A stretch of 64,000 nucleotides of DNA. Source: a virus. Taxonomy: Duplodnaviria > Heunggongvirae > Uroviricota > Caudoviricetes. The DNA lies in the IMG/VR virus record IMGVR_UViG_3300046518_000157, positions 24,398-88,397 of that record. One strand, given 5' to 3'. A model generated the notes under the pieces. The model made no database searches. It saw only the letters and a list, made by a program, of their open reading frames with translations, and was not told where the DNA came from. Below are positions 1-64,000 of the stretch, one piece after another. Numbering within the stretch: position 1 is the stretch's first letter; the number at the start of each line of letters is the position of its first letter. The translations under genes and the position numbers were made by a program.

Positions 1-662
1 AGCTTTGCAGCAGTCTCTGAAAGCCACACGTTATCTTCTACACCATTCCAAGTCTTAATGTAATACTCTCTATTTGAGTAAGCATCTGGACTGTAGATAC
101 CTTTCTTATACCCGTTTTTCCAACGAAGTTGATTCAGACAAACCTTGCCTACGAATAGAGCGTAAAAGTCTGAGATAGTCAACTTCAATGCAGAAACTAC
201 GTCGAAGAAGGAGTATAAAAGTTGACTGAAGAACGTCCCTTTTACAGCATGAACATCATAGTCTTCATCTCCTCGATTAGTATTCTTCTCGTTATCGTAA
301 TCGAGAATATCTGAGATGAGACACTTGATACGACGCTTAAGATACGCTACATCAATTTCACCACTGAAGTTTTTATAATCAGAATGGATCTTGACATGTT
401 TCTCAAAGATATTTTCATAACCTTCCGCCATTACTTCACTAAACAAGAAGTGACCTACATCAACGATTTCAAGCTTGACTTGATCCCAGTCGATCTTACG
501 GTCAATAGCACGCCACCATTCCCAGTTCAAATGGTTATATGCTTCGGTAGCCTCAGTGAACATTGCGTCCGGATAGGGCCAACCCTTTTCTTTCCACTCA
601 AGGCTGAGTTTCTGATTGAGAGTTTCTTGGATGGAGAGAAAGTTTTGAGCGATGCTTGTCAT
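1..662 (-). CDS. Hypothetical protein; start ATG at 660-662 and the 3' end runs off the window. All-alpha, possibly a MazG/dimeric-dUTPase-like NTP pyrophosphatase.
   Basis: Hand translation of the minus strand gives an uninterrupted ORF from 662 to position 1 (MTSIAQNFLSIQETLNQKLSLEWKEKGWPYPDAMFTEATEAYNHLNWEWW...). It is absent from the ORF track only because it has no stop inside the window. The listed plus ORF 384..665 lies entirely inside it on the opposite strand. Confidence 0.4.
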   Translation of the reverse strand, partial: MTSIAQNFLSIQETLNQKLSLEWKEKGWPYPDAMFTEATEAYNHLNWEWWRAIDRKIDWDQVKLEIVDVGHFLFSEVMAEGYENIFEKHVKIHSDYKNFSGEIDVAYLKRRIKCLISDILDYDNEKNTNRGDEDYDVHAVKGTFFSQLLYSFFDVVSALKLTISDFYALFVGKVCLNQLRWKNGYKKGIYSPDAYSNREYYIKTWNGVEDNVWLSETAAK

Positions 663-665
663 TGA

Positions 666-1358
666 TTATTTACCGTCTTCTGAATTGCTGAGAAACGTAG
701 TTCTAACGCCAGTGATGTTATCACCGAACGTTGTTGTTTCTTGTGGCATTCCGGGAAAGTCACCGGCACGATAGGGTTGACCAGGCAAGCCAACTGTTGG
801 AGCTGGTTGATATGGAATATAAGGCTGCGTTATAGGAACTACAGGTGCAGGCTGTACAACCGGATTTTTGTTGAGTTCAGCCTGAATTTCGATAAGTTCT
901 CTTTCTATGTTCAGGAAGAGTTGAGTAACGAAATTCTTTACAGTAGCGTCAGTTACGATGCTAAGCAAGTATTTATACTCTGTAATCTTTTTCTTTAGCT
1001 CGATTAGGCGTTGTTGAGCTGATAATGGAGCAACTGTTGGAGCCATGTTAATTGTTAGTTGATCTAGAGGCGATGGAGTCTTTGGACCGATTGTAGGATA
1101 CACCGGTGTTTGGATGATCCCTGTTACGGCTTGGTTAGGGCTGAGCTTATTGAAGTCTTCTACTAACTCTTTCAAAGACTTTGTTTTATTACCATTAGCA
1201 TCAATGCTTATGCGACGCTGTTTTCTTTCTTCTTCTGAGAGTTCTACCATTTGCTTTCTCACTTCCGTCATGTCTACATGGCCAAGAGACCATTCTTCAT
1301 AATTGGAAAGAGGGCTTTCGCCCTCAATCTTATCCGAACTTCTTTTTAAGATCTTCAT
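666..1358 (-). CDS. Hypothetical protein, Pro/Gln-rich middle region
   Basis: 230-aa ORF co-oriented with all neighbouring genes; no recognisable motif. Confidence 0.5.
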   Translation of the reverse strand: MKILKRSSDKIEGESPLSNYEEWSLGHVDMTEVRKQMVELSEEERKQRRISIDANGNKTKSLKELVEDFNKLSPNQAVTGIIQTPVYPTIGPKTPSPLDQLTINMAPTVAPLSAQQRLIELKKKITEYKYLLSIVTDATVKNFVTQLFLNIERELIEIQAELNKNPVVQPAPVVPITQPYIPYQPAPTVGLPGQPYRAGDFPGMPQETTTFGDNITGVRTTFLSNSEDGK

Positions 1359-1623
1359 ACTGCTTACGTTCTATTTCTTCTCGATTCTTAGCATAAAAAG
1401 CTTCTTGTTCAAGCCTACTCTTATACTCGTCATCGGTTTCGTCACGATGTACGTCTACGTAGAAATATACTTCCTCATTGTAGTCAGTGGTCCATTCAAT
1501 AGTAGACTCAGGGCCATACTTCGCTTCTAGACTCTGAAAGAATTTAACTGCTTCACTAGTCTTGCCAATAAAATCGTACTTACTGAAATCTTCTACGTTT
1601 TCAGAAATTTTTCTTTTCGTCAT
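1330..1623 (-). CDS. Hypothetical protein
   Basis: 97-aa ORF, co-oriented and tightly packed with flanking genes. Confidence 0.45.
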   Translation of the reverse strand: MTKRKISENVEDFSKYDFIGKTSEAVKFFQSLEAKYGPESTIEWTTDYNEEVYFYVDVHRDETDDEYKSRLEQEAFYAKNREEIERKQYEDLKKKFG

Positions 1624-1780
1624 TGCTCTGAAGCTTTAAGAACTTCTTTAATCAAATTAAAAACAGCGTCATCATTAACAACAGTCTCAGTCCATGAATC
1701 TTCATACCAAGACCGTTCACGACGCATTGTAAGATTGTTTCTGTGAGTATTTATAAACTCTTTTATGTCTTTGTCGCTAA

Positions 1781-2338
1781 TCATCGATTCTGACTTTCAC
1801 ATTCACCGAGCAGGCCTGCATATGCTGCGAGATCAACATAATCATCACGGTTATACTTACCATTACGACTACGTACAATCTTCAACACAACAAGGAACAT
1901 CCAAGCATCAGCCTCGTTAATGTTGTGACCGGTAATTGCATTAAACACTTCTGCAATCTTGGCCGCTGTGCGTTCCCCACCTTCTGCATCACGCAATGCT
2001 GCACGTTGCTTCATTGTGTTTGAAGCTTCGTCAAGAAAGCTGTGTGCGCTTTGCTTGTCAGGCTGAGGTTCTTTCTTTAGTTCCTTGATAAATGCTTGAG
2101 TTGCTAAATCAGGAACTTCTGTTGCTGGGAAGGATGGAAGTGGAGCAGCCTTGATCTTATTCTCAATAGGATTAGTCTCAACACCAATCTTACTGAGACG
2201 TCTCTCCATTGCTTCCATATCTTTTCGTACTTGTGCTTCTTGTGATTCTGAAAGCTTTACAACGTGCTCTACATCTTCAGGGTTTGAGTATAGAGCACGT
2301 GCCCAATCTACTGCGGTTGTCTTAAGTGGTTCTGTCAT
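1781..2338 (-). CDS. Hypothetical protein
   Basis: 185-aa ORF whose 3' end overlaps the next gene by 4 nt (ATGA-type coupling with 2335..2844). Confidence 0.5.
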   Translation of the reverse strand: MTEPLKTTAVDWARALYSNPEDVEHVVKLSESQEAQVRKDMEAMERRLSKIGVETNPIENKIKAAPLPSFPATEVPDLATQAFIKELKKEPQPDKQSAHSFLDEASNTMKQRAALRDAEGGERTAAKIAEVFNAITGHNINEADAWMFLVVLKIVRSRNGKYNRDDYVDLAAYAGLLGECESQNR

Positions 2339-2844
2339 GCTAGTTGTGGTTCGTTTGGTTCACTCGGAGTTTCCTCCGGTTCGTTAAGTTTTTCAATTTC
2401 AGTATCATACCAAATCGCTGCGATCAGAGGAAGTGCGGAACCGTAATTTTCGTCTTCCATCAAGTCCATAGCGTCTTTGATACAATTCATATCAGCCCAT
2501 TTGAGAATCTCAGGATCTGAATCCATGAGAAGTTTCTCAACTTCACGGCTGAAAGCGTTACCAATGATCTCTTGCTTACGACTACTAGGAATCGTCTTCA
2601 TAAACGAGTTAGTGATCTCGTCTTGAATACTCGTTTCTTCGCTAGCAATTTGATTGCCAATCGTAACATACGCATCCCGGCGATGCACGTAACCCATCAC
2701 CTTGACCTTCTCTTCCATATCTTCGAAATGCTGAGTGTAGAGATCAAATGCGTTTTTACATTGATACTTATCGAGATACGGCTGAATCTGCGTGGTAAGG
2801 AATTTGATGTTACCAGCGATCATTTGTTGAATTTTGCTATACAT
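2335..2844 (-). CDS. Hypothetical protein
   Basis: 169-aa ORF; its start overlaps the stop of the upstream DHH gene. Confidence 0.5.
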   Translation of the reverse strand: MYSKIQQMIAGNIKFLTTQIQPYLDKYQCKNAFDLYTQHFEDMEEKVKVMGYVHRRDAYVTIGNQIASEETSIQDEITNSFMKTIPSSRKQEIIGNAFSREVEKLLMDSDPEILKWADMNCIKDAMDLMEDENYGSALPLIAAIWYDTEIEKLNEPEETPSEPNEPQLA

Positions 2845-3701
2845 TATTCACTCCACCATTCGTCGTTAAGGATATGTTCAAGAATCTTGAAACCAACTCT
2901 ACAACCAGCAGCGTTGGGATGCCCGCCACCGCCTAGTGCTTTACATAGATCAGCTACGTTAACGCCACTATCTTTATGTGAGCGCATTGACAACACTACA
3001 TCATTGTCTTTGGTAATGAACCACATAATCGCAAGATCAACGTTAAGCGTTTTGTCTTCACAGATTGCTGCACCCTTCTCAGAGATGAACTCACCTGTGT
3101 TTAGAATCCCTGCTTGATACTTATCAAAGTTCACTACCCTGACTGTCTTTGGCACTGCTGCTTCAACGATTTGTTTCTGTTGTTGGAGCAAAGTGTTACC
3201 GATGTCGATAAGCTTTGGCAGTTCTTCTTCCTGCTCAGCATAGTTGTTCCATGCATCCATACGGCCTTTGAGAAGCCCAAGCCCTGAATGCACTGCTGCA
3301 CTTAGAGGAAACTTGAACTTCCACAAGTCACGGTCCTGAACGTACTGAAGCAACATCGGAACAGGGTCGTCGGGATGGAAATATTCCCAGGCTAGCACTG
3401 CCCCAGACTTGGTCATATCGAAGACCACGTCAGAAAGGCCTAGGAGGGCCTCCTGAGCAGTGGCGTGATGGTCGATGACTACTACCCTCTTGCAGCGGCT
3501 CCTGAGTGCCTCTAAAGCCGTCCTGGGCATACTGAAGTCTAACATGAATACCTCAGTGTAACTCGTCTGAGGAAAATCGGGTAGATTTTGACCATACTGA
3601 CAAGCATGGTATTCAGCATTGTCACCAAACTTCTTCCAAGCTGCGTAACGTGCACCCGTGCCATCCATGCATGAAGCATGGTAAAGAATTACTGTATTCA
3701 T
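2844..3701 (-). CDS. DHH-family phosphoesterase (NrnA/RecJ-like; candidate nanoRNase or pAp phosphatase)
   Basis: DHH motif VVIDHHATAQ and DHHA1-type GGGGHPNAAG motif near the C-terminus. Confidence 0.7.
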   Translation of the reverse strand: MNTVILYHASCMDGTGARYAAWKKFGDNAEYHACQYGQNLPDFPQTSYTEVFMLDFSMPRTALEALRSRCKRVVVIDHHATAQEALLGLSDVVFDMTKSGAVLAWEYFHPDDPVPMLLQYVQDRDLWKFKFPLSAAVHSGLGLLKGRMDAWNNYAEQEEELPKLIDIGNTLLQQQKQIVEAAVPKTVRVVNFDKYQAGILNTGEFISEKGAAICEDKTLNVDLAIMWFITKDNDVVLSMRSHKDSGVNVADLCKALGGGGHPNAAGCRVGFKILEHILNDEWWSE

Positions 3702-4561
3702 AGCTGAATCATGTCTGAGTCTGAGGTGATCAACTCACCATCAAAATATACCTCTGCTTCTACCGTGATTTCGCCATCTGATTCCTGAACGCTAAGACGC
3801 AGATCAAGACTCTCCTTAATGAGATCTCTGAGCATAGTCTTCAACTGTGATTCAGTAACAGTGAGCGGGGCTTCACTAACCGGTTCTCCAAAGATAGCAT
3901 TAGTGCCATTGGTAGAATTGCCGTTAGTGTAGTAGAAACTTCTATTCGTCGTGGTAGCAGGGGCAGCTGCCCACATACCTCCTCCAGTTGTAGCTGCTGA
4001 TGCAGCTGCTACTGTTGCGTACTCAATAGCTCCATTGGCATCATTCCCAAAAAGTCTACGAGTGGGACCTTCTTGGTTTAACCAGTCCTGTATAGCTATG
4101 CCAGCAGTTGCGCGGGCAGCATCAAAACCAACATGAACTGCAGCTAAAGATGGATGAACTCCATCCATAGTAGGCTCTGTAGTAGGCTGACCACGAGCCT
4201 GACGTCTTTGATTCTCTTGTTGCCTCAGACGTTGATCTGGGCGTTGATTCCACTGTGCCATGTCATCATTTCCTAAGTGTTGATCTACTTCGTATCGTAT
4301 ATCTCTAACAATTAACTCTGCGAAATCGGGCGATTCTCTACGTTGTAGAAAGAGAGGAACATGAGTTTGAACATAAAAGTACTCGATCGTACCTACCAGC
4401 CTAAATTGACATCTAATTGTATTAGAAGGCTCTGCTACATTGCCTGACCCTGCTAAATTAGGCAGTATTTGAATTTGTACAAAATTTACTCCCCTTGGAT
4501 ACCCGCGATAAGCCTCAGCGAGTAGATTTGATAAATCACTAACTACTTCTCGTATGTCCAC
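3698..4561 (-). CDS. Hypothetical protein
   Basis: 287-aa ORF with an Ala/Thr/Gly-rich central segment; no recognised motif. Confidence 0.5.
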   Translation of the reverse strand: MDIREVVSDLSNLLAEAYRGYPRGVNFVQIQILPNLAGSGNVAEPSNTIRCQFRLVGTIEYFYVQTHVPLFLQRRESPDFAELIVRDIRYEVDQHLGNDDMAQWNQRPDQRLRQQENQRRQARGQPTTEPTMDGVHPSLAAVHVGFDAARATAGIAIQDWLNQEGPTRRLFGNDANGAIEYATVAAASAATTGGGMWAAAPATTTNRSFYYTNGNSTNGTNAIFGEPVSEAPLTVTESQLKTMLRDLIKESLDLRLSVQESDGEITVEAEVYFDGELITSDSDMIQL

Positions 4562-4565
4562 ATTT

Positions 4566-4931
4566 CTATACCGTGTATTCTATTGATTCAATTCCTGCCT
4601 GTTTGATAGCCATCATGCATACGGGACAGGGCTTAGCCAGTCTAAGTTCACCAGCGTTACCTACCCTTACGACTACTATCTTGGCAGGGATTCCATTCTT
4701 TACTTTTACTAAAGCAGCTACCTCAGCATGTAGCCAGTGACGATGACTGTTCCCAGTCTTCTTAGCTAACTCAGCCTGTCGAGGATGAGTCTTCACATAT
4801 GAGTTAGTTCCAGTGGCTAAAATTTTGCCCTTGCGATCAAGCACCGCTGCTGCTATTCGATACCTACCTGTTTCTGGTTGAGCTGAGTCAAGAGCCAACC
4901 TTTTAAGTTTTTCTATAAGTCTACTACTCAT
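4566..4931 (-). CDS. CMP/dCMP-type zinc deaminase (dCMP deaminase or TadA-like)
   Basis: HAEVAAL (H-A-E zinc ligand) and PCPVCMMAI (P-C-x-x-C) motifs. Ends with a TAG stop codon. Confidence 0.65.
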   Translation of the reverse strand: MSSRLIEKLKRLALDSAQPETGRYRIAAAVLDRKGKILATGTNSYVKTHPRQAELAKKTGNSHRHWLHAEVAALVKVKNGIPAKIVVVRVGNAGELRLAKPCPVCMMAIKQAGIESIEYTV

Positions 4932-4978
4932 GGTTTACCCTACTGTGCGTCTCCCTTATACCAAGGATTCGCAAGAAA

Positions 4979-4994
4979 CTGGACACATGTCCAG
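4979..4994. promoter_or_regulatory. Perfect 16-bp palindrome ctggacacatgtccag (operator-like)
   Basis: Read directly from the sequence; a second near-identical palindrome lies at 5512-5527. Confidence 0.5.
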
Positions 4995-5511
4995 AAATGT
5001 CCGTTTTCATTGAAACGAGAAAACGTATATAGAACAATGAGTTATAGCACTGCTGTCCAATTTGTCCAGAAACTTTTTAGAAAACTGGACAGGCTCTAAG
5101 CCTTTGTATATAAGGCTCACAGCGATTTTGTCCAGTTTTTTTCACTTTTTTCTAAAAACCATACCTCACTTTCTATTAGAAATAAAAAACTAGCAAAAAG
5201 GTTACCTCACCCTCTTATATATAAATATATTTTTTAAAAGTTCAAATATAAATATATATATAGTACCCCCATATTCCTGGACTGTTAGGGTGAACCCTAT
5301 GTTGTTACTTTTTTGTTTTTTTATTTATCAAATAGAAAGTGAGGTATGGTTTTTGGAAAAAAGGCCAAAAAACTGGACAATCGGGCTCTCAGCCTTATGC
5401 AGCAAGGGTTTCAGCTGTCCAGTTTTTTTTAGAGAAATTGGACAAACTGGACACGCTCCCCGCAAACCCTTTGTTTATAAGGCTCTAAGGTTTTTGGACA
5501 AAATGAGATTT

Positions 5512-5527
5512 CTGGACATGTGTCCAG
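5512..5527. promoter_or_regulatory. Second perfect 16-bp palindrome ctggacatgtgtccag
   Basis: Read directly from the sequence. Confidence 0.5.
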
Positions 5528-5543
5528 TTTTTTCTCAGAAGGC

Positions 5544-5570
5544 TAAAAAAAGCCGAGTCGAAACCCGGCT
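5544..5570 (-). terminator. Rho-independent terminator downstream of rsr
   Basis: Hairpin agccgag-tcgaaac-ccggct followed, on the minus strand, by a T7 run. Confidence 0.6.
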
Positions 5571-5593
5571 TTTACTTACTACAACCTTTCAAC

Positions 5594-7252
5594 TTACAGG
5601 TTGCCAGCAATGAATTCCGAAATGAACCTCGGAGTTGCAGTATCGAAACCAACCACGTCAAGCATATTGCGGTCAGTCGGATCAGCAATGCTGAAGTTGT
5701 TCACAGCCATACCAACCGTGATCAGCTTAGCTTCAGGCTTGTTCATACCCTGACGATACTTGCGTACCGCTTGGAACACGTGTTGGCCGCCAGACCACGT
5801 TTCGTTATCCGTGTAAACACAGACAGCGTCAACGTCCCACTTATGTTGAAGCGCATACTCGAACGGCAATGCACAATTCGTACCACCGAAGTTGTGCGCA
5901 CGAACCTTACCACACGCCGTAGCCAAAGTATCTTTGGATGTGATCCCGAGATCCTTAAAGCCATTAGCGCCGCTCGTGAAACCACGGATCTCAGTCCACG
6001 GCTCTGTGCGAGCGGTGACCATAGCCATGATTGCCGTACCTTCAGCACAGCTCAACAGAGGCGTATTGCTGATCGGAGCACTCATTGAACCCGATACATC
6101 CAGGCCCAACAGAATGTTCTTACCGGACGGCTCTATCGCTTCAAACGAAACATAGAACGCATCTTCCAGATCAGCCACAATGGTACGGGCCGGAGTCCAT
6201 ACGAGTGAACCCTTATCGCCACGGCCTTGCGCGTAGATCTTCTGCGCAACTACGATTGACATCGGATGCAGACGTTCCTTGCGGATGGCTTCAACATCGT
6301 GGAGCTTGGCAGATACAATCTTGCTCGTTTCCGAGAAAGGCTTGATCAAACCAACTGCCGTGAGCTTGTTCAGGTTACGAACCAGCGCACCCAGACCCAT
6401 GTGAGGCACAAGAGCTTCCCAAACCTTCGGGTCATTCTTCTGCTCATTCGGAATCATTTCGTGCGTGAGCTTGAAATCCTGGATCAGCTTAATCAATGTC
6501 TTCGTATCTGCAGTCTTGGCTTGCTCTGCAGCAATCAGAAGTTGAGGCACGAGATCGCCTTGCGACAGCGACTCTGCACCCTTGTTGATAAACTTGTACA
6601 GGTTCTGACGAACCGGATCGGTGCCAGGCTTGACGTGAGCCAGACGCATGATGTCCTTGTGGGACCAGCCGTCACGTTGCTTGTACTTTACGATCTGGAA
6701 CGCAAGCTTATCGGTATCCTTTGAGGAATACCAGTTCTGAACTACATTCTTGAGCGAACGGCCCCAACCACGCATACCGTTTGCGAATGCAACGAAGTGC
6801 ATGAAGTGCGTGCCAGTACGAGCCACGAGATTCAGCTTATCCTTCGCATACAGCTTGGTTGCCACGTCGCCGTGGGTGAAGACCAGAGCCATGACCAGAA
6901 GCGCATAGTCATTGTTCTTTGCACGGCCAGCTTGGCTGATCTCTACCACACGATCAACCACAACCTTGCCATTTGCCTTGATGAGCTTCACGATCTCATC
7001 AGTGTTCTGCTTCGTGATATCCTTTTCGCTAGCGTAGAACGTACCGCCGCTCGTGCCGATGATAAGGAATCGATCCAGCTTTTGAAGGCCAGAGATCTCA
7101 AATACAAAGCCGCCAGCGTTGTTCTTGACCTGAGCTACCGGAGCGTTGCCAGCCGGGCGATTCTGCGGCGTGGTACGTGCAACAGTACGGGTATTGGTAT
7201 TCTTTGCGAGGGTATTGAATGACATTTGAGGCTCCTTAAGTTTAGGGAACAA
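5594..7252 (-). CDS. rsr: Ro60/Rsr ortholog (TROVE domain plus C-terminal vWA domain)
   Basis: RFLIIGTSGGTFYASEKD...ISQAGRAKNNDYALLVMALV matches the Ro60 TROVE signature (human Ro60 FLCFGSEGGTYY...[20 protein letters not shown]). A vWA MIDAS motif (LLGLDVSGSM) is present. RBS GGAG sits upstream of the ATG. Confidence 0.8.
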   Translation of the reverse strand: MFPKLKEPQMSFNTLAKNTNTRTVARTTPQNRPAGNAPVAQVKNNAGGFVFEISGLQKLDRFLIIGTSGGTFYASEKDITKQNTDEIVKLIKANGKVVVDRVVEISQAGRAKNNDYALLVMALVFTHGDVATKLYAKDKLNLVARTGTHFMHFVAFANGMRGWGRSLKNVVQNWYSSKDTDKLAFQIVKYKQRDGWSHKDIMRLAHVKPGTDPVRQNLYKFINKGAESLSQGDLVPQLLIAAEQAKTADTKTLIKLIQDFKLTHEMIPNEQKNDPKVWEALVPHMGLGALVRNLNKLTAVGLIKPFSETSKIVSAKLHDVEAIRKERLHPMSIVVAQKIYAQGRGDKGSLVWTPARTIVADLEDAFYVSFEAIEPSGKNILLGLDVSGSMSAPISNTPLLSCAEGTAIMAMVTARTEPWTEIRGFTSGANGFKDLGITSKDTLATACGKVRAHNFGGTNCALPFEYALQHKWDVDAVCVYTDNETWSGGQHVFQAVRKYRQGMNKPEAKLITVGMAVNNFSIADPTDRNMLDVVGFDTATPRFISEFIAGNL

Positions 7253-7265
7253 AGTTTAAATCGAC

Positions 7266-7305
7266 TAAAAAAAGAAGGTCTGAATCCAAGATGGAAACAG
7301 ACCTT
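7266..7305 (-). terminator. Rho-independent terminator at the 3' end of the tRNA-like ncRNA block
   Basis: 9-bp stem gaaggtctg/cagaccttc followed, on the minus strand, by a T7 run. Confidence 0.55.
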
Positions 7306-7689
7306 CGGGTACTTCTAACTTACCACATGTGGTGCTGAACTGGGGACATCTAGGGATCCTGGTTACCAGGGCCCTGGAGATGCTCCTCGTGCTCATCATC
7401 TCCGCTCCAGTAGAGGCGTAGCCGACACTGGGCGGAAAGCTATAACTTAGAGTTACTCTAAGCCAGCAATCTAACAACTGCTTGAGATACGTAAGTCTAG
7501 TGGTACTGCGGTCATGACCTGACCTCATGCTGGGCTGTAAAGCGACCCAGCGGATCTCCGGCTGTAGTGGAGTAGCGCAAGACGTAGCGCAGCGGAGTCT
7601 TGTGGTACGCAACGGAAGCGGGAAGTTGATACCTACAGAGTTACTCTATAGTCACTTTCCAAACTGCAAAGTTAAATACGAAAGGTCAT

Positions 7690-7835
7690 GATGGGGATAC
7701 GGGCAAAAGGCGTGCTAGAAGATTTTACGTGCTCTATCCGCTAAGCTATACAACCCTCAAGGCTGCAGTTGGATTCGAACCAACGCCACGACTTCCGAAT
7801 AGTGATAATCTAACACTAACGGCCCGTAAAGAGGA
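7690..7835 (-). ncRNA. Y-RNA-like tRNA mimic, unit 1 (permuted tRNA-like domain)
   Basis: Minus strand carries a T-arm (GTTGG-TTCGAAT-CCAAC, plus 7772-7790), then a closed 7-bp acceptor-like stem-loop (TGCAGCC-ttgag-GGTTGTA), then TA, then a D-arm (GCTT-AGCGGATA-GAGC, plus about 7735-7755). It is preceded by a GGGCCGTT...GATTATC element. Confidence 0.5.
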
Positions 7836-7899
7836 AGTGAGCAAATGAAAGTGATCTGGAGGAAATCTTAAAAGGATAATCCAAATCGAAACGGCTCAC

Positions 7900-8045
7900 A
7901 AAATTGAAGCTGAACAAAAGGCGTACTGGAATTTTTAGCGCTCTACCAACTGAGCTATGCGGCAACCCGTAAGGCAACCACAGAAGGACTCGAACCTTCG
8001 ACCTCTCTATTAACAGTAGATAAACCAATACAAGCGGTTCAGCGA
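7900..8045 (-). ncRNA. Y-RNA-like tRNA mimic, unit 2
   Basis: Minus strand carries a T-arm (GAAGG-TTCGAGT-CCTTC, plus 7988-8005), then an acceptor-like stem closed by an 11-nt loop (TGTGGTT...TGCCGCA), then TA, then a D-arm (GCTC-AGTTGGTAG-AGC, plus 7933-7960). There is no anticodon arm. Confidence 0.5.
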
Positions 8046-8289
8046 AACTGAGAAAACGAACAAATGTTTGCCAAGGGAGATACTGGATTCACCAGCTTAG
8101 CTTTAGCTCAAGCAGAGTACAACAATGTTAACCCTCTTGAAGTATCTCTCGTTTCCGAGTACTGCTGATACGACTGTCGTTTAACTTTCCGATAGTAGAT
8201 AACCCTTAATGCGTTCGGTTCGTTTGAAAATTGATACGGGCAAAGAAATGAAACTAGGGGAATCAGTAAGAGGGATAACCTAGCATCGA

Positions 8290-8445
8290 ACGGCCCGTGA
8301 AATGGGAATGGACAAGTAATCGAATGGATCTGGAATCGCTGTGTTTACCAATTTCACCAACCCCGCAACTGCAGCGGAGTACAGGACTCGAACCTGTAAT
8401 TTGCGATTTGGGTTTAGATAAACCATTCTATCGGTCCATGAACTT
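8290..8445 (-). ncRNA. Y-RNA-like tRNA mimic, unit 3
   Basis: Minus strand carries a GGACCGA...GGTTTATC 5' element, a T-arm (ACAGG-TTCGAGT-CCTGT, plus 8381-8400), a 7-bp closed acceptor-like hairpin (ACTCCGC-tgcagtt-GCGGGGT), then TG and a D-arm-like GTG-AAATTGGTAAA-CAC. The 3' tail can pair with the 5' element with an internal loop. Confidence 0.5.
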
Positions 8446-8566
8446 TAATTCAGGCACTGACTCTTTAGAATCAATGCGAGGATTAAAGCGAGGGTGAGCA
8501 AAAAGAATAATGCTGGGGAGTAATCACCAATTGATAACCCAACATAAGAACGGCTCACTAAGGTTA

Positions 8567-8575
8567 TTATACCAT
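8567..8575 (-). promoter_or_regulatory. Variant of the recurring promoter-like motif (minus aTGGTATAAt) inside the ncRNA block
   Basis: Resembles the TTGGTATAAG motif found upstream of most genes; oriented to drive minus-strand transcription through the tRNA-like modules. Confidence 0.35.
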
Positions 8576-8699
8576 TACTTCTTAAATTATTGAAAGCGAA
8601 TTTTGAACTGGAAGATTTTTTGGCAGATAATCCAATTCGACGGCTCTCGAAACTTTTACAACTATAAGCTTGAACACATTCTGTGCAGAACCTACGACG

Positions 8700-9200
8700 G
8701 TCTCTTCCAACCAGGGGTGCCTGGCCAAGAGGACGACGTCGTACCACAGCTCCAGAATTAGCTTTACCTAGCTACAAGCTAGGTAGAGTCTTTGCTTTGC
8801 CTTTCGGAAAAGCAACGTAGAGCACTGTTGCAGATACTCTCTGGCTTCCAACTTAACCCTTTCCCTAAAGAACGGATATCGCTATTGAACCAGTTTGATA
8901 CTTCAAACTCTGTGCGACCCGAAGGTCGTTGTTCATGATGAACTCATGCGGTGCTTGATGTCCATCACCTGCAGCTCATAACTTATAGTTAACTATATTA
9001 GATGAGCTGTTCTCGAACCCAGAGCATCTCGGTCCCTGGGTTTCGCTGCAGGCGAAGACAACTTTCGAAGAATGTTACATACTTCTAGTAACGTTGTCGT
9101 TACTTCTATACTTCATCATGCCCCCAAAAGGGGTTCAAAAAGCAATTCTGTAGGATAACCCCAGGTTGCTCAATCAAGGGAAGGAGAAAATGTCCTACTC
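8700..9200. ncRNA. Highly structured non-coding region (nested stems with UUCG/GNRA-type tetraloops); strand and boundaries uncertain
   Basis: Nested inverted repeats include cctgcag.../...ctgcagg, cagctcat/atgagctg, cgaacccag/ctgggtttcg, cgacc-cgaa-ggtcg and ccagg-ggtg-cctgg. No ORF with any coding signature. Confidence 0.35.
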
Positions 9201-9214
9201 ACCATGCACAGCTA

Positions 9215-9385
9215 TTACGTCAACATCGAGAGTCTATCACGAGTATTGTCAGTAAGCCAACAACGTGGAAACTCTAGTGATGTGATTTCGGGATTGTCCT
9301 TAGTCGCCAGGTATTTACCCTGAGTATCTTCGATCAGAGCAAAGCCTTCTTCGTACTCTACAACGCTAATGATTTCATTAAACAT
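9215..9385 (-). CDS. Possible 57-aa small ORF (MFNEIISVVEYEEGFALIEDTQGKYLATKDNPEITSLEFPRCWLTDNTRDRLSMLT)
   Basis: Hand-translated; below the ORF-track length cutoff. Confidence 0.2.
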   Translation of the reverse strand: MFNEIISVVEYEEGFALIEDTQGKYLATKDNPEITSLEFPRCWLTDNTRDRLSMLT

Positions 9386-9411
9386 TTTGAATCGCCCTCT
9401 GTTGTTCCCGA

Positions 9412-9450
9412 GATAAAAAACAGAAAGGAGCGTAGCTATATATACGCTCC
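9412..9450 (-). terminator. Rho-independent terminator downstream of the HTH gene
   Basis: Hairpin ggagcgtagc-tatata-tacgctcc followed, on the minus strand, by CTTTCTGTTTTTTAT. Confidence 0.5.
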
Positions 9451-9484
9451 GTCGAATACTACTATAAGCGATTTATTCTTTTTC

Positions 9485-9772
9485 TTACACTACGGTAAGT
9501 TCTTGCGTAATGAAGTCTTGCGGCGTAACATCTGCTGCGTTAGCCAGCTTGACCAGCGTCGAGAGTTGCGGACGATAGTTACCAGCCAGAGCACCAAGGC
9601 GGCTGAACTTTTCAATGCGACGGATAGTGCTTTCTGAGAGCTTGGTTGCAGCTGCCATATCACTGATCGTCACTTCGCTTTCAAGACGGAGATTGACAGT
9701 GTTGCGAACTACGTTACGTGCTGCTGTTTGAATATTGAGTGCTGACATCTTGAACCTAAAACAAAGCCACAT
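9485..9772 (-). CDS. Helix-turn-helix (XRE-like) transcriptional regulator
   Basis: TISDMAAATKLSESTIRRIEKF is a typical HTH segment. The true start is probably an internal Met (MSALNIQ...). Confidence 0.5.
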   Translation of the reverse strand: MWLCFRFKMSALNIQTAARNVVRNTVNLRLESEVTISDMAAATKLSESTIRRIEKFSRLGALAGNYRPQLSTLVKLANAADVTPQDFITQELTVV

Positions 9773-9814
9773 AAAAAGGAAATGAAGAACACTCGATGTG
9801 GCTATGAATGTCCT

Positions 9815-9824
9815 TCACAATATG
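9815..9824 (-). promoter_or_regulatory. Recurring promoter-like motif (minus TTGGTATAAG), upstream of gene 9485..9772
   Basis: Plus-strand cttataccaa. One of 14 copies, all in the same orientation and all 30-130 nt upstream of a minus-strand gene, tRNA or ncRNA. Confidence 0.45.
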
Positions 9825-9853
9825 CTTATACCAACAAGTACTAAATTATTGAA

Positions 9854-10066
9854 TTAAGAGAAGGGTAAACCTCTGTTCTCTCGCCTCTCATAATACTCTT
9901 TCAATCGCTGCTGTTCCTGTCTATTATACTCAGCGATTTCACTAGTGACTTGAGAACGTCCTTCCTTAATTCCTCGTAAGTACTCTGACCTTCCGTACTC
10001 AGCGATTTCTTCTTCACTCATACTTCTCTTTTTCAGTCCAGAGAATACGTCCTTGATATTCCTCAC
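9854..10066 (-). CDS. Hypothetical small protein
   Basis: 70-aa ORF; the real start may be the internal Met (MSEEEIAEY...). Confidence 0.35.
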   Translation of the reverse strand: MRNIKDVFSGLKKRSMSEEEIAEYGRSEYLRGIKEGRSQVTSEIAEYNRQEQQRLKEYYERRENRGLPFS

Positions 10067-10742
10067 CGTGAATCAAATGATTCAATTCAAAGTCTTTGCC
10101 AGTGAGTGCTGCCCCGCAGAGCAGAGTGTCATCAAGACTCAAGCCTTCACGCCCATCAGTCAATACAACGTCTTTCATTTGCTGTGGGAGAAAGTCATTG
10201 ATGTCATCTAGAATTACGTATGACTCGACTGTAACAGGTACTTTAGATAGACTCTGAATAAGTCTTCCATTCTGTACGAAAAAGTCTGGACCTGTGTAGT
10301 AACGTTTTTCTTTAATGCCTTGAAGGAAATCAAATATCTGTTCTCCACGATTCCCACGAAACTCAGGGGTCTTGCCTATAACACGAGTAGGATCAATACC
10401 CATAGCGCCAAGCACCAACCTAAGACTGTAGATGTCAACGCCTTCTCTCCACGTAGATGAGACAACGATATGAGCATTGGTAGCAACGAGGAGCTTGTTA
10501 AGCAGTCCAACTGCGTACTTATCAATGCCTTCCGGATACTTCACATACGGAGCTTTAACAACTTTAGCCCTTGGACCTCCGAAGTAGCCCATATCAGCTT
10601 CATGGTCCACCTCAAGGTTAGGCCATGCCCCTGCAAGAATGAAAGTCTTGTCAGAGTTCAAAACTCCGTCGATATCCAAAAACACAAGACGTGTTTTGGA
10701 TGTGTCAAGCGTAGGTGCTTCGTCTTTAAGGGCAACGTCCAT
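10014..10742 (-). CDS. HAD-superfamily phosphatase (polynucleotide 3'-phosphatase/nucleotidase-like)
   Basis: HAD motif I LVFLDIDGVLNSD (DxDGV) near the N-terminus. Confidence 0.55.
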   Translation of the reverse strand: MDVALKDEAPTLDTSKTRLVFLDIDGVLNSDKTFILAGAWPNLEVDHEADMGYFGGPRAKVVKAPYVKYPEGIDKYAVGLLNKLLVATNAHIVVSSTWREGVDIYSLRLVLGAMGIDPTRVIGKTPEFRGNRGEQIFDFLQGIKEKRYYTGPDFFVQNGRLIQSLSKVPVTVESYVILDDINDFLPQQMKDVVLTDGREGLSLDDTLLCGAALTGKDFELNHLIHGEEYQGRILWTEKEKYE

Positions 10743-10743
10743 T

Positions 10744-11112
10744 TTATATCCTCAGAAGTTTAACAAAGATATCAACCTTATTAGACAACGCCATTTCAAA
10801 AGCCATAACGTCTTCTTCATAAGAGCTATCTGGATCGTAATAATCAAGTCTAGATCCTAACTCGTAGCACAAGTCAAATACCTTACGTGAAATGCTAGGA
10901 CTAAAGATTAAGCCGTAAGCTTCTTCCCAAAGATTCTCATTTCGAGCATTGCACGTTATTTTGGTTACCGTTTCGTACATGCTCGCAAGTTCGTTAAGCT
11001 TTTGAGCTAAGGAACTCTCCAGCGAGTTTTGAGACGAGCTTTCCATCGTATTTCCCCGCGTAGTTGTTTTTGAAGATAGCCATGATTTTGCCGATGTTAT
11101 CCAGTGCAGCAT
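10744..11112 (-). CDS. Hypothetical protein (start likely internal, about 11046)
   Basis: ORF overlaps the upstream ORF by 118 nt in another frame, so the true start is probably the internal Met (MESSSQNS...). Confidence 0.4.
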   Translation of the reverse strand: MLHWITSAKSWLSSKTTTRGNTMESSSQNSLESSLAQKLNELASMYETVTKITCNARNENLWEEAYGLIFSPSISRKVFDLCYELGSRLDYYDPDSSYEEDVMAFEMALSNKVDIFVKLLRI

Positions 11113-11419
11113 TCTCGATGATTACCTTGATTTCAGTTTCTGACAACTGAGTCGGCATGAAGCCTTGAAGAAGCTGGCGTTCAGCAATGAGAGCGCCTCG
11201 CTTAAGGTCATCCTTCTCATGTGCAAGCATTTCCGCAATGCCTTCAAGACCTTTCTTGACGATGCTAACTACTTCTTCATCAGTAGGGTCACGATTCTCT
11301 TTCTTCGTAGCTACTTGCTTGGCTTCACCAAGGACAGTACCAAGCTTAGTAAACGAAAAAGAATCACCGAGTTTCAGGGCTTCAACCCGCAGTTGTTGAA
11401 GGTGTGCGTAAAGAGTCAT
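10994..11419 (-). CDS. Hypothetical protein
   Basis: 141-aa ORF in the co-oriented gene string. Confidence 0.45.
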   Translation of the reverse strand: MTLYAHLQQLRVEALKLGDSFSFTKLGTVLGEAKQVATKKENRDPTDEEVVSIVKKGLEGIAEMLAHEKDDLKRGALIAERQLLQGFMPTQLSETEIKVIIENAALDNIGKIMAIFKNNYAGKYDGKLVSKLAGEFLSSKA

Positions 11420-11727
11420 ACCGAGTACCCCTTGAATTCACCTTCCATACGATAGAACTCAACGAAGATACCAAGGTCGTCAGAGCTTACGGTACCAAGC
11501 TGCCACCAAGCGCCATTGATGTGATAGAAATCGGTTCCTTCAAACGTACTCTTGCGATAAGGTACCTTCACAGGAAGCGGATGTACGCCCATCGAAGCTT
11601 TTGATACATCGTTAACCAGGCGATAGATAAAACTCTTATATCGAGTAGGAGGAGGGATAACGCTATCGATAAGCCTTGCTACTTCAATAGCGTCTTGCTC
11701 AGTTTTGTCTAAATCTTGTGTGCTCAT
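11416..11727 (-). CDS. Hypothetical protein
   Basis: 103-aa ORF with a 4-nt start/stop overlap with the downstream gene. Confidence 0.45.
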   Translation of the reverse strand: MSTQDLDKTEQDAIEVARLIDSVIPPPTRYKSFIYRLVNDVSKASMGVHPLPVKVPYRKSTFEGTDFYHINGAWWQLGTVSSDDLGIFVEFYRMEGEFKGYSV

Positions 11728-11878
11728 TTTTTACTCTTGTTAAATTGATTGTTTTGAAAGGCTTTAATTCTATCTTTATGCATCTGCTTTTTCAAGCGCT
11801 TTGGCATACGACCAAGATCGCTGATTACCTGTGCGCCAAGCTGTCTGAATGCATCGCCTAGGAGTTGTTTCTCTGTCT

Positions 11879-12235
11879 TCATTTCTTCTTACGTATTTCA
11901 CGCATCTTACGCTTCAAATACAAACCAAACCACAAAGGCCACTGTACAAGCCATCCCATGCAAAAATACAAGCAAAGATATGGAACAGTAATTGGCCATG
12001 TAATACCTAGCATAACCCCAATTGCCTGCTCTCCGTTATAACGGATTAAGTACATGTTATCACCACGATATCCAATTACGATCAGGCTAATTGCGATAGC
12101 AAAGGGAATCGAGATTAGATATGCCAAAACGAAATGTACCGTAGTCATTCCGTCATCCTCCGTATACACTTCCCAATCCAAATTGGAAAATACCCTATGA
12201 AGAAAAGTGACAAGGCCACTGCGACAACAGGCCAA
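11879..12235 (-). CDS. Small integral membrane protein
   Basis: Several hydrophobic helices (FVLAYLISIPFAIAISLIVIGY..., ITWPITVPYLCLYFCMGWLV...). Confidence 0.45.
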   Translation of the reverse strand: MACCRSGLVTFLHRVFSNLDWEVYTEDDGMTTVHFVLAYLISIPFAIAISLIVIGYRGDNMYLIRYNGEQAIGVMLGITWPITVPYLCLYFCMGWLVQWPLWFGLYLKRKMREIRKKK

Positions 12236-12378
12236 AACACTGAGTAGATCAATGCCATAACACCACCGATGATCTTATCAAGCTCTTCTCCTCTTTGAAA
12301 GCCTACAAGTACCATTCCTAAAAATAGAGATACAGCAAGACCAATCAAATAAATATGAAAGATAAGCATTTCCACCAC
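12145..12378 (-). CDS. Small integral membrane protein
   Basis: Hydrophobic 77-aa ORF (LIGLAVSLFLGMVLVGF..., VFWPVVAVALSLFFIGYF...). Confidence 0.4.
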   Translation of the reverse strand: MVEMLIFHIYLIGLAVSLFLGMVLVGFQRGEELDKIIGGVMALIYSVFWPVVAVALSLFFIGYFPIWIGKCIRRMTE

Positions 12379-12413
12379 CTAAAGAAAAAGGGCCTGTGGA
12401 AGCGCCCTTTATA

Positions 12414-12719
12414 TCATTGATTCGAAACTCTCACACACTGAGTCCTCTTATCGTACGTATAAGGCACAGTCCATCTGCGCCCTTTGTAACCAGCACCGCT
12501 GTACAGAAACTCATCATCCTGGCAGTGTTGCATAGTGTCATACGTTCCGATTACCTCGTACTTAGGCTGAGGAATAACAGGATTGAGATATGGTGTCGTT
12601 GCAACGGTAACTACGATGAGTGCCCACATAGTTTCCCCTAAGGGGCTTGTGTGAACACCCCTGCAGTTAACGAAGATTATCCGTAGGCTTACGCCTCGGA
12701 AACAAGTCCATGAAGACAC
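12414..12719 (-). CDS. Secreted or periplasmic small protein
   Basis: Signal-peptide-like MWALIVVTVATTPYLNPVIP segment; multiple Cys. Confidence 0.4.
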   Translation of the reverse strand: MSSWTCFRGVSLRIIFVNCRGVHTSPLGETMWALIVVTVATTPYLNPVIPQPKYEVIGTYDTMQHCQDDEFLYSGAGYKGRRWTVPYTYDKRTQCVRVSNQ

Positions 12720-12849
12720 AGATCGGCCAAAGAATGGAACCGATAATATCTTCCAGTACTTCGCTTATACCATCCTGTTCGTAAAAGATTGACAACATCA
12801 GGAAGTAAGCCACTGCAAGACAGAGGTAGATGTGGACAAACGTATCCAT
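12667..12849 (-). CDS. Small membrane protein
   Basis: 60-aa hydrophobic ORF. Confidence 0.3.
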   Translation of the reverse strand: MDTFVHIYLCLAVAYFLMLSIFYEQDGISEVLEDIIGSILWPICVFMDLFPRRKPTDNLR

Positions 12850-13772
12850 TACTTCAGATCATTCCACGTCCACTTGCCTTGATCCGATTTGACAACGTTC
12901 TGCCATGCCGGACTCGTACCCGTCGTCTCCTGGAGATCATCCAGGTTGTTGTAGAAGCACTCACGATAGTTCTTGAGCGCATTCACGAACTTTGCCGACT
13001 TGTATTCACGCGTAACCAGAAGCGAAGTGATCGATACCGTCTGAACGCCAGCCGCACCCAGGTTACGGTAACTCACACGAGCCGGTTGATACACCGCCTT
13101 GAGCTTGTCTTGAACCGGAGCCGGAATAGCCAGGATCTTGAAGATCGACGGCAGAGCTTCGATTTCTTTCATGGGCTGACCACCTACTATAACCACAGCA
13201 TCGACTTGTTTGTTCGTCAGTGCGGACAGGGCATCAGCGTTAGTGTTGAATTCCTGAACGTTGTACGTAAGCCCGCCTTGGAATTTGATCACTTTCGCAG
13301 TCAATACCGAACCGCCAGCAGCGCCGATGGTACGACCATTCAGGTCCGAGACGTTGTTGAACTTGATCTCTTTCCCACCGATACCCATGAAGCCACCTTC
13401 CTTCACGCCATCGCCACGAGCCAGGAAGTGAACTTGCTCCGGGTGGAGCGAGAACAGCGTCTTGATCTTCGAGAGATCTTCGGTCTTCGCACGAAGCACG
13501 AGAACGTCGGTCTGCACGATTGCGCCGTTGACTTGGTTGGCAACCAGCTTGTCGATGTTGTCGTTCGAGCCTAGGCTGTTGATTTCCTTCACCTCGCCAA
13601 GACCACAGCGCTGATTCAATTCCTTGAACATTGCCGAGTACGTACCCTTCGGCCCGCCAGTTGCCACGGTGAGTGACTGAGCGTGTGCATTGTGCATGAC
13701 CATCCACGTGATCAGAGCGCCTACGATCATGCCGTAGATCCAACGACGGTTGTTGTACTTGTTGTTGAACAT
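12849..13772 (-). CDS. Periplasmic substrate-binding protein (type 2 PBP fold; TAXI/PhnD-like)
   Basis: Signal peptide (GMIVGALITWMVMHNAHAQS) followed by LTVATGGPKGTYSAMF, which resembles the TAXI/phosphonate-binding-protein N-terminal motif. The opposite-strand ORF 12789..13574 is rejected. Confidence 0.5.
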   Translation of the reverse strand: MFNNKYNNRRWIYGMIVGALITWMVMHNAHAQSLTVATGGPKGTYSAMFKELNQRCGLGEVKEINSLGSNDNIDKLVANQVNGAIVQTDVLVLRAKTEDLSKIKTLFSLHPEQVHFLARGDGVKEGGFMGIGGKEIKFNNVSDLNGRTIGAAGGSVLTAKVIKFQGGLTYNVQEFNTNADALSALTNKQVDAVVIVGGQPMKEIEALPSIFKILAIPAPVQDKLKAVYQPARVSYRNLGAAGVQTVSITSLLVTREYKSAKFVNALKNYRECFYNNLDDLQETTGTSPAWQNVVKSDQGKWTWNDLK

Positions 13773-13940
13773 GTCAATTCACCTTGAGGTCTTTGAAATT
13801 GTTATCGTCCGAAGACGTTGAGGCAGCCGGAGCCGCCGTTTGGGTTTGCACTGCGTCAGAAGCCTGCTGAGCGGATCCAGAGTCATGGTTGAAGGCGAAG
13901 TAGCCACCAACACAAACCAGGACCACCAAGAGGCTGCAAA

Positions 13941-14306
13941 TCAGTCGGTACACTTTTGTGACTCCTGCATCAGGGTGATCATCTTCACGTTGAATGCGGA
14001 CAGGCGATCCCGTGCATCTGTGGAATACTCATCCGACAACTTTTGACGATGAATAGGTGTATCAAAAGCCCCTGCGAAGGCCAGATACGCATCTTTCCAT
14101 TCGGCATACAGCTCTGCCGAAATGGTTACTTCTTTCTCAGGTCCGGGTTGGTGAAGCTGAGACCCGCCTTGGGGATCTACCCAGCAATACTGCGATAGCG
14201 GTGTCTGGTCTTCATAACGCTTCTTTCCTCGCCACATGTTTCCCGAAAGCCTCGTAGGAGCTAATACAATCGGGACCTTGCAGTGCTTACAAATGCCTTC
14301 GAACAT
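13941..14306 (-). CDS. Hypothetical Cys-containing protein; start revised to MFEGICKHCK...
   Basis: The ATG at 14304-14306 sits 2 nt after the TAA of the upstream microprotein (TAAacATG). The track's upstream extension to 14384 would read through that junction. Confidence 0.4.
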   Translation of the reverse strand: MFEGICKHCKVPIVLAPTRLSGNMWRGKKRYEDQTPLSQYCWVDPQGGSQLHQPGPEKEVTISAELYAEWKDAYLAFAGAFDTPIHRQKLSDEYSTDARDRLSAFNVKMITLMQESQKCTD

Positions 14307-14340
14307 GTTTAACCCCGGTTGAGATGGGAAAGGAGAACGT
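14303..14340. repeat. ~38-bp direct repeat, copy 1 (gaacatgtttaaccccggttgagatgggaaaggagaacgt)
   Basis: Second copy at 14433-14470, about 90% identical. The repeat is explained by paralogous gene junctions (conserved ...LLSHLNRG stop then start), not by a CRISPR array. Confidence 0.7.
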
Positions 14341-14436
14341 TGGCCTGAATCGTGGAGGTCACGAACACAATCGAGTCTCCACACGGATCATAAATATGCC
14401 AGCCGTCTGCTTCTTCATCGTACTCTTTTGTGTACA
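14309..14436 (-). CDS. 42-aa microprotein B (MYTKEYDEEADGWHIYDPCGDSIVFVTSTIQANVLLSHLNRG)
   Basis: Hand-translated; paralogous to microprotein A with an identical C-terminus LLSHLNRG. Coordinates are good to about 2 nt. Confidence 0.4.
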
Positions 14437-14470
14437 TGTTTAACCCCGGTTGAGATGGGAGAGAAGAGCG
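14433..14470. repeat. ~38-bp direct repeat, copy 2
   Basis: gtacatgtttaaccccggttgagatgggagagaagagcgt. Confidence 0.7.
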
Positions 14471-14568
14471 TCAGCTTGAGATCTCGAACTGACTTCTGCA
14501 ATTACATTTTCCTGCGGATCGAGAATATTCCAAGCACATTCAAGCCAGTTCCAGTCTTTCTTGTACAC
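14440..14568 (-). CDS. 42-aa microprotein A (VYKKDWNWLECAWNILDPQENVIAEVSSRSQADALLSHLNRG), GTG start
   Basis: The GTG start overlaps the TGA of the upstream zinc-ribbon ORF (TGAcGTG), and a GAGGAG RBS lies upstream. Confidence 0.35.
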   Translation of the reverse strand: MYKKDWNWLECAWNILDPQENVIAEVSSRSQADALLSHLNRG

Positions 14569-14569
14569 G

Positions 14570-14782
14570 TCAAAAGCTCCTCGTGGTTATTTCTTTGCGA
14601 CACTGGCCACAGTTAAAGCCATCACGGCCTTCGCTACCACCACCAATATCCCTTCCCCGATACAACTCTCGCACATCTACGGGGAGATACTCGTTGATAG
14701 CACCGCAGTTCTTGCACGTAATGCGCTTTGATACGGCGCTATCCTGGCCGACTACCTTAACCATGTCACACCTTTTGAGCAA
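14570..14782 (-). CDS. Small zinc-ribbon protein
   Basis: CKNCGAINEY...CGQCRKEI (two CxxC pairs). Confidence 0.45.
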   Translation of the reverse strand: MLKRCDMVKVVGQDSAVSKRITCKNCGAINEYLPVDVRELYRGRDIGGGSEGRDGFNCGQCRKEITTRSF

Positions 14783-15521
14783 CCTTCACAGTGGAGAAAT
14801 CCACCACTTGTGCAGGATCGTTGGTAAGAAGCGAAGCCGACTGCGGGGTTACAACCTGTCCCGGAACTTCAGTCAGCAGCGACGTTTCGAGCTGAGACAT
14901 AGCACGGTTCATGTTCTCGCTCACTTGATCGATGGCAGTCTTCGACTTCAGCTCTTCCAGCAACTTGTCCGAATCCATCTGGGCCATACTGTTGAGCTTC
15001 TGCATCTCCAGCGCCATCTCGTTGACAGCCTTGCATTTCTCGATTTCAGCAAAGTACGTATCGAGCGCAGCGTCAGCCAGACGATAATTGTCCTGCCACT
15101 TCTTCAGAACCAGCTTCATGTTCGCATGATTCGTTTCGAACACTTCCGCTTGATCAGGAAACTTCTGCTTGAATCCAGCCAGCTTGTCACCGAAGTTTTT
15201 GATCTGTGTGCTCAGATTAGCAATTGCAGTCTGAGCTTCCTTCAGCTTGTCCTGCCGAGCATGAGCAACGTTGATCATTGTTTCAATCGGATTGCTCTTG
15301 GCTTCAGCTACGATGGCCTTGATCTTCCAGTTGGCGAACTTCATCGAGATCACCGGCGCGAAGTTGACAATAGCCAACGCCACAATACCAGCGATACCGA
15401 TACCAACCAAGCCCTTTACTAGCAGCATGATTGCAGGAGCCAGGATAGCAATCGCTATAGCGCCGATTGCGATTTTGACGATCCCCGCAACCTTTTTACG
15501 TTTCAAATCGATGTCGTTCAC
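14766..15521 (-). CDS. Membrane-anchored coiled-coil protein
   Basis: N-terminal transmembrane segment (IAIGAIAIAILAPAIMLLVKGLVGIGIAGIVALAIV) followed by a long helical region. The opposite-strand ORF 14583..15422 is rejected. Confidence 0.5.
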   Translation of the reverse strand: MNDIDLKRKKVAGIVKIAIGAIAIAILAPAIMLLVKGLVGIGIAGIVALAIVNFAPVISMKFANWKIKAIVAEAKSNPIETMINVAHARQDKLKEAQTAIANLSTQIKNFGDKLAGFKQKFPDQAEVFETNHANMKLVLKKWQDNYRLADAALDTYFAEIEKCKAVNEMALEMQKLNSMAQMDSDKLLEELKSKTAIDQVSENMNRAMSQLETSLLTEVPGQVVTPQSASLLTNDPAQVVDFSTVKVAQKV

Positions 15522-15727
15522 TTTGATTCTCCCTTTCCGGATTGGTAACCTTTGTTCCAGGACGCATGAAGCGGACTGAAAACACTGTAATTATTTTGAA
15601 TCTTGCCGTCGCCAGTGATTGCTGCAGTACGGCCTTCTTCAAAAGCTTCTTTATGCCACTCACTATCAATCTGACGCCAGCCCATGATTTTCCTTAGTAA
15701 ACTTCGGTTCGTGTGCCTTCGTAGCAC
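15518..15727 (-). CDS. Hypothetical small protein
   Basis: 69-aa ORF with a 4-nt overlap coupling to the upstream gene. Confidence 0.3.
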   Translation of the reverse strand: MLRRHTNRSLLRKIMGWRQIDSEWHKEAFEEGRTAAITGDGKIQNNYSVFSPLHASWNKGYQSGKGESK

Positions 15728-15984
15728 TCGTAGACGTAAACATGTTCAGGCTTAGTACAACCTTTGCCGCAGAAAACCCTACGTCCAGTAGGAGCTTCAA
15801 TGACAAGATTACATCCGTGTATACGAAGATCTTCGCTGTGCTGATATCGTGCGTAAAGACTCGCTGCAACGAAGACCAGCACAATTAGGATTAATCCCCA
15901 TACCAGATTTTCCTGCGATAGAAAATCGTACTCTTGCCTTCTGTGCAGACTCATTTGTTGTACCACGATACATGAGTTGCCCAT
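15694..15984 (-). CDS. Small membrane protein with a Cys-rich C-terminal tail
   Basis: Transmembrane segment LVWGLILIVLVFVAASLYA; C-terminal region has 5 Cys. Confidence 0.4.
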   Translation of the reverse strand: MGNSCIVVQQMSLHRRQEYDFLSQENLVWGLILIVLVFVAASLYARYQHSEDLRIHGCNLVIEAPTGRRVFCGKGCTKPEHVYVYECYEGTRTEVY

Positions 15985-16154
15985 TCCGGCTTTGCAGCGA
16001 AACTGTCAACCACCGACTCTTGCTTCTCGCCTTTACACCAGAAACCAGTTCCATCAGAAGGAATGAAAGCACCACATTCGACACTTTCAGCCCAATCCTT
16101 CGCCGTCATAACGTCTGCGTATCCCGGCACTTCGGTGAACTCATACTCAGTCAT
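15951..16154 (-). CDS. Hypothetical small protein
   Basis: 67-aa ORF whose ATG overlaps the upstream stop (TGACATGA). Confidence 0.35.
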   Translation of the reverse strand: MTEYEFTEVPGYADVMTAKDWAESVECGAFIPSDGTGFWCKGEKQESVVDSFAAKPEWATHVSWYNK

Positions 16155-16155
16155 G

Positions 16156-16290
16156 TCACCACCACCACTTGGAAAGAAAATGGAATCCTACGAAAGCAAC
16201 CGTTCCGAGGACTCCGATACAGATGAGTGCCACCAACACGAACCACAGTTCGATAATGGTGAATCCTTTTTGTTTGTGTTTCGAGAGCAT
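16156..16290 (-). CDS. 44-aa prepilin-like peptide (MLSKHKQKGFTIIELWFVLVALICIGVLGTVAFVGFHFLSKWWW)
   Basis: Matches the type IV pilin/pseudopilin class III signal (K/Q-G, then F-T-[LI]-I-E-L, then a hydrophobic helix). Hand-translated; below the ORF-track cutoff. Confidence 0.35.
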   Translation of the reverse strand: MLSKHKQKGFTIIELWFVLVALICIGVLGTVAFVGFHFLSKWWW

Positions 16291-16305
16291 GGCACTCCTT
16301 GTTAG

Positions 16306-17886
16306 TTAATTGCCAGGTCCATAGAGATTTATAGTAAAACTTACAGCATCCGTCAACGCATCTGAGAGCGTAATCGTAACTACATTACCACTTACAGTCA
16401 TTTCTGCATTAGCCCCGCCTAGATCATTATCTGTACGGAACTGTGGGAACCAGTTTGAACGACTGCATGTTTCAAAGTCCAAAGCAGTGTAAGTCGCACT
16501 TAGCGAACCGGCAGGGATATTAATCACTGGCAGGTTATATGTTTGCGGAATAATACGTGCACGTGTTGTACCTGACAGGAATGTCTTTCCTGCAGCAGGA
16601 AGGTTGTGTAGTCTCGTAGCTGAAATGCCACGTGAGCTACTATTATTAACCTTGATGACACCAGAAGTAAATGCCGATAGTGTTCCAGCACCACCAGACT
16701 CTAGAGTATCATTAAGATCAAGACCTTCAATGTATCCAGCCTTGATTGCGAAGTCTTGAGCTTCACTAGGAATCACTGCTGCACCACTTACGAACGAATC
16801 CCAACCACTATCTTCAAGCTTTAGCTGATAGAAGTTTGAATCAGTAGGCAACAGGTTAATAAATGCGTTACCGAGTCGCTCACAGCCAATACGCCTCCAT
16901 CTACTAGAGACCGTCATACCGGCTGTTACTGTAGATGCTAGACGGGGATCAAGAACATTGTCCTGATAGACGAAGTAAGGCGCATAGCCATTAAAGTAAT
17001 CGTCCATGTCTGCATGTACGCCGAAGCTACCATTTCTCGGCAGATAAAATGCTGCACGTTGTTCTGCGTTACTGGAACATTCTTTCCATGTCCAGTCGCC
17101 ACCAGTGCTTAGGATATTCCACGTTGCGAAATTACCTGTTGCACCGACGTTATCAAGTGAGCTGTGACCGTCATTAGTCCAAGCTGTATATGCGAAACGC
17201 ACGCCTGTTACGAAGAGATCTTTAGCATCGAACTTGTGATTACCACCATTACCGAAAATAATGCCATCCATCAAACAACCGGTCGTTCCAATTACTGCAC
17301 CCTTCTGACCAGGACCCATAATCTTGAAGCCACGATACTTAGCTGTGTCAAGCTTCCTTGGACCGTTGTACATCTGTAGACATGCAGTGCCAGCACCCAT
17401 GTCTTGTGACCAACGAAGAATTACACCGTCGTTCTGCCCACCCATTCTGTAAGATGAGCAAATGATGTGTTTATCAACTGATTTGAGTTGTACGCCAGAG
17501 CATAGGTACATGCCCCGAACCAGTTTAACGTTTGCGGTTAGAGGCGAATCAAGAGCCGCTTGGACTTTTGTACCTGTTTGGCTTAGGCCAGTGAAGTCAG
17601 CGCCATACCATACTGCTGAGTGATAATCATTGTAGATAGCGCCAGCGATAGTGCCACCCTTAGACAGATCAAAGATCGTCTGATAATCGCTTGCGTCGAT
17701 AAACGCATTTAGAAAGGTTACTACTACACCTGCTGCTGGTTGAAGGACCCCACCTTCATCGAAGATACAACGTCCGCTAAACGTTGTGTTAGCTACTACT
17801 GGGGTTAGACCTGATATACGAGTTACGTTCATGTTTGTACACTTTAAGTTAGGGTGATGCTTATATGCAGAGAGCATGTAAGACAC
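16306..17886 (-). CDS. Large hypothetical protein, Gly/Thr/Ser/Asn-rich (possibly beta-helical)
   Basis: 526-aa ORF with no recognised catalytic motif. Confidence 0.5.
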   Translation of the reverse strand: MSYMLSAYKHHPNLKCTNMNVTRISGLTPVVANTTFSGRCIFDEGGVLQPAAGVVVTFLNAFIDASDYQTIFDLSKGGTIAGAIYNDYHSAVWYGADFTGLSQTGTKVQAALDSPLTANVKLVRGMYLCSGVQLKSVDKHIICSSYRMGGQNDGVILRWSQDMGAGTACLQMYNGPRKLDTAKYRGFKIMGPGQKGAVIGTTGCLMDGIIFGNGGNHKFDAKDLFVTGVRFAYTAWTNDGHSSLDNVGATGNFATWNILSTGGDWTWKECSSNAEQRAAFYLPRNGSFGVHADMDDYFNGYAPYFVYQDNVLDPRLASTVTAGMTVSSRWRRIGCERLGNAFINLLPTDSNFYQLKLEDSGWDSFVSGAAVIPSEAQDFAIKAGYIEGLDLNDTLESGGAGTLSAFTSGVIKVNNSSSRGISATRLHNLPAAGKTFLSGTTRARIIPQTYNLPVINIPAGSLSATYTALDFETCSRSNWFPQFRTDNDLGGANAEMTVSGNVVTITLSDALTDAVSFTINLYGPGN

Positions 17887-17928
17887 CTACCCTAAACATA
17901 AAAGTAAGTACTATTCCTACAACTCTCT

Positions 17929-17938
17929 TATACCAAAA
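17929..17938 (-). promoter_or_regulatory. Promoter-like motif TTGGTATAAG (minus), upstream of gene 16306..17886
   Basis: Plus-strand cttataccaa. Confidence 0.45.
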
Positions 17939-17951
17939 TTAGGCTTTGTAA

Positions 17952-18593
17952 TTAAAGTCCGGACCGGTAATATCTGGATTCTTTTAGATACTTTTTAGAT
18001 TCCTTTAGAAGATGTTTCTTCAAGATATCCCATTGGCTCCATTCAAAAGTACACTGAGCCGTGCTCGGGGTATAAGGTTGTTTCAGATGAATATGTTTCC
18101 ACTGAGGATCCACGGCACCAGTAATCACAGGTTTATCATCAATGAGATAATCCCCGCGAACTACAGTTTTATCCTTTGTAAGGATCATTCGTTTAAGCCA
18201 GAAATCTCCGAGGATTTTCTTAACCCACTGAGCCTTCTCAGAATGACAGAGCAGGTCTTCAAAGTCAAGTTCAGGGGCGCTACAGATGTAAGGTTCGATA
18301 AAGTCCTTACAATTCTCTTCAATGTCCTTCATCGCCTCAATTGAACCAGGAATGGTTTCAAGTGAAGCATAGAAACCTTTCGTACGGGGAATCTTGAGAA
18401 GATCTTCCCGGTGTTCTTCCGGAAACAACCCTTCAATGAAAAACTCTGTTACATCTTCTTGCTTGGGAACGAACCGGTCAGGGTACTTTTCTGCATACGT
18501 GCTCAGTACACGCTTGGTCCAATCGGCTTGAACGCCGTCCATGTCAATCAACAGAATTACTTTATTAGTCATCAATTTCCCCGAAGAATACAA
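17952..18593 (-). CDS. 5'(3')-deoxyribonucleotidase (HAD family)
   Basis: N-terminal ILLIDMDGVQADW (DxDGV) motif, length and overall pattern typical of phage/bacterial dNMP nucleotidases. Confidence 0.55.
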   Translation of the reverse strand: MYSSGKLMTNKVILLIDMDGVQADWTKRVLSTYAEKYPDRFVPKQEDVTEFFIEGLFPEEHREDLLKIPRTKGFYASLETIPGSIEAMKDIEENCKDFIEPYICSAPELDFEDLLCHSEKAQWVKKILGDFWLKRMILTKDKTVVRGDYLIDDKPVITGAVDPQWKHIHLKQPYTPSTAQCTFEWSQWDILKKHLLKESKKYLKESRYYRSGL

Positions 18594-18719
18594 AAAGAAT
18601 ACAACAGATTACTACTACGATTTCAATCGCTGCTGTTACGTAGTTACCCCAACCAATTGCTAGACCAGCAATAAAAGCATTTAGTAAAGCAATGCTTAGT
18701 AAAGTCTTATGTGGCATGT

Positions 18720-18938
18720 TCACCTCGTTATTACCTCAGCTTCAGTTTCCAGCCACACTCGTGCTCCACATGATAGAGGTTTGTCAGGCGAGTATACCAG
18801 TTTGGAGGGGCCGTTGATTTCTACTTCACGACATTTCGTGTTTGACTTATAAGTCTTTACGCTAATAACAGGCAAGTCAGTACCGTTCTTACGGTTTGCT
18901 CTGATAGCGTGTTGGTCAATATGAATTCTGCTTTTCAT
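18720..18938 (-). CDS. Hypothetical small protein
   Basis: 72-aa ORF. Confidence 0.35.
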   Translation of the reverse strand: MKSRIHIDQHAIRANRKNGTDLPVISVKTYKSNTKCREVEINGPSKLVYSPDKPLSCGARVWLETEAEVITR

Positions 18939-18940
18939 TG

Positions 18941-18974
18941 TTAAACAAAAAAGAAAGCCCGAGAATACCCGGGC
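18941..18974 (-). terminator. Rho-independent terminator
   Basis: Hairpin agcccg-agaatac-cgggct followed, on the minus strand, by a T-rich run. Confidence 0.55.
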
Positions 18975-18984
18975 TTGAAATTTA

Positions 18985-19263
18985 TTAACTACCCTTCTGT
19001 CCAGCCCTTGCTTCTGTCGAATTCACCAACTCTTCGAGCGTAGACTTCAATCCTGAAATCGACTCGGACAGTGCCTTGCTGGCTTCCCGTTGTTCGTCTT
19101 GACGACGAACGTAGCCTGCGACGAACATGTTCAGCAGTTCAGCACGAACAAGCATTGTTTGACCAGGAGTCAATTGGATTTCTCCAAGCTCAATGGTCTC
19201 CATTGCCGAGTCGATCATGCCGTTCATGTGTTCAACCGTTTTCGAAGCGTTTACCGTCATCAT
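18985..19263 (-). CDS. Hypothetical protein
   Basis: 92-aa ORF. Confidence 0.4.
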   Translation of the reverse strand: MMTVNASKTVEHMNGMIDSAMETIELGEIQLTPGQTMLVRAELLNMFVAGYVRRQDEQREASKALSESISGLKSTLEELVNSTEARAGQKGS

Positions 19264-19283
19264 TTTCAGTTCCTGTTATTAAA

Positions 19284-19640
19284 TTAAACTTCGATGTTGA
19301 TGCGGCCATAGTTCTGACGCGAGAACATATGGTACGGAAAGCCGAGTTCCGGCGAGTAGTGCGTGCGGTTCAAGAACTCTTGCACACCTTCGTCCCAGAA
19401 GATTTGGTGCGCTGCGATATCCGGATGCGGCTGATCCGCAAACACAGTATGGAAGGTGGGGAAATGCAAGTCGGTGAGCTGAACTGCAATTCGCTCTTGC
19501 AAGTGGAACGAGCTTTGCAGTTTGTACGCAACCCTGTCTTTCCAGGCTTCGGTATTCATTTTGCACTGCGTATAAGCAACGCAGATAATCGCCAGCGTGA
19601 AGATTGCGAAAATCACAAGAATCAGTTGAACGATAAACAT
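19284..19640 (-). CDS. Small membrane protein
   Basis: N-terminal transmembrane segment MFIVQLILVIFAIFTLAIICVAY. Confidence 0.4.
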   Translation of the reverse strand: MFIVQLILVIFAIFTLAIICVAYTQCKMNTEAWKDRVAYKLQSSFHLQERIAVQLTDLHFPTFHTVFADQPHPDIAAHQIFWDEGVQEFLNRTHYSPELGFPYHMFSRQNYGRINIEV

Positions 19641-19695
19641 TTTTGGTTAGGTCCTTAGGTCGATGAAAAATAATATAATTTTCTACTACAAGATT

Positions 19696-19705
19696 CTTAT
19701 ACCAA
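19696..19705 (-). promoter_or_regulatory. Promoter-like motif TTGGTATAAG (minus)
   Basis: Plus-strand cttataccaa, 55 nt upstream of the start at 19640. Confidence 0.45.
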
Positions 19706-19721
19706 GTTTGTATCGAAAAAC

Positions 19722-19758
19722 TAAAAAAAGAACAAATGAAAACGGAGCCGAAGCTCCG
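19722..19758 (-). terminator. Rho-independent terminator
   Basis: Hairpin cggagc-cgaa-gctccg followed, on the minus strand, by a T-rich run. Confidence 0.55.
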
Positions 19759-19762
19759 TGTG

Positions 19763-19951
19763 TTAGTCGTTTTCTAACATGTCCTTAGCTTTCGCCAAGG
19801 CTTTGCTGATAGAGTAAAACCGATTACCCTGACACCAGTTGCAACTGCCGTGATTACGACATGTACGGTCCACGCTTTTGGCATAGTTATACTTGTAAAC
19901 ACGACGGTTGTCTTTGCGGTTAGGATAGTTCTTATCAGTTTCAAAAGCCAT
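19763..19951 (-). CDS. Small Cys-rich protein
   Basis: CRNHGSCNWCQGNRF. Confidence 0.35.
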   Translation of the reverse strand: MAFETDKNYPNRKDNRRVYKYNYAKSVDRTCRNHGSCNWCQGNRFYSISKALAKAKDMLEND

Positions 19952-19991
19952 GAGTAACTCCGTATAGAATTATTTCATAGCAATTCTCCTT

Positions 19992-21398
19992 TTATATTGC
20001 AGCGTTCCTGCGAACTTCATTGAACGTCAGTTCCTTCACGAGCTTACCACCAGTGTACACGACTTCGAGATGATCGTCACGACCCATTGCATTTTCACGA
20101 CGGATCGTAGTCAGTTCACCGCTTTCGTCACTGACAAGTGCCAGACGCCCCTTCTTGCTAGTCTTGCCACCAGCAACAGGATCCTTGTACACGTCATTCC
20201 ACTTGCCATCGATTTGAATTGCCGAAGCCTTCATTGCAAAGCCAAACGTATCACGGTCAAGCTTCTGGTGAAGAGCACCACCCATACCGAATGCAACGTT
20301 CTCAGCACTGAAACCATCCATCTTCAGAGCTGTGAGAATAGCTGCGATTGAGATCGGGTTTACACCGTCGCCTTGGATGACACGAACCTTGTTCAGGACT
20401 TTGAACCCTTTACCGTTCGTCGCGTATCCGAACTTGTCTGCGAGAATCCCAACAACCGTCCTAACAACCGACACCGGATCTCCGGAATCAGGTCTAACAA
20501 CGAGAGTACCAGGCAAAGCAAGGACAAAATCACGAAGGGTATCGCCCCAGACGTTTTTGACAGCATTAAAGATGTCGTAACTATCAGAGACAACTGCGAA
20601 AAGGCCACTGCCGAACTTCTCAGCCATATTACGATATGCGTCCGCTTCTCCTGAACGCCCCCAACTAGTAATAGTACTATGCTCAGCAGCAGGGATGCTA
20701 AACCCAAGAGAATCACGTTCTGCTCCGTAGAATTGATGAGCGTACTCCATGCCGAGCATGGTGTCCGTACCCATGAAGTTCACCAAGTGTGCGGCACCAG
20801 CAATAGCAGAAGTTTCTGCAGAACTAGCACCACGAGCACCGAAGTCATGAAGCTTAAAAGGAAGCTCGTCAAGCGGCTTATCGCACGTATCGACCAGTCC
20901 TTTGAAGATGATTTCTTTACAGTGACGGCTGATCGTCGCAACTGTGGTACCAAACCAGGCCGCACGAAGGATTTGCGTTTCATAGAATGAACCCATCCAA
21001 AGCATTTCGGGATCGTGACATTCGACGTCAATGATAGCATTGCCGATAGGCACTTGCGTACCTTCAGCTACAGCACGGATCGTGATAGGCGCACGACCTC
21101 CGTACACTTCCACCACTTTACGGAATGCGCCTTCTGCAAACGGCTCTCCGTGAAGCTTACAGATACGTCCTGCTTCAATCACGTCGTCAAGCGCAATCGG
21201 AGTCAGAAGGTGATCCTTGATGTAGCCTTGAAGGCCAAACGGAGTTACGTGTGTGATACCGAAACCGCTATTGTCCTTACGGGGTTCTACGTAAGAAGAC
21301 AGAGCAGTTGCACCAGCCGGGTATTGCAGGAAATGGCTGTGCTTGTATGAATCGGTATTGAGAAGCGGATTGATTTTGAATTGTGACATTATTAACAC
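19992..21398 (-). CDS. nadV: Nicotinamide phosphoribosyltransferase (NAMPT/NadV)
   Basis: LLNTDSYKHSHFLQYP, KLHDFGARGASS, SIPAAEHSTITSWG, VVSDSYDIFNA, RPDSGDP, VIQGDGV and KKGRLAL all match NAMPT conserved blocks. Confidence 0.85.
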   Translation of the reverse strand: MLIMSQFKINPLLNTDSYKHSHFLQYPAGATALSSYVEPRKDNSGFGITHVTPFGLQGYIKDHLLTPIALDDVIEAGRICKLHGEPFAEGAFRKVVEVYGGRAPITIRAVAEGTQVPIGNAIIDVECHDPEMLWMGSFYETQILRAAWFGTTVATISRHCKEIIFKGLVDTCDKPLDELPFKLHDFGARGASSAETSAIAGAAHLVNFMGTDTMLGMEYAHQFYGAERDSLGFSIPAAEHSTITSWGRSGEADAYRNMAEKFGSGLFAVVSDSYDIFNAVKNVWGDTLRDFVLALPGTLVVRPDSGDPVSVVRTVVGILADKFGYATNGKGFKVLNKVRVIQGDGVNPISIAAILTALKMDGFSAENVAFGMGGALHQKLDRDTFGFAMKASAIQIDGKWNDVYKDPVAGGKTSKKGRLALVSDESGELTTIRRENAMGRDDHLEVVYTGGKLVKELTFNEVRRNAAI

Positions 21399-21442
21399 CT
21401 CGTTAATTAGAATGCCCAGAATCTATTTCTGGGACTTTTGTT

Positions 21443-22600
21443 TTAGATACCAAGCATCTTGCGAATGATCGATGAGTGATCTTCGAAGATCAGTTCAGCG
21501 TGACTTAGTACATAGTCGATCTCGTACCAGTCTGTAGCCTTTTGCAAAGCGGTGCTTGCGACTGCATCGTCGCCACCCTTTACCTTAGGAAGCCCCGGCT
21601 TTTTGTCCGACTTATCCAGGTCAAAAAGAAAAGCGTGCGAAATAGTGCGCCCACGCAAACTACGGCCAGGATGATCAAAAACAACACCGGCAGACATACT
21701 ACCGCTAAGAAGACCTCTTGGAAGGTCAATCGAAGTTTCCTCTTGTAATTCACGGATCGCCGCATCTTCAAGCCTTTCATTTTGTTCCAGGAATCCTCCG
21801 GGTAATGCAAGGAGTCCTTCCCCCGGTGCAGCTTTACGCTTCACCATCAAAATATGACCAGCCTTCTTGACAATCGCATCGACAGTCACAAAGGTAGGTG
21901 CATACGGTGCTGCTTTCCAGGAGTCTTTGTACTTCTGCACCATCTTGTATTCACGTCCAAGACGCAGATACTCCGGAGTTTTGATGAACTCCTTGATGAA
22001 GCTAAAAGTGTACTCCGGAACCAAACTTTTGAGAAGCTCAATGAAACCAGGCTTCTCAAAGATTACTTCACGGATAGCTGTAGCATCAAAGCCAAGCTTG
22101 ACTTCGTCTACTGCAACGTAATCGTACTGCGGAAAGAGATCAAGGTAGTACGAGCTTTCGTCTTTCTTGTTACCGACGATTGCAACCTTGCTTTTTACAT
22201 CTTTGTCTGTCCAACCCTTTCCTGCCAAGAGAACAGTTGCTACTTCGTTTTGCACGGAAGTAACCCACTCATCATCTGAGTAGAGGTTATCCACAAGCGG
22301 AGCCGTGAAAATGTTCGAAGTACCAGCCGCTTGAATAACCATTTGCGAACGTTCATCGTACGTAAATGGATTCTTGATAGTGCGTGGTGCGTGCGAAGAA
22401 CCGATAAGAACCAATACCTTGTCAGCCACCATGAACGCCTTATTCAAAAGGATCTGGTGACCTACATGCAAGGGTTCGAAACGACCAATGACTACAGCCA
22501 GGTCGTATTGATTTTCTTCTGTGGATACTGCAAGTTGTTTACTGCCAAAAGTAGCTGCGTACATTTCAGCCACTTCATGATAAAGTTTACTATGTGACAT
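21443..22600 (-). CDS. nadM: Bifunctional NMN adenylyltransferase/ADP-ribose pyrophosphatase (NadM-Nudix)
   Basis: N-terminal nucleotidyltransferase motif VIGRFEPLHVGHQ (HxGH) and C-terminal Nudix box LPGGFLEQNERLEDAAIRELQEETSI. Confidence 0.8.
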   Translation of the reverse strand: MSHSKLYHEVAEMYAATFGSKQLAVSTEENQYDLAVVIGRFEPLHVGHQILLNKAFMVADKVLVLIGSSHAPRTIKNPFTYDERSQMVIQAAGTSNIFTAPLVDNLYSDDEWVTSVQNEVATVLLAGKGWTDKDVKSKVAIVGNKKDESSYYLDLFPQYDYVAVDEVKLGFDATAIREVIFEKPGFIELLKSLVPEYTFSFIKEFIKTPEYLRLGREYKMVQKYKDSWKAAPYAPTFVTVDAIVKKAGHILMVKRKAAPGEGLLALPGGFLEQNERLEDAAIRELQEETSIDLPRGLLSGSMSAGVVFDHPGRSLRGRTISHAFLFDLDKSDKKPGLPKVKGGDDAVASTALQKATDWYEIDYVLSHAELIFEDHSSIIRKMLGI

Positions 22601-22659
22601 TCGAGCCTCTCGAAAGTTAAAAGAAGCGGTAACTCTCTGCTACCGCTGATAAATCAATT

Positions 22660-23127
22660 TTACTCGGATTTGCCGAGATTATCAAGCATGCTTTTCACAG
22701 ACTCCATGCTGATACCCTTAAGCGGAGATTCTTCACCACCTTCAACCGACTTGATGACCAGGTTGTGTTCAAGCATAAGGTCCGTCAGTTCGAAAAGCGC
22801 CTTCTCGAAGTTTGATGCAAAGCGCTCGCAGTCAGCCTTCATTTCGTCAAGCTTGAAGTTCTCCCACAGCCCTTCGGTAACTTTGAGTTCCGCTTCCGAC
22901 ATGAATTCCTTCGTCGCTTGGAAACGCCTCCAGCTACGCTCGGTCTGCTCCACCAACTTACGTTCTTGCATTGCAAGGCCGTGAACGGTCTTACGCATGT
23001 CGTTGAAAATGTCGTCAATGCTCTTGCCAGGAGCTTCGCCTACGAGTTCCAACTTGTCTTCCTTTTCTTCGATGACGAAGCAAGAAACGCCAATCGGGAT
23101 GATGATGTAGTTACCGGACTTGATCAT
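22660..23127 (-). CDS. Hypothetical protein
   Basis: 155-aa ORF. Confidence 0.45.
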   Translation of the reverse strand: MIKSGNYIIIPIGVSCFVIEEKEDKLELVGEAPGKSIDDIFNDMRKTVHGLAMQERKLVEQTERSWRRFQATKEFMSEAELKVTEGLWENFKLDEMKADCERFASNFEKALFELTDLMLEHNLVIKSVEGGEESPLKGISMESVKSMLDNLGKSE

Positions 23128-23187
23128 TTTGAGTCTCCTTAACGCTAAAGAAAAAGTGCCGAAAACGTTATTGTTCCCGACACTGTG

Positions 23188-23197
23188 CTTATACCAA
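23188..23197 (-). promoter_or_regulatory. Promoter-like motif TTGGTATAAG (minus)
   Basis: Plus-strand cttataccaa, 60 nt upstream of the start at 23127. Confidence 0.45.
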
Positions 23198-23204
23198 TAT
23201 TTAG

Positions 23205-24608
23205 TTACTTCTTGACAATGTCTTGCTCACCACGGCGAACAGTCCAGTCATCAACGTCCTTATCATAGAAAACTGGGACACCATAGTCTTCCAGATACTT
23301 ACCAAGTGCCTGAGCAAATGGACGGACAGTAGCGTGAACAGTTTTACCAGAACGAAGTTCAGCTACGTACATAGCTTGTTGAACGGTGTACTTGAAAGCC
23401 ACCTGAACAACATTACCCATCGGGAGAATGTATTGACCGAAAGCTAAGAAAGCTTCGTCGCTTTCACGAACATCCAACCTGTCATACGTATCCTCAATTT
23501 TTTCAAGCAACTCATCAGCCTTCTTCTGAAGTTCAGGCGTAAGATTGTCGTAGTACCAAGGATGAATACCATACTCTCCTGTTACAACTGGCATTGTGCA
23601 GTAGCCATTACGATGACGTTGGATATCCCGGAATGAACCGAAGTCCATTCTAGACTCGGTCCAAATAGTGGTTTGAGAAACAAGGGAATGTTTATGGAGT
23701 TTGGTACGCTTGGGGCGATTTTTAAACCCAGGACACAGAGCCCTGGAATCTTCGTCTTCAATAGCGACAGTAAATGTTCCCAATTCAATAGGGTCTGTTA
23801 TCCTTTCGTAGCCCGTCACCTCTTGATACATAGCGTAGAAGTTCTGGAAGTCAGAGTTAAACTCATACACGTTATTGCCTTCGATGTTCCTAAGCTCACG
23901 CTCAAACTCTTCTTGTGTTGAGCAATTAGCTACGATTGCGTAATCCAGACGGAACGAATTAGGATACTTCATCTGCATCTGTTGATACGCCTTAGCTCCA
24001 AGAACTCGAACTTCCTCAAGCGGATGGTGCATCATCCAAATGAGATGCTCACCAGCGTTGCTAAGTCGTCCAGTCCAAGCCACATTGGTAGTAGCACCGA
24101 CAGGGAGAAAACCACGAAGAATATCAAAAGCACGTGCAGCAATAGCCTTGTCATAGGTAACTAGCTTGTCGCCTTCCTTGATTGGGTACACTGTCTTGAG
24201 ATGAGCCTTCAGAGGCTCAAGACTCTCGACATAGAACTTACGATACTCAGCGTAAAGATTTGCAATCCGACCGCTCATTTCTGAGTTCTTCGGAGCAGGA
24301 TCATAGAAGGGTTGATAGCTGAAATCGATGTAACGTGAGCTACACTCCTGTCCTACGAAAAGAGGGTTATCTTCAATAGCCTTTGCAGCTAGCATTGAGA
24401 TACCCTCGAAATACATTGTTTCAGAACCGCAGTCACCAATAGACGCATGTCCGTATCCCAGGTAGTATCGGGACATGAAATTACTTGAACCGACCTCATC
24501 AATCTTCTTGATGTGATCGGCTACGCTATCGATACTACGTGAGTACAACGCTTGAAGCATTGCGTTGTCTTCTGCATTCATGCAGGTATGAAGGATGATT
24601 CTGGACAT
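23205..24608 (-). CDS. ThyX-like flavin-dependent thymidylate synthase, long form
   Basis: N-terminal half has GHASIGDCGSETMYFEGIS...SSRY, which matches the ThyX block GHASVFEHASATFLVEGIS...SQRY. An RHR motif occurs only in the C-terminal half (DIQRHRNGY), consistent with a duplicated, fused ThyX. Confidence 0.45.
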   Translation of the reverse strand: MSRIILHTCMNAEDNAMLQALYSRSIDSVADHIKKIDEVGSSNFMSRYYLGYGHASIGDCGSETMYFEGISMLAAKAIEDNPLFVGQECSSRYIDFSYQPFYDPAPKNSEMSGRIANLYAEYRKFYVESLEPLKAHLKTVYPIKEGDKLVTYDKAIAARAFDILRGFLPVGATTNVAWTGRLSNAGEHLIWMMHHPLEEVRVLGAKAYQQMQMKYPNSFRLDYAIVANCSTQEEFERELRNIEGNNVYEFNSDFQNFYAMYQEVTGYERITDPIELGTFTVAIEDEDSRALCPGFKNRPKRTKLHKHSLVSQTTIWTESRMDFGSFRDIQRHRNGYCTMPVVTGEYGIHPWYYDNLTPELQKKADELLEKIEDTYDRLDVRESDEAFLAFGQYILPMGNVVQVAFKYTVQQAMYVAELRSGKTVHATVRPFAQALGKYLEDYGVPVFYDKDVDDWTVRRGEQDIVKK

Positions 24609-24820
24609 AATATGTTTTCTTGTTTACTACTTTGTTGTTTTGGGCCTTCTTTCCGAATGTGCCATGCGTCACACTCTTTACAGAAGTAAGCTTTGTACTG
24701 ACCTAACGCACTACCAGTCTTCGGCTTCTGAAACCTATCCTTGCGGGTAAGTCTCACAGCTTCATTCTTTGCAGTAAGTTGATCGTACTTCTTTTCGTGA
24801 CACTTCTTTTCAGTTGACAT
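24578..24820 (-). CDS. Small basic protein
   Basis: 80-aa ORF. Confidence 0.35.
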   Translation of the reverse strand: MSTEKKCHEKKYDQLTAKNEAVRLTRKDRFQKPKTGSALGQYKAYFCKECDAWHIRKEGPKQQSSKQENILCPESSFIPA

Positions 24821-24876
24821 GGTGTGAGCCCCCTTTGAGCGCAGTGGTTTCTGGAATTAGAATTTTTACCATTATC

Positions 24877-24886
24877 CTTATACCAA
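24877..24886 (-). promoter_or_regulatory. Promoter-like motif TTGGTATAAG (minus)
   Basis: Plus-strand cttataccaa. Confidence 0.45.
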
Positions 24887-24903
24887 ATACGCTCTTGGCT
24901 AAT

Positions 24904-24932
24904 CAAAAAAAAAGGCGCTTAGAAACAAGCGC
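24904..24932 (-). terminator. Rho-independent terminator
   Basis: Hairpin ggcgctt-agaaac-aagcgcc followed, on the minus strand, by a T9 run. Confidence 0.6.
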
Positions 24933-24962
24933 CAGAAAGGAGGACCACGATCAAATCTTTGA

Positions 24963-25211
24963 TTAGTTCAGTGTCACACGACTTCCCGTAGGACAATCTT
25001 GAAGAGGACAGGAGCGGTATTCTACCCCGCCACGAAACTCGTGTCCACACTCACCGCATACAGCGATGACGGGATTGTGCAGCGGCGGGTTGATAGGCTT
25101 TTTCGGAATCAGAGGGACTCCGAGACGAGAAGCTTTCTGCTTAGGAGTTTCTTTCTCGAATTCTAAATCAGCAGCTACGAAAGGCTTTTTACCAGGAGGA
25201 TCGATATACAT
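24963..25211 (-). CDS. Small zinc-finger protein
   Basis: CGECGHEF...CPLQDCP. Confidence 0.4.
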   Translation of the reverse strand: MYIDPPGKKPFVAADLEFEKETPKQKASRLGVPLIPKKPINPPLHNPVIAVCGECGHEFRGGVEYRSCPLQDCPTGSRVTLN

Positions 25212-25388
25212 TTAAACTTAGTCCTGCTTGTAGATGATACGAACTTCCCAACCCGGACTGCGCTGAAGAACTTCGTAGTTGGTGATGAGAATTACTTCCC
25301 ACGGATTTCCCATGAACCGACCTTCGTAGCGAAGGACTTCTTGCCCAACTGCGAGGTCAACAGCATCACGAGCAGACATGTTCTACTC

Positions 25389-25661
25389 CTATTTGACTAC
25401 CGGTTCGAGAAGACGAATGAGAGTTGCACGATCACCAGCATTTACTTCTTGCGTAGCATCATTCAACCGGAACAGAAGTCTTTTGAAGGCTTCCTTGTTT
25501 TCCTCGATTTCATAGAGCATCTTTGACTCAGCGTGTTCGAGGCCACAATCCATGCAGAATATTTCACTTAGAGTCATGTTATTCTCCAGCCAGTTCGGAG
25601 GTAAGTTCCTTCTCAAACTGTTTCTTGGTAGTGCGTTTATCTTTGCGGTTTTTATGCTCAC
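25389..25661 (-). CDS. Hypothetical small protein
   Basis: 90-aa ORF. Confidence 0.35.
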   Translation of the reverse strand: MSIKTAKINALPRNSLRRNLPPNWLENNMTLSEIFCMDCGLEHAESKMLYEIEENKEAFKRLLFRLNDATQEVNAGDRATLIRLLEPVVK

Positions 25662-25898
25662 CGCCTGTTTTAGCCTTTACTACCAGGCCTTCGTTTAACT
25701 GCTCGTGCCTCGGAGGTCTTGGTTTAGAGGCTCGTCGTTGAGAGGCCATAAGAAGCGGTATCCTTCACGAAGAATGCGGGTGCGGGCTGCGTAGCGCAAC
25801 TCGCCATTGTCATCAGCATGACCATCAGTACAAATCTGTTCTTGAGTTTCATGATTGGTTTCCATTTTGAATACTGCTCCGATTGGAAAAGCCTTAGG

Positions 25899-25972
25899 CA
25901 TCACTGATTGGACTCGAACCAATTACCCCAAGCTTAGAAGGCTTGTGCTCTATCCGGATGAGCTACAGTGAT
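25899..25972 (-). tRNA. tRNA-Arg (anticodon TCT)
   Basis: Hand-folded cloverleaf: acceptor ATCACTG/CAGTGAT, D-arm GCTC...GAGC, anticodon arm CAAGC-CTTCTAA-GCTTG, T-arm ATTGG-TTCGAGT-CCAAT. Confidence 0.65.
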
Positions 25973-26085
25973 CCTAAGACCTTTCGATTGGTGGACGTGA
26001 CGAGACTCTCACTCGCAAGGGGGACTCAATTCAGCCCCTACCGTATTACGCAGGTTCGGCCTGCTACGATTCGCACGCCCATAGA

Positions 26086-26484
26086 TTACTTAGAGATTTG
26101 ATCGAGTGCAAACGTCTTGTACATCGAGCTTGCTATTTCGAAGTTATGGCTCCAGCCCCACTCGTTCTGAACGTACTGTTTGAACAGTGTCTGATCCAGT
26201 TCGATGGTGTCGCTGACCGACCATTCGAGCATTTTGATTGCATCGACGTACTCCTTCTCATAGCTCTGAGGTGGAGCGAACTGGACTGCACGGACTTTGA
26301 GAGCGTCTGTTGCTGAGCTGGCCCCTACTTCATACAGCTTTACCTCCAGATCGTCCATCAGTTTCAAACGATAGCCGACTACCGCTTCAGCGTAGTCAAT
26401 CTTGTGCTGAGCCAGGTTTACTTTCAGTTGTTCGATAAGCTTGAGACGATCAACCGTAACAGAGCGTTGGTGTGAATTCATCAT
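26086..26484 (-). CDS. Hypothetical protein
   Basis: 132-aa ORF. Confidence 0.45.
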   Translation of the reverse strand: MMNSHQRSVTVDRLKLIEQLKVNLAQHKIDYAEAVVGYRLKLMDDLEVKLYEVGASSATDALKVRAVQFAPPQSYEKEYVDAIKMLEWSVSDTIELDQTLFKQYVQNEWGWSHNFEIASSMYKTFALDQISK

Positions 26485-26948
26485 GGTCTATTCCATGTTA
26501 GTTAAATGGTCGGCGCATCCGGGTACGATCCGGAAAAGGAAGATTAAAAGTCTTCTATGATACCAGTTTCATCATACGCCGCTTACCAGAAGAACGTGTA
26601 ATTATACACGGACTAAAGAATTTTTCAAGAGAAATAAGAACTGGGCCACCGGTTAGGTTTGCCCAGTCCTCAGATACAACGCTTCTGCCATGCTATCGAG
26701 TAGTCTTAACAGAAGTTTCACATTTTGGAGCAAGTCCCGGCAGTAGATGCCGCAATATCCAAAGTATAAATCTCTACAAATATAGTAGTAGAGATGGGTG
26801 CAACCTAGTAAATATGACAGCTAACGTACTCCCAGTCCCCCAGGAGATACAGCCTTTTCAACGGGAGGCCACCCACGAGTCATTGAGCGTAGCGAGGGAA
26901 CCGAAATTCCCCCGACCCTGAGTTTCACAGGGTACTACCTAGCTGACC

Positions 26949-27923
26949 TTACTCCGATTTCGGAGCAGCCTTCGGCGTCCAGTCGGTCGGAACCTTCAGC
27001 AGTTCCTTGTTTTCGACACGGTGCGACCCAACGTGGCCGACCAGAATGCCCAGCGGAACGAAGTTGTTCGTTTCCAGGCCATACGCCTTCGCACGGTTGA
27101 TGTCGGCAATACGAGTCTTTGCAGCTTCGACGGTGTTGCGAGCCGAACGGATTTCTGATACGTTTTCTTCGATTACGATTTCAGCAGCGTTCAGAACGCC
27201 CATCACTTCCTTAGCCGCCGCGATGGCCGCTTCCTTCTTCTGCGCTGCTTGCATGTCTTGCAGTGCTTCACGCAGATCCACGTTCAGACCGCCGAAGTCA
27301 GCGACTTCCTTGGTGAATTGCGAATCTGCCAGACGGATTATTGCGTTGCTCATGGTCGTTTCTTCCTTTTTGGTTGTAGGTACTTCGAGTTTATTGCAGA
27401 TGGTCTTGCCAGGGCGGAAATGCCGTTTCTTAAGATACTCCACCTTGACCTGATCGGTGATAGGGGTGCCGTCAGTATACTCAAACTGCACACCTTCCCT
27501 TGACACAATTACCGTGTAATCGTTGCATGGAATCAGATCTTCTACTGGCAAAAGGTGAAGGTGAAGCTGATACGGACGGGACTTGGAGTCTGTTGACTCT
27601 ATCTTCTTGGCGAGGTATAACTTACAAGAGCCGCCCATTACTTCAGGCTGTTTGATTTCAAGGAGAAAAGATCCGCTCGCACTAGGACAGTGCCCGCCAA
27701 CGAGCCTGTCGCATTTGGAGCAGCTCTGTTTCTTGGCGTCGAGTTTTTCCTTAAGCAACTGGCCGAGATTGGGCACTGCAGTTACTGGCTCATTCTCCTT
27801 CTGCTCAAAGTCGTTCATGCAAGGTCCGACCTTTGCGCTGACCGGTGTGAACCGATGGTCGAGATACTTTCCACCGCACGCAACACCAGGCCCTTTGAAT
27901 TTTTTGCAATCACCGCACGGCAT
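26949..27923 (-). CDS. Hypothetical protein with an N-terminal Cys cluster
   Basis: 324-aa ORF; CGDCKKFKGPGVACGG and further Cys residues. Confidence 0.5.
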   Translation of the reverse strand: MPCGDCKKFKGPGVACGGKYLDHRFTPVSAKVGPCMNDFEQKENEPVTAVPNLGQLLKEKLDAKKQSCSKCDRLVGGHCPSASGSFLLEIKQPEVMGGSCKLYLAKKIESTDSKSRPYQLHLHLLPVEDLIPCNDYTVIVSREGVQFEYTDGTPITDQVKVEYLKKRHFRPGKTICNKLEVPTTKKEETTMSNAIIRLADSQFTKEVADFGGLNVDLREALQDMQAAQKKEAAIAAAKEVMGVLNAAEIVIEENVSEIRSARNTVEAAKTRIADINRAKAYGLETNNFVPLGILVGHVGSHRVENKELLKVPTDWTPKAAPKSE

Positions 27924-28019
27924 TATTTCTCCTTATCTACAACGATTAAGTTCTGCAGCCTAAGACAAAGCTTAAGCGTTGAAGGGAACCCCGTACTGGA
28001 CTACGGGGGTACTGCGGTT

Positions 28020-28330
28020 TAGTTTCGGTGGTCCAAACACCTAGTTGGTTTCGCTGCCTTACCAACAGAAGTTCCAACAGAAAGAGTGCAACTACATCTC
28101 TCTCTTCAGCTTTCCAACAGCGCTCCGTCCTTTATAGAGCTTCGCCTCATCAGCGCCAGAATCGAACCGGCCCCTCTGTTGGAAGTTTCCCCTTAACTGA
28201 TTCGTTTAACTCTCAGCTAATCCGGTAGCGACTCCACTCTACCTCTCGACAGTTAGTTAATCCTCGTCAGGACTTTGGTGATTCGAACACCATCGCTTGG
28301 TTCAGGGGAAAAGAAAGGCATCGAATAAAT
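28020..28330 (-). ncRNA. Structured non-coding region with two tRNA T-arm-like hairpins (not complete tRNAs)
   Basis: Minus strand has GGTG-TTCGAAT-CACC (plus 28277-28291) and GCCGG-TTCGATT-CTGGC (plus 28155-28173), plus a long-range stem CTTCCAACAG/CTGTTGGAAG. No matching acceptor strands. A promoter-like motif lies upstream at 28349-28358. Confidence 0.3.
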
Positions 28331-28348
28331 ACAATGCTTCCTAATAAA

Positions 28349-28358
28349 CTTATACCAA
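28349..28358 (-). promoter_or_regulatory. Promoter-like motif TTGGTATAAG (minus), upstream of the T-arm-containing non-coding region
   Basis: Plus-strand cttataccaa; the next protein-coding start lies about 430 nt downstream (27923). Confidence 0.4.
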
Positions 28359-28384
28359 TTCGAAATGTCGAAATTGAATAAAAC

Positions 28385-28756
28385 TTACAGACAACGCTCA
28401 ATCACGTTTGCGATTTGCTTGAAGCTCAGCCTATCCGTATCATTCAGGTTTACCAGGGTAGTTGCCTGACCACGATACGTAACATTGATATCAGTAGGCT
28501 CTGCTGCATCTTTCTCGCTTGCAACCTCCATCAAACCTGCCCACTCTACAACTGCAGGAGGAAGATGCCCGAATGCGTCCATATAGCTAAATTTGCTAGT
28601 CTCTTTTGCAGCAAGTTCCGGATGCTCTTGAGCATGAATGTTGCATAGAACGCCGAGGCAACAGAATCCAATATCGTCACGGAGTTGGCCAGTAGTACGG
28701 GGGTAGTCACCGCTGCGAAGAGCTTTGAGCCACTTAGTTTTTACACGCTTTTTCAT
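28385..28756 (-). CDS. Member 8 of the tandem CCLGVL paralog family
   Basis: MKKRVKTKWLKALRSGDYPRTTGQ...GFCCLGVLCNIHAQEHPE...FKQIANVIERCL shares the N-terminal K-W-x-x-AL-x-SG-[ED]-Y, CCLGVL core and C-terminal I-A-x-[LV]-I-E pattern with its 7 neighbours. Confidence 0.6.
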   Translation of the reverse strand: MKKRVKTKWLKALRSGDYPRTTGQLRDDIGFCCLGVLCNIHAQEHPELAAKETSKFSYMDAFGHLPPAVVEWAGLMEVASEKDAAEPTDINVTYRGQATTLVNLNDTDRLSFKQIANVIERCL

Positions 28757-28785
28757 TTCAATTCTCGTTTAAAGTTGTTTACGAC

Positions 28786-29145
28786 TTACAGTTGTGCTTC
28801 AATAAGATCAGCGATTCCGGAAAATCCGGGATTCAAGCTAGGGCTATCGTTGAGAGTCCAAAGATCTTTCTTTGAGCCTTCGAACATTACCTTGCCATCA
28901 TCATCAAGGCCGGCCCACCTACGGACTTCATCTGCAAGCATTCCCGGCGAATTTCCGTAAACAACCACTCCCTCAAGACCGTCGGGGTAGTGAAATCCCT
29001 TGCTCTCAGGATGCTCTTTGAGATGAAGTTCACAAAGAACGCCGAGGCAACAGTGACCTTCAGTCTTTTTAAGCTGACCTGTAGTCTGCTTGTACTCACC
29101 GCTACGAAGAGCGGCTACCCATTTTGCTTTTACCACTTGGTTCAT
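28786..29145 (-). CDS. Member 7 of the tandem CCLGVL paralog family
   Basis: MNQVVKAKWVAALRSGEYKQTTGQ...GHCCLGVLCELHLKEHPE...FSGIADLIEAQL. Confidence 0.6.
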   Translation of the reverse strand: MNQVVKAKWVAALRSGEYKQTTGQLKKTEGHCCLGVLCELHLKEHPESKGFHYPDGLEGVVVYGNSPGMLADEVRRWAGLDDDGKVMFEGSKKDLWTLNDSPSLNPGFSGIADLIEAQL

Positions 29146-29147
29146 AT

Positions 29148-29504
29148 TTAAAGATCGTACTTAATAAGATCAACGATTTGTGAAAACGGCATATCGTGGT
29201 CGTTAAGGTTTGAAAGCCAAACTTCTCCGCCTTGCCTATTCGTGATCGACAATCCCCCGTCGAAAGACGCAAGACCAGACCACTTTTTAACTTGTACAGG
29301 CAAGTTACCTTCCGCTTTAAGAATGAGCTTCTTACCATAATCGAAATTGGAATTAACCCACGGCTCGCCCGTTTCCTTGGAATAGATATCGCAAAGAACC
29401 CCAAGGCAGCAGAACTGTTCATCTTTGTTGAGATTGAACTTTCCCTGCTTATACTCTCCGCTCTCAAGAGCAGCAATCCATTTCTGTTTGACTTCTTCGT
29501 TCAC
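29148..29504 (-). CDS. Member 6 of the tandem CCLGVL paralog family
   Basis: MNEEVKQKWIAALESGEYKQ...QFCCLGVLCDIYSKETGE...FSQIVDLIKYDL. Confidence 0.6.
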   Translation of the reverse strand: MNEEVKQKWIAALESGEYKQGKFNLNKDEQFCCLGVLCDIYSKETGEPWVNSNFDYGKKLILKAEGNLPVQVKKWSGLASFDGGLSITNRQGGEVWLSNLNDHDMPFSQIVDLIKYDL

Positions 29505-29845
29505 AGTTGAGCCTCGATAAGGTCTGCGATTTGGTGAAAGTTGTATCCACGGCCATCATTAAGAAAAGGGATAGACGAATGCATCGAATATCCTTCAACC
29601 TTAAATCTTATAGCCTGAAAGTTAACATCAGCCCATTCAGAGATATGGGAAGGAGGAAATCCTTCCATCGAATCAAACGATTGCTTCTTAGCACCAGTCT
29701 CTTTATCATGAACCTCGCACAAGACACCAAGGCAGCAGTGAGATGTACTACCATCTACCTCGTTTTGCTTAAGCCTATACCGGGTCTGTTTGTACTCCCC
29801 GCTGCGCAAGGCTTCAACCCACAGTTTCTTTACACGTTCGTTCAT
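29501..29845 (-). CDS. Member 5 of the tandem CCLGVL paralog family
   Basis: MNERVKKLWVEALRSGEYKQ...SHCCLGVLCEVHDKETGA...FHQIADLIEAQL; 4-nt overlap with both flanking paralogs. Confidence 0.6.
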   Translation of the reverse strand: MNERVKKLWVEALRSGEYKQTRYRLKQNEVDGSTSHCCLGVLCEVHDKETGAKKQSFDSMEGFPPSHISEWADVNFQAIRFKVEGYSMHSSIPFLNDGRGYNFHQIADLIEAQL

Positions 29846-30282
29846 AGCGCGTATTTGATAACGTCAGCGATTTGAGAGAAGGTGAGACCGGAGTCGTTCA
29901 GAGTTGCCAGAGTGAAGTAGTCGTATTGATTTATAGGATCATCTCCTTCTACCCAGCTCTTAGCCGGAACCACTGCTGGGTTCTCACCTTCGATGCCTGC
30001 CCAATCTTGGACTTTCTTATCAAGAGTCTTACCATTACCCTCGAAACGGAAAAGCGGTTTGTTGAGCAATTCCGTTGGGTAATAGTCTTCGTCATCGACA
30101 ATTTCATCAAGTGGCTTAACAGTGTGCGGTTCCCACTTGGCACCTTGATTCTCCTGGATATACAGATCCGTGAGAACTCCAAGGCAGCACATGCCTTCAC
30201 CGGTATTAAGACACTTCGTGGCTTGTTTATACTTACCACTTTCCAGTGCCCACACCCACTTTTCTTTGACTTGTTCGTTCAC
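29842..30282 (-). CDS. Member 4 of the tandem CCLGVL paralog family
   Basis: MNEQVKEKWVWALESGKYKQ...GMCCLGVLTDLYIQENQG...FSQIADVIKYAL. Confidence 0.6.
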   Translation of the reverse strand: MNEQVKEKWVWALESGKYKQATKCLNTGEGMCCLGVLTDLYIQENQGAKWEPHTVKPLDEIVDDEDYYPTELLNKPLFRFEGNGKTLDKKVQDWAGIEGENPAVVPAKSWVEGDDPINQYDYFTLATLNDSGLTFSQIADVIKYAL

Positions 30283-30662
30283 AGTTGAGCCTCGATGATG
30301 TCAGCGATTTGGTTGAAGTCGAACGACAAATCATCGTTCAAGTCCATCAAGTTGGAATTACGAGACCTAATATCGGCCTCTTCGTCGGAAAGAATAACCG
30401 GAGCATCCCCATGATTCGCAAGAATACCGGCCCATGCTCCAACTTCGCTAGGAAGAGACGTGTATTCTCTGTCAAACCTGTACCGTCCCAACTTAGCATC
30501 GAACTCCCATTTGAACTCTGGAAACTCTTTGGAGTAAACATCACACAGAACACCGAGGCAGCAGAAGCCTTGATTATCCTTGAGTGAGTATTGGGTCTGC
30601 TTATACTCCCCGCTTCGAAGCGCAGTAAGCCACTTGGCTTTAACTTCTTGATTCATCTTCAT
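30279..30662 (-). CDS. Member 3 of the tandem CCLGVL paralog family
   Basis: MNQEVKAKWLTALRSGEYKQ...GFCCLGVLCDVYSKEFPE...FNQIADIIEAQL. Confidence 0.6.
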   Translation of the reverse strand: MKMNQEVKAKWLTALRSGEYKQTQYSLKDNQGFCCLGVLCDVYSKEFPEFKWEFDAKLGRYRFDREYTSLPSEVGAWAGILANHGDAPVILSDEEADIRSRNSNLMDLNDDLSFDFNQIADIIEAQL

Positions 30663-31057
30663 TACAGAAACGCCTTGATAAGATCTGCGATTTCAGGAAA
30701 GGTAATGCCTTCGTCGTTCAGAGCTGCAATACTTGTGCTGATGTCGGCTTCCGGAATAGGTTCAGGATCTTTCCCTATAAAATTTGCACGTTCAGCGAAC
30801 GGAAGATACGGAACATTTGTGTCAATACCGGACCATGCCTGAACATCTAGAGGGGTTAGGTAAACCTCTCCATCGAAACCAGGCTTGCCTTCATCTTCAA
30901 TGAATTCCCACTCCAGGCCATGTTCTTTTGCGTAAATATCTGTCAGAACTCCTAGGCAACAAAAGCCGCCCTGGCCATTGTTCAAACAGCTCTTACCTTG
31001 GCTATATTCGCCGCTAGTAAGAGCTTCAACCCATTTCTGTTTGATTAGTTCATTCAT
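30662..31057 (-). CDS. Member 2 of the tandem CCLGVL paralog family
   Basis: MNELIKQKWVEALTSGEYSQ...GGFCCLGVLTDIYAKEHGL...FPEIADLIKAFL. Confidence 0.6.
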   Translation of the reverse strand: MNELIKQKWVEALTSGEYSQGKSCLNNGQGGFCCLGVLTDIYAKEHGLEWEFIEDEGKPGFDGEVYLTPLDVQAWSGIDTNVPYLPFAERANFIGKDPEPIPEADISTSIAALNDEGITFPEIADLIKAFL

Positions 31058-31605
31058 TACAGAAACGCCTTGATAAGATCTGCGATTTGAGGAAAAGAAA
31101 TACCAGCGTCATTTGCGCCAGCTACGCTTTCGTGGTATTCGGACATTTTGTCTTCATCAATCTCAATGTCTTCGCTATTGTGATCTTCGTCACGAGGAAT
31201 AAAAGGAAGAAGAGGAATCGGTTCTTTCAAACCAGCCCAGTCTCTTACTATGGAGGTAAGTACTCCAGCTTCATCCCATTCATTAGGATTCCCACCAGGA
31301 GCATCCAGTGCATACCGCGTAACACCTGCCTTAACTCCGTAATCGCTCAGTTTCCACTTGCCACCATTTTCCTTGATGTACAGATCCGTGAGAACACCGA
31401 GACAGCACATTCCTTGGCCATCGTTAAGACAACCTTTAGTCTGTAAATATTCCCCGCTGTTCAAAGCTTCAATCCATTCCTGCTTAATTTGTTCGTTCAT
31501 GGTCTTGATCCGGTATAGGTTATTATTACAATACAGGCTAACGCAATTGCGACGCCCAGTGTCCAAACTGATGCCTTTAGAGCGGCCTTCATTTTGAGAA
31601 GCCAA
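31057..31605 (-). CDS. Member 1 of the tandem CCLGVL paralog family (true start probably the internal MNEQIKQEW, near 31500)
   Basis: ...MNEQIKQEWIEALNSGEYLQ...GMCCLGVLTDLYIKENGG...FPQIADLIKAFL. The extra N-terminal 35 aa in the track ORF have no counterpart in the other paralogs. Confidence 0.55.
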   Translation of the reverse strand: MASQNEGRSKGISLDTGRRNCVSLYCNNNLYRIKTMNEQIKQEWIEALNSGEYLQTKGCLNDGQGMCCLGVLTDLYIKENGGKWKLSDYGVKAGVTRYALDAPGGNPNEWDEAGVLTSIVRDWAGLKEPIPLLPFIPRDEDHNSEDIEIDEDKMSEYHESVAGANDAGISFPQIADLIKAFL

Positions 31606-31648
31606 AAAAGAGAGTGTAGAATTAAAGAGCTACTTCTTATACAACTCT

Positions 31649-31658
31649 CTTATACCAA
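31649..31658 (-). promoter_or_regulatory. Promoter-like motif TTGGTATAAG (minus), upstream of the paralog array
   Basis: Plus-strand cttataccaa at 31649-31658; a partial copy (cttatacaac) sits at 31636-31645. Confidence 0.45.
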
Positions 31659-31673
31659 AATTGAGGACTATAA

Positions 31674-32291
31674 TTAGTCGTCGTGCTTGCCGTCGTAATG
31701 ACCTTTCCAGTACCCTTTATTCAATTCTCCGTTTATTGCCTTAACAAGAGTTTGAGCGGGAGCTTCTCTCAGAGCAAGCATCATTGCGAAGTTAGCAATA
31801 TCGGTAGGGTCACCCTTGTACAAGTGTTCAACCAACATATCTGCAAGTTTATCAACACTGCACCTTTCAGGATTGTCCCAACCGCCACGACCTTTCTCCC
31901 GAGCTTTAGCGAGCTTCGCTTTCATCATTGCTGCAAACTTATCCACAGCAACGTCGTCGGGATGAGGTTCTTCAACGGGTTGTTTGAAGCCCTGAAACAT
32001 CTTCCTCAACTCTTCCATTCCCGCTTCAACTTGTCGAGCAGCTTCTGCAAAGGCCTCATACTGAGCAAATTGAACCGGAGACTTTTCATGTCCCAGAGCT
32101 TCAAGCATCATCTTCAGATCTTGCAAAGCAATTTCTCTATTCTTGTGCTGAGACCTGTGCGTATCACATGTAGCAGAAGCTCCTGTCGGGATATGAGTTG
32201 CACGAACCCCTACCCCCATAGAGGAGCCTACCCACGTTCTAGGCTCCGTATAAAACACATCTAACTTAATGTCTTTTGGATCAAGTTCCAT
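31674..32291 (-). CDS. Release-factor-like protein (class I RF / ArfB GGQ-domain homolog) lacking the GGQ motif, plus a C-terminal helical domain
   Basis: VRATHIPTGASATCDTHRSQHKNREIALQDL aligns with the RF1/RF2 segment RITH[LI]PTGIVVxCQxERSQHKNKxxALxxL. The preceding GGQ loop is replaced by the shorter GSSMGVGV. Confidence 0.55.
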   Translation of the reverse strand: MELDPKDIKLDVFYTEPRTWVGSSMGVGVRATHIPTGASATCDTHRSQHKNREIALQDLKMMLEALGHEKSPVQFAQYEAFAEAARQVEAGMEELRKMFQGFKQPVEEPHPDDVAVDKFAAMMKAKLAKAREKGRGGWDNPERCSVDKLADMLVEHLYKGDPTDIANFAMMLALREAPAQTLVKAINGELNKGYWKGHYDGKHDD

Positions 32292-32544
32292 TTTTAGTAT
32301 CTCTCATTGCATAGGCGAAGTCACCAAGGCTTGAGGCTTCTTCTGCCATTTGTTTAAGTTCTTTGATTCTTTCGGCCAGCGTAATCACTGCCTGAGCCGA
32401 TGTGCTGATTACACCTTCAGCTTTGTACTTCTCCGCCAGCGCCAGAGCTTCGTTGATTGTCATTGTTGACATTCTCCGTTTCGTCTTTGTAAAGATGAGC
32501 CTCACAGAACATGAAAGCTCGTCCCAGTTTGTCCACATGCACAA
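32281..32544 (-). CDS. Hypothetical small protein
   Basis: 87-aa ORF. Confidence 0.35.
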   Translation of the reverse strand: MCMWTNWDELSCSVRLIFTKTKRRMSTMTINEALALAEKYKAEGVISTSAQAVITLAERIKELKQMAEEASSLGDFAYAMRDTKNGT

Positions 32545-32857
32545 GCGAGCCGCTAAATTGACTCAGCTTAGTCGGTGACTTGGACCTACACCCGTCGCAT
32601 TGATTGATCATTTTAGGTAAAGCACGATAGAGACGAAAGAAAATACAAAGAATCCTCCTGCAAAGAAAAGTTCGAATACAGTTGAGACTTTTCTTCCAGT
32701 AGGAAGATTTGTTTCTCGAATAGTAAGCACACCGAGAAGTAAACTGAGAATACAAAGAGTAATGTCGAGAATAATATGAAACATAGATATACAAAAAGAA
32801 AAGTTAGGGGATACAGCACCAGGACCAGCCTAAGCCAGTCCCGGTGCGGTTCAGTTG

Positions 32858-33070
32858 TTACGCCGAACGTCGCGGATGATCCGGACCAGGCTTGATTTTG
32901 AACGGCATCAGAGCCGTTGCTTTACCGATGTTGTTGCCATTTTCAGCGAGTGCTTTCTGAAGATCGAAACCAGCGTCTTTGTTAAGCTGGTCACGGACCT
33001 TCTTCAGTTCTTGCTTGTTGTCGTGCGAGTGCTCGCCGTTCGTGCCACGGATGATCCAAACTTTCTTCAT
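32858..33070 (-). CDS. Hypothetical small protein
   Basis: 70-aa ORF (MKKVWIIRGTNGEHSHDNKQELKK...). Confidence 0.35.
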   Translation of the reverse strand: MKKVWIIRGTNGEHSHDNKQELKKVRDQLNKDAGFDLQKALAENGNNIGKATALMPFKIKPGPDHPRRSA

Positions 33071-33130
33071 TTACAACTCCAGTATGGTTATTTTGTGAGA
33101 AGCCTAGAACTAGTCTAGGCACATGAATAC

Positions 33131-33523
33131 TTACTTGTTCATCTTGTAAGCGATGACAACCCGCTCGTTGCCCTTGCCCGTCACAACCGTGCGATTCTTC
33201 TTGCCGTTGCACGAGTTGAACGGGAAGTTGCCCGTCGAAGCCTTGTTGTCATGCTGCCAGCTGACACGGCTGGACTTGTTTTCCAGGTTACGACGCATCG
33301 CACCGTTCGCACGGTCCTTGGCAGTCTTGCCGACACGGGCACGCGGGTGATTCTCCGGGCCGATTTCCATGCCCTTCCAGAGAATCGTGACCTTCTCGCC
33401 ACGGGTGATGGTGGTCTTGTGACCGTCCTTCACGACGATTTCCTTCGGACCTGCGTTCTTGAACTCCGGCTTCTTGCCGTTGAACTTTTGTTGGCGATTG
33501 TCAGCCATTTTATTACTCTCCAT
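33131..33523 (-). CDS. Hypothetical basic protein
   Basis: 130-aa Lys/Arg/Gly-rich ORF. The opposite-strand ORFs in this span are rejected. Confidence 0.4.
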   Translation of the reverse strand: MESNKMADNRQQKFNGKKPEFKNAGPKEIVVKDGHKTTITRGEKVTILWKGMEIGPENHPRARVGKTAKDRANGAMRRNLENKSSRVSWQHDNKASTGNFPFNSCNGKKNRTVVTGKGNERVVIAYKMNK

Positions 33524-33648
33524 TTCTTGGTTTAAAACTTCATCGAGTTTTGATAAGGAAAAAACAAACTACTACTACAGTTGACCCACTACTTGTGTGT
33601 ACTCCGAGTAGTGAGCCGTAAAGAAATGATTATGTGTTCCGTAATATA

Positions 33649-33658
33649 CTTATACCAA
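33649..33658 (-). promoter_or_regulatory. Promoter-like motif TTGGTATAAG (minus)
   Basis: Plus-strand cttataccaa, about 130 nt upstream of the start at 33523. Confidence 0.4.
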
Positions 33659-33679
33659 GCCATATCACGAAACTTGAAA

Positions 33680-34585
33680 TCAGTTTGCTTTGAACTGAAA
33701 CTGGGTGCTTGCACCGGAACCGAGTTGATAGACCGGAAGTTTACCGTCCCATTTCTCGATCCACATCTGTTGCAGGATTTCCGGATTCTTGGCTAGTGCT
33801 TGACCACGAATAACCGTAGCCTGAGCATCGTTTGCTGCGATCTTCAGATCAGCATCCGAGTTTGCAATACGCTTTGCAGCTTCAGCCTGCGTCTTCTGCA
33901 GTTGGTTTTGCGAAGTGATTGCATCCATCTTTGCTTGTTGCTGTGCATTGATAGAAGCCTGGATTGCTTCCGGCCAATGGAAGGCACCGACGTTCGAAAG
34001 AAGCTCTACCGTCAGGCCATTAGGTGCTGCACGCTTGATAAGTTCAGCGTTGACCTTCGACATGAACGCGGGAATGTCATTGCTGATTTCATCGAACGTC
34101 AGATTGCCAGCAACTTCATTCAGGCTGTCACGAATCAGGTTACGAAGCGGACCCATCGTAATGCCATCAAGGTCTTTGTGATACTTCTGGAAGACGAGCG
34201 GAGCATTGTCTGCCGATATGTGGTACGAAATGCCGAAGTCAGCGTTGATGGCTACGCCGCCCTTTGCTTGAAACGTTACCGATTCATCGCTCGGATGACC
34301 TTCTTCCGGAGCCTTGCTGTACACGTAGTTTTCCGTGAACGTCGGATACTCGTACACAGTCGTGTTCCAGCCAGTAAAGTAACGGCCAGGGCCAAGAACC
34401 TTGGTTTGTACGCCACGGTCGCTGCCGTACATGTCTACCTGAACACCTACGAAGCCCGTTTCGACTTTGCTACAAGCAGCGAGAAGCAGGGCTGCGATGA
34501 TGAGGAAAATACGCTTCATTTCTTGGTTTTGCCTTTGAGAAAAAAGTGCCACACACAGAATGCTGTGAGTGGAATTGTGAGCCAC
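33680..34585 (-). CDS. SPFH/band-7 (prohibitin/HflK-C-like) lipoprotein
   Basis: Lipoprotein signal MKRIFLIIAALLLAAC, an SPFH-like core (VGVQVDMYGSDRGVQTKVLGPGRYFTGWNTTVYEYPTF) and a C-terminal Ala/Gln-rich coiled coil. Confidence 0.6.
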   Translation of the reverse strand: MAHNSTHSILCVALFSQRQNQEMKRIFLIIAALLLAACSKVETGFVGVQVDMYGSDRGVQTKVLGPGRYFTGWNTTVYEYPTFTENYVYSKAPEEGHPSDESVTFQAKGGVAINADFGISYHISADNAPLVFQKYHKDLDGITMGPLRNLIRDSLNEVAGNLTFDEISNDIPAFMSKVNAELIKRAAPNGLTVELLSNVGAFHWPEAIQASINAQQQAKMDAITSQNQLQKTQAEAAKRIANSDADLKIAANDAQATVIRGQALAKNPEILQQMWIEKWDGKLPVYQLGSGASTQFQFKAN

Positions 34586-42858: not shown

Positions 42859-43272
42859 TTACAACAACGGTAATCCGCCAGTGATGCTATCGATCTTATC
42901 TTCGAAGTCCGGACCTACTGCAATGCAGGTATTCGTTGGGACTCCGTTGAACTCAGTTAATCCTGCATCGGTGATCAAAGAAGTAATTATGCCAGCTTCC
43001 ATCGCTTTTGCATAGAGTGCCAGTAGCTCTTCTTCAGAATTTACATACACACATACTTTTTTGAAATTTCCTAAGAGCCAGTCTTTCATCCGCGTGTCTA
43101 CATGCAGATGAAAATATGTAAGCTCCTGCTCATTAACTCTTACCTCAGTGAGGTTTTCGTAATGGCCTTGATCTAGAATCGCCTTCATACTCGCATGAGC
43201 ACCTTGAGCGATCATCTTGCCTTTGCGCATATTCAAATCTTTGCGCATCACAATTACTTGCTTATGACTCAT
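42859..43272 (-). CDS. pth2: Pth2-family peptidyl-tRNA hydrolase
   Basis: QVIVMRKDLNMRKGKMIAQGAHAS and C-terminal LITDAGLTEFNGVPTNTCIAVGP match the archaeal/eukaryotic PTH2 conserved blocks. Confidence 0.7.
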   Translation of the reverse strand: MSHKQVIVMRKDLNMRKGKMIAQGAHASMKAILDQGHYENLTEVRVNEQELTYFHLHVDTRMKDWLLGNFKKVCVYVNSEEELLALYAKAMEAGIITSLITDAGLTEFNGVPTNTCIAVGPDFEDKIDSITGGLPLL

Positions 43273-43437
43273 AGTTCTCCTCTATCTTTCATTTCCTGCA
43301 TTACTCGAAGGACCCTTGCTCGCAGAGCAGCTTGGAACTCCTGCTCTCTAAGCAAGGCACGTTCAAACGGTGCCATCTGTCTACGTCTGTTCCATTCGAT
43401 GAACCAAGCCTTAAGCTTTTTCATACGAACCTTTGTT

Positions 43438-43521
43438 GGTGAGTCAGGAAGGATTTGAACCTACGTACCCGGAGGGATCGCTTTTACAGAGCGACGTCTT
43501 TAACCACTCGACCACTGACCC
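43438..43521 (-). tRNA. tRNA-Tyr (anticodon GTA), type II with a long variable arm
   Basis: Acceptor GGGTCAG/CTGACTC-A-CCA, anticodon arm TCGCT-CTGTAAA-AGCGA, variable CCC-tcc-GGG, T-loop TTCAAAT. Confidence 0.55.
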
Positions 43522-43767
43522 TTTGTTAATCTTTAGAAGGATACGGTTTCCAGCCTGGATTGGCCTTATGAAACGCATCATTCAATTCTTTATACATCTT
43601 TGTAGCTTTGTCTGGCTCATTCGCCAGAAGTGCCTTGAACAGGTCGCTGTTCGTTGACAGGAGCATGTCCTTGTACTGCATCGTCTTCGCTGACATCTGG
43701 ACCTCTCTCATCCATAAGTCTCAATTTTTCAAACAACTCTTTACGTTCTTCGTAGAGTTGCTGGAGC

Positions 43768-44097
43768 TTAGCCTTGGTTGTTTCCGATAACATCTGCCAC
43801 CTTCCTGTATTTCTTTACAACGACTTCATACTCTTCCATTTCTGGGCATTCGATTTCTGGACCCTCGTATTCGAAAGGCATTTCATCCTGATTCTCAGTA
43901 GCACCTCTACTATAACTAGTAAAGTAAACTTTGTCACCATGCTTGAATAGTAGATTATGGATAACTGACCACCGACTATTATCGACTACCTTATCGGAGA
44001 CAATGTCAATCGGTTGTTCTTCAAATTCGTAAATGTCTTCGCGAAGAAGATCTTGAAGGACACGCTTAGGAAACTTCTTTACTGGCATTTGAAACAA
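43768..44097 (-). CDS. Hypothetical protein
   Basis: 109-aa ORF. Confidence 0.4.
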   Translation of the reverse strand: MFQMPVKKFPKRVLQDLLREDIYEFEEQPIDIVSDKVVDNSRWSVIHNLLFKHGDKVYFTSYSRGATENQDEMPFEYEGPEIECPEMEEYEVVVKKYRKVADVIGNNQG

Positions 44098-44461
44098 GCC
44101 CTAATTCACGTTGGAGTTTAGCAAGTTGTTCGAGTTTCTTTTCCCGAGCAGCAGCTTCGTTTTTAACGCGGTTGGCTTCTATTGCAGCTTTACGCTGAGC
44201 CTTTTTACGTTCCGCTTCTTCTTGTTTCTTTTTAACTTCGTCCAAGAGCGATGCTACAGTCTCTCGTACGAAGACTTCGTGATTCATAGGGAATTCAATA
44301 AGCTTGTATCCCTTTTGCCATTGGTAATCGTGAAGGAGTTGAAATTCCTCCTGAGTCACAATGGTCCACTCAGTGATATGTTCGATTATCTTTCGATAAC
44401 TTTCTTCTCTGTCATCCCATTGTTCGTCTGAGAAGATAATGGCGATTTTACGGTCAGCCAT
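44066..44461 (-). CDS. Hypothetical protein with a charged coiled-coil C-terminus
   Basis: 131-aa ORF. Confidence 0.4.
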   Translation of the reverse strand: MADRKIAIIFSDEQWDDREESYRKIIEHITEWTIVTQEEFQLLHDYQWQKGYKLIEFPMNHEVFVRETVASLLDEVKKKQEEAERKKAQRKAAIEANRVKNEAAAREKKLEQLAKLQRELGLVSNASKEVS

Positions 44462-44473
44462 GAGAACCTCTTT

Positions 44474-44562
44474 GTGGCGGTAGCTATCCGAGTCGAACGG
44501 ATGGACCTGTTACAGTCGGCAGTTTAGCAAACTGCTGGGTTAGGCCTCTCCCCCAAACTACC
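44474..44562 (-). tRNA. tRNA-Ser (anticodon GCT), type II
   Basis: Acceptor GGTAGTT/AGCTACC-G-CCA, anticodon arm GCAGT-TTGCTAA-ACTGC, long variable arm, T-arm ATCCG-TTCGACT-CGGAT. Confidence 0.6.
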
Positions 44563-44570
44563 TATGTTAA

Positions 44571-44645
44571 TGGAGTCGCATATGGGAATCAAACCCATCT
44601 CTACACCGTGAAAGGGTGTTGACCTAATCGATAGTCGAATGCGAC
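44571..44645 (-). tRNA. tRNA-Glu (anticodon TTC)
   Basis: Acceptor GTCGCAT/ATGCGAC-T-CCA, anticodon arm ACACC-CTTTCAC-GGTGT, T-arm ATGGG-TTTGATT-CCCAT. Confidence 0.6.
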
Positions 44646-44654
44646 GTTGTTACT

Positions 44655-44745
44655 GGAGGAAGATGCGTGGATTTGAACCCGCGAGTCCTTTCGGACTGTC
44701 ACTTTTCAAGAGTGGTGCAATAAGCCAGACTCTGCCAATCTTCCA
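44655..44745 (-). tRNA. tRNA-Ser (anticodon TGA), type II
   Basis: Acceptor GGAAGAT/ATCTTCC-T-CCA, anticodon loop CTTGAAA, variable hairpin GTCC-GAAA-GGAC. Confidence 0.55.
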
Positions 44746-44754
44746 TATTTGTTA

Positions 44755-44831
44755 CTGGCAACGGCGACAGGACTCGAACCTGTGACACACGGAATCAAAA
44801 TCCGTTGTTCTACCAACTGAACTACGCCGCA
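44755..44831 (-). tRNA. tRNA-Gln (anticodon TTG)
   Basis: D-arm GTTC AGTTGGTAG AAC, anticodon arm ACGGA-TTTTGAT-TCCGT, T-arm ACAGG-TTCGAGT-CCTGT, 3' CGCCGTT-G-CCA (position 1-72 mismatch). Confidence 0.55.
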
Positions 44832-44832
44832 A

Positions 44833-45039
44833 CTAAACCTTTACAGGTTCTTTTAGTTCTACGCCGTTAAGATGGGTTGCTACTGCTTCGCCCGTCTCTT
44901 CGTCAAACTTGATTCTGATGCCTACTTCGTAGCAGACATACGCAAATTTGTAAGCGTCTTCTTTCGACAGCATTAACTCTTTTGCTTGATGATAGTTACT
45001 CTCTTTACTGCTATGCAAATAAATAGTTGTTTCTACCAT
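44833..45039 (-). CDS. Hypothetical small protein
   Basis: 68-aa ORF between tRNA genes. Confidence 0.35.
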   Translation of the reverse strand: MVETTIYLHSSKESNYHQAKELMLSKEDAYKFAYVCYEVGIRIKFDEETGEAVATHLNGVELKEPVKV

Positions 45040-45048
45040 AATTATCCT

Positions 45049-45127
45049 TTGGTACGACTGGTCAGACTCGAACTGACAGGCTACTCGTTCTAAGCGAGCA
45101 AGGTATACCGGATTCCCTTCACAGTCG
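45049..45127 (-). tRNA. Type-I tRNA with anticodon UAG (reads CUA); identity ambiguous because it lacks the long variable arm of bacterial tRNA-Leu
   Basis: Acceptor GCGACTG/CAGTCGT-A-CCA, D-arm AAGG...CCTT, anticodon arm GCTCG-CTTAGAA-CGAGT, 5-nt variable loop, T-arm GTCAG-TTCGAGT-CTGAC. Confidence 0.5.
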
Positions 45128-45133
45128 CATTAT

Positions 45134-45209
45134 TTGGTGGAGAATACCGGGATCAAACCGGTCACCTCCGAGGTGCAAGCTCGGCGCTCTCTCAAATGAG
45201 CTAATTCCC
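45134..45209 (-). tRNA. tRNA-Ala (anticodon TGC)
   Basis: GGGGAAT/ATTCTCC with the G3-U70 Ala identity pair, anticodon loop CTTGCAC, CCA encoded. Confidence 0.65.
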
Positions 45210-45234
45210 CATAAACTTTACTTATCGATGCTGT

Positions 45235-45309
45235 GCTCCGGCCCCGGGAATCGAACCCAGCTTTATATTGATTAACAGTCAATCGCCTACACCTTGCTTG
45301 CTCGACCGG
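45235..45309 (-). tRNA. tRNA-Asn (anticodon GTT)
   Basis: Acceptor TCCGGTC/GGCCGGA-G, anticodon arm ATTGA-CTGTTAA-TCAAT, T-arm CTGGG-TTCGATT-CCCGG. Confidence 0.5.
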
Positions 45310-45371
45310 AACAAAGCACCGATAAGTAAAAATGATTTTAATACGGAAAACTGAATTGTGTCAACACTTTT

Positions 45372-45632
45372 CTATCGACAAAAGTCAGGACGATGTAAAG
45401 CCTGCATAATAAGCTCCATATCTTCTGGTTTAGAATCGATGTTGAAACCCTCGCTTCTGCCGTATGTATATAGCTTTCCGTCGTTATCAGCACCGATATA
45501 ACCGGCGCCAGTAACCTTGCCACCAGATGTTCCACTTCTGAAAAATAGAAACGCATCCTTGTGATACAACGCGTCCGGAAAAATAAGCGCATGCTTATCA
45601 TTCACAATAATATACTTCATCCCCGTATCCAT
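45372..45632 (-). CDS. Hypothetical small protein
   Basis: 86-aa ORF. Confidence 0.35.
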   Translation of the reverse strand: MDTGMKYIIVNDKHALIFPDALYHKDAFLFFRSGTSGGKVTGAGYIGADNDGKLYTYGRSEGFNIDSKPEDMELIMQALHRPDFCR

Positions 45633-45653
45633 GTCTAACCCCGTAGTATTATG

Positions 45654-46025
45654 TTATTTGAAAGTGACGTATGGTGGTTTAGTATATTGATACTTCATTC
45701 CATACTGCGTTATTTTGTGGCTGAAGTTATCCTTGCGTTCATCAGCAAGTTGAGCTTTCTGCTCTCTTAAAGTTTTCTGCTTAGGCCCGTGTCCAAGCCA
45801 GTTACCATTCCTAGTGCGCAAAACCTTAGTGTCGATCCACCATACTTTCATGATGGCCCACTCTCTGATATCCCGCTTAGGTGGTGCTTTGAACTTAGGA
45901 CCTACATTATGCATAGGCTGTTTACAGGATGGGCAGATACTTGTTTCTTTGAATACATGTCTACAGTCGAAACAAGCGTGCTTACCCTTTCCTCCGCCTC
46001 TTTTCTTAGACGGTTCTCTGAACAT
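45654..46025 (-). CDS. Zinc-ribbon-containing basic protein
   Basis: CFDCRHVF...CPSCKQPMH. Confidence 0.4.
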   Translation of the reverse strand: MFREPSKKRGGGKGKHACFDCRHVFKETSICPSCKQPMHNVGPKFKAPPKRDIREWAIMKVWWIDTKVLRTRNGNWLGHGPKQKTLREQKAQLADERKDNFSHKITQYGMKYQYTKPPYVTFK

Positions 46026-46270
46026 CAGTGATACGTTGGCTTCAAAGCCATACGTTCCTCTACCGGCATCGCTTCGATTTGTTTGCAGATTTCTTCGTAA
46101 GCTTCCGGGTCTTCTTGCTCAAGCTCTTCAAGATTAAGAGGCTCAGAGTCGGCAAAGAAAGAACCGTCTGCGACTGACTCTTCGATTTCTTTGATAATCC
46201 TTTGTGCTTCTTCTTCACCGACTTCCTCTACGAGGTTAGCTAGAGCTTGGGGAGCGAACACTACTTTCAT
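46025..46270 (-). CDS. Small acidic protein
   Basis: 81-aa Glu-rich ORF. Confidence 0.35.
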   Translation of the reverse strand: MKVVFAPQALANLVEEVGEEEAQRIIKEIEESVADGSFFADSEPLNLEELEQEDPEAYEEICKQIEAMPVEERMALKPTYH

Positions 46271-46402
46271 TTTTAGTCCCGTCCAAAAAAATTGGGATCA
46301 CCATCGTCTTTAATGGAATCCTCGGGTACATCATCGGCCTTAAATAGCTGGAGATCACCGTCGTCTTTTAGCGACTTCCAACCCTCGTTTTCAAATACGT
46401 CT

Positions 46403-46798
46403 TTAAACAGATTCATACTTATTCAATACTTCTTTACTGAGATTGTATCTAGTAGCAATAATATACAATCCATCGAGCCACATATCAGGAGTATCCTCAT
46501 CGTGAAGTGACTGAAGACCAGATAGCACGATGCCTACTTCGTCTACGTTTTCAAACAATCCTTGAAGCTTAGGATAGGCTGAAAGAACGTGGCTTGAAGT
46601 ATGATTCTCCATTCGTGGATCATAGAGGTCGTCAGGGATCAAACATCCTACCGCACACATCTTTCCGTTTTCTCCACGATATGCGCAGTCTGTAGTAAAA
46701 AAGCCAGAGTCTACAGTAACGGTGCTGGTACTCTGCTCCATCTGCGCCATAAGATGATCTGCAACTTTGTCAAACGTTTGTTGAACCGTCAAAGCCAT
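46403..46798 (-). CDS. Hypothetical protein
   Basis: 131-aa ORF. Confidence 0.4.
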   Translation of the reverse strand: MALTVQQTFDKVADHLMAQMEQSTSTVTVDSGFFTTDCAYRGENGKMCAVGCLIPDDLYDPRMENHTSSHVLSAYPKLQGLFENVDEVGIVLSGLQSLHDEDTPDMWLDGLYIIATRYNLSKEVLNKYESV

Positions 46799-46814
46799 GA
46801 TGACTCCAAATTGT

Positions 46815-46901
46815 TGGTCCGACTGACCAGATTTGAACTGGTACGCCCATTCGGGCCCGAGGGTTTAAGTCTCGTGCGGCTACCAATTACGCCACAGTCG
46901 G
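46815..46901 (-). tRNA. tRNA-Leu (anticodon TAA), type II
   Basis: Acceptor CCGACTG/CAGTCGG-A-CCA, anticodon loop CTTAAAC, variable hairpin GCCC-GAAT-GGGC, T-arm ACCAG-TTCAAAT-CTGGT. Confidence 0.55.
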
Positions 46902-46959
46902 AAAGCTAAAAGTTATAAGAGCAAAAAGAGCAAGGAGAAAACTTTTTCTCCGTAATACT

Positions 46960-46969
46960 CTTATACCAA
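46960..46969 (-). promoter_or_regulatory. Promoter-like motif TTGGTATAAG (minus), upstream of the tRNA cluster
   Basis: Plus-strand cttataccaa, 60 nt upstream of the 5' end of tRNA-Leu. Confidence 0.45.
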
Positions 46970-46981
46970 ATAACGTCCGTT

Positions 46982-47386
46982 TTAGGAACGGACAAATCCT
47001 ATTCCATGACATGCATCTACGAAAATGAACGGTTGTTTAATTCTCGTATATAGCTGGTCAAGCCAAGCGTCAACTTCTTCGTTCTCGAATGACAATCTCA
47101 GCAATGCGTCGTACCGATCCCGGCTAATTGCTGCAACATCACTCGATGCTGTAAATCTAGCCTTCAGATAATCGTAGTCAAGTTCAGCAAGAGTTTTTGG
47201 TTTCTCAGGTTTAGCAGGCGCTGGATTGGCTTCAGTATTCCAACTATCGAAAACTACCTTACCATCTTTGTCAGTGATAATAACCTGACCTGGTCTTCCA
47301 TCTTCCCCTAGAAAAACCTCTGTAGATCGCTTCTTAAAAATTGAGGATAAACGGGAGCCCAGCCAAGCAAATAGCGTCAGCTTCAT
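46982..47386 (-). CDS. Hypothetical protein
   Basis: 134-aa ORF. Confidence 0.4.
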   Translation of the reverse strand: MKLTLFAWLGSRLSSIFKKRSTEVFLGEDGRPGQVIITDKDGKVVFDSWNTEANPAPAKPEKPKTLAELDYDYLKARFTASSDVAAISRDRYDALLRLSFENEEVDAWLDQLYTRIKQPFIFVDACHGIGFVRS

Positions 47387-47888
47387 GATCTGTCTTAATT
47401 TCCTTTACGTTGGCAACGGCTTTCGCTGCTGCGATGCTAAATTTCTTATCCAGCTTATCGCTGGGGTTTTGAAAGCCTTGTTGCTTGAACAAAGCCTTGA
47501 CGATATTCATCTTCCAATCAATAGCCCTGAATAAACGTACTTCATGGCTAGTGTAATAATCGGTGCCTACCATCAAAGCACCGACCATCATTGTAATCGT
47601 TTCACTTTCCGTAGTCACAACATTGTTGTACGGAACGTATCTCTCGATACAGACTTTGACATTGTCTCTCGGCCCTGTCAGAGCCATAGGAACGTTTTCG
47701 TCAATGATCTTAGAGATGTGATTGACTGTTCCAACAATACCCATTGTGGACGGGTTAATAGCAGAAGAGTATACAAGCTCAATAGGCTCGCCTTCAGATA
47801 CTTTCTTGACGATGGCAAAGCCCAGATTCTTCCAACCTGGATCAATGCCAATCCCAAACTTATGACTGGCAACGACTTCGCTAATCAT
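47334..47888 (-). CDS. RuvC-like Holliday junction resolvase
   Basis: FGIGIDPGWKNLGFAIV matches the RuvC G[IL]DPG motif. Confidence 0.55.
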   Translation of the reverse strand: MISEVVASHKFGIGIDPGWKNLGFAIVKKVSEGEPIELVYSSAINPSTMGIVGTVNHISKIIDENVPMALTGPRDNVKVCIERYVPYNNVVTTESETITMMVGALMVGTDYYTSHEVRLFRAIDWKMNIVKALFKQQGFQNPSDKLDKKFSIAAAKAVANVKEIKTDHEADAICLAGLPFILNF

Positions 47889-48139
47889 GCAAGTACGATC
47901 CGCTTTTCTTCATTCGGTGGTTCCTTCTTCATTGCATATTCCAGGAAATTAGCAACTGCGTTAGGACCGTAGAGTGTGCTCATCACTTCGATTGCCATAT
48001 ACTGATACTCGTCATTGGCAGTCTTAAGATCTCCGCTCATCGTAGCTGCGGCTGCTCTAATGGCGTATCTTTTTACTTCGTCCCAGTCAGGATCTGAAAT
48101 CTGATCGGGAACAACGTAGGGTTCTCTATTAATGTTCAT
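47885..48139 (-). CDS. Hypothetical small protein
   Basis: 84-aa ORF coupled by 4-nt overlaps on both sides. Confidence 0.4.
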   Translation of the reverse strand: MNINREPYVVPDQISDPDWDEVKRYAIRAAAATMSGDLKTANDEYQYMAIEVMSTLYGPNAVANFLEYAMKKEPPNEEKRIVLA

Positions 48140-49245
48140 AGTTCAATATCATCAAATGTTGATTCATCAAGTGTATTAACGATACCCTTAACGTAGGAAG
48201 TCTTTTCAGTCTCTTGTGGAGCAGGCTGCATATCACCTTCATTCAGCCACTTACCCATCCAAGGAAGCGGACGAGTCTTAGGTGAAGCATCAGGATATTC
48301 CATATGAATAGCCCGCATACGTTTTGCAGCTGTAAAGTCAAGTTCTGAATTAAGCATCGATTCATTAAGACCGATCAACGAACCTTCTTTGAAAAGAAAC
48401 TTGTTAAAGGTCTTTTCTTCACTCACGACTTCCATGAAAATATGCATGGATTCTTCAAGACAATCTTGTCTGATAACAAAGAATTCTTCATCGTCATCAG
48501 GTAGTGTACGAAGCAGCGCAGTCGTGAAGGCAACGTGCATCAATTCATCATTTGCAATCAACTTAATCAGACTCGAATTACCGATCATACGGCCAGTCTG
48601 ACCAAACGAAAAACTACAAGCGAAGGAAACAAAGAATCGAATACCTTCAAGAGCATTGATCGACTGCAGAGCCAGCCAAAGCTTCTTTTTCAGCTGATGC
48701 AAAGTAGTCATGTTAAGACGATACTTCGCAGTTTCCATCAACAGTTCATCGTAATAGCGGCTAATACTTTCACCGGCCCTGACGATAATGTCAATGTCCT
48801 TAATGCTTTCCGTTACTTCTGTCGGATTATTATATACGTTTTTCAGAATGTGTTCATAAGTCATGTTATGAACTTCTTCGAAATACGTGATGATATTGAT
48901 ACAACGTTTAATCATCGGATCCGAAGCCAGAGGTAGCAAAGCTTCTGCCAAGCCTAGACTCTGAATCGTATCCAGCATCATTTGACGCTTAAGATTCGAC
49001 GTAAAGATAAACTGTTCGTTAGTAGTTAGTACGTCATAGAAATCAATCTTGTCTTTCGTCAAGTTGATCTCAGTACGTTCCCACTTTGCTTCATCCATCG
49101 CCTGCGCTTGCTTCTCGAAGATCTTGTACTTGACAATATCCGAACGAGAAATATCAACAGTACCGGACTCGTCTAGAAACAACTTGATATCAAGCGGAGA
49201 CTTGTCGCGGATTTTAAATACGTGTAGGGGTGATTCTTGTGTCAT
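48136..49245 (-). CDS. nrdB: Ribonucleotide reductase class Ia small subunit (NrdB-like)
   Basis: Di-iron ligand pattern (EEVHNMTYEH, FFVSFACSF, ...ELMH...) and an acidic C-terminal tail. Confidence 0.65.
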   Translation of the reverse strand: MTQESPLHVFKIRDKSPLDIKLFLDESGTVDISRSDIVKYKIFEKQAQAMDEAKWERTEINLTKDKIDFYDVLTTNEQFIFTSNLKRQMMLDTIQSLGLAEALLPLASDPMIKRCINIITYFEEVHNMTYEHILKNVYNNPTEVTESIKDIDIIVRAGESISRYYDELLMETAKYRLNMTTLHQLKKKLWLALQSINALEGIRFFVSFACSFSFGQTGRMIGNSSLIKLIANDELMHVAFTTALLRTLPDDDEEFFVIRQDCLEESMHIFMEVVSEEKTFNKFLFKEGSLIGLNESMLNSELDFTAAKRMRAIHMEYPDASPKTRPLPWMGKWLNEGDMQPAPQETEKTSYVKGIVNTLDESTFDDIEL

Positions 49246-49508
49246 TCGCCAATCTTATACTCGTTAATAAGTCTAAGCATAAATTCGTTCTCTGCTTCCA
49301 GTCGTGCGCTCTGTGTAAGCATAGTTATAAATTCATGAGATAGACTGTCGTGCTTATCGCAAATCTTTAGGTACTCTCGCGCCAACTCTTGAGCGTCTAC
49401 CGCAGTGTAGTTTTGACTAGGATAAATAAACTTATTAGCCAACGCATAATTTCGTCTACTTCTAGTGTATTCTAAAGCCCTATTTGCTATTGCCCAAATT
49501 ATACCCAT
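49242..49508 (-). CDS. Hypothetical small protein
   Basis: 88-aa ORF between nrdA and nrdB. Confidence 0.4.
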   Translation of the reverse strand: MGIIWAIANRALEYTRSRRNYALANKFIYPSQNYTAVDAQELAREYLKICDKHDSLSHEFITMLTQSARLEAENEFMLRLINEYKIGE

Positions 49509-49511
49509 GAT

Positions 49512-49533
49512 GAAAAAGCCGGGTTTCCCCGGC
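49512..49533 (-). terminator. Rho-independent terminator
   Basis: Hairpin gccggg-tttcc-ccggc followed, on the minus strand, by a T5 run. Confidence 0.5.
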
Positions 49534-49538
49534 TCCTC

Positions 49539-49757
49539 TTATTCCCCTTCTATTCTATCCGCATCACTGACTCTTACTTCATCAGTGCCGAACAGATCGA
49601 AGAACGCTAGTGTGTATGCAGATGCTTTCTCATACCCTTTGTCATGGTAGTAGTCTCCGAACTCCTGGAGAATCTCACCGTCCATTTCGACAGTCACTTT
49701 CGTGTACATGTCGCTTTCTTCATTATCGAAATGTCTAACAATAACTAGATTGTACAT
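49539..49757 (-). CDS. Hypothetical small protein
   Basis: 72-aa ORF. Confidence 0.35.
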   Translation of the reverse strand: MYNLVIVRHFDNEESDMYTKVTVEMDGEILQEFGDYYHDKGYEKASAYTLAFFDLFGTDEVRVSDADRIEGE

Positions 49758-49765
49758 CTTCTACC

Positions 49766-52063
49766 TCAAATATGGCAAGCGCCACCTTCACAACCTGCAT
49801 CTGAATTATCCTCTACGAAACCGAGAATTTCTGCTTCGCCCGGCTTCTTTGTATTTTGGTAATAATGGTTTTTATTACCCAAGGAATAACTGTACATAAT
49901 GTCCTGACCAAGAGTTGCTGAATCAAGCTTTTCATCTTTAAAGAACTTCGGGTTATACGACATGTTTACAGAAATAGCTTGGTCTACATACTTCTGTAGA
50001 ACAGCGATTACTTCCAAATACCCACGTGGACTTCTTTGATCCCACAGCCAATCATAACTGTGTCTAAGTTCATCGATCTCCGGAACTGCAATCGGAGGTG
50101 CTGCGTCTTTAGATGACTTAACAATGATCGGACCCATTGCTGGCTCAACGCCATTGGTTTCGTTTGACAGCTGGCTTGAAGTCTCTGAGGGCATCAGAGC
50201 CATTACCGTGCTGTTACGAATACCATGCTTCTGGATCATTGCACGGAGCCAAGCCCAATCCATGCGTTCGACGTGCGGCAGGATCTTATCCAGCGCAGCA
50301 GTACGAGTCATGTTCGGAGTCCAGCCATCTGCATACTTTGTCTCTTTCCAAAGCGGGCAAGGGCCTTTCTCGATAGCCAGTTCCATCGACGCCTTAAGCA
50401 GATAGAACGACCAGGCTTCAGCAAACTCGTCAACCAGTTGCAGTGACATGCGGCTGTACGGCATACCCTTCTTTGCCAAGAAGTGAGCGAAGCCGATGAT
50501 ACCGATGCCAATAGGTCTACGAGCCATTGTAGACTGTCTTGCTGCCTCTACTGGGTAGTCTTGGTAGTCCAGTACTGAATCAGCCAGACGAACCGCTATA
50601 CGGCACGGAACTTCAAAGTCTGATGGCTTGTTAATCTTGCCCCAGTTCACAGCACCGAGTGTACAGATGCTAATCTCTGAAGGAAAGCCAGCTTTGATAT
50701 CGTCAAACGGAGTCGTCGGAAGAGTAATTTCAACGCACAGGTTCGTCATGTAAATGGGAACCTTGAACGAAGACTTATCATTGACGTGGTCAACGTTACT
50801 GATATAGATCCGGCCAGTGTTACTACGTTGTGTAATCAGATCATTAAAAAGCTTTTGTGCTGATACAGTACGACGACGAATGCTTTTATCTGCTTCATAC
50901 TTTTCATACAGATATTCAAAGGCAACTTGGTCTGCAAAGAATGCATCATACAGCCCTGGTACTTCATGTGGGCTGAACAGAGCCAGCTCTTTGTTCTCTT
51001 TAATACGCTTGTAAATGAACCTATTGAACTGAACACAGTAATCTGCTTGACGATTAGTCTGTTCTGCAGGAAGCGTTGAATCTTTAAGCAGAATTAGTTC
51101 TGGAGATTCGTAATGCCAAATCGGGAAGTTAAATGTTACCGCACCATCTCGCATACCACCTTGTGAACAACTTTTGGTTGTTGCCGTCGCTTGCTTAATA
51201 AACGGAATCAAACCAGTATGTACTGCTTCACCACCTTTAATAGGACAACCGAGGCCACGATTACGACCTACGTTTACACCTAGTCCAGCTTTGTTTGATA
51301 CGTATCGTTGAATCGCATGGTTAGATGCGCTGATACTATCAATGGTATCCCCCATGTCTACTAGAACACAGGATGAGAATTGTTTTAGAATTGTACGAAC
51401 ACCAGACATAATCGGGCTGGGTTCACTGATGTCAAATAGACTCAATGCGTCATACGCTTCTTTGATAAGTTCCATGCGGTTAGTTTCGTTGCGCAGTAAT
51501 ACTGCAGGAACGAGAATAAACGGAATCTGGAAACTTTCGTAAATCTGTTTTGTTACTCGATTCTTACTAAGGTACTTGACACGCATTTGTTCTGCGCCAG
51601 CTAGACGAAACAGTTCATCACGATCATGATCAACCATTTTATTAAGCTGTTTCCATTCTTCCTCGTTATACATACCGAGAATATCTGGATCATACCGGCC
51701 AATCTCTATATTTCGTTTTACAGTGTCATACAGAGCTGGAACTTTATATGAACCATATGCATCCTTACGTACGATAAAGGAGATGATCTTACCACCGACT
51801 TTATCATAATGTGACTTACCTTCGATCATCAGGCTTTTACAAGCTGAGACAATGAACTCGTTAATCTCACGAGTAGTCATATCATCATGAAAGTTCTTAG
51901 CGATTTCCATTTCCAATTCTGATGGAGAAACGCCTTCAATACCTTCACAACCATAAGCACATACTTTGTGAATCTTATTACGTTCTAGTTGAACCTTTTT
52001 ACCACTCTTCTTTGTTACATACTTCATTTGCGTTACTTCACTGTCTTGGTTTTCGATAATCAT
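49766..52063 (-). CDS. nrdA: Ribonucleotide reductase large (alpha) subunit (NrdA-like) with an N-terminal ATP-cone
   Basis: ATP-cone (VTKKSGKKVQLERNKIHKV), active-site NxCxE (MTNLCVEITLP) and a C-terminal Cys pair (CEGGACHI). Confidence 0.8.
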   Translation of the reverse strand: MIIENQDSEVTQMKYVTKKSGKKVQLERNKIHKVCAYGCEGIEGVSPSELEMEIAKNFHDDMTTREINEFIVSACKSLMIEGKSHYDKVGGKIISFIVRKDAYGSYKVPALYDTVKRNIEIGRYDPDILGMYNEEEWKQLNKMVDHDRDELFRLAGAEQMRVKYLSKNRVTKQIYESFQIPFILVPAVLLRNETNRMELIKEAYDALSLFDISEPSPIMSGVRTILKQFSSCVLVDMGDTIDSISASNHAIQRYVSNKAGLGVNVGRNRGLGCPIKGGEAVHTGLIPFIKQATATTKSCSQGGMRDGAVTFNFPIWHYESPELILLKDSTLPAEQTNRQADYCVQFNRFIYKRIKENKELALFSPHEVPGLYDAFFADQVAFEYLYEKYEADKSIRRRTVSAQKLFNDLITQRSNTGRIYISNVDHVNDKSSFKVPIYMTNLCVEITLPTTPFDDIKAGFPSEISICTLGAVNWGKINKPSDFEVPCRIAVRLADSVLDYQDYPVEAARQSTMARRPIGIGIIGFAHFLAKKGMPYSRMSLQLVDEFAEAWSFYLLKASMELAIEKGPCPLWKETKYADGWTPNMTRTAALDKILPHVERMDWAWLRAMIQKHGIRNSTVMALMPSETSSQLSNETNGVEPAMGPIIVKSSKDAAPPIAVPEIDELRHSYDWLWDQRSPRGYLEVIAVLQKYVDQAISVNMSYNPKFFKDEKLDSATLGQDIMYSYSLGNKNHYYQNTKKPGEAEILGFVEDNSDAGCEGGACHI

Positions 52064-52228
52064 TATTTGCCATTACTGTCTGAGTAGGGTCATGGACTTA
52101 TTCCATGACACGAATTCTTGGAGGGAATTCTTAGTATAACCGTTTCTCAGAATACTGCAGCAATGGCTTCGTCAGTATTTTTAGCACCGACATAATACCC
52201 ATACTACGTAATACTTTTCTTTTTCCGA

Positions 52229-52260
52229 CTAAAAAAAGAAGGTGCGAAATACCGCTACGC
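52229..52260 (-). terminator. Rho-independent terminator (shares the leader cgactaaaaaaagaagg with the terminator at 7266)
   Basis: Hairpin ggtgcg-aaataccgcta-cgcacc followed, on the minus strand, by a T7 run. Confidence 0.55.
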
Positions 52261-52279
52261 ACCCCCTCTCTTCCGTACT

Positions 52280-52633
52280 TTACTGAACTGCCTTAATGAG
52301 TTCATTCGACAGACGTTCTGCCAAAGCATTGTCTTGCGCTTCGGTAGGGTCGTCTTGATTCACAGGCTCACCAGTCGTAATGTAAAGCCAACGACCTTTC
52401 TTCAGAGCACCGATTTGGTTGGAGTCCGTAATTTCAGGACAGATTTCCCAACCAGGTTCGGTGCGAGGATGAAAACGACAATCCGTGGGAGCATTGTCAG
52501 GGCATGCGCAATAACGTGTCCGGATAGCTGTTGGATAAACAATAGCTGGACCTTCCGCGTTTGCGGCATTGAGACGGTCACGAAGACTGAACTCGAATGC
52601 CTGAATTTCTTCTACGTTTCTTTCAGACGACAC
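52280..52633 (-). CDS. Hypothetical Cys-containing protein
   Basis: 117-aa ORF; YCACPDNAPTDCRFHP...CPEI. Confidence 0.4.
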   Translation of the reverse strand: MSSERNVEEIQAFEFSLRDRLNAANAEGPAIVYPTAIRTRYCACPDNAPTDCRFHPRTEPGWEICPEITDSNQIGALKKGRWLYITTGEPVNQDDPTEAQDNALAERLSNELIKAVQ

Positions 52634-52956
52634 TTATTTCTCCTTATTGCACAAGTGTACTTGCAACTCGTTCCCGTTAGGGAGGCTCGGGTCGAGGACG
52701 GCGTAGCCGTTCTAAGTAGGGACCCGAAGTTTATTACCAGAAAGTTACTCGCTGGCCTTCGTTTTAAAACACTAAAACAAACACATACTTGCAAGCTACC
52801 GTAAAACATCTACGGTATTAAAGGTACTACTGGGGTAAACTCGTGGTTGTGTACCTGGTCTGGGTAAAGACATCCTTCGATGTCTTCCCAGAGAGTAAAA
52901 GAGGAAGTAGCTTCCTCTACCATCTGCTATTACGATGACTATACTTTACCCAGATA
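52634..52956 (-). ncRNA. Structured ~320-nt leader or ncRNA between a promoter-like motif and gene 52280..52633
   Basis: Multiple strong hairpins, including gcaagt-gt-acttgc, acggc-gta-gccgt nested inside cgggtc/gacccg, gaagacatc-cttc-gatgtcttc and gaggaag-ta-gcttcctc. No ORF. Confidence 0.35.
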
Positions 52957-52966
52957 CTTATACCAC
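52957..52966 (-). promoter_or_regulatory. Promoter-like motif (minus GTGGTATAAG)
   Basis: Plus-strand cttataccac. Confidence 0.4.
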
Positions 52967-52981
52967 GATTACGTCATTTAT

Positions 52982-55402
52982 TTAAAGACGCGGATCCATT
53001 TCTTTCTCTTGGTTGAGTTGCGAGATCATCTTCACAATCAACTCAGTCATTGCAGGACCGTTGTCAGCCGAAAGCATCTTCGTTGCCAGTTCGAACTCCT
53101 TGATAGAGACCTTCAGTTTACCACCAACTCGCTTCTGCTTGCACAGTGCTTCGTAGCGACGTTTGTAGTCGAAGCCATAGACGAGAGTCAGGTAATTTTC
53201 ATTCCGGACTTTCATATACGGTGCTACGTCTTCAGGTCCGGCGAGAGGTTTAATGACAACACCCTCCATGCCGTGTTCGATAGTCAGTTCCTTGAAGAAG
53301 TTTTCAGCCATTTGCAGCTGGCTCTCATCATCGAGATCGATGACCAGCCAGTCATCCCCATTCACTTCATCGAATGAGTCAGCTTGTTCAACGCGAGTAA
53401 ATACATTGCCATCGATTTTCAGAATTGCAAACGGCTTGTAATATGGCTCGCCAGTTGCGGAGTACAGATTCAGCGTATCCGAAAACGTCTTCAGATCGTT
53501 CTCAAGCAAATCCTGAGCATCGATCTTCTGCTTAAAGTCAAGCTTAGCAAATTCTTCGTCCTGAGCAAGTGTCGAAAGCTCATAGTGTACAAGACCTTCA
53601 TACGCTTTGAACTGCTCTTCAACAAGACCAGTACCAAGAGTCGTCCACGGCAGAAGCTCACCGTCCAGAATAAGTTCATCGAACGAATTCGGAAGGAACT
53701 TTTCTTCATACTCAGCAAGAAGCTTCTGAAGCATAACAGTAAGCTCTTCTGTCATGCGAATCTTGAATCCATTTCTGGAAACAAGGAAACACTTCTCCGG
53801 TTGACCGTGATACAGATACGCCTGACAACGTGAGCCCATGTACTTCGGTTGAATAGCAACCTGATCTACACCCTTGTCTTTGAAGTACTTAAGACCAGCT
53901 TCAAGGCTTTCGATCTTACCTTCGGTTGACGGAGCCGGAGCCATCGTACCAGAAATGTACTTAATGCCGTTCTTCAGCGTACGATTCAAAAACTTCATGT
54001 CGTCTGGAGACAACTTATAATCATAAATGCTGAAGGGACGCTCCTTCAAACCGATAGGTACGGTCAAGTCAGACTTCAACTCTTTTTGATGCTCGACCAG
54101 CGACTCGGTCTTGACATCGACGTAAACATATCGATTGTTTTTGTACGAAAACGCAGTAAGCTTGTTACCGTACACTGCTCCGGTATCCAGGAAGATCTTG
54201 TTACGGAACTCAATCTTACCGGCATTGTGAGCAACGTGACCGAATACATGAATAGGATGGTTACGAACAGCCTGATCGAAGATGAACTTGTACGCTTCAC
54301 GATAGTCTTTATCACGACGACCGAAAAGATTACGCTGCGCCTTAAGTGCATCATTGCTCAGCTTACCCAGATACTTGTTTTCACAAGGAGCATGGGTTAC
54401 ATACACGGTTCGTATATCCCGTCCAAATACTTTCAGGAACGGAGTAGAGTGATTGTCAAACAAGTCAACAAGCACGGCGGCAAGGTCAGGACGTTCCAGG
54501 AGAACCTTAAGTGAAGACATATACTTAGCCTCCAGTTCAAGATCAGGATTTTTGATTTCGCCCTTGATACGCTTCACAGCGTAGCTCTCATGGTTTCCGT
54601 GAATGATACGGCCACCTTCGTCAACAAACTTTGAAACCAGCCGAAGCATGTTCTCCGTGTCATTGCCTTTGTCTAGATAATCACCTACAAGAACGTTGAT
54701 ACTGTCCTTAGGCAACTTCTCCAGCATTTCAGTAAGACCCTTAACGTGCTCATGGGTATCACCGATGATGTTCAGCTCTTTGTTCGAAGTCAAGTACAAG
54801 CTGCTCTTGGCATAAACATCGAGGTCTTTGATTTCAACTTCGATATCAGCCCAGTACTTCGGATCACGTTCACGGATACGGATGTTTCCGTCGTGTTCTT
54901 TTCGGCCAAGGTTAGGAAGAACGTGCTGCTTAAAACGAGCTGCACTGCTGTCTACTACTAGCTTTTCTTCCGGCGTAGATTCAGACGAATATGACTTATT
55001 GGTGTACTCGAAAGTAACCAGTTCAGTACGATACTCGTTGGTTTCCGCAAGAGTCCTGACTTTCTTTCGGAACTCGTCGTTCATGCCAGTCGTATCAACG
55101 ATCACGAACTCGCTGTTGACAGGGAACATGATCGCAGCTTCAAGTTTCGCCATCAAGACCTTAAACGCGGCCTCTGAAGCCTCCGCCATGAGCGGGGAAT
55201 ACCGATGGAGGTTCTTATGGCCGTAAAGGCTCTCACGCTCGGAATCGGAGCTGATAATAGGAATTGCACAGCTCGCTCCAAGCCCTGCTTTGGCCATTTC
55301 TTCGCCAAGCGCAAGTTGAAGTTGGTGTGAGAACGTGCTCTTACCGCACATCGAAGGTCCGACGAGAATAAAAACGGTATGGAGCTTAGTTTCGATTTTC
55401 AT
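52982..55402 (-). CDS. pnkp: Polynucleotide kinase-phosphatase with a C-terminal ligase-like domain (bacterial Pnkp-type RNA repair enzyme)
   Basis: N-terminal P-loop (LVGPSMCGKST), a central calcineurin-like phosphoesterase (IIGDTHEH, GDYLDKGND, HGNHE), and a ~350-aa C-terminal domain with a candidate nucleotidyltransferase lysine (QPKYMGSR). Confidence 0.7.
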   Translation of the reverse strand: MKIETKLHTVFILVGPSMCGKSTFSHQLQLALGEEMAKAGLGASCAIPIISSDSERESLYGHKNLHRYSPLMAEASEAAFKVLMAKLEAAIMFPVNSEFVIVDTTGMNDEFRKKVRTLAETNEYRTELVTFEYTNKSYSSESTPEEKLVVDSSAARFKQHVLPNLGRKEHDGNIRIRERDPKYWADIEVEIKDLDVYAKSSLYLTSNKELNIIGDTHEHVKGLTEMLEKLPKDSINVLVGDYLDKGNDTENMLRLVSKFVDEGGRIIHGNHESYAVKRIKGEIKNPDLELEAKYMSSLKVLLERPDLAAVLVDLFDNHSTPFLKVFGRDIRTVYVTHAPCENKYLGKLSNDALKAQRNLFGRRDKDYREAYKFIFDQAVRNHPIHVFGHVAHNAGKIEFRNKIFLDTGAVYGNKLTAFSYKNNRYVYVDVKTESLVEHQKELKSDLTVPIGLKERPFSIYDYKLSPDDMKFLNRTLKNGIKYISGTMAPAPSTEGKIESLEAGLKYFKDKGVDQVAIQPKYMGSRCQAYLYHGQPEKCFLVSRNGFKIRMTEELTVMLQKLLAEYEEKFLPNSFDELILDGELLPWTTLGTGLVEEQFKAYEGLVHYELSTLAQDEEFAKLDFKQKIDAQDLLENDLKTFSDTLNLYSATGEPYYKPFAILKIDGNVFTRVEQADSFDEVNGDDWLVIDLDDESQLQMAENFFKELTIEHGMEGVVIKPLAGPEDVAPYMKVRNENYLTLVYGFDYKRRYEALCKQKRVGGKLKVSIKEFELATKMLSADNGPAMTELIVKMISQLNQEKEMDPRL

Positions 55403-56709
55403 GCTTGATCCTTGTTCTTAGTTACTACCACCATCGTCGAAGTAGCAATGTTATTTACACTATCACCGATTCCTTGAACAGAAATAGAGATTGCATGACC
55501 TTCCGAAACATTCCAGAACCAGTCACCGAATTCTTTAAGGCCCGGCTCCCACTTGTGATCATCATGACGGAACTGTGTTTCGTCCATCAGATAGTTCACA
55601 TTGAATTCCTTGTTAGGAACCGTGAGAATCAGCTTGTTGAAGTTAGTCTTCAGCACGGCTTGAATCAGCTCTGCTGCGACATCCTTTTCCATGTGTTCAA
55701 GCACTTCAGTGATGAGTACATCAGCTCCATCGAATAGAGCGCTGCAATCGTCAATTGATTCAGGAGTTGCTGCTTCTTTGAAGGTGATATTCTCAACTCC
55801 TCGACCACTGGCTTTCCCCACGGCGTTCTCACGTACTTCGTCATCCGCTTCATACGCAAGGATTTGTTCATACTTTGCACTGAGCGGGATCGAATAATTG
55901 AGTTCGCCGCACCCAATGTCAATGAGGACCGACCCTCCTCCCAAATGCGGGAAGATAGCCTCTTTACGTTGACTGAGAGTGTCCCCGTGCCAGAGGTTAA
56001 TACTGGGCGTATCGAGCAACGGCTTGTTTTTAGCAAAGGTTTCACGATTCGTAAACACATTCCGTTTAAAGAGGTATCGGATGAAGTAAGGTGCATCGAT
56101 GCGATTAATTGCATTGATGTACTTTTCAATGATATCTCCCTTAAGGTTGACGTAAATGCTCTTTGTCGTAACGCAGAACATCAAGAAAATAACCATTGCT
56201 GCATTCAGAAGATGATGAACACTAGGTCCGACAATGCGAACTTTGTATGCATGACCAGAAATCAGTTCTGCATGAAAGCTGTAGCCTTGATCGAAACCAA
56301 ACGGCCCATTGAAATGTTGCTCCATGTGCCTAAGCGTGCTTGCACTGCGAATCTCAACCGTAGTTTCGAGCCATGCGCTAAAAGGAACACTAGCATCTTC
56401 TTCCTGATGTTCTTTGAACGCAGTTGCCAGGCAGTTCGTCATCAGGCTAATCGGAAGGTACGGCGAAGCATAGCGAGTACGATCAAGATACTCAAACTCC
56501 TGGTCCCGCCCTTCGGCAAATGAGCAGTGCAGAGCATGATCCTTGAACCACAACCTAAAAGCTTGGTCTCCTTCTAGAAACCATCCGTACACTGAACCTT
56601 GTCGGATGGACTTCTTAAACGGATCTTTCGATTCACGAATCGTTGCGGGGTTTTTCTGAATGACCCAAGAAAACTTCGGGTTACTAGACCCAAGAGTAAG
56701 CACTGACAT
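55399..56709 (-). CDS. hen1: Hen1-like RNA 3'-terminal 2'-O-methyltransferase
   Basis: C-terminal Rossmann MTase motif I (VLIDIGCGE) with Hen1-type metal ligands (EVLEH ... RHDDH). A 4-nt overlap couples it to pnkp. Confidence 0.6.
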   Translation of the reverse strand: MSVLTLGSSNPKFSWVIQKNPATIRESKDPFKKSIRQGSVYGWFLEGDQAFRLWFKDHALHCSFAEGRDQEFEYLDRTRYASPYLPISLMTNCLATAFKEHQEEDASVPFSAWLETTVEIRSASTLRHMEQHFNGPFGFDQGYSFHAELISGHAYKVRIVGPSVHHLLNAAMVIFLMFCVTTKSIYVNLKGDIIEKYINAINRIDAPYFIRYLFKRNVFTNRETFAKNKPLLDTPSINLWHGDTLSQRKEAIFPHLGGGSVLIDIGCGELNYSIPLSAKYEQILAYEADDEVRENAVGKASGRGVENITFKEAATPESIDDCSALFDGADVLITEVLEHMEKDVAAELIQAVLKTNFNKLILTVPNKEFNVNYLMDETQFRHDDHKWEPGLKEFGDWFWNVSEGHAISISVQGIGDSVNNIATSTMVVVTKNKDQA

Positions 56710-56780
56710 TATTTAACCTTTTTGGAAGAGAGGTTTATGGACGACATAAATGATAGGACGAATCCTATCGTAATACTTCA

Positions 56781-56790
56781 CTTATACCAA
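56781..56790 (-). promoter_or_regulatory. Promoter-like motif TTGGTATAAG (minus), upstream of hen1-pnkp
   Basis: Plus-strand cttataccaa, 72 nt upstream of the start at 56709. Confidence 0.45.
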
Positions 56791-56792
56791 AA

Positions 56793-56981
56793 TCATAGGT
56801 ATTGTGTGAAAGGTCCAGTTGGATCTGGTTGGCGAGTGAAGGTTGCTGGGCCTTTAAAGGCGTCTTCATAATAACCGCAAGACTTACATTCTACCCAAAG
56901 AGGTGCATTGACTAGACGGTGTTTATTCAATTCGCCGCATTCAGGGCATTCTTCTAGGATATTGGTCATTGCAGTTTCCAC
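56793..56981 (-). CDS. Small zinc-ribbon protein
   Basis: CPECGEL...CKSCGYY. Confidence 0.4.
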   Translation of the reverse strand: METAMTNILEECPECGELNKHRLVNAPLWVECKSCGYYEDAFKGPATFTRQPDPTGPFTQYL

Positions 56982-57970
56982 ATTTCGTAAGACCGTTTTA
57001 CATCTTCGGTCAGTTGTTCCAATTTCAGACTATCTACCATTCTCTGAAAGGCTTCTCTGTCTTCACCTCTGTAATCAGACATGAAGTTTCCAAGCTCTTT
57101 ACCGGTAAGGCCAGTCCACTCAGATACGTTATTACCGTTGAACTTATCCTTAACACGCTCTGCTCGGAAATAGTCAAGCGTGGCCTTGATAAAGTTCAGA
57201 CCTATCTCTTGTGGCTCAGCTTCAGAAGCCAGCAGGATGCCGAGATCTTTTGAACCTCGCTTATCATTAAGATGTTTATTATCCATCCACTCCAAGAAAA
57301 GCATATACGTATTGCGTTTCTTATCACGGACTCGGCCTACAGCATTACGATTTTCCAACAGGTAATTCCACTTAGTGAAGTACTTGCTTGAGATTACGTA
57401 TTCAAAGATAGCTTCCAGGTTATCAAATCCCAATGCATACCTGGAAGGGTCGTATCCGAGAAGATCGAGGGCCTTTTCAAAGTTCTGAGTGATACAGATT
57501 TCTTTGACAAGAGTGGTTCCGACGATGTACTTATACCAGAGACCGTCGTGGCCAAACTTGAGACCGAGCCCATGAGCAGTCTGACCGATAAGATTACCAA
57601 GATCATTGAAAGCAAAATACTTAAAGGCAAAGTCATGGATTTCTCTAGGGACGGTAATGAAATCAATTTGAAAAATGGTTCGCTTAAACATCAAACCAGA
57701 AATGTCTAAAGCGAAAGAGATAACGTTTCCGTTAGTGTGAACCTCAGGAGAGTTAAGAGCTTTTTCGCAAAACTCTCTAAGAGTCTTTATCTCAATACCT
57801 GAAATCAGAATGTCAAGATCACCAAAACTCTCTTTCTCTCTATATGCCGGAATAACTGAAATGATTGCGTCTGGAAAAGCTTCTTTAAGAACAGTACTCG
57901 TACCTTCTGCTACATAGTCGTAGTACTGTTTCTCCAGACGGACTGCATTGCTGATTGCATTACCGCCCAT
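56966..57970 (-). CDS. Putative pol-beta-superfamily nucleotidyltransferase
   Basis: KESFGDLDILIS resembles the minimal nucleotidyltransferase hG[GS]...D[IL]D[IL] motif. The rest is unassigned. Confidence 0.35.
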   Translation of the reverse strand: MGGNAISNAVRLEKQYYDYVAEGTSTVLKEAFPDAIISVIPAYREKESFGDLDILISGIEIKTLREFCEKALNSPEVHTNGNVISFALDISGLMFKRTIFQIDFITVPREIHDFAFKYFAFNDLGNLIGQTAHGLGLKFGHDGLWYKYIVGTTLVKEICITQNFEKALDLLGYDPSRYALGFDNLEAIFEYVISSKYFTKWNYLLENRNAVGRVRDKKRNTYMLFLEWMDNKHLNDKRGSKDLGILLASEAEPQEIGLNFIKATLDYFRAERVKDKFNGNNVSEWTGLTGKELGNFMSDYRGEDREAFQRMVDSLKLEQLTEDVKRSYEMWKLQ

Positions 57971-57977
57971 GACTTCC

Positions 57978-58196
57978 TCACTTTTTTGCAGCTACAAGAT
58001 CTGAACCAAACTTTACAACGATAATTACGAGTGCAACCGGAAGGGTGATCGGCCAGAACAGACAAGCAAAGCCAAGCAGAAGTCCATACACAAACATATG
58101 AATCGTGTGGTAAGGCAACTGACGTTTCTTGTTAAGACCAAGAGCTACCGTAAAGGCAGCTACCCACAACAGAATTGCGAATAACAGATAGTCCAC
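57978..58196 (-). CDS. Small two-helix membrane protein
   Basis: 72-aa hydrophobic ORF. Confidence 0.35.
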   Translation of the reverse strand: MDYLLFAILLWVAAFTVALGLNKKRQLPYHTIHMFVYGLLLGFACLFWPITLPVALVIIVVKFGSDLVAAKK

Positions 58197-58922
58197 TTAA
58201 TTCTCCTTGACGGCCTTATCGACCTTATCCAAAATAGTAAGCACCTTGTCAATATCAAACTTGTCTTCAGTGCGAGCACCGGATTCAAGATCGATCCAAA
58301 CGAAGCCTTCTTCCACATCTTTGTGTTGCTGTAGCAATTCGAACACTGTTTGTTCTACGTTGTCTACGTTGATTCCACCTGCATAACCTACGTCATACCG
58401 GCTAGCCCAAGGTTCTGGAATATCCGGCCATCCTGCTTCCTGCCAGGAAATACCTCTGCCGCCAGAAGCGTCAAGGAGAATTTTCAGATCAGGAGGTACA
58501 TCTTCATCGAACATTCCATTGAGAAGAATGTCGGTGTTCTGACTATACTGGACGATTACAGTATTCTTCTCAGCCTTTGCGAATTCAAAGATCAAGTCTT
58601 TGTTTTCCGCAGTCAAGAAATTGAACTGAACTGCGTTGTACCCTAGCGTTACTTCGTTTTCGAAATGTTTCCAAGAAGACAGAAACGCCTCTACCGATTT
58701 GCCACAAAGATGCGCAGCAAGAGTGTAGTATTCACCTCTATCGTTCGTTGCCCAGTACAGCTTCTCCCTCCACTGTGCTGTTGGGTAACGAGGTTGGCCC
58801 TCACGGGATTTAGAAAATAGAATGCCCCATTCAACGAATGGATATTCACGACCGATATCATCCAGAATCGACGGATCAACTTCGTCGTCTGCGCCGGTAA
58901 TAGTAACGCCTAGTTCAATCAT
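58197..58922 (-). CDS. Hypothetical protein
   Basis: 241-aa ORF. Confidence 0.45.
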   Translation of the reverse strand: MIELGVTITGADDEVDPSILDDIGREYPFVEWGILFSKSREGQPRYPTAQWREKLYWATNDRGEYYTLAAHLCGKSVEAFLSSWKHFENEVTLGYNAVQFNFLTAENKDLIFEFAKAEKNTVIVQYSQNTDILLNGMFDEDVPPDLKILLDASGGRGISWQEAGWPDIPEPWASRYDVGYAGGINVDNVEQTVFELLQQHKDVEEGFVWIDLESGARTEDKFDIDKVLTILDKVDKAVKEN

Positions 58923-58931
58923 TGTTATTCC

Positions 58932-59426
58932 TTACGCTAGAGCTGCGGCTTCCGTAGCCAATTTATCTGCAAACTCGTTCCACTTATTTCCCGAATGGCC
59001 TTTTACCCATTGCCATTTAAGCGGAGGAGCCTTTTCTACCAAAGAGTCTAGTCGTTTCCAAAGATCCTGGTTCTTTACAGGCTTCTTATTGGAGCCAATC
59101 CAGCCTTTAGCTTTCCAACCCTTAATCCATTCTGTAATACCTTGCATGACGTATTTGGAGTCAGTAATGATAGTAATATCCTTTTCTCCGTCCAGCATCT
59201 CTAATGCAGAAATAACAGCCATTAACTCCATACGATTATTTGTCGTATCTTTTTCCCCACCATTACCACTGTGCAGATACTCCCCATCATTATAGGTGAA
59301 TACATATCCGTGCCCACCCTTACCAGGGTTATTAAGGCATGCACCGTCAGTGTAAATTACTACTTTATCTACTTCCATTATTTCTTTCGCCAAAAGCGTG
59401 TTGATTGAGACGTTTATCTTCTTCAA
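58932..59426 (-). CDS. rnhA: Ribonuclease HI
   Basis: VIYTDGACLNNPGKGGHGYV, NNRMELMAVISALE, ITDSKYV and QWVKGHSGNKWNEFADKLA match the RNase H catalytic motifs. Confidence 0.8.
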   Translation of the reverse strand: MKKINVSINTLLAKEIMEVDKVVIYTDGACLNNPGKGGHGYVFTYNDGEYLHSGNGGEKDTTNNRMELMAVISALEMLDGEKDITIITDSKYVMQGITEWIKGWKAKGWIGSNKKPVKNQDLWKRLDSLVEKAPPLKWQWVKGHSGNKWNEFADKLATEAAALA

Positions 59427-60012
59427 AAGCTCGTTCTACAGACCATCTATTTTCTATTATCCTGCTATACATCAATTTTCTATCCAAGTGTAATCTATTA
59501 CACCAGTTCACTAGCAAATCAGTTTCGCCTTTATATGTCAGCTTCACCGTAACGCCTCTATTAAGCGTCTGTTCTAAAGGAGTAGACCATCTACAATTTT
59601 CAAGGCTGTATTCTTTATCGGAGTCTATCCTATCCAAAGTCATACCCTCCGGACGTTCGCCCATATCTGCTAAGAAACCTTCGAACGATAACCATTTTTC
59701 ACATATAAAGATGCCTCTGCCCCCATACAAATAGTAGTTATCGTCGTTAGGATTTAAACATCTACTTTTCATTTTTGACCAGGAAGTGTAAGTCCTGGAG
59801 GTATGCATCCCATGTTTTAAATTTGACGTTCTACCTACACATCCGCATGATACAGTTGCCCCTGATTTCAAGGCATCTCTACTTATAGATTTATCAATGC
59901 CACATTGACATTTGCAAATCCACATTCTACTGTCTCCGCTTTCGAAGTCCGGTTTAATAACCGTCACCTTCCCAAACACTTGACCGGTTATGTCTTTCCG
60001 GACTTTCCACAT
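59365..60012 (-). CDS. HNH homing-endonuclease-like protein
   Basis: LDRIDSDKEYSLENCRWSTPLEQ is a typical HNH motif; Cys-rich N-terminus. It overlaps the RNase H start by about 60 nt, so the true start may be internal. Confidence 0.55.
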   Translation of the reverse strand: MWKVRKDITGQVFGKVTVIKPDFESGDSRMWICKCQCGIDKSISRDALKSGATVSCGCVGRTSNLKHGMHTSRTYTSWSKMKSRCLNPNDDNYYLYGGRGIFICEKWLSFEGFLADMGERPEGMTLDRIDSDKEYSLENCRWSTPLEQTLNRGVTVKLTYKGETDLLVNWCNRLHLDRKLMYSRIIENRWSVERAFEEDKRLNQHAFGERNNGSR

Positions 60013-60013
60013 A

Positions 60014-61723
60014 TTACGCCTTCTTTTTAAATAACATATCGTTAATTGCTTCTTGAGTTACTCCACGATGGACTTGTTCCACCTGGCCCCAGTTAAAACC
60101 GATTTCACCTTCAACACCAATCGGAAGAGTCAGCCAATCGAAATTCTCTACTGGCCATTCATTCATGTAATAGAATGCCGTCTCGATTACTTCTGCCGCA
60201 CGCTCAATCGGTACTTCGAATTCAACTGAGTCATACACAGTACAGATACTTTTACAACGAGGGTCGATCTTTTGAATTGCTTGGTTAAGATGCGCAAATG
60301 TAACTAGACCAAGAGTCGAAGTTGCACTTTGAATCCGTACATTCTGAGCATTGCGCAGTGATGCGTTATAAGCTGCGGTCTTCTTGAATACTTCCTGTGC
60401 TACATACTCATGTTTGTACTGACCAAATGGTGTCCAGACTTTCTGGTTCCAACGTGCCATATTGTGTGACTCTTCAATATAATCCTTAACTCCAGGGTAT
60501 GCATTGAAGTACATATTAACCAGACGTTCAGCTTCAGACTTGTCCAACTGCAACTGCATTGCAATACCACCTACTGAAGAACCATAAAGTATCGAAAAAG
60601 TTAAAACTTTTGCAACTTGTCGCATGCGTTTGTATTCTTTTTGGAGAGAATTACTCTTATCTTCCAAAATATGAATATATTCTTCGTATGACACGCCCAT
60701 CATCGCACTGGCAGAATACGAGTGAAAGTCCAAGCCCTCGGCAATCGCCTTAAGCATATTCTTGTCACGACAGATTGCGCCTAGAATCTTAACTTCAGCA
60801 GAACTAAAGTCAAAGGCAATAAATACATTGCCGCTATCAACGATGTAGCACTCTCGTACATTGTATCCATGTTTAGGACGTGGAAGCTGCGTAAGATTAG
60901 GACTGTCGCCAGTGATCCGAAAGCTGCTAGTGCCAAACATGTTATAGCTAGGATGAATCCGACCATCACGCTTAACAAAGTCCTCCACATACGTCTTGAT
61001 GAAAGTATTGTGAACACTATTAATATCCTTTCTCTTAGCCATATCTGCAAGGAACTGCAGCTTAGGATCTGGAGCATCATACTGGTTAGCCAGAGGATTT
61101 AACCCTGCCAGTGTGAGCAATGCCGCACCGTCAGTTGCATCATCACCAGACTTTGTCTTAAACGGAGCTACGAATCCAAGTTCTTCATAAAGCAGCTTAC
61201 CAACTTCTGTACCAGAGTCTAGATTGATTCTTTTACCGATTGCAGTAAAGATTTTTTCATCAAACTCTTCAACTTCACGAACCATCTGTTCAGAGATCTT
61301 GCGGTTACGATCAACGTCGTATGCCATGCCATTGATTTCAAGATCGATAATGAACTCGTGACAGAACATTTCTGTGTTGATCACTGATTCGATGATCGCC
61401 GGAGCCTTTGCCTTAATCGGCGCTCCATTGGGACCTACAATCTGCACTTCTTGAGGTTTTACTAAATCAGACCATAGACCTGTCAGGACTTCTGAAGTGA
61501 CAATGTTATCAATACCTGCATAGACGTAAAGATCTTCACTATCATAATCTTCATACGTTCTATAAATCTTCTTCTCAGCTACAGGTTCTTCAACCTTCGG
61601 TTTAGGCTCTGCTTTCTTGCGAGTCTTTTTCCCAACAGGTGTTTCTCGTACTTCAGCAATGACCTTCTCTTCTAGTACTTGCTCAGTCGAGGTCTTTGGC
61701 TTTGGGTCAATACGCTTAATCAC
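60014..61723 (-). CDS. DNA polymerase I (family A), polymerase domain
   Basis: Motif A (DFSSAEVKILG), motif B (RQVAKVLTFSILYG) and motif C region (VHDSVEFE). Confidence 0.8.
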   Translation of the reverse strand: MIKRIDPKPKTSTEQVLEEKVIAEVRETPVGKKTRKKAEPKPKVEEPVAEKKIYRTYEDYDSEDLYVYAGIDNIVTSEVLTGLWSDLVKPQEVQIVGPNGAPIKAKAPAIIESVINTEMFCHEFIIDLEINGMAYDVDRNRKISEQMVREVEEFDEKIFTAIGKRINLDSGTEVGKLLYEELGFVAPFKTKSGDDATDGAALLTLAGLNPLANQYDAPDPKLQFLADMAKRKDINSVHNTFIKTYVEDFVKRDGRIHPSYNMFGTSSFRITGDSPNLTQLPRPKHGYNVRECYIVDSGNVFIAFDFSSAEVKILGAICRDKNMLKAIAEGLDFHSYSASAMMGVSYEEYIHILEDKSNSLQKEYKRMRQVAKVLTFSILYGSSVGGIAMQLQLDKSEAERLVNMYFNAYPGVKDYIEESHNMARWNQKVWTPFGQYKHEYVAQEVFKKTAAYNASLRNAQNVRIQSATSTLGLVTFAHLNQAIQKIDPRCKSICTVYDSVEFEVPIERAAEVIETAFYYMNEWPVENFDWLTLPIGVEGEIGFNWGQVEQVHRGVTQEAINDMLFKKKA

Positions 61724-62969
61724 TTTCTACCTCATCTTCTTCAGTTTCTTCAGTTTCTTCGGCGGCATTCTTAGTTAGTTTAGGTAGGAGGTCTTCATAA
61801 CCACCTAATCCAGTCCAAGGAACAATATCCCAGACTGCAGTTTTCAAACTATAAGTACCCTGCGCACCACTATCAAGACTATGAAGAACAAGCAAAGTAT
61901 CAAAAGCCATATTTTTCACCCGTACTTTGGTAGTGTGCCAAATGTACAAGATATCGAACTTAATGTTGTGCCCTACCTTCGGTCTTGGCCCTTCTAAGAA
62001 AGGAGTAACCAAAGCCCATGCTTCGTCTCCACTATACATCTTGTTCTCACGATGCCACAGTGGAACTACCAATGCTTTAACTTCTTTGTCAATTGGATCT
62101 CGATACCCGAACTGAATACAAAGCAGTTTGGCATTTTCAGCCAGCCCGTCTAAGCTGGTCGTTTCAGTATCTAGACTGATGATTGAGTTTGCTGGCAAAC
62201 CATCAATGATAGCCATGAACTCTTTTACTTCTTCAATGCTTCGTGCAATGCGAATACGGTTCTGTTTATAAAACTCAATCGCTTCAGCTAACGTAGGCGG
62301 TTTAAGATGACCACGAGCCATTGCTGCGGCCTTCTTGAAGTCTCGGAGAATCACACCATACAACTCTTGTCCCCAGAAGGCTCCAGAGGCGTTCTGACGA
62401 ATCATCGTCAATGCTCTTGGATGGATTGTGATAACTACGTTATCAACATACTCACCACGATTACCAGTATTGCTGTGTTTCTTATAACCCAACGCTTTAG
62501 TCACAACTGTTGCCAGACTGATGATGACCTTTGGTTTACAACGATCTATCTCAGCTAAAAGATAAGGTTTACATTTCATTAGCCGTGTTGCAGTTGGTGC
62601 TTTCCCTTTTGGAAAGTCTTCTTCTGTCGGACTACATTTAAGCAAGTTCACCAATCGGTACTTCAACGTTCCAAACCCTGCTTGTTTACAGAGATGGTGA
62701 ATGATATCCTGCTGGATCTTTTCTTGCTGACCCTCTACTCTATCCCACTTCCCAGCGGGTGCCGCGTGATCCTGGATAATCAGAATATCAACTTCGTTTT
62801 GAGCAAGGCGAACAGCATCATACGATTTACATTTGAGCTTACAGACTTTGTCGCAATACGTCTTACTGATCTTGCTAAAGTCTTCCTTGCTATGGATTGC
62901 CACTTCTACAGACGTTGTAATCTTTCTCTCATACAACTCGTTCAGTGGAAGATCTGAGATCTTCGCCAT
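61716..62969 (-). CDS. 3'-5' exonuclease domain protein of the split family-A polymerase (N-terminal extra domain possibly UDG-like)
   Basis: Exo I motif ISLDTETTSLD; ends 8 nt into the polymerase gene start. Confidence 0.6.
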   Translation of the reverse strand: MAKISDLPLNELYERKITTSVEVAIHSKEDFSKISKTYCDKVCKLKCKSYDAVRLAQNEVDILIIQDHAAPAGKWDRVEGQQEKIQQDIIHHLCKQAGFGTLKYRLVNLLKCSPTEEDFPKGKAPTATRLMKCKPYLLAEIDRCKPKVIISLATVVTKALGYKKHSNTGNRGEYVDNVVITIHPRALTMIRQNASGAFWGQELYGVILRDFKKAAAMARGHLKPPTLAEAIEFYKQNRIRIARSIEEVKEFMAIIDGLPANSIISLDTETTSLDGLAENAKLLCIQFGYRDPIDKEVKALVVPLWHRENKMYSGDEAWALVTPFLEGPRPKVGHNIKFDILYIWHTTKVRVKNMAFDTLLVLHSLDSGAQGTYSLKTAVWDIVPWTGLGGYEDLLPKLTKNAAEETEETEEDEVESD

Positions 62970-63034
62970 TTGTTTCTTATTCCTTGTAAAACACTATTAT
63001 CTCATTGAACGAGCGGCTCAACAAGACTTGACTT

Positions 63035-63517
63035 TTAGTGACTATAGTACGCTGAAACCATCATTACTGGTTCCGTGTAGCTTATACCATACTTCTCACA
63101 AAAATTGCGCAGCCTATCGATATCATCTTGTGTTACGCCAAGACATTCTTTATCAAGCTCTGCTGGTTCCCAGATTTCTCCTAGAGATAAATTCTTAGTA
63201 TACAGAATATAACCAGGATAGTCACACGTGCCATACTTGGTAATACCTACTCCATAGTTTTCGAAAGCGTTATTTTTCCGCTTCCAGTACTCGCTGTATT
63301 CCTTGCTATTTTTCTCACAGTACTCTTCTTCAGGGCGCTTAATATTGAGTTCTTTTAAAATCAATTCCTGAATAGCATCTTCGACACCATCTTCAAGCTC
63401 TTCTATACCCAGAGCATTAGCGAGAGCTTTCTCGAATTCTTCGAACTCTTCCCATGCACTATCTGAACTACCTACATTTATCCCGAAGGACAAATTCATA
63501 TGAATATCCAAACCCAT
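63035..63517 (-). CDS. Hypothetical acidic protein
   Basis: 160-aa ORF. Confidence 0.4.
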   Translation of the reverse strand: MGLDIHMNLSFGINVGSSDSAWEEFEEFEKALANALGIEELEDGVEDAIQELILKELNIKRPEEEYCEKNSKEYSEYWKRKNNAFENYGVGITKYGTCDYPGYILYTKNLSLGEIWEPAELDKECLGVTQDDIDRLRNFCEKYGISYTEPVMMVSAYYSH

Positions 63518-64000
63518 TACTTACCTTCATGAAAAATCTTGAATGAACCTTGACTTACCGGCAGGGACGTAAGCTTAGGAACTTCCTTTATAACCTCGAT
63601 TGAACTTCGCATTACTTCTCTTGAAGCTGGTTTGTTAGCATCGGGAATCAACGACCAGGTATGATCATCGATAGCCACCAGCCTCTTTACCTTCCTAGTG
63701 AACGTACCTTGCCTGAAGCATTCAAGGTAGTCGTAGAAGTTAATGCCTACTTCGTGAAGCATTTGAATCTTCTCAGCAGTGTTTTTATGAAGCAACTCTG
63801 AGTTGTTGAAGACCGAGTGCGCAGCCATGCTGACACTGTTCTTACGAGCATCCCACTGACGCCAAACAAAGTAATCATACGCCTGATCCCATTTTGGGAA
63901 TTGAAATACACGAGCGTCGAACACAGGACGTGCTGCGAACTTGTTTGGCAAAAAGCCTTGAAGATAGCTGTTAAAGATCACCGAGCACTTAGCAGCGTAC
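63517..64000 (-). CDS. Possible Thg1-like protein (tRNA 5'-end 3'-5' nucleotidyltransferase), C-terminal part; the 5' end lies beyond the window
   Basis: DARVFQFPKWDQAYDYFVWRQWDARKNSVSMAAHSVF resembles the Thg1/TLP conserved segment (...R.V.YP....V.DYF.WRQ.D..INNLYNT.FW), recalled from memory. The reading frame continues open to the window edge. Confidence 0.35.
   Translation of the reverse strand, partial: YAAKCSVIFNSYLQGFLPNKFAARPVFDARVFQFPKWDQAYDYFVWRQWDARKNSVSMAAHSVFNNSELLHKNTAEKIQMLHEVGINFYDYLECFRQGTFTRKVKRLVAIDDHTWSLIPDANKPASREVMRSSIEVIKEVPKLTSLPVSQGSFKIFHEGK

Follow-up and report, generated by a model that had tools for sequence, protein, structure and literature searches.

Genes and candidate signals at the rsr locus

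We analyzed a 64,000-nucleotide stretch of a Caudoviricetes genome (hereafter the window; IMG/VR record IMGVR_UViG_3300046518_000157, positions 24,398 to 88,397). Its minus strand encodes rsr, a full-length orthologue of Ro60/Rsr, at 5594-7225 (Pfam TROVE, 3.9e-35; vWA_Ro60, 4.9e-54). The open reading frame extends to 7252, and the likely start is the ATG at 7225, which follows an AAGGAG ribosome-binding site. When compared to PDB entries, the protein matches Rsr of D. radiodurans (2NVO, E = 1.1e-110) and Ro60 of Xenopus (1YVP, E = 7.4e-94). The window also encodes Pnkp and Hen1 (52982-56709) and a HAD_SAK_2 protein (10014-10742).

Upstream of rsr (7225-5594), on the same strand, lies an array of eight stem-loop units, U1 to U8 (8648-7698). 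The phage has at least 21 tRNA genes, and these are on the same strand as the array. A promoter-like site between U1 and U2 (8566-8594) consists of TTCAAT, 17 nt and TATAAT with a TG extension (TGGTATAAT at 8574-8566). It is one of 17 TGGTATAA[G/T] sites in the window, all on the minus strand, and transcription from it is predicted to begin at or near the first base of U2. The site is kept at the same place in loci L002, L003, L004, L005 and L008. Between the RNA units and rsr, a terminator-like hairpin, GAAGGUCUG...CAGACCUUC, is followed by a run of seven U (7267-7306) and is conserved in relatives. Judging from their sequences, the first of these signals would act as a promoter and the second as a terminator.

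A repeated element clusters upstream of rsr

A first-pass annotation had described about eight copies of a short element at 7805-8650 that resembles the Ro-binding 5' strand of Y RNAs. Using the strict pattern G[AG]NCCG-N(6-16)-[AGT]TTATC, which reads G-R-N-CCG-N6-16-D-UUAUC in RNA, we found exactly eight matches, all on the minus strand, and none elsewhere on either strand of the window. The matches start at 8646, 8556, 8437, 8296, 8221, 8040, 7897 and 7825. All eight therefore fall within 820 nt on one strand, a non-random cluster: in 200 dinucleotide-preserving shuffles of the window the pattern occurred 1.17 +/- 1.13 times in total (maximum 6), and no 900-nt stretch held more than two on the same strand.

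The element sequences quoted in that annotation proved correct on rechecking. Its interval takes in the eight 5' elements but truncates the last unit, whose 3' half falls outside it: the complete units run from 8648 to 7698. Its pattern, G-G-N-CCG-A, needs one correction, as A follows CCG in only two of the eight units (CCGAU in U3 and CCGAA in U5), the others having CCGU or CCGC. G-R-N-C-C-G is present in 8/8 units of the window, and CCG is invariant in 41/41 units when related loci are included.

Each element is the 5' strand of a stem-loop unit

Each element forms the 5' strand of a complete stem-loop RNA on the minus strand. The units share a terminal stem and a second helix, each of 6-8 bp and separated by an asymmetric internal loop, and a conserved UUAUC after the second helix. 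In the internal loop (CCG/UUUG), the 5' side is C-G-N2-7 and the 3' side is U-rich and ends in UU(U)G. The loop that faces CCG on the opposite strand is 6-11 nt long; the second C of CCG is unpaired, and the G can pair with the U that precedes the 3' stem (UUUG). In all eight units, a long stem formed by the two ends of the RNA would carry the Ro-binding site. The apical domains differ: U3, U6 and U8 have a permuted tRNA-like domain, U1, U2, U4 and U7 a small pyrimidine-rich loop, and U5 a multi-hairpin domain of about 125 nt.

Two covariance models were used for searching, R2 (from the short units) and R3 (from the tRNA-like units). A third model, R1, was made from a 45-column "mini-Y" alignment trimmed of the variable loops, and for that reason it missed the real units; R1 was dropped for searching, and the alignment was used for pair counting only.

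The four short Y RNA-like hairpins are U1, U2, U4 and U7. U1 (8592-8648, 57 nt) has the stem GAGAGC/GCUUUC, helix 2 GAAUUGGA/UCCAGUUC, UUAUC and a small loop, and it scores 43.3 bits with R2 (E = 5e-10; 0/200 in the shuffle null). U1 lies upstream of the internal promoter-like site. U2 (8494-8558, 65 nt; stem GUGAGC/GCUCAC, helix 2 AUGUUGGG/CCCAGCAU) scores 65.4 bits, U4 (8236-8298, 63 nt; stem ACGGGC/GCCCGU, helix 2 GCUAGG/CCUAGU) 63.1 bits and U7 (7837-7899, 63 nt; stem GUGAGC/GCUCAC, helix 2 GAUUUGGA/UCCAGAUC) 67 bits with the same model. The spacer between U2 and U3 holds a conserved 46-nt hairpin (8444-8489) with the base GCUUUAAU...AUUAAAG and a variable upper stem, which is possibly a processing or protein-binding site.

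The three YrlA-like units are U3 (8308-8439, 132 nt; 107.1 bits with R3), U6 (7909-8043, 135 nt; 106.9 bits) and U8 (7698-7828, 131 nt; 114.4 bits). U3 contains the T-arm CAGGUUCGAGUCCUG, a closed acceptor-like stem and a D-arm, and U6 contains the T-arm GAAGGUUCGAGUCCUUC, an acceptor-like stem and the D-arm UAGCUCAGUUGGUAGAGC. The 5' strand of U8, GGGCCGUUAGUGUUAGAUUAUC, is the closest among the units to vertebrate Y RNA 5' ends. The earlier statement that the element precedes a tRNA-like module where one exists thus holds, with a T-arm, acceptor-like stem and D-arm following the elements of U3, U6 and U8. The remaining unit, U5 (8054-8225), is Y RNA-like with an apical domain that is not tRNA-like; its stem is AAACGAAC/GUUCGUUU, with UUAAGGG/CCCUUGG. 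U5 had no Rfam match, and across six orthologues it has 36 predicted pairs, 14 of which show compensatory changes.

Pairing is conserved and covaries

The first-pass annotation had noted that the 3' tail of unit 3 can pair back to its element. RNAfold predictions extend this to all eight units, each of which has a partner strand 3' of its apical domain. When scores for stem plus helix were compared to shuffled sequences, 0-2 of 200 shuffles did as well for seven of the units and 12 of 200 for U3.

Covariation between the element and the 3' segment, the check that the annotation had proposed, was found in both the terminal stem and the second helix. In a set of 41 distinct units drawn from six loci, pairing held in 94.4% of cells (68% in shuffles and 25-44% with slid partners), with double changes in 12/14 pairs; the percentage paired in our 45-column alignment, A3, is inflated because its register was picked for best pairing at assembly, and unbiased alignments are the safer evidence. 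Thirteen full-length tRNA-like units, aligned without bias by MAFFT, had 97.8% of cells paired (77% when shuffled), with double changes in 17/21 pairs. The T-arm sequence GGUUCGARUCC is invariant in 13/13 of these units, and the T stem and D stem both covary. About 10% of the paired cells in the 41-unit set are G-U. On the other strand these would be A-C mismatches, so the conserved structure is that of a strand-specific RNA.

These data bear on whether the elements act at the DNA level or in cis, as iterons or operators or as attenuator hairpins that control rsr, rather than as independent RNA genes. Short repeated motifs are typical of operators and origins, and the array, which shares its strand with rsr and immediately precedes that gene, has a terminator-like hairpin at its end. 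However, it is the pairing that is conserved and not the sequence, with many double compensatory changes and many G-U pairs, which only the minus-sense transcript can form. The units are also 57-172 nt long with elaborate conserved apical domains, a conserved promoter-like site lies inside the array, and the bacterial homologues are stable trans-acting RNAs (PMC4201824). We consider a DNA-level or cis-regulatory role very unlikely.

The array is conserved beside rsr in related phages

We found the elements in 5/5 related rsr-bearing phage contigs, at 7-9 per locus and with Rsr identities of 73-93%; none of the five had kept rsr and lost the elements. The array is conserved across these five contigs, units having been gained and lost between them, and its arrangement relative to rsr on one strand is the same in all relatives. 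Among the roughly 45 Ro loci examined, the array in the window is the largest.

With model R3, full-length homologues were recovered directly upstream of genes annotated as Ro-like in three phages, BearBQ of Gordonia (56.6 bits), Ava3 of Mycobacterium (46.7 bits) and Comrade of Streptomyces (48.4 bits). In the records examined for these three phages, no RNA gene is annotated at the positions of the matches. The Gordonia, Mycobacterium and Streptomyces phage loci have 2-5 units each. R3 also matches most metagenomic rsr loci, and all of these matches beside Ro genes are on the rsr strand. Likewise, 40/40 matches of R2 across 47 loci are on the rsr strand. A blastn search of 7200-9200 against 50,697 phage records gave no match. 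Among genome contigs, the U7 pattern had 0 matches, a scan with an Rsr profile gave no confirmed relative, and no host or prophage was found.

Could the array instead be a decayed or rearranged tRNA cluster, in which a T-arm followed by a D-arm marks the 3' end of one tRNA remnant beside the 5' end of the next and the element is a spacer or processing signal? The phage does have 21 or more tRNA genes on this strand, and its tandem tRNAs give partial Y-model matches that run from T-arm to D-arm (45181-45260 and 37399-37468 in the window), a known artefact (PMC4201824). Yet only three of the eight units have a tRNA-like part, and in these (U3, U6 and U8) the T-arm, closed acceptor-like hairpin and D-arm are enclosed by a covarying closing stem. 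ARAGORN predicts no tRNA in 7253-9214, and the Rfam tRNA model reaches 17.9 bits against a threshold of 29. The same architecture is also present in the relatives and beside the Ro genes of distant phages. An origin of this kind is extremely unlikely.

Structured RNAs flank the array

Two conserved structured RNAs of about 185 nt, D1 (~7691-7512) and D2 (~7506-7315), separate the Y array from the terminator-like hairpin on the minus strand (7315-7691 together). They have 39 pairs, 19 of them compensatory, and z = -6.2. Upstream of U1, the same strand carries two more conserved structured RNAs, P1 (~9122-8931) and P2 (~8937-8665), which together cover 8665-9122. P1 has features that are common to D1 and D2, namely a closing stem, GUAU, a GNRA hairpin, GAGAU and CAUGAG.

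A pattern scan of IMG/VR for the D1/D2 motif returned 60 stretches, and the genuine ones were confined to the five relatives already known. The P1/D1/D2 family has so far been seen in this phage clade only. For the flanks, we considered self-cleaving ribozymes and large RNAs (GOLLD, ROOL and similar), and there was no Rfam match at E <= 10. ORFs of 70-115 aa overlap the region, including one of 115 aa (7265-7612) with no Pfam match. We rejected a coding reading because the relatives differ by indels and compensatory pair changes and not by codon-like patterns.

The units and the Rfam YrlA family

The only Rfam family that matches in the array is YrlA (RF02553), with 39.8 bits for U6 (E = 1.5e-6) and a partial match of 22.3 bits for U8, scores that are to be read against a gathering score of 69. 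U3 did not match RF02553, and no unit in the array reached the 69-bit gathering threshold. When Rfam was run at gathering thresholds on 19 rsr loci, mycobacteriophage Ava3 included, tRNAs were the only hits and no YrlA was reported. The YrlA model at its threshold also misses the Ro-adjacent RNAs of Ava3, BearBQ and Comrade, which indicates that the threshold is narrow and that failing it is uninformative. The permuted tRNA-like domain inside a Y stem, by which YrlA is recognized, is present in U3, U6 and U8. Metazoan Y_RNA (RF00019) had no match at E <= 10 in 6500-10000, and the likeness to metazoan Y RNAs is limited to the layout of the 5' strand.

Discussion

We conclude, with a probability of roughly 0.85, that each of the eight elements is the putative Rsr-binding 5' strand of its own Y RNA gene, and that these tandem genes, of the bacterial and phage YrlA/YrlB type, lie directly upstream of a phage Ro60/Rsr gene on the same strand. 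Y RNAs beside phage Ro genes are already known, and the array in the window is a new and large member of this group.

The likeliest function, by analogy with the Ro systems of D. radiodurans, S. Typhimurium, M. smegmatis, Xenopus and Thermus phage phiLo, would be to bind the phage Rsr and tether it to different partners. The CCG stem would dock on the outer surface of the Rsr ring and gate its cavity, and the variable apical domain would link Rsr to a partner, for example the PNPase of the host. With its eight RNAs and three or more types of module, the phage could then make several Rsr particles that differ in their targets. We infer that U2-U8, and probably D1 and D2 too, would be transcribed from the TG-extended promoter at 8594-8566 as one precursor that ends at the terminator at 7306-7267 and is cut in the pyrimidine-rich spacers of 8-10 nt. 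The tRNA-like units may also be handled by tRNA enzymes. The first-pass annotation had suggested a multi-unit precursor or several independent units. A single precursor of all eight is unlikely as such, given that the terminator-like hairpin stands between the RNA genes and rsr and that U1 precedes the internal promoter-like site.

A different function would be that of decoys or sponges in the shape of Y RNAs. In this case the RNAs would mimic tRNAs and sequester host nucleases that target tRNA, or host modification enzymes, or else they would serve the phage's RNA-repair enzymes (Pnkp/Hen1 and the SAK-type HAD protein) as substrates or guides, and the tethering of Rsr would not be their main role. 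The window encodes Pnkp, Hen1, the HAD_SAK_2 protein and many tRNAs, YrlA is a substrate of tRNA enzymes (PMC4201824), and a Ro60-like protein of phage Bas63 counters a defence system (PMC11482910), all of which would fit. The feature that is common to all eight units, however, is the Rsr-type stem and not the tRNA-like part, and 5/8 units have no tRNA mimicry. That the RNAs are strictly co-located with rsr even in distant loci suggests Rsr as the partner of them all. We regard decoys as a very unlikely main role and favor Y RNAs that bind Rsr.

A broader and decidedly tentative proposal is that the 2-kb gap upstream of rsr is a dedicated island of about 12 RNA genes. Besides the eight Y RNAs with their three or more effector modules, it might hold an undescribed ~185-nt family (P1, D1, D2 and perhaps P2) as a second Rsr-associated class of ligands, substrates or regulators. 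Together with Pnkp/Hen1, such an island could be a toolkit that redirects host RNA decay or repair enzymes during infection, for example against tRNA-targeting defences. We think this doubtful at present.

Y RNAs are thought to be adaptors in which a constant stem holds Ro60/Rsr and a variable module selects the partner enzyme. Eight Y RNAs side by side, three with a tRNA-like module, four as minimal hairpins and one with a new 125-nt domain, make a compact natural test set for this idea, and the genome that holds them also carries Pnkp/Hen1 RNA repair and more than 20 tRNAs. The curated Rfam threshold for YrlA misses most phage Y RNAs, and the models built here recover the Ro-adjacent ones in published Gordonia, Mycobacterium and Streptomyces phages.

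Comparison with known Y RNA systems

Y RNAs, as a functional class, are small RNAs that Ro60/Rsr binds and stabilizes; in D. radiodurans they are destabilized when rsr is deleted. Among the properties of the YrlA class are tRNA modifications and service as a substrate of TruB, DusA, RNase P or the CCA-adding enzyme. U3, U6 and U8 have the same order of parts as YrlA: an Rsr-binding-type stem, a YUAY/UUAUC junction, an optional V region, a T-arm, a closed acceptor-like stem, a D-arm and the return of the stem. Their T-arm contains GGUUCGA(A/G)UCC and their D-arm a GG loop, and the genes are less than 2 kb from rsr on the same strand. They differ from YrlA in that three tRNA-like units sit inside a larger array and in the motif, which is G-R-N-C-C-G-(U/A/C) in the window and GNCGAA in YrlA. 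When the bacterial motif GNCGAAN0-1G was compared to the window units, GNCG was present in 5/8 and CGAA in U5 only, U3 having CCGAU. A full GNCGAA match occurs only in relatives from other loci, and distant rsr loci carry GGGCCGAAG or GAGCCGGA.

U1, U2, U4 and U7 are short hairpins like YrlB of S. Typhimurium and M. smegmatis and Yrn2 of D. radiodurans. In contrast to these, there are four short units here and all keep UUAUC, which in YrlA marks the tRNA-like junction; YrlB and Yrn2 have no curated family for comparison. A UA kink lies at the junction of the two modules of a Y RNA (bioRxiv 10.1101/312249), and in M. smegmatis YrlA and YrlB are cut from a single precursor upstream of rsr (PMC4201824).

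The layout of the vertebrate Y RNA 5' strand (CCG ... UUAUC) recurs almost letter for letter in the phage RNAs. The conserved 5'-strand motif of vertebrate Y RNAs is GGUCCGA. The resemblance to vertebrate Y RNAs that the first-pass annotation had described is real: human Y4 begins with GGCUGGUCCGAUGGUUAGUGGGUUAUC (PMC5331234), and UUAUC is a conserved motif of Y RNAs and sbRNAs (PMC4726728). As in vertebrate Y RNAs and nematode sbRNAs, the 5' strand runs from a terminal stem through CCG, in which a C is potentially bulged and G-U follows, to a second stem and UUAUC, as seen when hY4 (GGUCCGAUGGUUAGUGGGUUAUC) is set beside U3 (GGACCGAUAGAAUGGUUUAUC) and U8 (GGGCCGUUAGUGUUAGAUUAUC). The opposite loop, however, is 6-11 nt here and a 3-nt bulge in vertebrates, and the phage RNAs form a tandem array rather than individual genes and are not defined by a Pol III/La-type oligo-U 3' end.

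A parallel in arrangement is Thermus phage phiLo, in which two Yrls lie upstream of Ro60 and are complexed with host PNPase (PMC12135203). Like Yrl1 and Yrl2 with phiRo60, the RNAs described here are Y-like and directly upstream of a phage Ro60 on one strand, and for the phiLo RNAs the proposed use is the capture of host PNPase (PMC12135203). The Ro60 of phiLo is distant from the Rsr of the window (E = 1.4e-9), and its RNAs were found by their CGAA motif; there are two of them, whereas the array upstream of rsr has eight.

An array of eight Y RNA units upstream of rsr

The first-pass annotation described about eight minus-strand copies of an element resembling the 5' strand of Y RNAs. We scanned both strands of the 64-kb window with the strict pattern G[AG]NCCG-N(6-16)-[AGT]TTATC and recovered exactly eight matches, all on the minus strand (starts at 8646, 8556, 8437, 8296, 8221, 8040, 7897 and 7825), with none outside this cluster on either strand. 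In 200 dinucleotide-preserving shuffles of the whole window, the pattern matched 1.17 +/- 1.13 times and the largest same-strand cluster per 900 nt was ≤2. A looser motif returned the same eight copies plus eight scattered chance matches. The copy number and strand therefore hold, with clustering beyond that of shuffled sequence, and the element sequences quoted in the annotation were correct. Its interval, 7805-8650, contains all eight 5' strands but misses the 3' half of the last unit.

Units were delimited by folding each stretch from one element to the next and then searching for the partner strand. All eight elements form the 5' strand of a self-contained stem-loop on the minus strand: U1 (8648-8592, 57 nt), U2 (8558-8494, 65 nt), U3 (8439-8308, 132 nt), U4 (8298-8236, 63 nt), U5 (8225-8054, 172 nt), U6 (8043-7909, 135 nt), U7 (7899-7837, 63 nt) and U8 (7828-7698, 131 nt). 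Every unit is built alike. Its ends pair in a 6-8-bp terminal stem, such as GUGAGC/GCUCAC, ACGGGC/GCCCGU or GCUGAAC/GUUCAGC. This leads into an internal loop with an unpaired C followed by G on the 5' strand, opposite a U-rich 3' loop whose last bases are UU(U)G. Next come another 6-8-bp helix, such as GAUUUGGA/UCCAGAUC, and UUAUC. In 200 shuffles of the sequence lying 3' of each element, the real combined stem score was reached 0-2 times for seven units and 12 times for U3.

The units differ at the apex. In U3, U6 and U8 a T-arm (GGUUCGA[A/G]UCC) is followed by an acceptor-like stem closed by a hairpin, and then by a D-arm whose loop has GG. U1, U2, U4 and U7 are capped by a small loop rich in pyrimidines. 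The apical domain of U5 spans ~125 nt and several hairpins. It is kept in six loci, across which 14 of its 36 predicted pairs show compensatory changes, and it matched no Rfam family.

Conservation and covariation of the units

Five IMG/VR or metagenome contigs (L002, L003, L004, L005 and L008) encode Rsr proteins 73-93% identical to that of the window, and one further contig, 99% identical, is probably the source. Each related contig has 7-9 units of the same kinds upstream of rsr, with gains and losses between phages. Neither condition that the first-pass annotation set for refuting its reading was realised: the elements have complementary partner strands, and they persist in related phages that retain rsr.

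In unbiased MAFFT alignments, 17 short units showed compensatory changes in both helices, and 17 of the 21 consensus pairs in 13 full-length tRNA-like units had changed on both sides. In the tRNA-like units, 97.8% of cells were paired, compared to 77.2% in shuffles (0/500 reached the observed value), and sliding the partner by 1-3 columns reduced pairing to 27-44%. We also assembled a 45-column alignment of 41 distinct units, covering the two helices only, in which 94.4% of cells were paired (68.2% in shuffles) and 12 of 14 pairs were doubly changed; since its register was picked by complementarity, these values are supporting evidence only. G-U pairs make up ~10% of the paired cells in this alignment and would be A-C on the opposite strand, indicating that the structure belongs to the minus-sense transcript.

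Some relatives have kinds of unit that do not occur in the window. A Y stem with only a T-arm (GGGUUCGACUCCC) follows U8 in L002 (1494-1609), L003 (4470-4578) and L008 (3770-3876), and a 90-nt unit with a GGUCGAAAGACC hairpin lies at 3788-3877 in L004/L005. The U6 type is missing from L002. Y units are evidently gained and lost as modules. Between U7 and D1, a structured RNA downstream of the array, L004 has a ~450-nt insertion (4110-4560) with an ORF that, translated by eye, reads like a small homing-type endonuclease; the RNA island is tolerant of mobile insertions.

Matches to known RNA families

YrlA was the only Rfam family to match the region, scoring 39.8 bits on U6 (E 1.5e-6) and 22.3 bits on part of U8, below the gathering score of 69. 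The metazoan Y_RNA model returned nothing on the region at E ≤ 10. The YrlA threshold is narrow: searches at the Rfam gathering threshold likewise gave no match beside the Ro genes of three phages, namely Ava3 (Mycobacterium), BearBQ (Gordonia) and Comrade (Streptomyces), although YrlA RNAs of mycobacteriophage origin have been published (PMC4201824).

We built two models, R3 from the 13 tRNA-like units and R2 from short units. R3 scored 107-114 bits on U8, U3 and U6, and it also aligned in full length immediately ahead of the annotated Ro-like genes of BearBQ (L063 3187-3318; 56.6 bits, E 3e-12), Ava3 (L064 3167-3310; 46.7 bits) and Comrade (L062 2697-2828; 48.4 bits), at positions where these genome records annotate no RNA feature. 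It also matched most metagenomic rsr loci; all these matches, those in the phage genomes included, were on the rsr strand. In the whole window R2 matched only U7, U2, U4 and U1 (67 to 43 bits), and across 47 loci all 40 of its matches were on the rsr strand. Counting model matches and motif copies, loci elsewhere have about 2-5 units, with the motif count reaching 5-6 in L027, compared to 7-9 in the clade of the window. Eight units are therefore the upper end of a continuous distribution and not a different kind of thing.

Flanking RNAs and predicted transcription of the array

The gap 9214-7253 is non-coding and conserved throughout. Besides the Y units, it contains four structured RNAs on the minus strand: P1 (~9122-8931) and P2 (~8937-8665) upstream of the array, and D1 (~7691-7512) and D2 (~7506-7315) downstream. 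A 7-9-bp closing stem is common to P1, D1 and D2, as are 5' GUAU, a GNRA hairpin (AUAGAGUAACUCUAU or UAUAGUUAACUAUA), GAGAU and 3' CAUGAG. The D1-D2 stretch folds far better than shuffled sequence (z = -6.2). None of the four matched Rfam, and a pattern scan of IMG/VR with the D1/D2 motif located such RNAs in the five related contigs alone.

The U1-U2 spacer contains a promoter-like site (8594-8566, minus) in which 17 nt separate TTCAAT from a TG-extended TATAAT. All five relatives keep it at the same position, and its expected start falls on the first bases of U2. The window has 17 TGGTATAA[G/T] sites of this family, every one on the minus strand (for example at 9833, 8574, 4963, 12772, 17935, 46968 and 63089). 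With one mismatch allowed, the extended -10 motif TGGTATAAG (TGGTATAAT before U2), often with a TTCAAT-like sequence ahead, had 25 matches in the window against 11 expected, 24 of them on the minus strand. These sites resemble a promoter family belonging to the phage itself. From U3 to U8, neighbouring units are separated by pyrimidine-rich spacers of 8-10 nt, and a terminator-like hairpin followed by seven U (7306-7267, minus) lies just before rsr. Together, the promoter site, short spacers and hairpin suggest that the unit of transcription most likely runs from this promoter through U2-U8, D1 and D2 to the terminator. An upstream start would serve U1, P1 and P2. Processing would then release the individual RNAs, as in M. 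smegmatis, where YrlA and YrlB are cut from one transcript (PMC4201824).

The U2-U3 spacer contains a 46-nt hairpin (8489-8444, minus) whose base (GCUUUAAU/AUUAAAG) is conserved and whose upper stem varies between relatives. It is probably not a terminator because no U-run follows it.

The rsr gene and its genome context

The full-length Ro60/Rsr ORF (5594-7252, minus) likely starts at ATG 7225, behind an AAGGAG ribosome-binding site. Its product matches the Pfam domains TROVE (3.9e-35) and vWA_Ro60 (4.9e-54), as well as the structures of D. radiodurans Rsr (2NVO, E 1.1e-110) and Xenopus Ro60 (1YVP, E 7.4e-94). A hairpin terminator lies after the stop codon (~5570-5545). The 660-nt intergenic region downstream (4932-5593) contains 13 of the window's 30 TGTCCA/TGGACA hexamers, several of them palindromic (CTGGACATGTGTCCAG), and an AT-rich TATATA tract. 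A replication origin or a cluster of operators could lie here.

Other genes of the phage are in keeping with RNA metabolism during infection. Among them are the RNA-repair pair Pnkp (kinase-phosphatase-ligase; 52982-55402, minus) and Hen1 (N-terminal domain plus methyltransferase; 55399-56709, minus), and a protein with a HAD_SAK_2 'Swiss Army Knife RNA repair' domain (10014-10742), encoded 2.8 kb upstream of rsr. The same context has at least 21 tRNAs and genes for NAD salvage (NAMPT-like and NMNAT-Nudix). These NAD salvage genes are part of an auxiliary metabolism set (19992-22600, 23205-24608, 48136-52063 and 60014-61723) with ThyX and both ribonucleotide reductase subunits. ARAGORN labelled one tRNA with a CUA anticodon as tRNA-Pyl (38676-38751, minus; amber-suppressor-type, Rfam tRNA 74.8 bits) and found an irregular anticodon loop ('ct') in another (37443-37515, minus), which hints at possible stop-codon reassignment or suppression in the phage. 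The family A DNA polymerase shares only ~45-47% identity with its counterparts in Salmonella phage Arash and in Vibrio phages, indicating that this phage is distant from cultured ones.

Discussion

Our data demonstrate the anatomy, covariation, synteny and homology of the Y units, and support reading all eight as genes for phage Y RNAs of YrlA/YrlB type, which together form an unusually long, modular tandem array beside rsr. What makes the locus noteworthy is the size of the array and the diversity of its modules, along with a 5' strand close to that of vertebrates, a new domain in U5 and flanking RNAs that have no explanation so far.

Characterised systems suggest what the units may do. By analogy, the stem would bind the outer face of the Rsr ring and control access to its cavity, and the apical module may recruit a partner such as PNPase, as in D. 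radiodurans and S. Typhimurium. In phage phiLo the partner is host PNPase (PMC12135203). Several module types could then yield several differently targeted particles. Phage Bas63 counters the ppl defence system with a Ro60-like protein (PMC11482910).

The likeness to vertebrate Y RNAs that the first-pass annotation pointed out is borne out by the human Y4 5' end, GGCUGGUCCGAUGGUUAGUGGGUUAUC (PMC5331234 Table 3), set beside U3 (GGACCGAUAGAAUGGUUUAUC) and U8 (GGGCCGUUAGUGUUAGAUUAUC). In vertebrate Y RNAs and nematode sbRNAs, UUAUC is known as a conserved motif, and the vertebrate site has a 7-bp helix and a bulged C with a 3-nt bulge opposite (PMC4726728); the opposite-strand loop of the window units is 6-11 nt, in contrast to that 3-nt bulge. 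In bacteria, Chen et al. described GNCGAAN0-1G near the 5' end, likened to the GGUCCGA contacted by Xenopus Ro60, and a conserved YUAY opening the V region (PMC4201824), whose UA kinks the RNA where the Rsr-binding module meets the tRNA-like one (bioRxiv 10.1101/312249). CCG is invariant in all 41 units, and five of the eight window units have GNCG, with mostly U in place of AA. U3, U6 and U8 resemble bacterial YrlA RNAs in having the same permuted tRNA-like module, and U1, U2, U4 and U7, with their small loops, resemble YrlB-type RNAs (PMC4201824).

Follow-up and report, generated by a model that had tools for sequence, protein, structure and literature searches.

A family of phage-encoded microproteins with a prepilin-type N-terminus and an invariant C-terminal motif

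A 44-aa ORF in a 64,000-nucleotide stretch of viral DNA (here called the window; positions 24,398 to 88,397 of IMG/VR record IMGVR_UViG_3300046518_000157) is a genuine, conserved, phage-borne gene under purifying selection. Its product belongs to a family of phage-borne microproteins that has not been described before and whose members are here named 'headless pilins'; literature searches, in which the motif strings were included, retrieve no description of this family. As judged from the sequences, there is about an even chance that the microprotein acts as a phage-encoded pilin without a head, which would be processed by PilD, stay in the inner membrane and interfere with type IV filament assembly or with the sensing of pilins.

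The features of the gene and its flanks are listed in Table 1. The first-pass annotation had placed the ORF at the correct coordinates but had left its strand unstated; the gene is located on the minus strand, with the ATG at 16290-16288 and the TGA at 16158-16156, and its translation is MLSKHKQKGFTIIELWFVLVALICIGVLGTVAFVGFHFLSKWWW. The gene is tightly packed between two co-directional neighbours, with 15 nt to the stop of the upstream 526-aa gene (16306) and 1 nt between its own TGA and the ATG (16154) of the next gene. Purine-rich GGAG-like sites are located 5' of most family members at other loci as well. The exact 44-aa protein is also encoded on JGI contigs from the samples 3300046528 and 3300046665, and a 43-aa variant is encoded in IMG/VR UViG_3300017792_000017. 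The window represents a replication and nucleotide-metabolism module, and the phage from which it derives is novel. Neither 5 kb around the ORF (megablast) nor the 526-aa neighbour (tblastn) retrieves any match from 50,697 phage records, and an 806-aa protein retrieves only distant partial matches in Vibrio phage RYC and Xanthomonas phage XacN1 (tblastn).

Table 1. Positions of the microprotein gene, its predicted parts and its flanking genes in the window
Feature	Position	Strand	Basis or remark
526-aa gene, right-handed beta-helix, tailspike/polysaccharide-depolymerase-like	16306..17886	minus	AlphaFold2 and Foldseek
Shine-Dalgarno AAGGAG, 4 nt 5' of the microprotein ATG	16295..16300	minus	direct sequence reading
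Microprotein gene, 44 codons and TGA	16156..16290	minus	ORF list and sequence
Predicted leader MLSKHKQKG, residues 1-9, three Lys and one His, ends with Gly(−1)	16264..16290	minus	family statistics
Prepilin motif Q-K-G-F-T-I-I-E-L, residues 7-15	16246..16272	minus	Pfam N_methyl aligns residues 5-15
Predicted mature peptide, 35 aa, F10-W44, one continuous transmembrane helix	16159..16263	minus	AlphaFold2
C-terminal motif H37-F38-L39-S40-K41-W42-W43(-W44)	16159..16182	minus	family alignments
67-aa gene, phrog_14149	15951..16154	minus	ATG 1 nt past the microprotein stop

The first-pass annotation had assigned a class III (prepilin) signature to this ORF, and every element of it is present: a basic leader of 9 residues, G(−1), F(+1), T(+2), E(+5) and a hydrophobic helix. 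The leader of a class III signal is hydrophilic and positively charged, is about 6-26 aa long and ends with Gly(−1); after it come a hydrophobic +1 residue, in most cases Phe, a Glu at +5 and ~21 mostly hydrophobic residues that form a helix (PMC4471445). In the window protein, F10 (+1) and E14 (+5) are followed by a hydrophobic stretch that extends to F38, and the prepilin peptidase is predicted to cleave after G9. The leaders of the family members are mostly 6-9 residues long with a net charge of +2 or +3, and the pilin N-terminal consensus QKGFTL[IV]EL is kept almost exactly. Q7, G9, T11 and E14 are each at least 90% conserved in an alignment assembled by overall similarity (alignment A1). 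G(−1) is present in 102/102 collected members, as demanded by the pattern with which they were collected, and of the 78 members whose mature form has 34 residues, 100% have F or Y at +1, 97% have T at +2 and 94% (73/78) have E at +5. Processing of the microprotein by PilD is likely. Glu5 is dispensable for cleavage but is required for filament assembly (PMC4471445). Its retention in the family, although cleavage does not depend on it, argues for engagement of an assembly interface, beyond use as a signal peptide.

When the window protein is searched alone, it matches Pfam N_methyl with an E of 5.8e-4 and 19.8 bits (cut-off, 21.2 bits) and TIGR02532 with 12.7 bits (cut-off, 16.3). For the family as a whole, the prepilin match is clear-cut: Pfam N_methyl (PF07963) matches 23 of the 25 family members searched, with a best E of 3e-11, and precomputed PF07963 matches are available for many of the members retrieved by the profile search. 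The family profile also matches solved type IV pilins in the PDB, namely Geobacter PilA-N (3.8e-6), MshA, PilA, PpdD and PilE, but over profile positions 1-26 only. Flp_Fap matches one of the 25 members, weakly (E=0.005), and the Flp motif (G/xxxxEY) is not found in the family, whose motif, G/FTLIEL, is type IVa-like. A match of Pfam DUF6186 (E=0.013) is regarded as noise, because only 2 of the 25 members give it. In a six-frame search of the window, this ORF is the only one that carries G-[FMILVYW]-[STA]-x-x-E N-terminally with a hydrophobic stretch behind it, and the window contains no second pilin-like motif.

The other end of the protein is equally constrained. AlphaFold2 predicts a single helix for residues 12-42 with a mean pLDDT of 90.5 when supplied with a 73-sequence alignment, and across the family the stretch from E(+5) to HF consists to 74% of V/L/I/G/A with almost no charged residues. 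This stretch is followed by the C-terminal consensus H-F-[ILV]-x-K-[F/W]-W, which ends directly at the stop codon. The H, F, K and final W are invariant in alignment A1 and are also present in 102/102 collected members. The residues of this motif are covered by no Pfam, NCBIfam or PHROG model, and the strings HFIAKFW and HFISKFW have zero occurrences in ~8 million papers. A DNA pattern that joins both family motifs has one match in the window, compared with 0.00 expected from shuffles. The C-terminal motif is the family-defining feature. Its conservation equals that of the prepilin motif, and pilins do not have it, indicating that the protein is more than a mimic of a pilin N-terminus. The first-pass annotation, which had described the product as a possible pilin-N-terminus mimic, was right about the N-terminus but had overlooked the invariant C-terminal motif. 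The conservation within the middle of the helix has a best periodicity angle of 94 degrees, which is not significant (permutation p=0.07). The mature lengths in the family are quantised, at 31, 34/35 and 38 residues.

An invariant end without counterpart in pilins also favours a different reading, in which the microprotein would be a membrane effector unrelated to pili and the class III signal merely a compact device for insertion, topology or maturation. Such an effector might block DNA injection (like T4 Imm), or act on the membrane potential, the timing of lysis (in the manner of a holin or antiholin) or another envelope machine. Against this reading, F(+1), T(+2) and E(+5) are kept in at least 94% of the 34-residue forms, although they are needed neither for insertion nor for cleavage (PMC4471445). 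We give this reading about one chance in four.

The size of the family is evident from exhaustive searches. A phmmer search (exhaustive HMMER) against 1.84 billion proteins (cluster representatives) yields 24 matches at E<=1e-3, 22 of which are 38-43 aa long and all of which are aligned across nearly the whole query. This search thus gives 23 further full-length relatives of about 40 aa. A profile search adds ~85 clusters at E<1e-7, nearly all of 36-43 aa. The collected family consists of 102 unique members, with a typical length of about 37-44 aa. A word-indexed protein search with the single sequence retrieves only the 43-aa variant, and tblastn against cultured phages, with the 44-aa protein as query, gives only matches with E>=1, yet one of these, in Aeromonas phage Ahp1, is a true member. 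The first-pass annotation had proposed a search for similar microproteins in other phages and had named lack of conservation as an argument against the ORF; about 100 relatives have now been found, almost all of them on phage contigs.

The family is present at 13 IMG/VR loci, and its carriers include T4-like and T5-like Aeromonas phages, jumbo phages, and temperate phages or prophages (Paraburkholderia). The cultured carriers are Aeromonas phages Ahp1_CNU-2021 (Straboviridae) and vB_AdhS_TS3 (Demerecviridae). The GC content of the carrier loci ranges from 27 to 60%. A survey of 185,579 bacterial species genomes with hand-made DNA patterns gives only 4 matches. Two of these are in Paraburkholderia, and one Paraburkholderia genome copy is identical to the protein of an IMG/VR locus (L010); a third Paraburkholderia copy (L022) is located in the early region of a prophage. 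The syntenic ortholog at a further locus, L019, shares 70% amino-acid identity with the window protein. Between the two genes, 16 codons carry only synonymous changes and 13 carry amino-acid changes; the latter are all located in the uncharged helix or the leader, whereas the codons of the motifs have changed only synonymously. With a dN of 0.17 and a saturated dS, this pair shows purifying selection.

These results bear on the possibility that the ORF arises by chance or is what is left of the 5' part of a captured pilin gene, decaying and without function. The scores of the window protein alone below the curated HMM thresholds and the absence of the gene from two related phages are compatible with such an origin. 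However, ~100 full-length homologs share a constant architecture with an invariant C-terminus exactly at the stop codon, the ortholog pair is under purifying selection, a ribosome-binding site precedes the gene, its neighbours adjoin it closely, and the family is spread over unrelated phage lineages. A chance or decayed ORF is effectively refuted by this conservation at the family level, and its probability is negligible.

Type IVa pilins and pseudopilins (PilA/PilE/PpdD/MshA, Geobacter PilA-N, GspG) share with the family the basic leader, Q-K-G/F-T-L-I-E-L and the hydrophobic helix. The family differs from them in that it lacks alpha1-C and the globular head as well as the helix-breaking pair G14/P22, ends invariantly with HF[ILV]xK[F/W]W, is phage-encoded and has no assembly genes nearby. 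T4a pilins carry Tyr24, and the family likewise has an aromatic residue at mature position 24. This aromatic residue, together with the presence of all N-terminal assembly residues, would fit a true mini-pilin that is polymerised by the host machinery, either into a host filament or as a filament of its own. Virus-encoded pilins that assemble into pili exist, as exemplified by PilA1/2 of the archaeal virus SNJ2 (PMC12426801). Nevertheless, a mini-pilin of this kind is very improbable: nothing is present beyond the transmembrane helix to form a soluble filament surface, the helix consists to 74% of V/L/I/G/A, PDB pilins align to profile positions 1-26 only, and the protein does not reach the length of even the smallest pilins known (PMC4471445). 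The mature forms of the family have 31-38 aa, whereas no known pilin falls below about 44 aa. Among type IVb prepilins, the smallest on record are those of Caulobacter, with about 44 residues (PMC4471445); Caulobacter PilA has also been described as a 59-amino-acid polypeptide (PMC7196804). The first-pass annotation had called the ORF far shorter than any pilin, which is slightly overstated for a 44-aa precursor with a predicted mature form of 35 aa when it is set against the Caulobacter prepilins of ~44 residues.

Other short pilin-like ORFs are encoded by phages, namely gp139 of PAK_P3 (59 aa) and those grouped in PHROGs 13280, 10597, 11263, 27437 and 11596 and in phrog_3433 ('pilin'). They resemble the family in their prepilin-type N-terminus, their early or accessory location and, mostly, their unknown function. 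In PAK_P3 gp139, unlike in the family, the helix is continued by a hydrophilic tail, and HF[ILV]xK[F/W]W is absent from the terminus. The pilin-like PHROGs are matched by the N-terminal part only (residues 2-36 of the window protein), and the family has no PHROG of its own.

The genes around the microprotein gene differ from one carrier to another. Without exception, the family gene belongs to an early or non-structural region and points in the same direction as an array of small ORFs: in temperate carriers, it is located in the early-left operon, between the repressor/switch genes and the ERF/YqaJ/SSB/integrase genes; in the T5-like carrier, it is located <=7.6 kb from the left end, near A1; and in the T4-like carrier, it is located in the tRNA region. 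An all-vs-all BLAST comparison of same-strand ORFs within ~3.5 kb at 14 loci detects no shared neighbour beyond close relatives. Because no neighbour is conserved across lineages, the target must be a host component. The downstream 67-aa gene is not a conserved partner; at L019 its place is taken by an unrelated 74-aa gene. Genes for pili, the T2SS or prepilin peptidases are not found near the microprotein gene at any of the loci examined. A role as a defence system was dropped, since the microprotein and four neighbouring proteins have zero matches in PADLOC-DB.

The upstream 526-aa gene probably shares a transcription unit with the microprotein gene, and a promoter and terminator scan detects nothing above the shuffled expectation between the two. 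The AlphaFold2 model of its product has a mean pLDDT of 79.8 and matches the Sf6 tailspike (1.2e-5), the K64-1 depolymerase and the phiAB6 tailspike in a Foldseek search against the PDB, and its homolog in a Caballeronia prophage adjoins baseplate and tail-fibre genes and an endolysin gene. A function of this gene as a pilus-binding receptor protein, as in the T5 oad-llp arrangement, was rejected, because the fold resembles that of tailspikes directed to polysaccharides. The fold therefore gives no hint that pili are the receptor of the window phage. In two relatives, the homologous beta-helix gene (69% identity) is not followed by the microprotein gene, indicating that the latter is dispensable and mobile.

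The position of the gene among other small membrane-protein or uncharacterised early genes is in accord with the pilus-unrelated effector described above, as is a weak match of the nearby 251-aa membrane protein to a holin PHROG (E=0.002). However, no endolysin or spanin gene is adjacent in the window, the other carrier regions are early or accessory regions and not lysis cassettes, and the microprotein itself matches no holin PHROG. An identity as a holin or as part of a lysis cassette was dropped on this context and on the lack of a holin PHROG or Pfam match of the microprotein. As judged by eye, the adjacent 86-aa and 251-aa products have hydrophobic segments, and the 67-aa, 55-aa and 64-aa products look soluble. 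The first-pass annotation had placed the ORF in a cluster of small membrane-protein genes, a description that fits the 86-aa and 251-aa genes but neither the other three nor the tailspike-like upstream gene.

The reading that we favour remains a headless pilin acting within the host inner membrane. The basic leader and the hydrophobic helix would insert the peptide into this membrane in an N-in, C-out orientation, as for prepilins. PilD or GspO, which we assume, like type IV pili, to be present in the host of the window phage, would cut after G9 and probably N-methylate F10. The product would be an alpha1-N helix of 34-35 residues without a head, capped by H-F-[ILV]-x-K-[F/W]-W at the periplasmic interface. 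It would keep the assembly residues F1, T2 and E5 and the aromatic residue at 24. Since these residues are kept, the helix may engage the parts of the machinery that normally deal with pilins in the membrane: the peptidase, the platform protein or the alignment complex, or else the base at which the fibre grows. This would put type IV pili out of action early in infection, possibly along with T2SS or competence pseudopili, and the phage would gain superinfection exclusion or some other takeover of the host surface. We regard action of the microprotein on type IV filament systems as evenly poised, and superinfection exclusion as its benefit as a possible but rather doubtful outcome. We count retention of E(+5), the early or accessory location and the precedents of PfsE and the CIP peptide (described below) in favour of the headless-pilin reading. 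We count against it that the window protein falls just under the N_methyl and TIGR02532 thresholds, that no gene for a pilus, a T2SS or a prepilin peptidase is located near the family gene at the loci examined, that the C-terminal motif has no pilin counterpart and might have a role that does not involve pili, that the upstream neighbour is tailspike-like and that the gene is absent in two relatives.

In function, the proposed role is matched most closely by PfsE (PA0721) of the filamentous phage Pf4. [quoted passage not shown] PfsE and the family members are both phage-encoded membrane microproteins. They are set apart by description: no prepilin signal is described for PfsE in that paper, and its YAWGW motif (residues 16-20) is located in the middle of the helix. 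PfsE has been reported from Pf prophages of P. aeruginosa, whereas the family comes from many phage lineages. Aqs1 (DMS3) and Tip (D3112) are small soluble phage proteins that shut off type IV pili, and Aqs1 in addition shuts off the T2SS and DNA uptake; their inhibition gives superinfection exclusion (PMC13436744; PMC8764522). Unlike the family, they are described as binders of the PilB ATPase and show no pilin mimicry.

That the transmembrane segment of a pilin without its head can be active alone, as proposed for the family, is shown by the CIP peptide, the first 17 residues of mature Caulobacter PilA, which suffice to bind the kinase PleC at TM1 (PMC7196804). When added, this peptide impaired pilus function and cut phiCbK susceptibility by 77% (PMC7196804). 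Unlike the family, it has no gene in nature but was obtained in the laboratory by shortening a host pilin of the Flp type (IVb/c); it has no C-terminal motif and acts by signalling, not by a block of assembly. The finding that this peptide alone binds a kinase and lowers infection by a pilus-specific phage (PMC7196804) also points to a variant in which the microprotein would mimic the pilin pool: its helix would bind the transmembrane segments of pilin-sensing histidine kinases (PilS in Pseudomonas-like hosts, or PleC-type kinases) and affect signalling instead of assembly. Transcription of pilin genes would then be switched off, or pilus retraction and c-di-GMP programmes would be triggered. 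The almost exactly kept consensus QKGFTL[IV]EL is consistent with such mimicry. In a study from 2016 by Kilmury and Burrows, PilA reportedly autoregulates its expression through intramembrane contact with PilS, which would be a further precedent. Pro22 contributes to the PilA-PilS interaction, but the family lacks Pro22. In addition, a transcriptional route would be slow for the virulent T4-like, T5-like and jumbo carriers, the invariant C-terminal motif would be left unexplained, and one sensor is unlikely to be common to hosts across 27-60% GC. Mimicry of this kind, with either outcome, is unlikely.

Type IV filament systems are major machines of virulence, motility, DNA uptake and phage reception, and their known phage inhibitors are few (Tip, Aqs1, PfsE) and mostly come from Pseudomonas phages. 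It is conceivable, though somewhat short of an even prospect, that phages of many lineages and hosts use headless pilins as decoys, or as natural terminators of the chain, against type IV pili, T2SS and competence pili. If so, they would represent a mechanistically distinct class of inhibitors, in which a substrate is mimicked inside the membrane, and a general, portable and so far unrecognised strategy against pili or for superinfection exclusion. The 34-residue peptide would then be a ready-made inhibitor scaffold and a minimal natural probe of how PilD, PilC and pilin-sensing kinases recognise membrane pilins. The quantised lengths would reflect the need to hold the C-terminal 'warhead' in a given helical register with the pilin face, and the recurrent mis-annotation of phage metagenome ORFs as 'PulG/PilE-like' would be explained. 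The peptide is small enough for synthesis, and two cultured Aeromonas phages carry members. The family ORF in one of these, vB_AdhS_TS3, is unannotated, indicating that gene callers miss such ORFs.

The 44-aa ORF, in which the first-pass annotation had seen a type IV prepilin N-terminal signature, is present exactly where it was placed, on the minus strand, and is translated as MLSKHKQKGFTIIELWFVLVALICIGVLGTVAFVGFHFLSKWWW. It starts 15 nt behind the stop codon of a co-directional gene encoding a 526-aa protein, and its end is separated by 1 nt from the ATG of a gene encoding a 67-aa protein. Throughout this part of the window the genes lie on the minus strand, and a sequence scan for promoters and terminators gives nothing beyond chance between the 526-aa gene and the microprotein gene. 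When all six frames of the whole window are scanned for G-[FMILVYW]-[STA]-x-x-E at the N-terminus of an ORF together with a hydrophobic stretch, the microprotein is the only match. As a single sequence it scores 19.8 bits with Pfam N_methyl (E=5.8e-4; curated threshold, 21.2) and 12.7 bits with TIGR02532 (curated threshold, 16.3). AlphaFold2 predicts a single continuous helix for residues 12-42 (pLDDT 90.5).

Coordinates of the features discussed in the text; L-numbers are fetched loci used for comparison, and all other positions are those of the window unless an accession is given
Feature	Position	Strand	Remarks
Ro60/TROVE-vWA protein gene	5594-7252	-	
55-aa ORF	15518-15685	-	
Microprotein ORF	16156-16290	-	ATG start at 16290
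AAGGAG	16300-16295	-	4-nt spacer to microprotein ATG
526-aa gene directly upstream of microprotein	16306-17886	-	predicted right-handed beta-helix, tailspike/polysaccharide-depolymerase-like
NAMPT and NMNAT-NUDIX fusion genes	19992-22600	-	
21 tRNA genes	25897-46901	-	
tRNA with odd anticodon call	37443-37515	-	
tRNA with CTA anticodon	38676-38751	-	ARAGORN call 'Pyl'
806-aa protein gene	52982-55402	-	directly downstream of Hen1, 4-nt overlap
Hen1-N methyltransferase gene	55399-56709	-	
Caballeronia-like homolog of 526-aa gene	L004 (IMG/VR locus) 6013-7545		between tail-fibre genes and endolysin
Member of Aeromonas phage TS3	L026 5001-5114 = OP820700.1 7483-7596		without annotation in GenBank record
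Pseudomonas phage PAK_P3 gp139	L027 2501-2680		59 aa

The microprotein belongs to a family and is not a chance ORF. A word-indexed protein search with the window protein finds a 43-aa variant as the sole match. When 1.84 billion cluster representatives are searched exhaustively with phmmer, 24 proteins are found at E<=1e-3, all of which align with nearly the whole query and 22 of which are 38-43 aa long, and a profile search adds approximately 85 clusters at E<1e-7, 36-43 aa long nearly throughout. With the members read from the fetched loci, the family set contains 102 unique sequences, so that the search for similar phage microproteins proposed in the first-pass annotation has yielded many relatives. 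'Members' of 49-107 aa look like mis-called starts, because an internal Met immediately precedes their basic leader.

The members have two motifs in common, the first of which is a class III signal. Its leader mostly consists of 6-9 residues with a net charge of +2 or +3, and has Q at position -3 relative to the predicted cleavage site. G at -1 is found in all 102 members, as the collecting pattern demands. In the 34-residue mature forms (n=78), F or Y at +1 is conserved in 100%, T at +2 in 97%, E at +5 in 94% and L at +6 in 85%. The C-terminus is H-F-[ILV]-x-K-[F/W]-W, which runs up to the stop codon; its H, F, K and last W are invariant, and are already so in the unbiased alignment assembled by overall similarity. 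The position four residues ahead of this His is aromatic, usually Tyr, and the stretch between the two motifs is 74% V/L/I/G/A and almost devoid of charged residues. Pfam N_methyl matches 23 of the 25 members tested (best, 3e-11), and a profile built from the family aligns with type IV pilins of solved structure (Geobacter PilA-N, 3.8e-6; also MshA, PilA, PpdD and PilE) at profile positions 1-26 only. The C-terminal motif is covered by no Pfam, NCBIfam or PHROG model, and a text search of about 8 million papers finds no occurrence of its strings. The predicted mature lengths are 31 (15 members), 34 (78), 35 (7) and 38 (2), with none of the 102 members at 32, 33, 36 or 37, and the steps between these classes correspond to about one helical turn. 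These raw counts, taken irrespective of kinship, suggest that a fixed angular register is needed between the pilin face at the N-terminus and the C-terminal motif. In the middle of the helix, a periodic pattern of conserved positions (best angle 94 degrees, p=0.07) is suggestive at most.

The family is carried by phages. A DNA pattern that combines both motifs in strict form matches five distinct viral contigs and none of 185,579 species-representative genomes; when the pattern is relaxed, these genomes give four matches, two in Paraburkholderia and two on MAG contigs (40 and 106 kb), all of them true members. The IMG/VR carriers are 13 loci on contigs of 20-353 kb, and metagenomic carrier contigs, composed of unannotated small ORFs, reach 490 kb. 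Among cultured phages, Aeromonas phage Ahp1_CNU-2021 (Straboviridae) has a member, annotated as hypothetical, in its tRNA region, and the T5-like Aeromonas phage vB_AdhS_TS3 (Demerecviridae) has a 37-codon ORF, MKRAKGFTLIELIFCILALGLLGGGGYVVIHFIAKFW, located in the A1-containing block at 7.5 kb from the left end, with its ATG starting on the final base of the preceding annotated CDS. In the temperate carriers, namely prophage L022 of Paraburkholderia and the integrase-bearing JGI contig L034, the member lies in an early-left operon between the repressor/switch region and the ERF/YqaJ/SSB/integrase genes. These early or accessory positions fit host-takeover or superinfection-exclusion genes. The GC content of the carrier loci ranges from 27 to 60%, indicating diverse hosts. 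No neighbouring gene common to the carrier lineages is found, and therefore the protein must act on a host component or alone.

The phage of locus L019, whose neighbouring genes are 82-90% identical to those of the window, encodes a microprotein with 70% identity at the same place. The two genes differ only synonymously at 16 codons and by an amino-acid change at 13 codons, all within the uncharged helix or the leader, and the codons for the motif residues K, G, F, T, H and F show synonymous changes only (dN=0.17; dS saturated). The gene downstream of the microprotein is swapped for an unrelated one in L019, and the microprotein gene is absent behind the homologous 526-aa gene in two more distant relatives (69% identity). 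The codon pattern and this absence indicate that the microprotein is under selection where present, yet accessory. That the ORF is a non-functional fragment is very unlikely. Near-identical contigs are told apart at the C-terminus by a single TGG codon, with KWWW in one case (window 16159-16167) and KWW in the other (L003 7597-7728), which looks like triplet slippage in a TGGTGGTGG run; the remaining family has a single [F/W]-W.

The first-pass proposal of a prepilin mimic is borne out as regards mimicry and conservation; its functional part, competition for the host prepilin peptidase or insertion into pilus or T2SS assembly platforms, we infer. The class III N-terminal motif by itself suffices to insert a protein into the membrane with its leader on the cytoplasmic side, cleavage depends critically on Gly-1, and Glu5 is needed for homopolymer assembly and dispensable for cleavage (PMC4471445). 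The family retains all class III residues for insertion, cleavage and assembly, including Glu5, and prepilin-like insertion and processing is the simplest reading. The peptide would enter the membrane as a prepilin does and would be processed by the host prepilin peptidase to a lasting N-methylated transmembrane helix of 31-38 residues, which would show the pilin assembly face and have no head domain. Such a helix could jam the machinery that pulls pilins out of the membrane, and the C-terminal aromatic/His/Lys cap might provide specific binding at the periplasmic interface. That these proteins merely borrow the class III signal as membrane effectors unrelated to pili is possible, though we consider it improbable. 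A real polymerising mini-pilin, with which the retained Glu5 would be compatible, is very unlikely. By its sequence the microprotein qualifies as a class III signal-peptide protein. By structure it is neither a pilin nor a pseudopilin, since the head domain is missing; pilus gene context is also absent. The most fitting description is that of a new pilin-like protein variant specific to phages.

This headless-pilin mechanism is plausible by analogy with two precedents. PfsE, a phage inner-membrane protein of 30 aa with an aromatic motif, binds to PilC, and it blocks both pili and pilus phages (PMC8764522). CIP peptide, which corresponds to residues 1-17 of mature Caulobacter PilA, binds to the kinase PleC, and cells given the peptide are 77% less susceptible to phiCbK (PMC7196804). 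A signalling mimic of the pilin pool, of the PilS/PleC type that CIP peptide brings to mind, is a still less probable reading of the family than the borrowed signal. Aqs1 and Tip are PilB binders (PMC13436744) and PfsE is a PilC binder, whereas the family possibly acts as a membrane substrate mimic, and thus may represent a new type of phage anti-pilus factor. Automatic pipelines label members as 'PulG', 'PilE' or 'prepilin-type domain protein', and neither the family nor its C-terminal motif is described in Pfam, NCBIfam, PHROGs, PADLOC or the papers searched; the family is apparently undescribed so far, and its role is unproven. Many cultured phages encode short proteins, usually annotated as hypothetical, with a perfect prepilin N-terminus and a different hydrophilic tail; PAK_P3 gp139 is an example. 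A tblastn search against cultured phages gives 106 records with N-terminal matches only, including 50 Synechococcus and 40 Pseudomonas (PAK_P3-like) phages, and also Xanthomonas, Acinetobacter and Delftia phages. Phages thus employ prepilin signals outside the family as well; the family itself offers a clean, testable case.

The window corresponds to the module that a large novel phage has for replication, nucleotide and RNA functions, with genes for DNA polymerase A, RNR, ThyX, NAMPT, NMNAT-NUDIX, Ro60/TROVE, Hen1, a large metallophosphoesterase and 21 tRNAs. The tailspike/depolymerase-like 526-aa gene stands in the middle of this nucleotide-metabolism module. Homologs of its product with 54-70% identity are found in Caballeronia glathei and Paraburkholderia azotifigens records, and the Caballeronia prophage homolog adjoins baseplate and tail-fibre genes and an endolysin gene. 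These similarities hint at a host or gene exchange within Burkholderiaceae, though the GC content of the window is only 46%. The NAD+ salvage pair, NAMPT and the NMNAT-NUDIX fusion, adjoins ThyX and the NT5C nucleotidase, and this block is kept in the relatives L001 and L019. The 55-aa ORF matches ribosome modulation factor (Pfam RMF) weakly and below the cut-off (E=2.8e-4; 21.3 bits against 27.9; profile positions 8-49 of 53), and may encode a ribosome-hibernation factor. Homologs of the 806-aa protein in other phages are annotated as metallophosphoesterase, and Hen1 and this protein look like an RNA repair pair of the Pnkp/Hen1 type. The tRNA with the CTA anticodon could be an amber suppressor.

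Follow-up and report, generated by a model that had tools for sequence, protein, structure and literature searches.

Eight tandem, diverged DUF8296 paralogs in the early region of a large uncultured phage

Layout, products and transcription of the array

Eight consecutive minus-strand open reading frames occupy positions 28385-31500 of the window, by which we mean the whole 64,000-nt stretch of phage DNA analysed here. They are paralogs, as had been proposed from the letters of this DNA: the frames are present, their products can be aligned from end to end with 23 columns invariant (among them CCLGVL, W, AL, SG, Y, ND and F..I..I...L), and each matches the whole of the profile phrog_18067 (E = 4e-15 to 4e-23). 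A single profile matched by all eight copies excludes chance. Numbered from the upstream end, and all on the minus strand, the genes are copy 1 (31057..31500, 147 aa, ATG start, E = 4.4e-15), copy 2 (30662..31057, 131 aa, E = 5.7e-23), copy 3 (30279..30662, 127 aa, E = 5.4e-23), copy 4 (29842..30282, 146 aa, GTG start, E = 2.4e-16), copy 5 (29501..29845, at 114 aa the shortest, E = 3.8e-23), copy 6 (29148..29504, 118 aa, with a GTG start that overlaps the stop of copy 5, E = 8.6e-21), copy 7 (28786..29145, 119 aa, E = 6.6e-18) and copy 8 (28385..28756, 123 aa, E = 1e-22). The range of 114-182 aa first given for these proteins is right at its lower bound and too high at its upper, which becomes 147 aa. 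The most likely start of copy 1 is the ATG at 31500 (MNEQIK...) and not the TTG at 31605 (182 aa), because the former aligns with the family N-terminus and agrees with the JGI/ENA calls, which give a protein of 147 aa carrying PF26948.

From copy 1 to copy 8 the junction gaps are -1, -1, -4, -4, -4, +2 and +29 nt, an overlap or near-abutment at six of the seven junctions. The start of copy 2 shares TAATG with the stop of copy 1, and the GTG start of copy 4 lies in a GTGA overlap with the stop of copy 3. Translational coupling had been ascribed to all eight genes; copies 1-7 are indeed coupled or nearly so, but a 29-nt spacer sets copy 8 apart. Identity among the paralogs is 33-51%, and at the DNA level they resemble one another only in the motif-coding ends. 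The duplications are old, with no sign of recent amplification.

All eight products are small, soluble proteins of the cytoplasm and for the most part acidic (pI 4.1-6.8), properties compatible with binders or decoys. The mark of DNA mimics would be a strong and uniformly negative surface (pI about 3.5-4.5). Charge divides the array, copies 1-4 having pI 4.1-4.6 and net charges of -8 to -15 and copies 5-8 having pI 5.0-6.8 and net charges of 0 (copy 8) to -4. Long acidic inserts fill both variable loops of copy 1 (net charge -15, pI 4.30), copy 4 has the longest inserts of the array (residues 55-75 and 100-120), and copy 5 has an insert of 5 residues ahead of the Cys pair.

The promoter-like motif that had been pointed out upstream of the array, TTGGTATAAG at 31649..31658 on the minus strand, is real as a recurrent signal. 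It resembles an extended -10 element (TGnTATAAG), lies ~150 nt upstream of copy 1, and at no more than one mismatch has 17 matches in the window where 3.6 are expected, 16 of the 17 on the coding strand and with a conserved nnnATTG just downstream; a -35 consensus, sought at these matches, is absent from them. It is likely that this copy of the motif, as a putative promoter, is the start of the array's transcription unit. A second TTGGTATAAG at 28349..28358, also on the minus strand and 27 nt past the copy 8 stop, is where the next unit begins, which fixes how far the array extends downstream. The 461 nt downstream of the array (27924-28384) are non-coding in independent gene calls and contain T-arm-like hairpins, in agreement with the original prediction, but they hold no recognisable tRNA or other known RNA: ARAGORN placed 21 tRNAs in the window and none in this interval, and Rfam, tRNA and tmRNA models included, gave no match to it, whether at E <= 1 or at gathering thresholds. 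The fold z-score of the region is -1.68.

The DUF8296 family and its predicted fold

No known domain had been recognised in these proteins, yet each of the eight is a member of Pfam DUF8296 (PF26948) and of phrog_18067, albeit a family without known function. The eight gene products of contig L001 are the window's eight proteins (0 differences), and all have a precomputed PF26948:DUF8296 match at E <= 1e-5; the same tag is on all of the best 120 homologs. Along the 129 positions of phrog_18067 the copies cover positions 1 to 126-128 (E = 4.4e-15 to 3.8e-23). Because DUF8296 has no assigned function, membership explains nothing mechanistically, and profile and structure searches placed the family in no well-characterised structural or housekeeping domain.

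The family is large, with 44,952 clusters at 50% identity (E <= 1e-3), nearly all of them single-domain proteins of 106-143 aa; the median length is 122 aa, the median pI is 4.65, and 16% of members have a pI above 6. IMG/VR yielded at least 586 confirmed relatives. DUF8296 is nearly confined to phages and prophages. The clusters come almost all from uncultured viruses, about 20 of 50,697 deposited phage genomes carry the family, it occurs in only 3 of 72,556 plasmid records, and in bacterial genomes its neighbours are of prophage type (Ant/Bro, HTH regulators, HNH, primase, tail protein). The contigs carrying it go with Proteobacteria, Actinobacteria, Cyanobacteria, Chloroflexi and CPR or are binned as archaeal.

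Family and array have a common signature, W-x2-AL-x-SG-x-Y-x-Q, CCLGV, ND and F-x2-IA-x2-I. In copy 3 numbering its residues are W11, A14-L15, S17-G18, Y20, Q22, C34-C35-L-G-V, N109-D110, F116 and I123, each conserved at 94% or more in 405 distinct members of the family, a sample in which high-scoring or motif-selected sequences are over-represented. In the eight copies they are invariant except for Q22, which is Arg in copy 8, so the Gln written into the N-terminal motif of the original prediction holds for the other copies. Of the core motif first described, CCLGVL is invariant, while the G-x ahead of it gives way to S-H in copy 5 and to Q-F in copy 6; the C-terminal F-x-x-I-A was likewise drawn slightly too strictly, its Ala being Val in copy 6. 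Conservation in the sample reaches 98% or more at S17, Y20, Q22, C34, C35, N109 and D110 (100% at C34, 98% at C35), and the Cys pair is kept in 425 of 442 secondary array copies. Judged from these alignments, the core, in which seven or more polar residues are near-invariant, seems better read as a functional site than as a passive scaffold.

AlphaFold2 models of copy 3 (pLDDT 88.7) and copy 4 (pLDDT 89.2), both with a pTM of 0.85, have the same rigid alpha/beta core, composed of an N-terminal helix, the SG-x-Y-x-Q loop, a central helix that is conserved in full and opens with the Cys-Cys of CCLGVL, then an Asn-Asp turn and, last, a C-terminal helix. Variation in length and sequence falls at two peripheral sites of the models, the tip of a beta-hairpin and a loop before helix 4, the latter being the sole low-confidence part. 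The early description of a conserved scaffold with variable segments is thus borne out by a common core with two variable sites. None of the solved structures compared with the models resembles them, and a profile search against PDB sequences gave no match. Thioredoxin-like, papain-like/NlpC, rhodanese and E2/UBC folds were considered and rejected, as there is no structural match and neither a conserved His nor a CxxC motif in the 405 distinct sequences. SUKH and other polymorphic-toxin immunity families were also set aside, with neither membership nor linkage to toxin genes found.

In both models helix 2 begins with the Cys pair, and at a helix N-terminus the dipole lowers the thiol pKa in many Cys enzymes. 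Together with the near-invariance of both Cys and of their polar companions, its retention in secondary array copies and a core dN/dS that indicates very strong constraint (see below), this speaks for a reading in which the copies are small thiol-dependent enzymes or covalent thiol traps and the array is an isoenzyme panel. The first Cys would be the nucleophile or redox centre, Asn-Asp, Tyr, Gln and Ser would assist it, and the variable loops would pick substrates. We consider this possible but rather unlikely; it overlaps the host-interaction reading that we prefer below and differs from it in taking catalysis, not binding, as the activity.

Turnover and selection

Tandem arrays of 2-7 copies were found in 15 of 80 viral loci, the other 65 having a single copy. 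In IMG/VR these arrays include one of seven copies (L071), two of six (L025, L012), two of five (L037, L039) and one of four (L048); Logan contig L140 has at least five, and Synechococcus phages B3/B23 have five tandem copies (gp85-gp89). The proteins of all these arrays bear the annotation 'hypothetical protein'. B3 and B23 are Kyanoviridae, unrelated to the window's phage, whose DNA polymerase is closest to those of Salmonella phage Arash and Vibrio phage D69 (45-47%). Like the array in the window, those found elsewhere are on one strand, head-to-tail and with overlapping junctions, but they have fewer copies: eight is the largest tandem DUF8296 run among those found in this analysis.

Three of these arrays, with six, five and four copies (L025, L039 and L048), are in contigs syntenic with the window and occupy the same slot, hence the same locus; the flanking proteins of these relatives are 48-84% identical, and close haplotypes carry seven copies. 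Copy 8 alone has an ortholog at 55% or more in the three syntenic relatives (69-70%), no other copy having one above ~50%, and as the only copy with a clear ortholog it may be regarded as the 'anchor' copy. Copy 7 is present in the window and in L001, L003, L004 and L006 and absent from haplotypes L002 and L139, a clean whole-gene indel, and copies 2, 4 and 8 have a mosaic allele pattern across the window, L002 and L139. Relative to L002, copy 2 is 89% and copy 6 is 100% identical. A protein identical to copy 3 (P0001) is found on 23 contigs, and the whole array is 100% identical over four independent metagenome contigs. The array is ancestral to the clade of syntenic phages and evolves by birth and death (4-8 copies), by whole-gene gain and loss and by allele shuffling among co-circulating haplotypes.

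Diversifying selection, which had been suggested for the variable inserts, finds no support in the strict sense. Across three haplotypes that circulate together, the core has a dN/dS of 0.05-0.08 and the variable segment one of 0.21-0.35, with nonsynonymous changes over-represented in the latter (odds ratio 2.9, p = 0.007). No omega above 1 was seen in pairwise averages over these three haplotypes, which weakens an arms-race reading. The variable segment is under relaxed purifying selection, and the full signature is kept in every copy, Q22 of copy 8 apart.

The fluctuation between four and eight copies, and the dispensability of one copy in natural haplotypes, could also be expected of evolutionary debris, that is, of selfish or decaying duplicates without current function. 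This we find scarcely credible. The eight frames are intact and have lost no family-invariant residue other than the one just named, omega lies between 0.05 and 0.35, the start/stop overlaps are preserved, and four independent contigs have the array without a single difference. Purifying selection in effect refutes it.

Genomic context and candidate roles

The array lies in the early/DNA-metabolism region of a large (~180 kb) uncultured phage, among neighbours that include a NAMPT and NMNAT/Nudix pair, ThyX, an SPFH protein, an RF-1-domain protein and the 21 tRNAs. In cultured phages the family sits in early or nin-like regions, and in these and the window together the adjoining genes of DNA and nucleotide metabolism include ThyX, RNR, recombination genes and a Ser/Thr phosphatase. 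Such neighbours would suit a phage-intrinsic role, as a regulator, chaperone or accessory of replication, nucleotide metabolism or transcription, with the array providing dosage or sub-functionalisation. A target carried by the phage itself would also fit a family that is phage-specific in any host phylum, present as one copy in most phages and under purifying selection throughout. However, no phage gene consistently co-occurs with it, and under a strictly intrinsic, conserved role one would not expect copy number to turn over rapidly, seven of the eight copies to lose orthology between syntenic relatives or change to be concentrated in surface loops. We regard an intrinsic role as distinctly unlikely; if it were correct, the array would be an unusual case of dosage or sub-functionalisation.

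The nearby NAD-salvage pair, which is counter-defence-like, also bears on whether the copies could be sponges that hold a small molecule (an immune-signalling nucleotide, a cofactor or a metal) at the polar/Cys site, the loops being irrelevant or serving oligomerisation. Near-invariant S, Y, Q, C, C, N, D and W in a tiny protein found across all host phyla would fit a universal ligand, and a third Cys, C40, conserved at 86% in the family, could complete a metal site. Yet C40 is Thr in copies 1, 2 and 4, the acidic net charge disfavours anionic nucleotides, the solved structures of Tad1, Tad2 and Acb2 are unlike the model, and a single conserved ligand would leave unexplained both why there are eight diverged copies and why their loops have diversified. 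Sponges of this kind seem to us improbable, more so than an intrinsic role.

The explanation that we favour, tentatively and as somewhat short of probable when taken whole, is that the array, a DUF8296 expansion, is transcribed as a unit, early, and forms a host-interaction module whose specificity is set by loops. Transcription would proceed as one unit from the extended -10-type promoter, probably early in infection, and the products would serve host takeover or counter-defence. The conserved polar site (SG-x-Y-x-Q, CC, ND) may provide a common activity or docking surface and the two variable loops a distinct target for each paralog, so that one phage could reach several forms of a host factor or of an effector of defence. 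The acidic pI of the copies and of the family speaks against binding to nucleic acids and is what protein binders or mimics usually show. What points to a host-interaction role is context and analogy, since no experiment, annotated homolog, literature or structural relative was found that ties DUF8296 to a function. Such a role is weakened by the neighbourhood comparison, which found no partner or target gene recurring beside the family, by the absence of DUF8296 from PADLOC models and by its near-absence from plasmids; moreover, the 65 single-copy loci indicate that a panel of paralogs is not needed for the basic function.

The analogy is with several known systems. Bacterial polyimmunity loci, said to have been described by Zhang, Iyer and Aravind in 2011-2012, reportedly consist of tandem diverged immunity proteins such as SUKH/Smi1-Knr4. 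Polyimmunity paralogs are cytoplasmic, ~100-150 aa long and alike in fold but variable on their surfaces; each presumably neutralises a toxin variant of its own, and such proteins have been reported in viruses too. Their architecture and logic are similar to those of the array in the window. A more specific proposal, again unlikely in our estimate though deserving consideration, is a novel-fold class of counter-defence proteins with a reactive Cys-Cys/Asn-Asp site, inhibitory or enzymatic, and with target-setting loops, the array being a viral counterpart of polyimmunity. Each paralog would then neutralise a different variant of a host immune effector, and gene birth and death, together with the shuffling of alleles among co-circulating phages, would keep the panel renewed. 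Ocr, ArdA, Arn, anti-CRISPRs, Tad1/2, Acb2 and Gad1 are small, acidic, stand-alone proteins of early regions, as are several of the copies (net charge -8 to -15). By contrast, the solved structures of anti-defence proteins and DNA mimics are unlike the model, with no PDB-sequence profile match for the copies, and classical anti-restriction genes, unlike DUF8296, are not nearly absent from plasmids. Large DNA viruses have a 'genomic accordion', as in poxvirus K3L amplification and the ASFV MGF families. The array resembles it in tandem amplification with divergence, in copy-number polymorphism between close strains and in its placement in an accessory, putatively host-interacting region, but its duplications are old, and neither recent amplification nor positive selection was seen.

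DUF8296 is one of the larger phage families of unknown function, with a fold that is predicted with confidence and unmatched among solved structures, and with a strikingly conserved Cys-Cys/Asn-Asp/Tyr/Gln signature. Were a role in counter-defence or host takeover true, tens of thousands of viral genes would be annotated at once. The array is a natural experiment, eight intact and presumably co-expressed variants on one scaffold under purifying selection, with copy-number polymorphism and a conserved 'anchor' copy in addition. The family is already catalogued in Pfam and PHROG, and the array in the window is the largest case, among those found in this analysis, of something that other phages do; at the protein level its copies are the same as the rest of DUF8296/phrog_18067 in length class, signature and acidity, and it is the copy number that stands out.

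Layout and family of the array

Between 28385 and 31500 the minus strand of the window carries eight consecutive ORFs of 147, 131, 127, 146, 114, 118, 119 and 123 aa (copies 1 to 8, copy 1 lying at the 31500 end), a maintained, co-oriented and tightly coupled eight-copy expansion of DUF8296 (Pfam PF26948). The copies align over their whole length with 33-51% identity to copy 1 and share 23 invariant columns, including (copy 1 numbering) K6, W9, A12-L13, S15-G16, Y18, C32-C33-L-G-V-L, E44, W88, N130-D131, F136, I139, I143 and L147. Each also matches one PHROG profile, phrog_18067, end to end (E = 4e-15 to 4e-23); paralogy is therefore beyond chance, confirming the original prediction of eight consecutive paralogous small proteins. 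That prediction opened the first gene at a TTG (31605), for 182 aa; we favour the ATG at 31500, which gives a 147-aa protein beginning MNEQIK..., aligned with the family N-terminus, and which independent JGI and ENA gene calls also picked, so that this start bounds the array proper. Successive junctions measure -1, -1, -4, -4, -4, +2 and +29 nt, with TAATG and ATGA/GTGA overlaps. Copies 1-7 are thus translationally coupled or nearly so; the coupling proposed for all eight genes stops short of copy 8, which follows after the +29-nt gap.

The proteins do belong to a known domain family, contrary to the first reading: all eight genes of contig L001, whose array is identical to that of the window, are tagged PF26948 'DUF8296'. 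A profile search of a 5.8-billion-protein collection gave more than 7,600 matches, with a PF26948 pre-tag on every match listed, and HMMER, run exhaustively over 1.84 billion representatives, returned 44,952 clusters at 50% identity (E <= 1e-3; 30,522 at E <= 1e-10), nearly all of them single-domain proteins of 106-143 aa. The handful of natural fusions join two or three tandem DUF8296 domains and include no other Pfam domain, which suggests that tandem copies may work together as hetero-oligomers. Given the tags, the cluster count and the few fusions with no other domain, DUF8296 is a catalogued, very large and functionally blank family; what is new here is the largest array seen, and nothing is categorically new. 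The database proteins P0121, P0122, P0123, P0207 and P0034 are single polypeptides of 2-3 DUF8296 domains with short linkers between them; a 521-aa ORF in L127, considered as a further domain fusion, looks like spurious high-GC read-through.

Scans of the eight copies against local Pfam (a set without the PF26948 model), NCBIfam and PADLOC gave no significant matches, and weak matches to DUF3806 (E = 0.1-0.26, below cutoff) were dismissed as noise. Profiles built from 8 and from 126 sequences had 0 matches among PDB sequences at E <= 10, and literature searches found nothing relevant on PF26948, DUF8296, phrog_18067 or the CCLGV motif in this context, nor on DUF3806.

DUF8296 is abundant in IMG/VR, with at least 586 confirmed matches, and of 50,697 deposited phage genomes only about 20 have it, annotated each time as 'hypothetical protein'. 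The deposited carriers are Synechococcus phages B3, B23 and S-H1, Ralstonia phage RSP15, Alteromonas phages AD45-P1 to P4, Tunturi_3, Alishewanella phage Slicko01, Brevundimonas and Stenotrophomonas jumbo phages, and Bradyrhizobium phage ppBjS10J-1; an actinobacterial query for curated actinophage annotations yielded the same few phages again, all 'hypothetical'. Among bacteria sampled at one genome per species it is found at 48 loci in many phyla, with neighbours of prophage type (Ant/Bro anti-repressors, HTH regulators, HNH, primase, tail protein, PAPS reductase), and plasmids are nearly devoid of it (3 of 72,556 records).

Copy turnover and a conserved anchor

Gene birth and death shape the array upstream of copy 8, which is its conserved anchor. 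A single DUF8296 copy is present at 65 of 80 IMG/VR loci and 2-7 copies at the other 15; multi-copy clusters also occur in bacterial contigs, in phages B3 and B23 (five copies) and in contig L140, eight being the highest number among the loci surveyed. The relatives L025, L039 and L048 share synteny with the window (flanking proteins 48-84% identical), including an RF-1-domain gene upstream and a 132-aa gene and ThyX downstream; at this locus they have 6, 5 and 4 copies. Copy 8 alone has a clear ortholog in them (69-70%), the other copies reaching 33-50%, no higher than between paralogs inside the window. The duplications are old, since DNA similarity between copies (60-89%) is confined to the motif-coding ends, a pattern on which recent duplication or gene conversion was rejected as well.

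Copy 7 is missing from the close haplotypes L002 and L139 through a clean whole-gene indel with an unrelated spacer; unequal crossing-over was rejected as its origin, the boundaries being intergenic and the spacers unrelated. Alleles are mosaic among the three haplotypes, copies 2 and 4 uniting L002 with L139 and copy 8 uniting the window with L139, which indicates recombination within the array. Four further contigs (L001, L003, L004 and L006) carry arrays with protein sequences identical to those of the window.

Diversifying selection, as originally proposed, finds no support in omega averaged over genes or segments. Between the window and L002, omega (Nei-Gojobori) is 0.05-0.40 per copy and 0.02-0.27 in flanking genes. 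Each gene was then split in two: the core runs from the N-terminus through helix 2 and resumes from the ND turn to the C-terminus, and the variable middle lies between. With copies pooled, omega for core and variable parts is 0.08 and 0.25 for the window against L002, 0.05 and 0.21 for the window against L139, and 0.05 and 0.35 for L002 against L139. The variable part is enriched in nonsynonymous changes (odds ratio 2.9, p = 0.007), with omega well below 1 in both parts; on pooled omega over three haplotypes, the variable middle is under relaxed purifying selection. These selection data contradict the notion that the array is non-functional debris, which we consider extremely improbable.

Predicted fold, conserved residues and possible role

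AlphaFold2 models of copy 3 (126-sequence alignment; pLDDT 88.7, pTM 0.85) and copy 4 (reordered 125-sequence alignment; pLDDT 89.2, pTM 0.85) show the same order of elements: helix 1, the SG-x-Y-x-Q loop with short strands, helix 2 starting from Cys-Cys, a beta-hairpin, helix 3 (LP..V..W), a long loop, a short helix ending in Asn-Asp and a C-terminal helix. In the long paralogs the added residues fall at the tip of the hairpin (copy 4 residues 55-75, pLDDT 75-85) and in the loop leading into helix 4 (residues 100-120, pLDDT 56-78), so the models support a fixed scaffold with variable loops, much as the conserved scaffold with variable inserts had been anticipated.

Across 405 distinct sequences, a sample enriched for high-scoring or motif-selected members, conservation (copy 3 numbering) is at least 98% at W11, A14, L15, S17, Y20, Q22, L27, C34, C35, L36, G37, V38, N109, D110 and F116, and 85-89% at R16, K8, C40, D41 and E124. 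Seven polar positions are near-invariant in this domain of about 120 aa, which points to a functional site as well as a fold; against that, the run of eight conserved residues in helix 2 would also suit a buried central helix. We give nearly even credence to the array being an early-expressed host-interaction or counter-defence module: the conserved polar site would provide an activity common to all paralogs, the two variable loops would direct each paralog to a different target, and expression would fall early in infection. The architecture can be likened to bacterial polyimmunity loci and to the 'accordions' of viral multigene families, a likeness that concerns the possible working of the array and not family membership.

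Alternatively, the array could be a panel of thiol-dependent enzymes, a reading that overlaps with host interaction or counter-defence and that we rate as somewhat unlikely; the 405 sequences hold neither a conserved His nor a CxxC motif, and tests for membership placed DUF8296 in none of the SUKH-type immunity families, known anti-defence folds or Cys-enzyme folds. The family is acidic (median pI 4.65, 84% of members below pI 6), and among the window copies the extremes are pI 4.1 (net charge -15) and 6.8 (net charge 0). That the copies serve as a small-molecule or metal sponge seems very unlikely.

In cultured phages DUF8296 lies in early or 'nin-like' accessory regions, adjoining both ThyX and an HflC/SPFH protein in AD45-P1, an arrangement shared with the window, and a Ser/Thr phosphatase in RSP15 and B3, and standing between NinB/HNH and a methylase in ppBjS10J-1. 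No partner common across lineages emerged when 2,103 viral-locus neighbour ORFs were clustered and 141 genome-locus neighbours were scanned against Pfam and PHROG. A phage-intrinsic accessory factor is, in our estimation, quite unlikely. The size of the family, its orphan fold and the invariant Cys-Cys/Asn-Asp signature make DUF8296 a good target for experiment.

Promoter-like motifs and neighbouring genes

The promoter-like motif predicted upstream of copy 1, TTGGTATAAG at 31649-31658, is borne out as a recurrent signal: the window holds 17 matches at <=1 mismatch (12 exact, 5 with one mismatch) against 3.6 expected, 16 of them on the coding strand, strand-specific and intergenic. All instances share a downstream nnnATTG and a -35 consensus is absent (minus-strand examples at 4955, 9825, 17927, 19696, 23188, 24877, 33649, 46960 and 56781), so that the motif reads like an extended -10 promoter. 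We infer that it functions as a promoter and, with nnnATTG, probably represents the main early or middle promoter class of this phage. A second TTGGTATAAG at 28349-28358, 27 nt past the stop of copy 8, closes off the array at its other end, making it one putative transcription unit. Scans of the array locus for sigma-70 promoters and for terminators gave no excess over shuffled expectation.

This second motif heads a 461-nt non-coding stretch (27924-28384, minus strand) that is 99.8% identical in L002, exceeding the adjacent genes (88-93%). L025, L039 and L048, in which flanking proteins reach only about 60%, match its 64-nt core (27985-28048, GACTAGGTGTTTGGACCACCGAAACTAAACCGCAGTACCCCCGTAGTCCAGTACGGGGTTCC, two hairpins) at 92-93% identity. 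The stretch had been described as having tRNA-like T-arms and has no Rfam or tRNA match; its sequence conservation makes it a candidate for a conserved ncRNA or a regulatory element. Beyond it lies a 324-aa ORF (26949-27923, minus) whose N-terminal region is Cys-rich (MPCGDCKKFKGPGVACGG..., CSKCDRLVGGHC...); this ORF lacks a PHROG match, carries no Pfam tag among the contig gene calls, and is comparatively fast-evolving against L002 (92% aa identity, omega 0.27).

Directly upstream of the array (31674-32291, minus) lies the gene of a 205-aa RF-1-domain (PF00472) protein. The protein is unchanged in L002 (100% identity) and reaches 48% identity in the syntenic relatives, which likewise have it ahead of the array. 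By eye its catalytic GGQ position reads 'VGSSMGVG', with the downstream RSQHKN segment retained; an ArfB/PrfH-like factor with altered catalysis is one possibility.

The window covers the early/DNA-metabolism region of a large phage (longest array-bearing contig 181,869 bp), encoding RNR subunits, a split family-A DNA polymerase, ThyX, an SPFH protein, an AAA ATPase and 21 tRNAs. Megablast of the array locus against deposited phages gave no match and hence no close DNA relative; the DNA polymerase is nearest to those of Salmonella phage Arash (47%) and Vibrio phages D69, D148 and D181 (45%). Two genes next to each other, NAMPT (19992-21398, minus) and NMNAT/Nudix (CTP_transf_like plus NUDIX; 21443-22600, minus), form an NAD+ salvage pair that resembles the phage NARP2 pathway, which counters NAD-depleting defence systems, and by this analogy suggests that the region is rich in counter-defence functions. 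The top Rfam tRNA score in the window (74.8 bits) belongs to an amber-suppressor-like tRNA with anticodon CTA (38676-38751, minus; ARAGORN label 'Pyl'), near a tRNA with an aberrant anticodon-loop call (37443-37515, minus); TAG is the stop in only 4 of 72 long coding-strand ORFs. An 806-aa protein (52982-55402, minus) with polynucleotide-kinase (Pnkp), NinI-like phosphatase and RNA-ligase-like matches, together with the 21 tRNA genes, hints that this phage invests heavily in supplying and repairing tRNAs.
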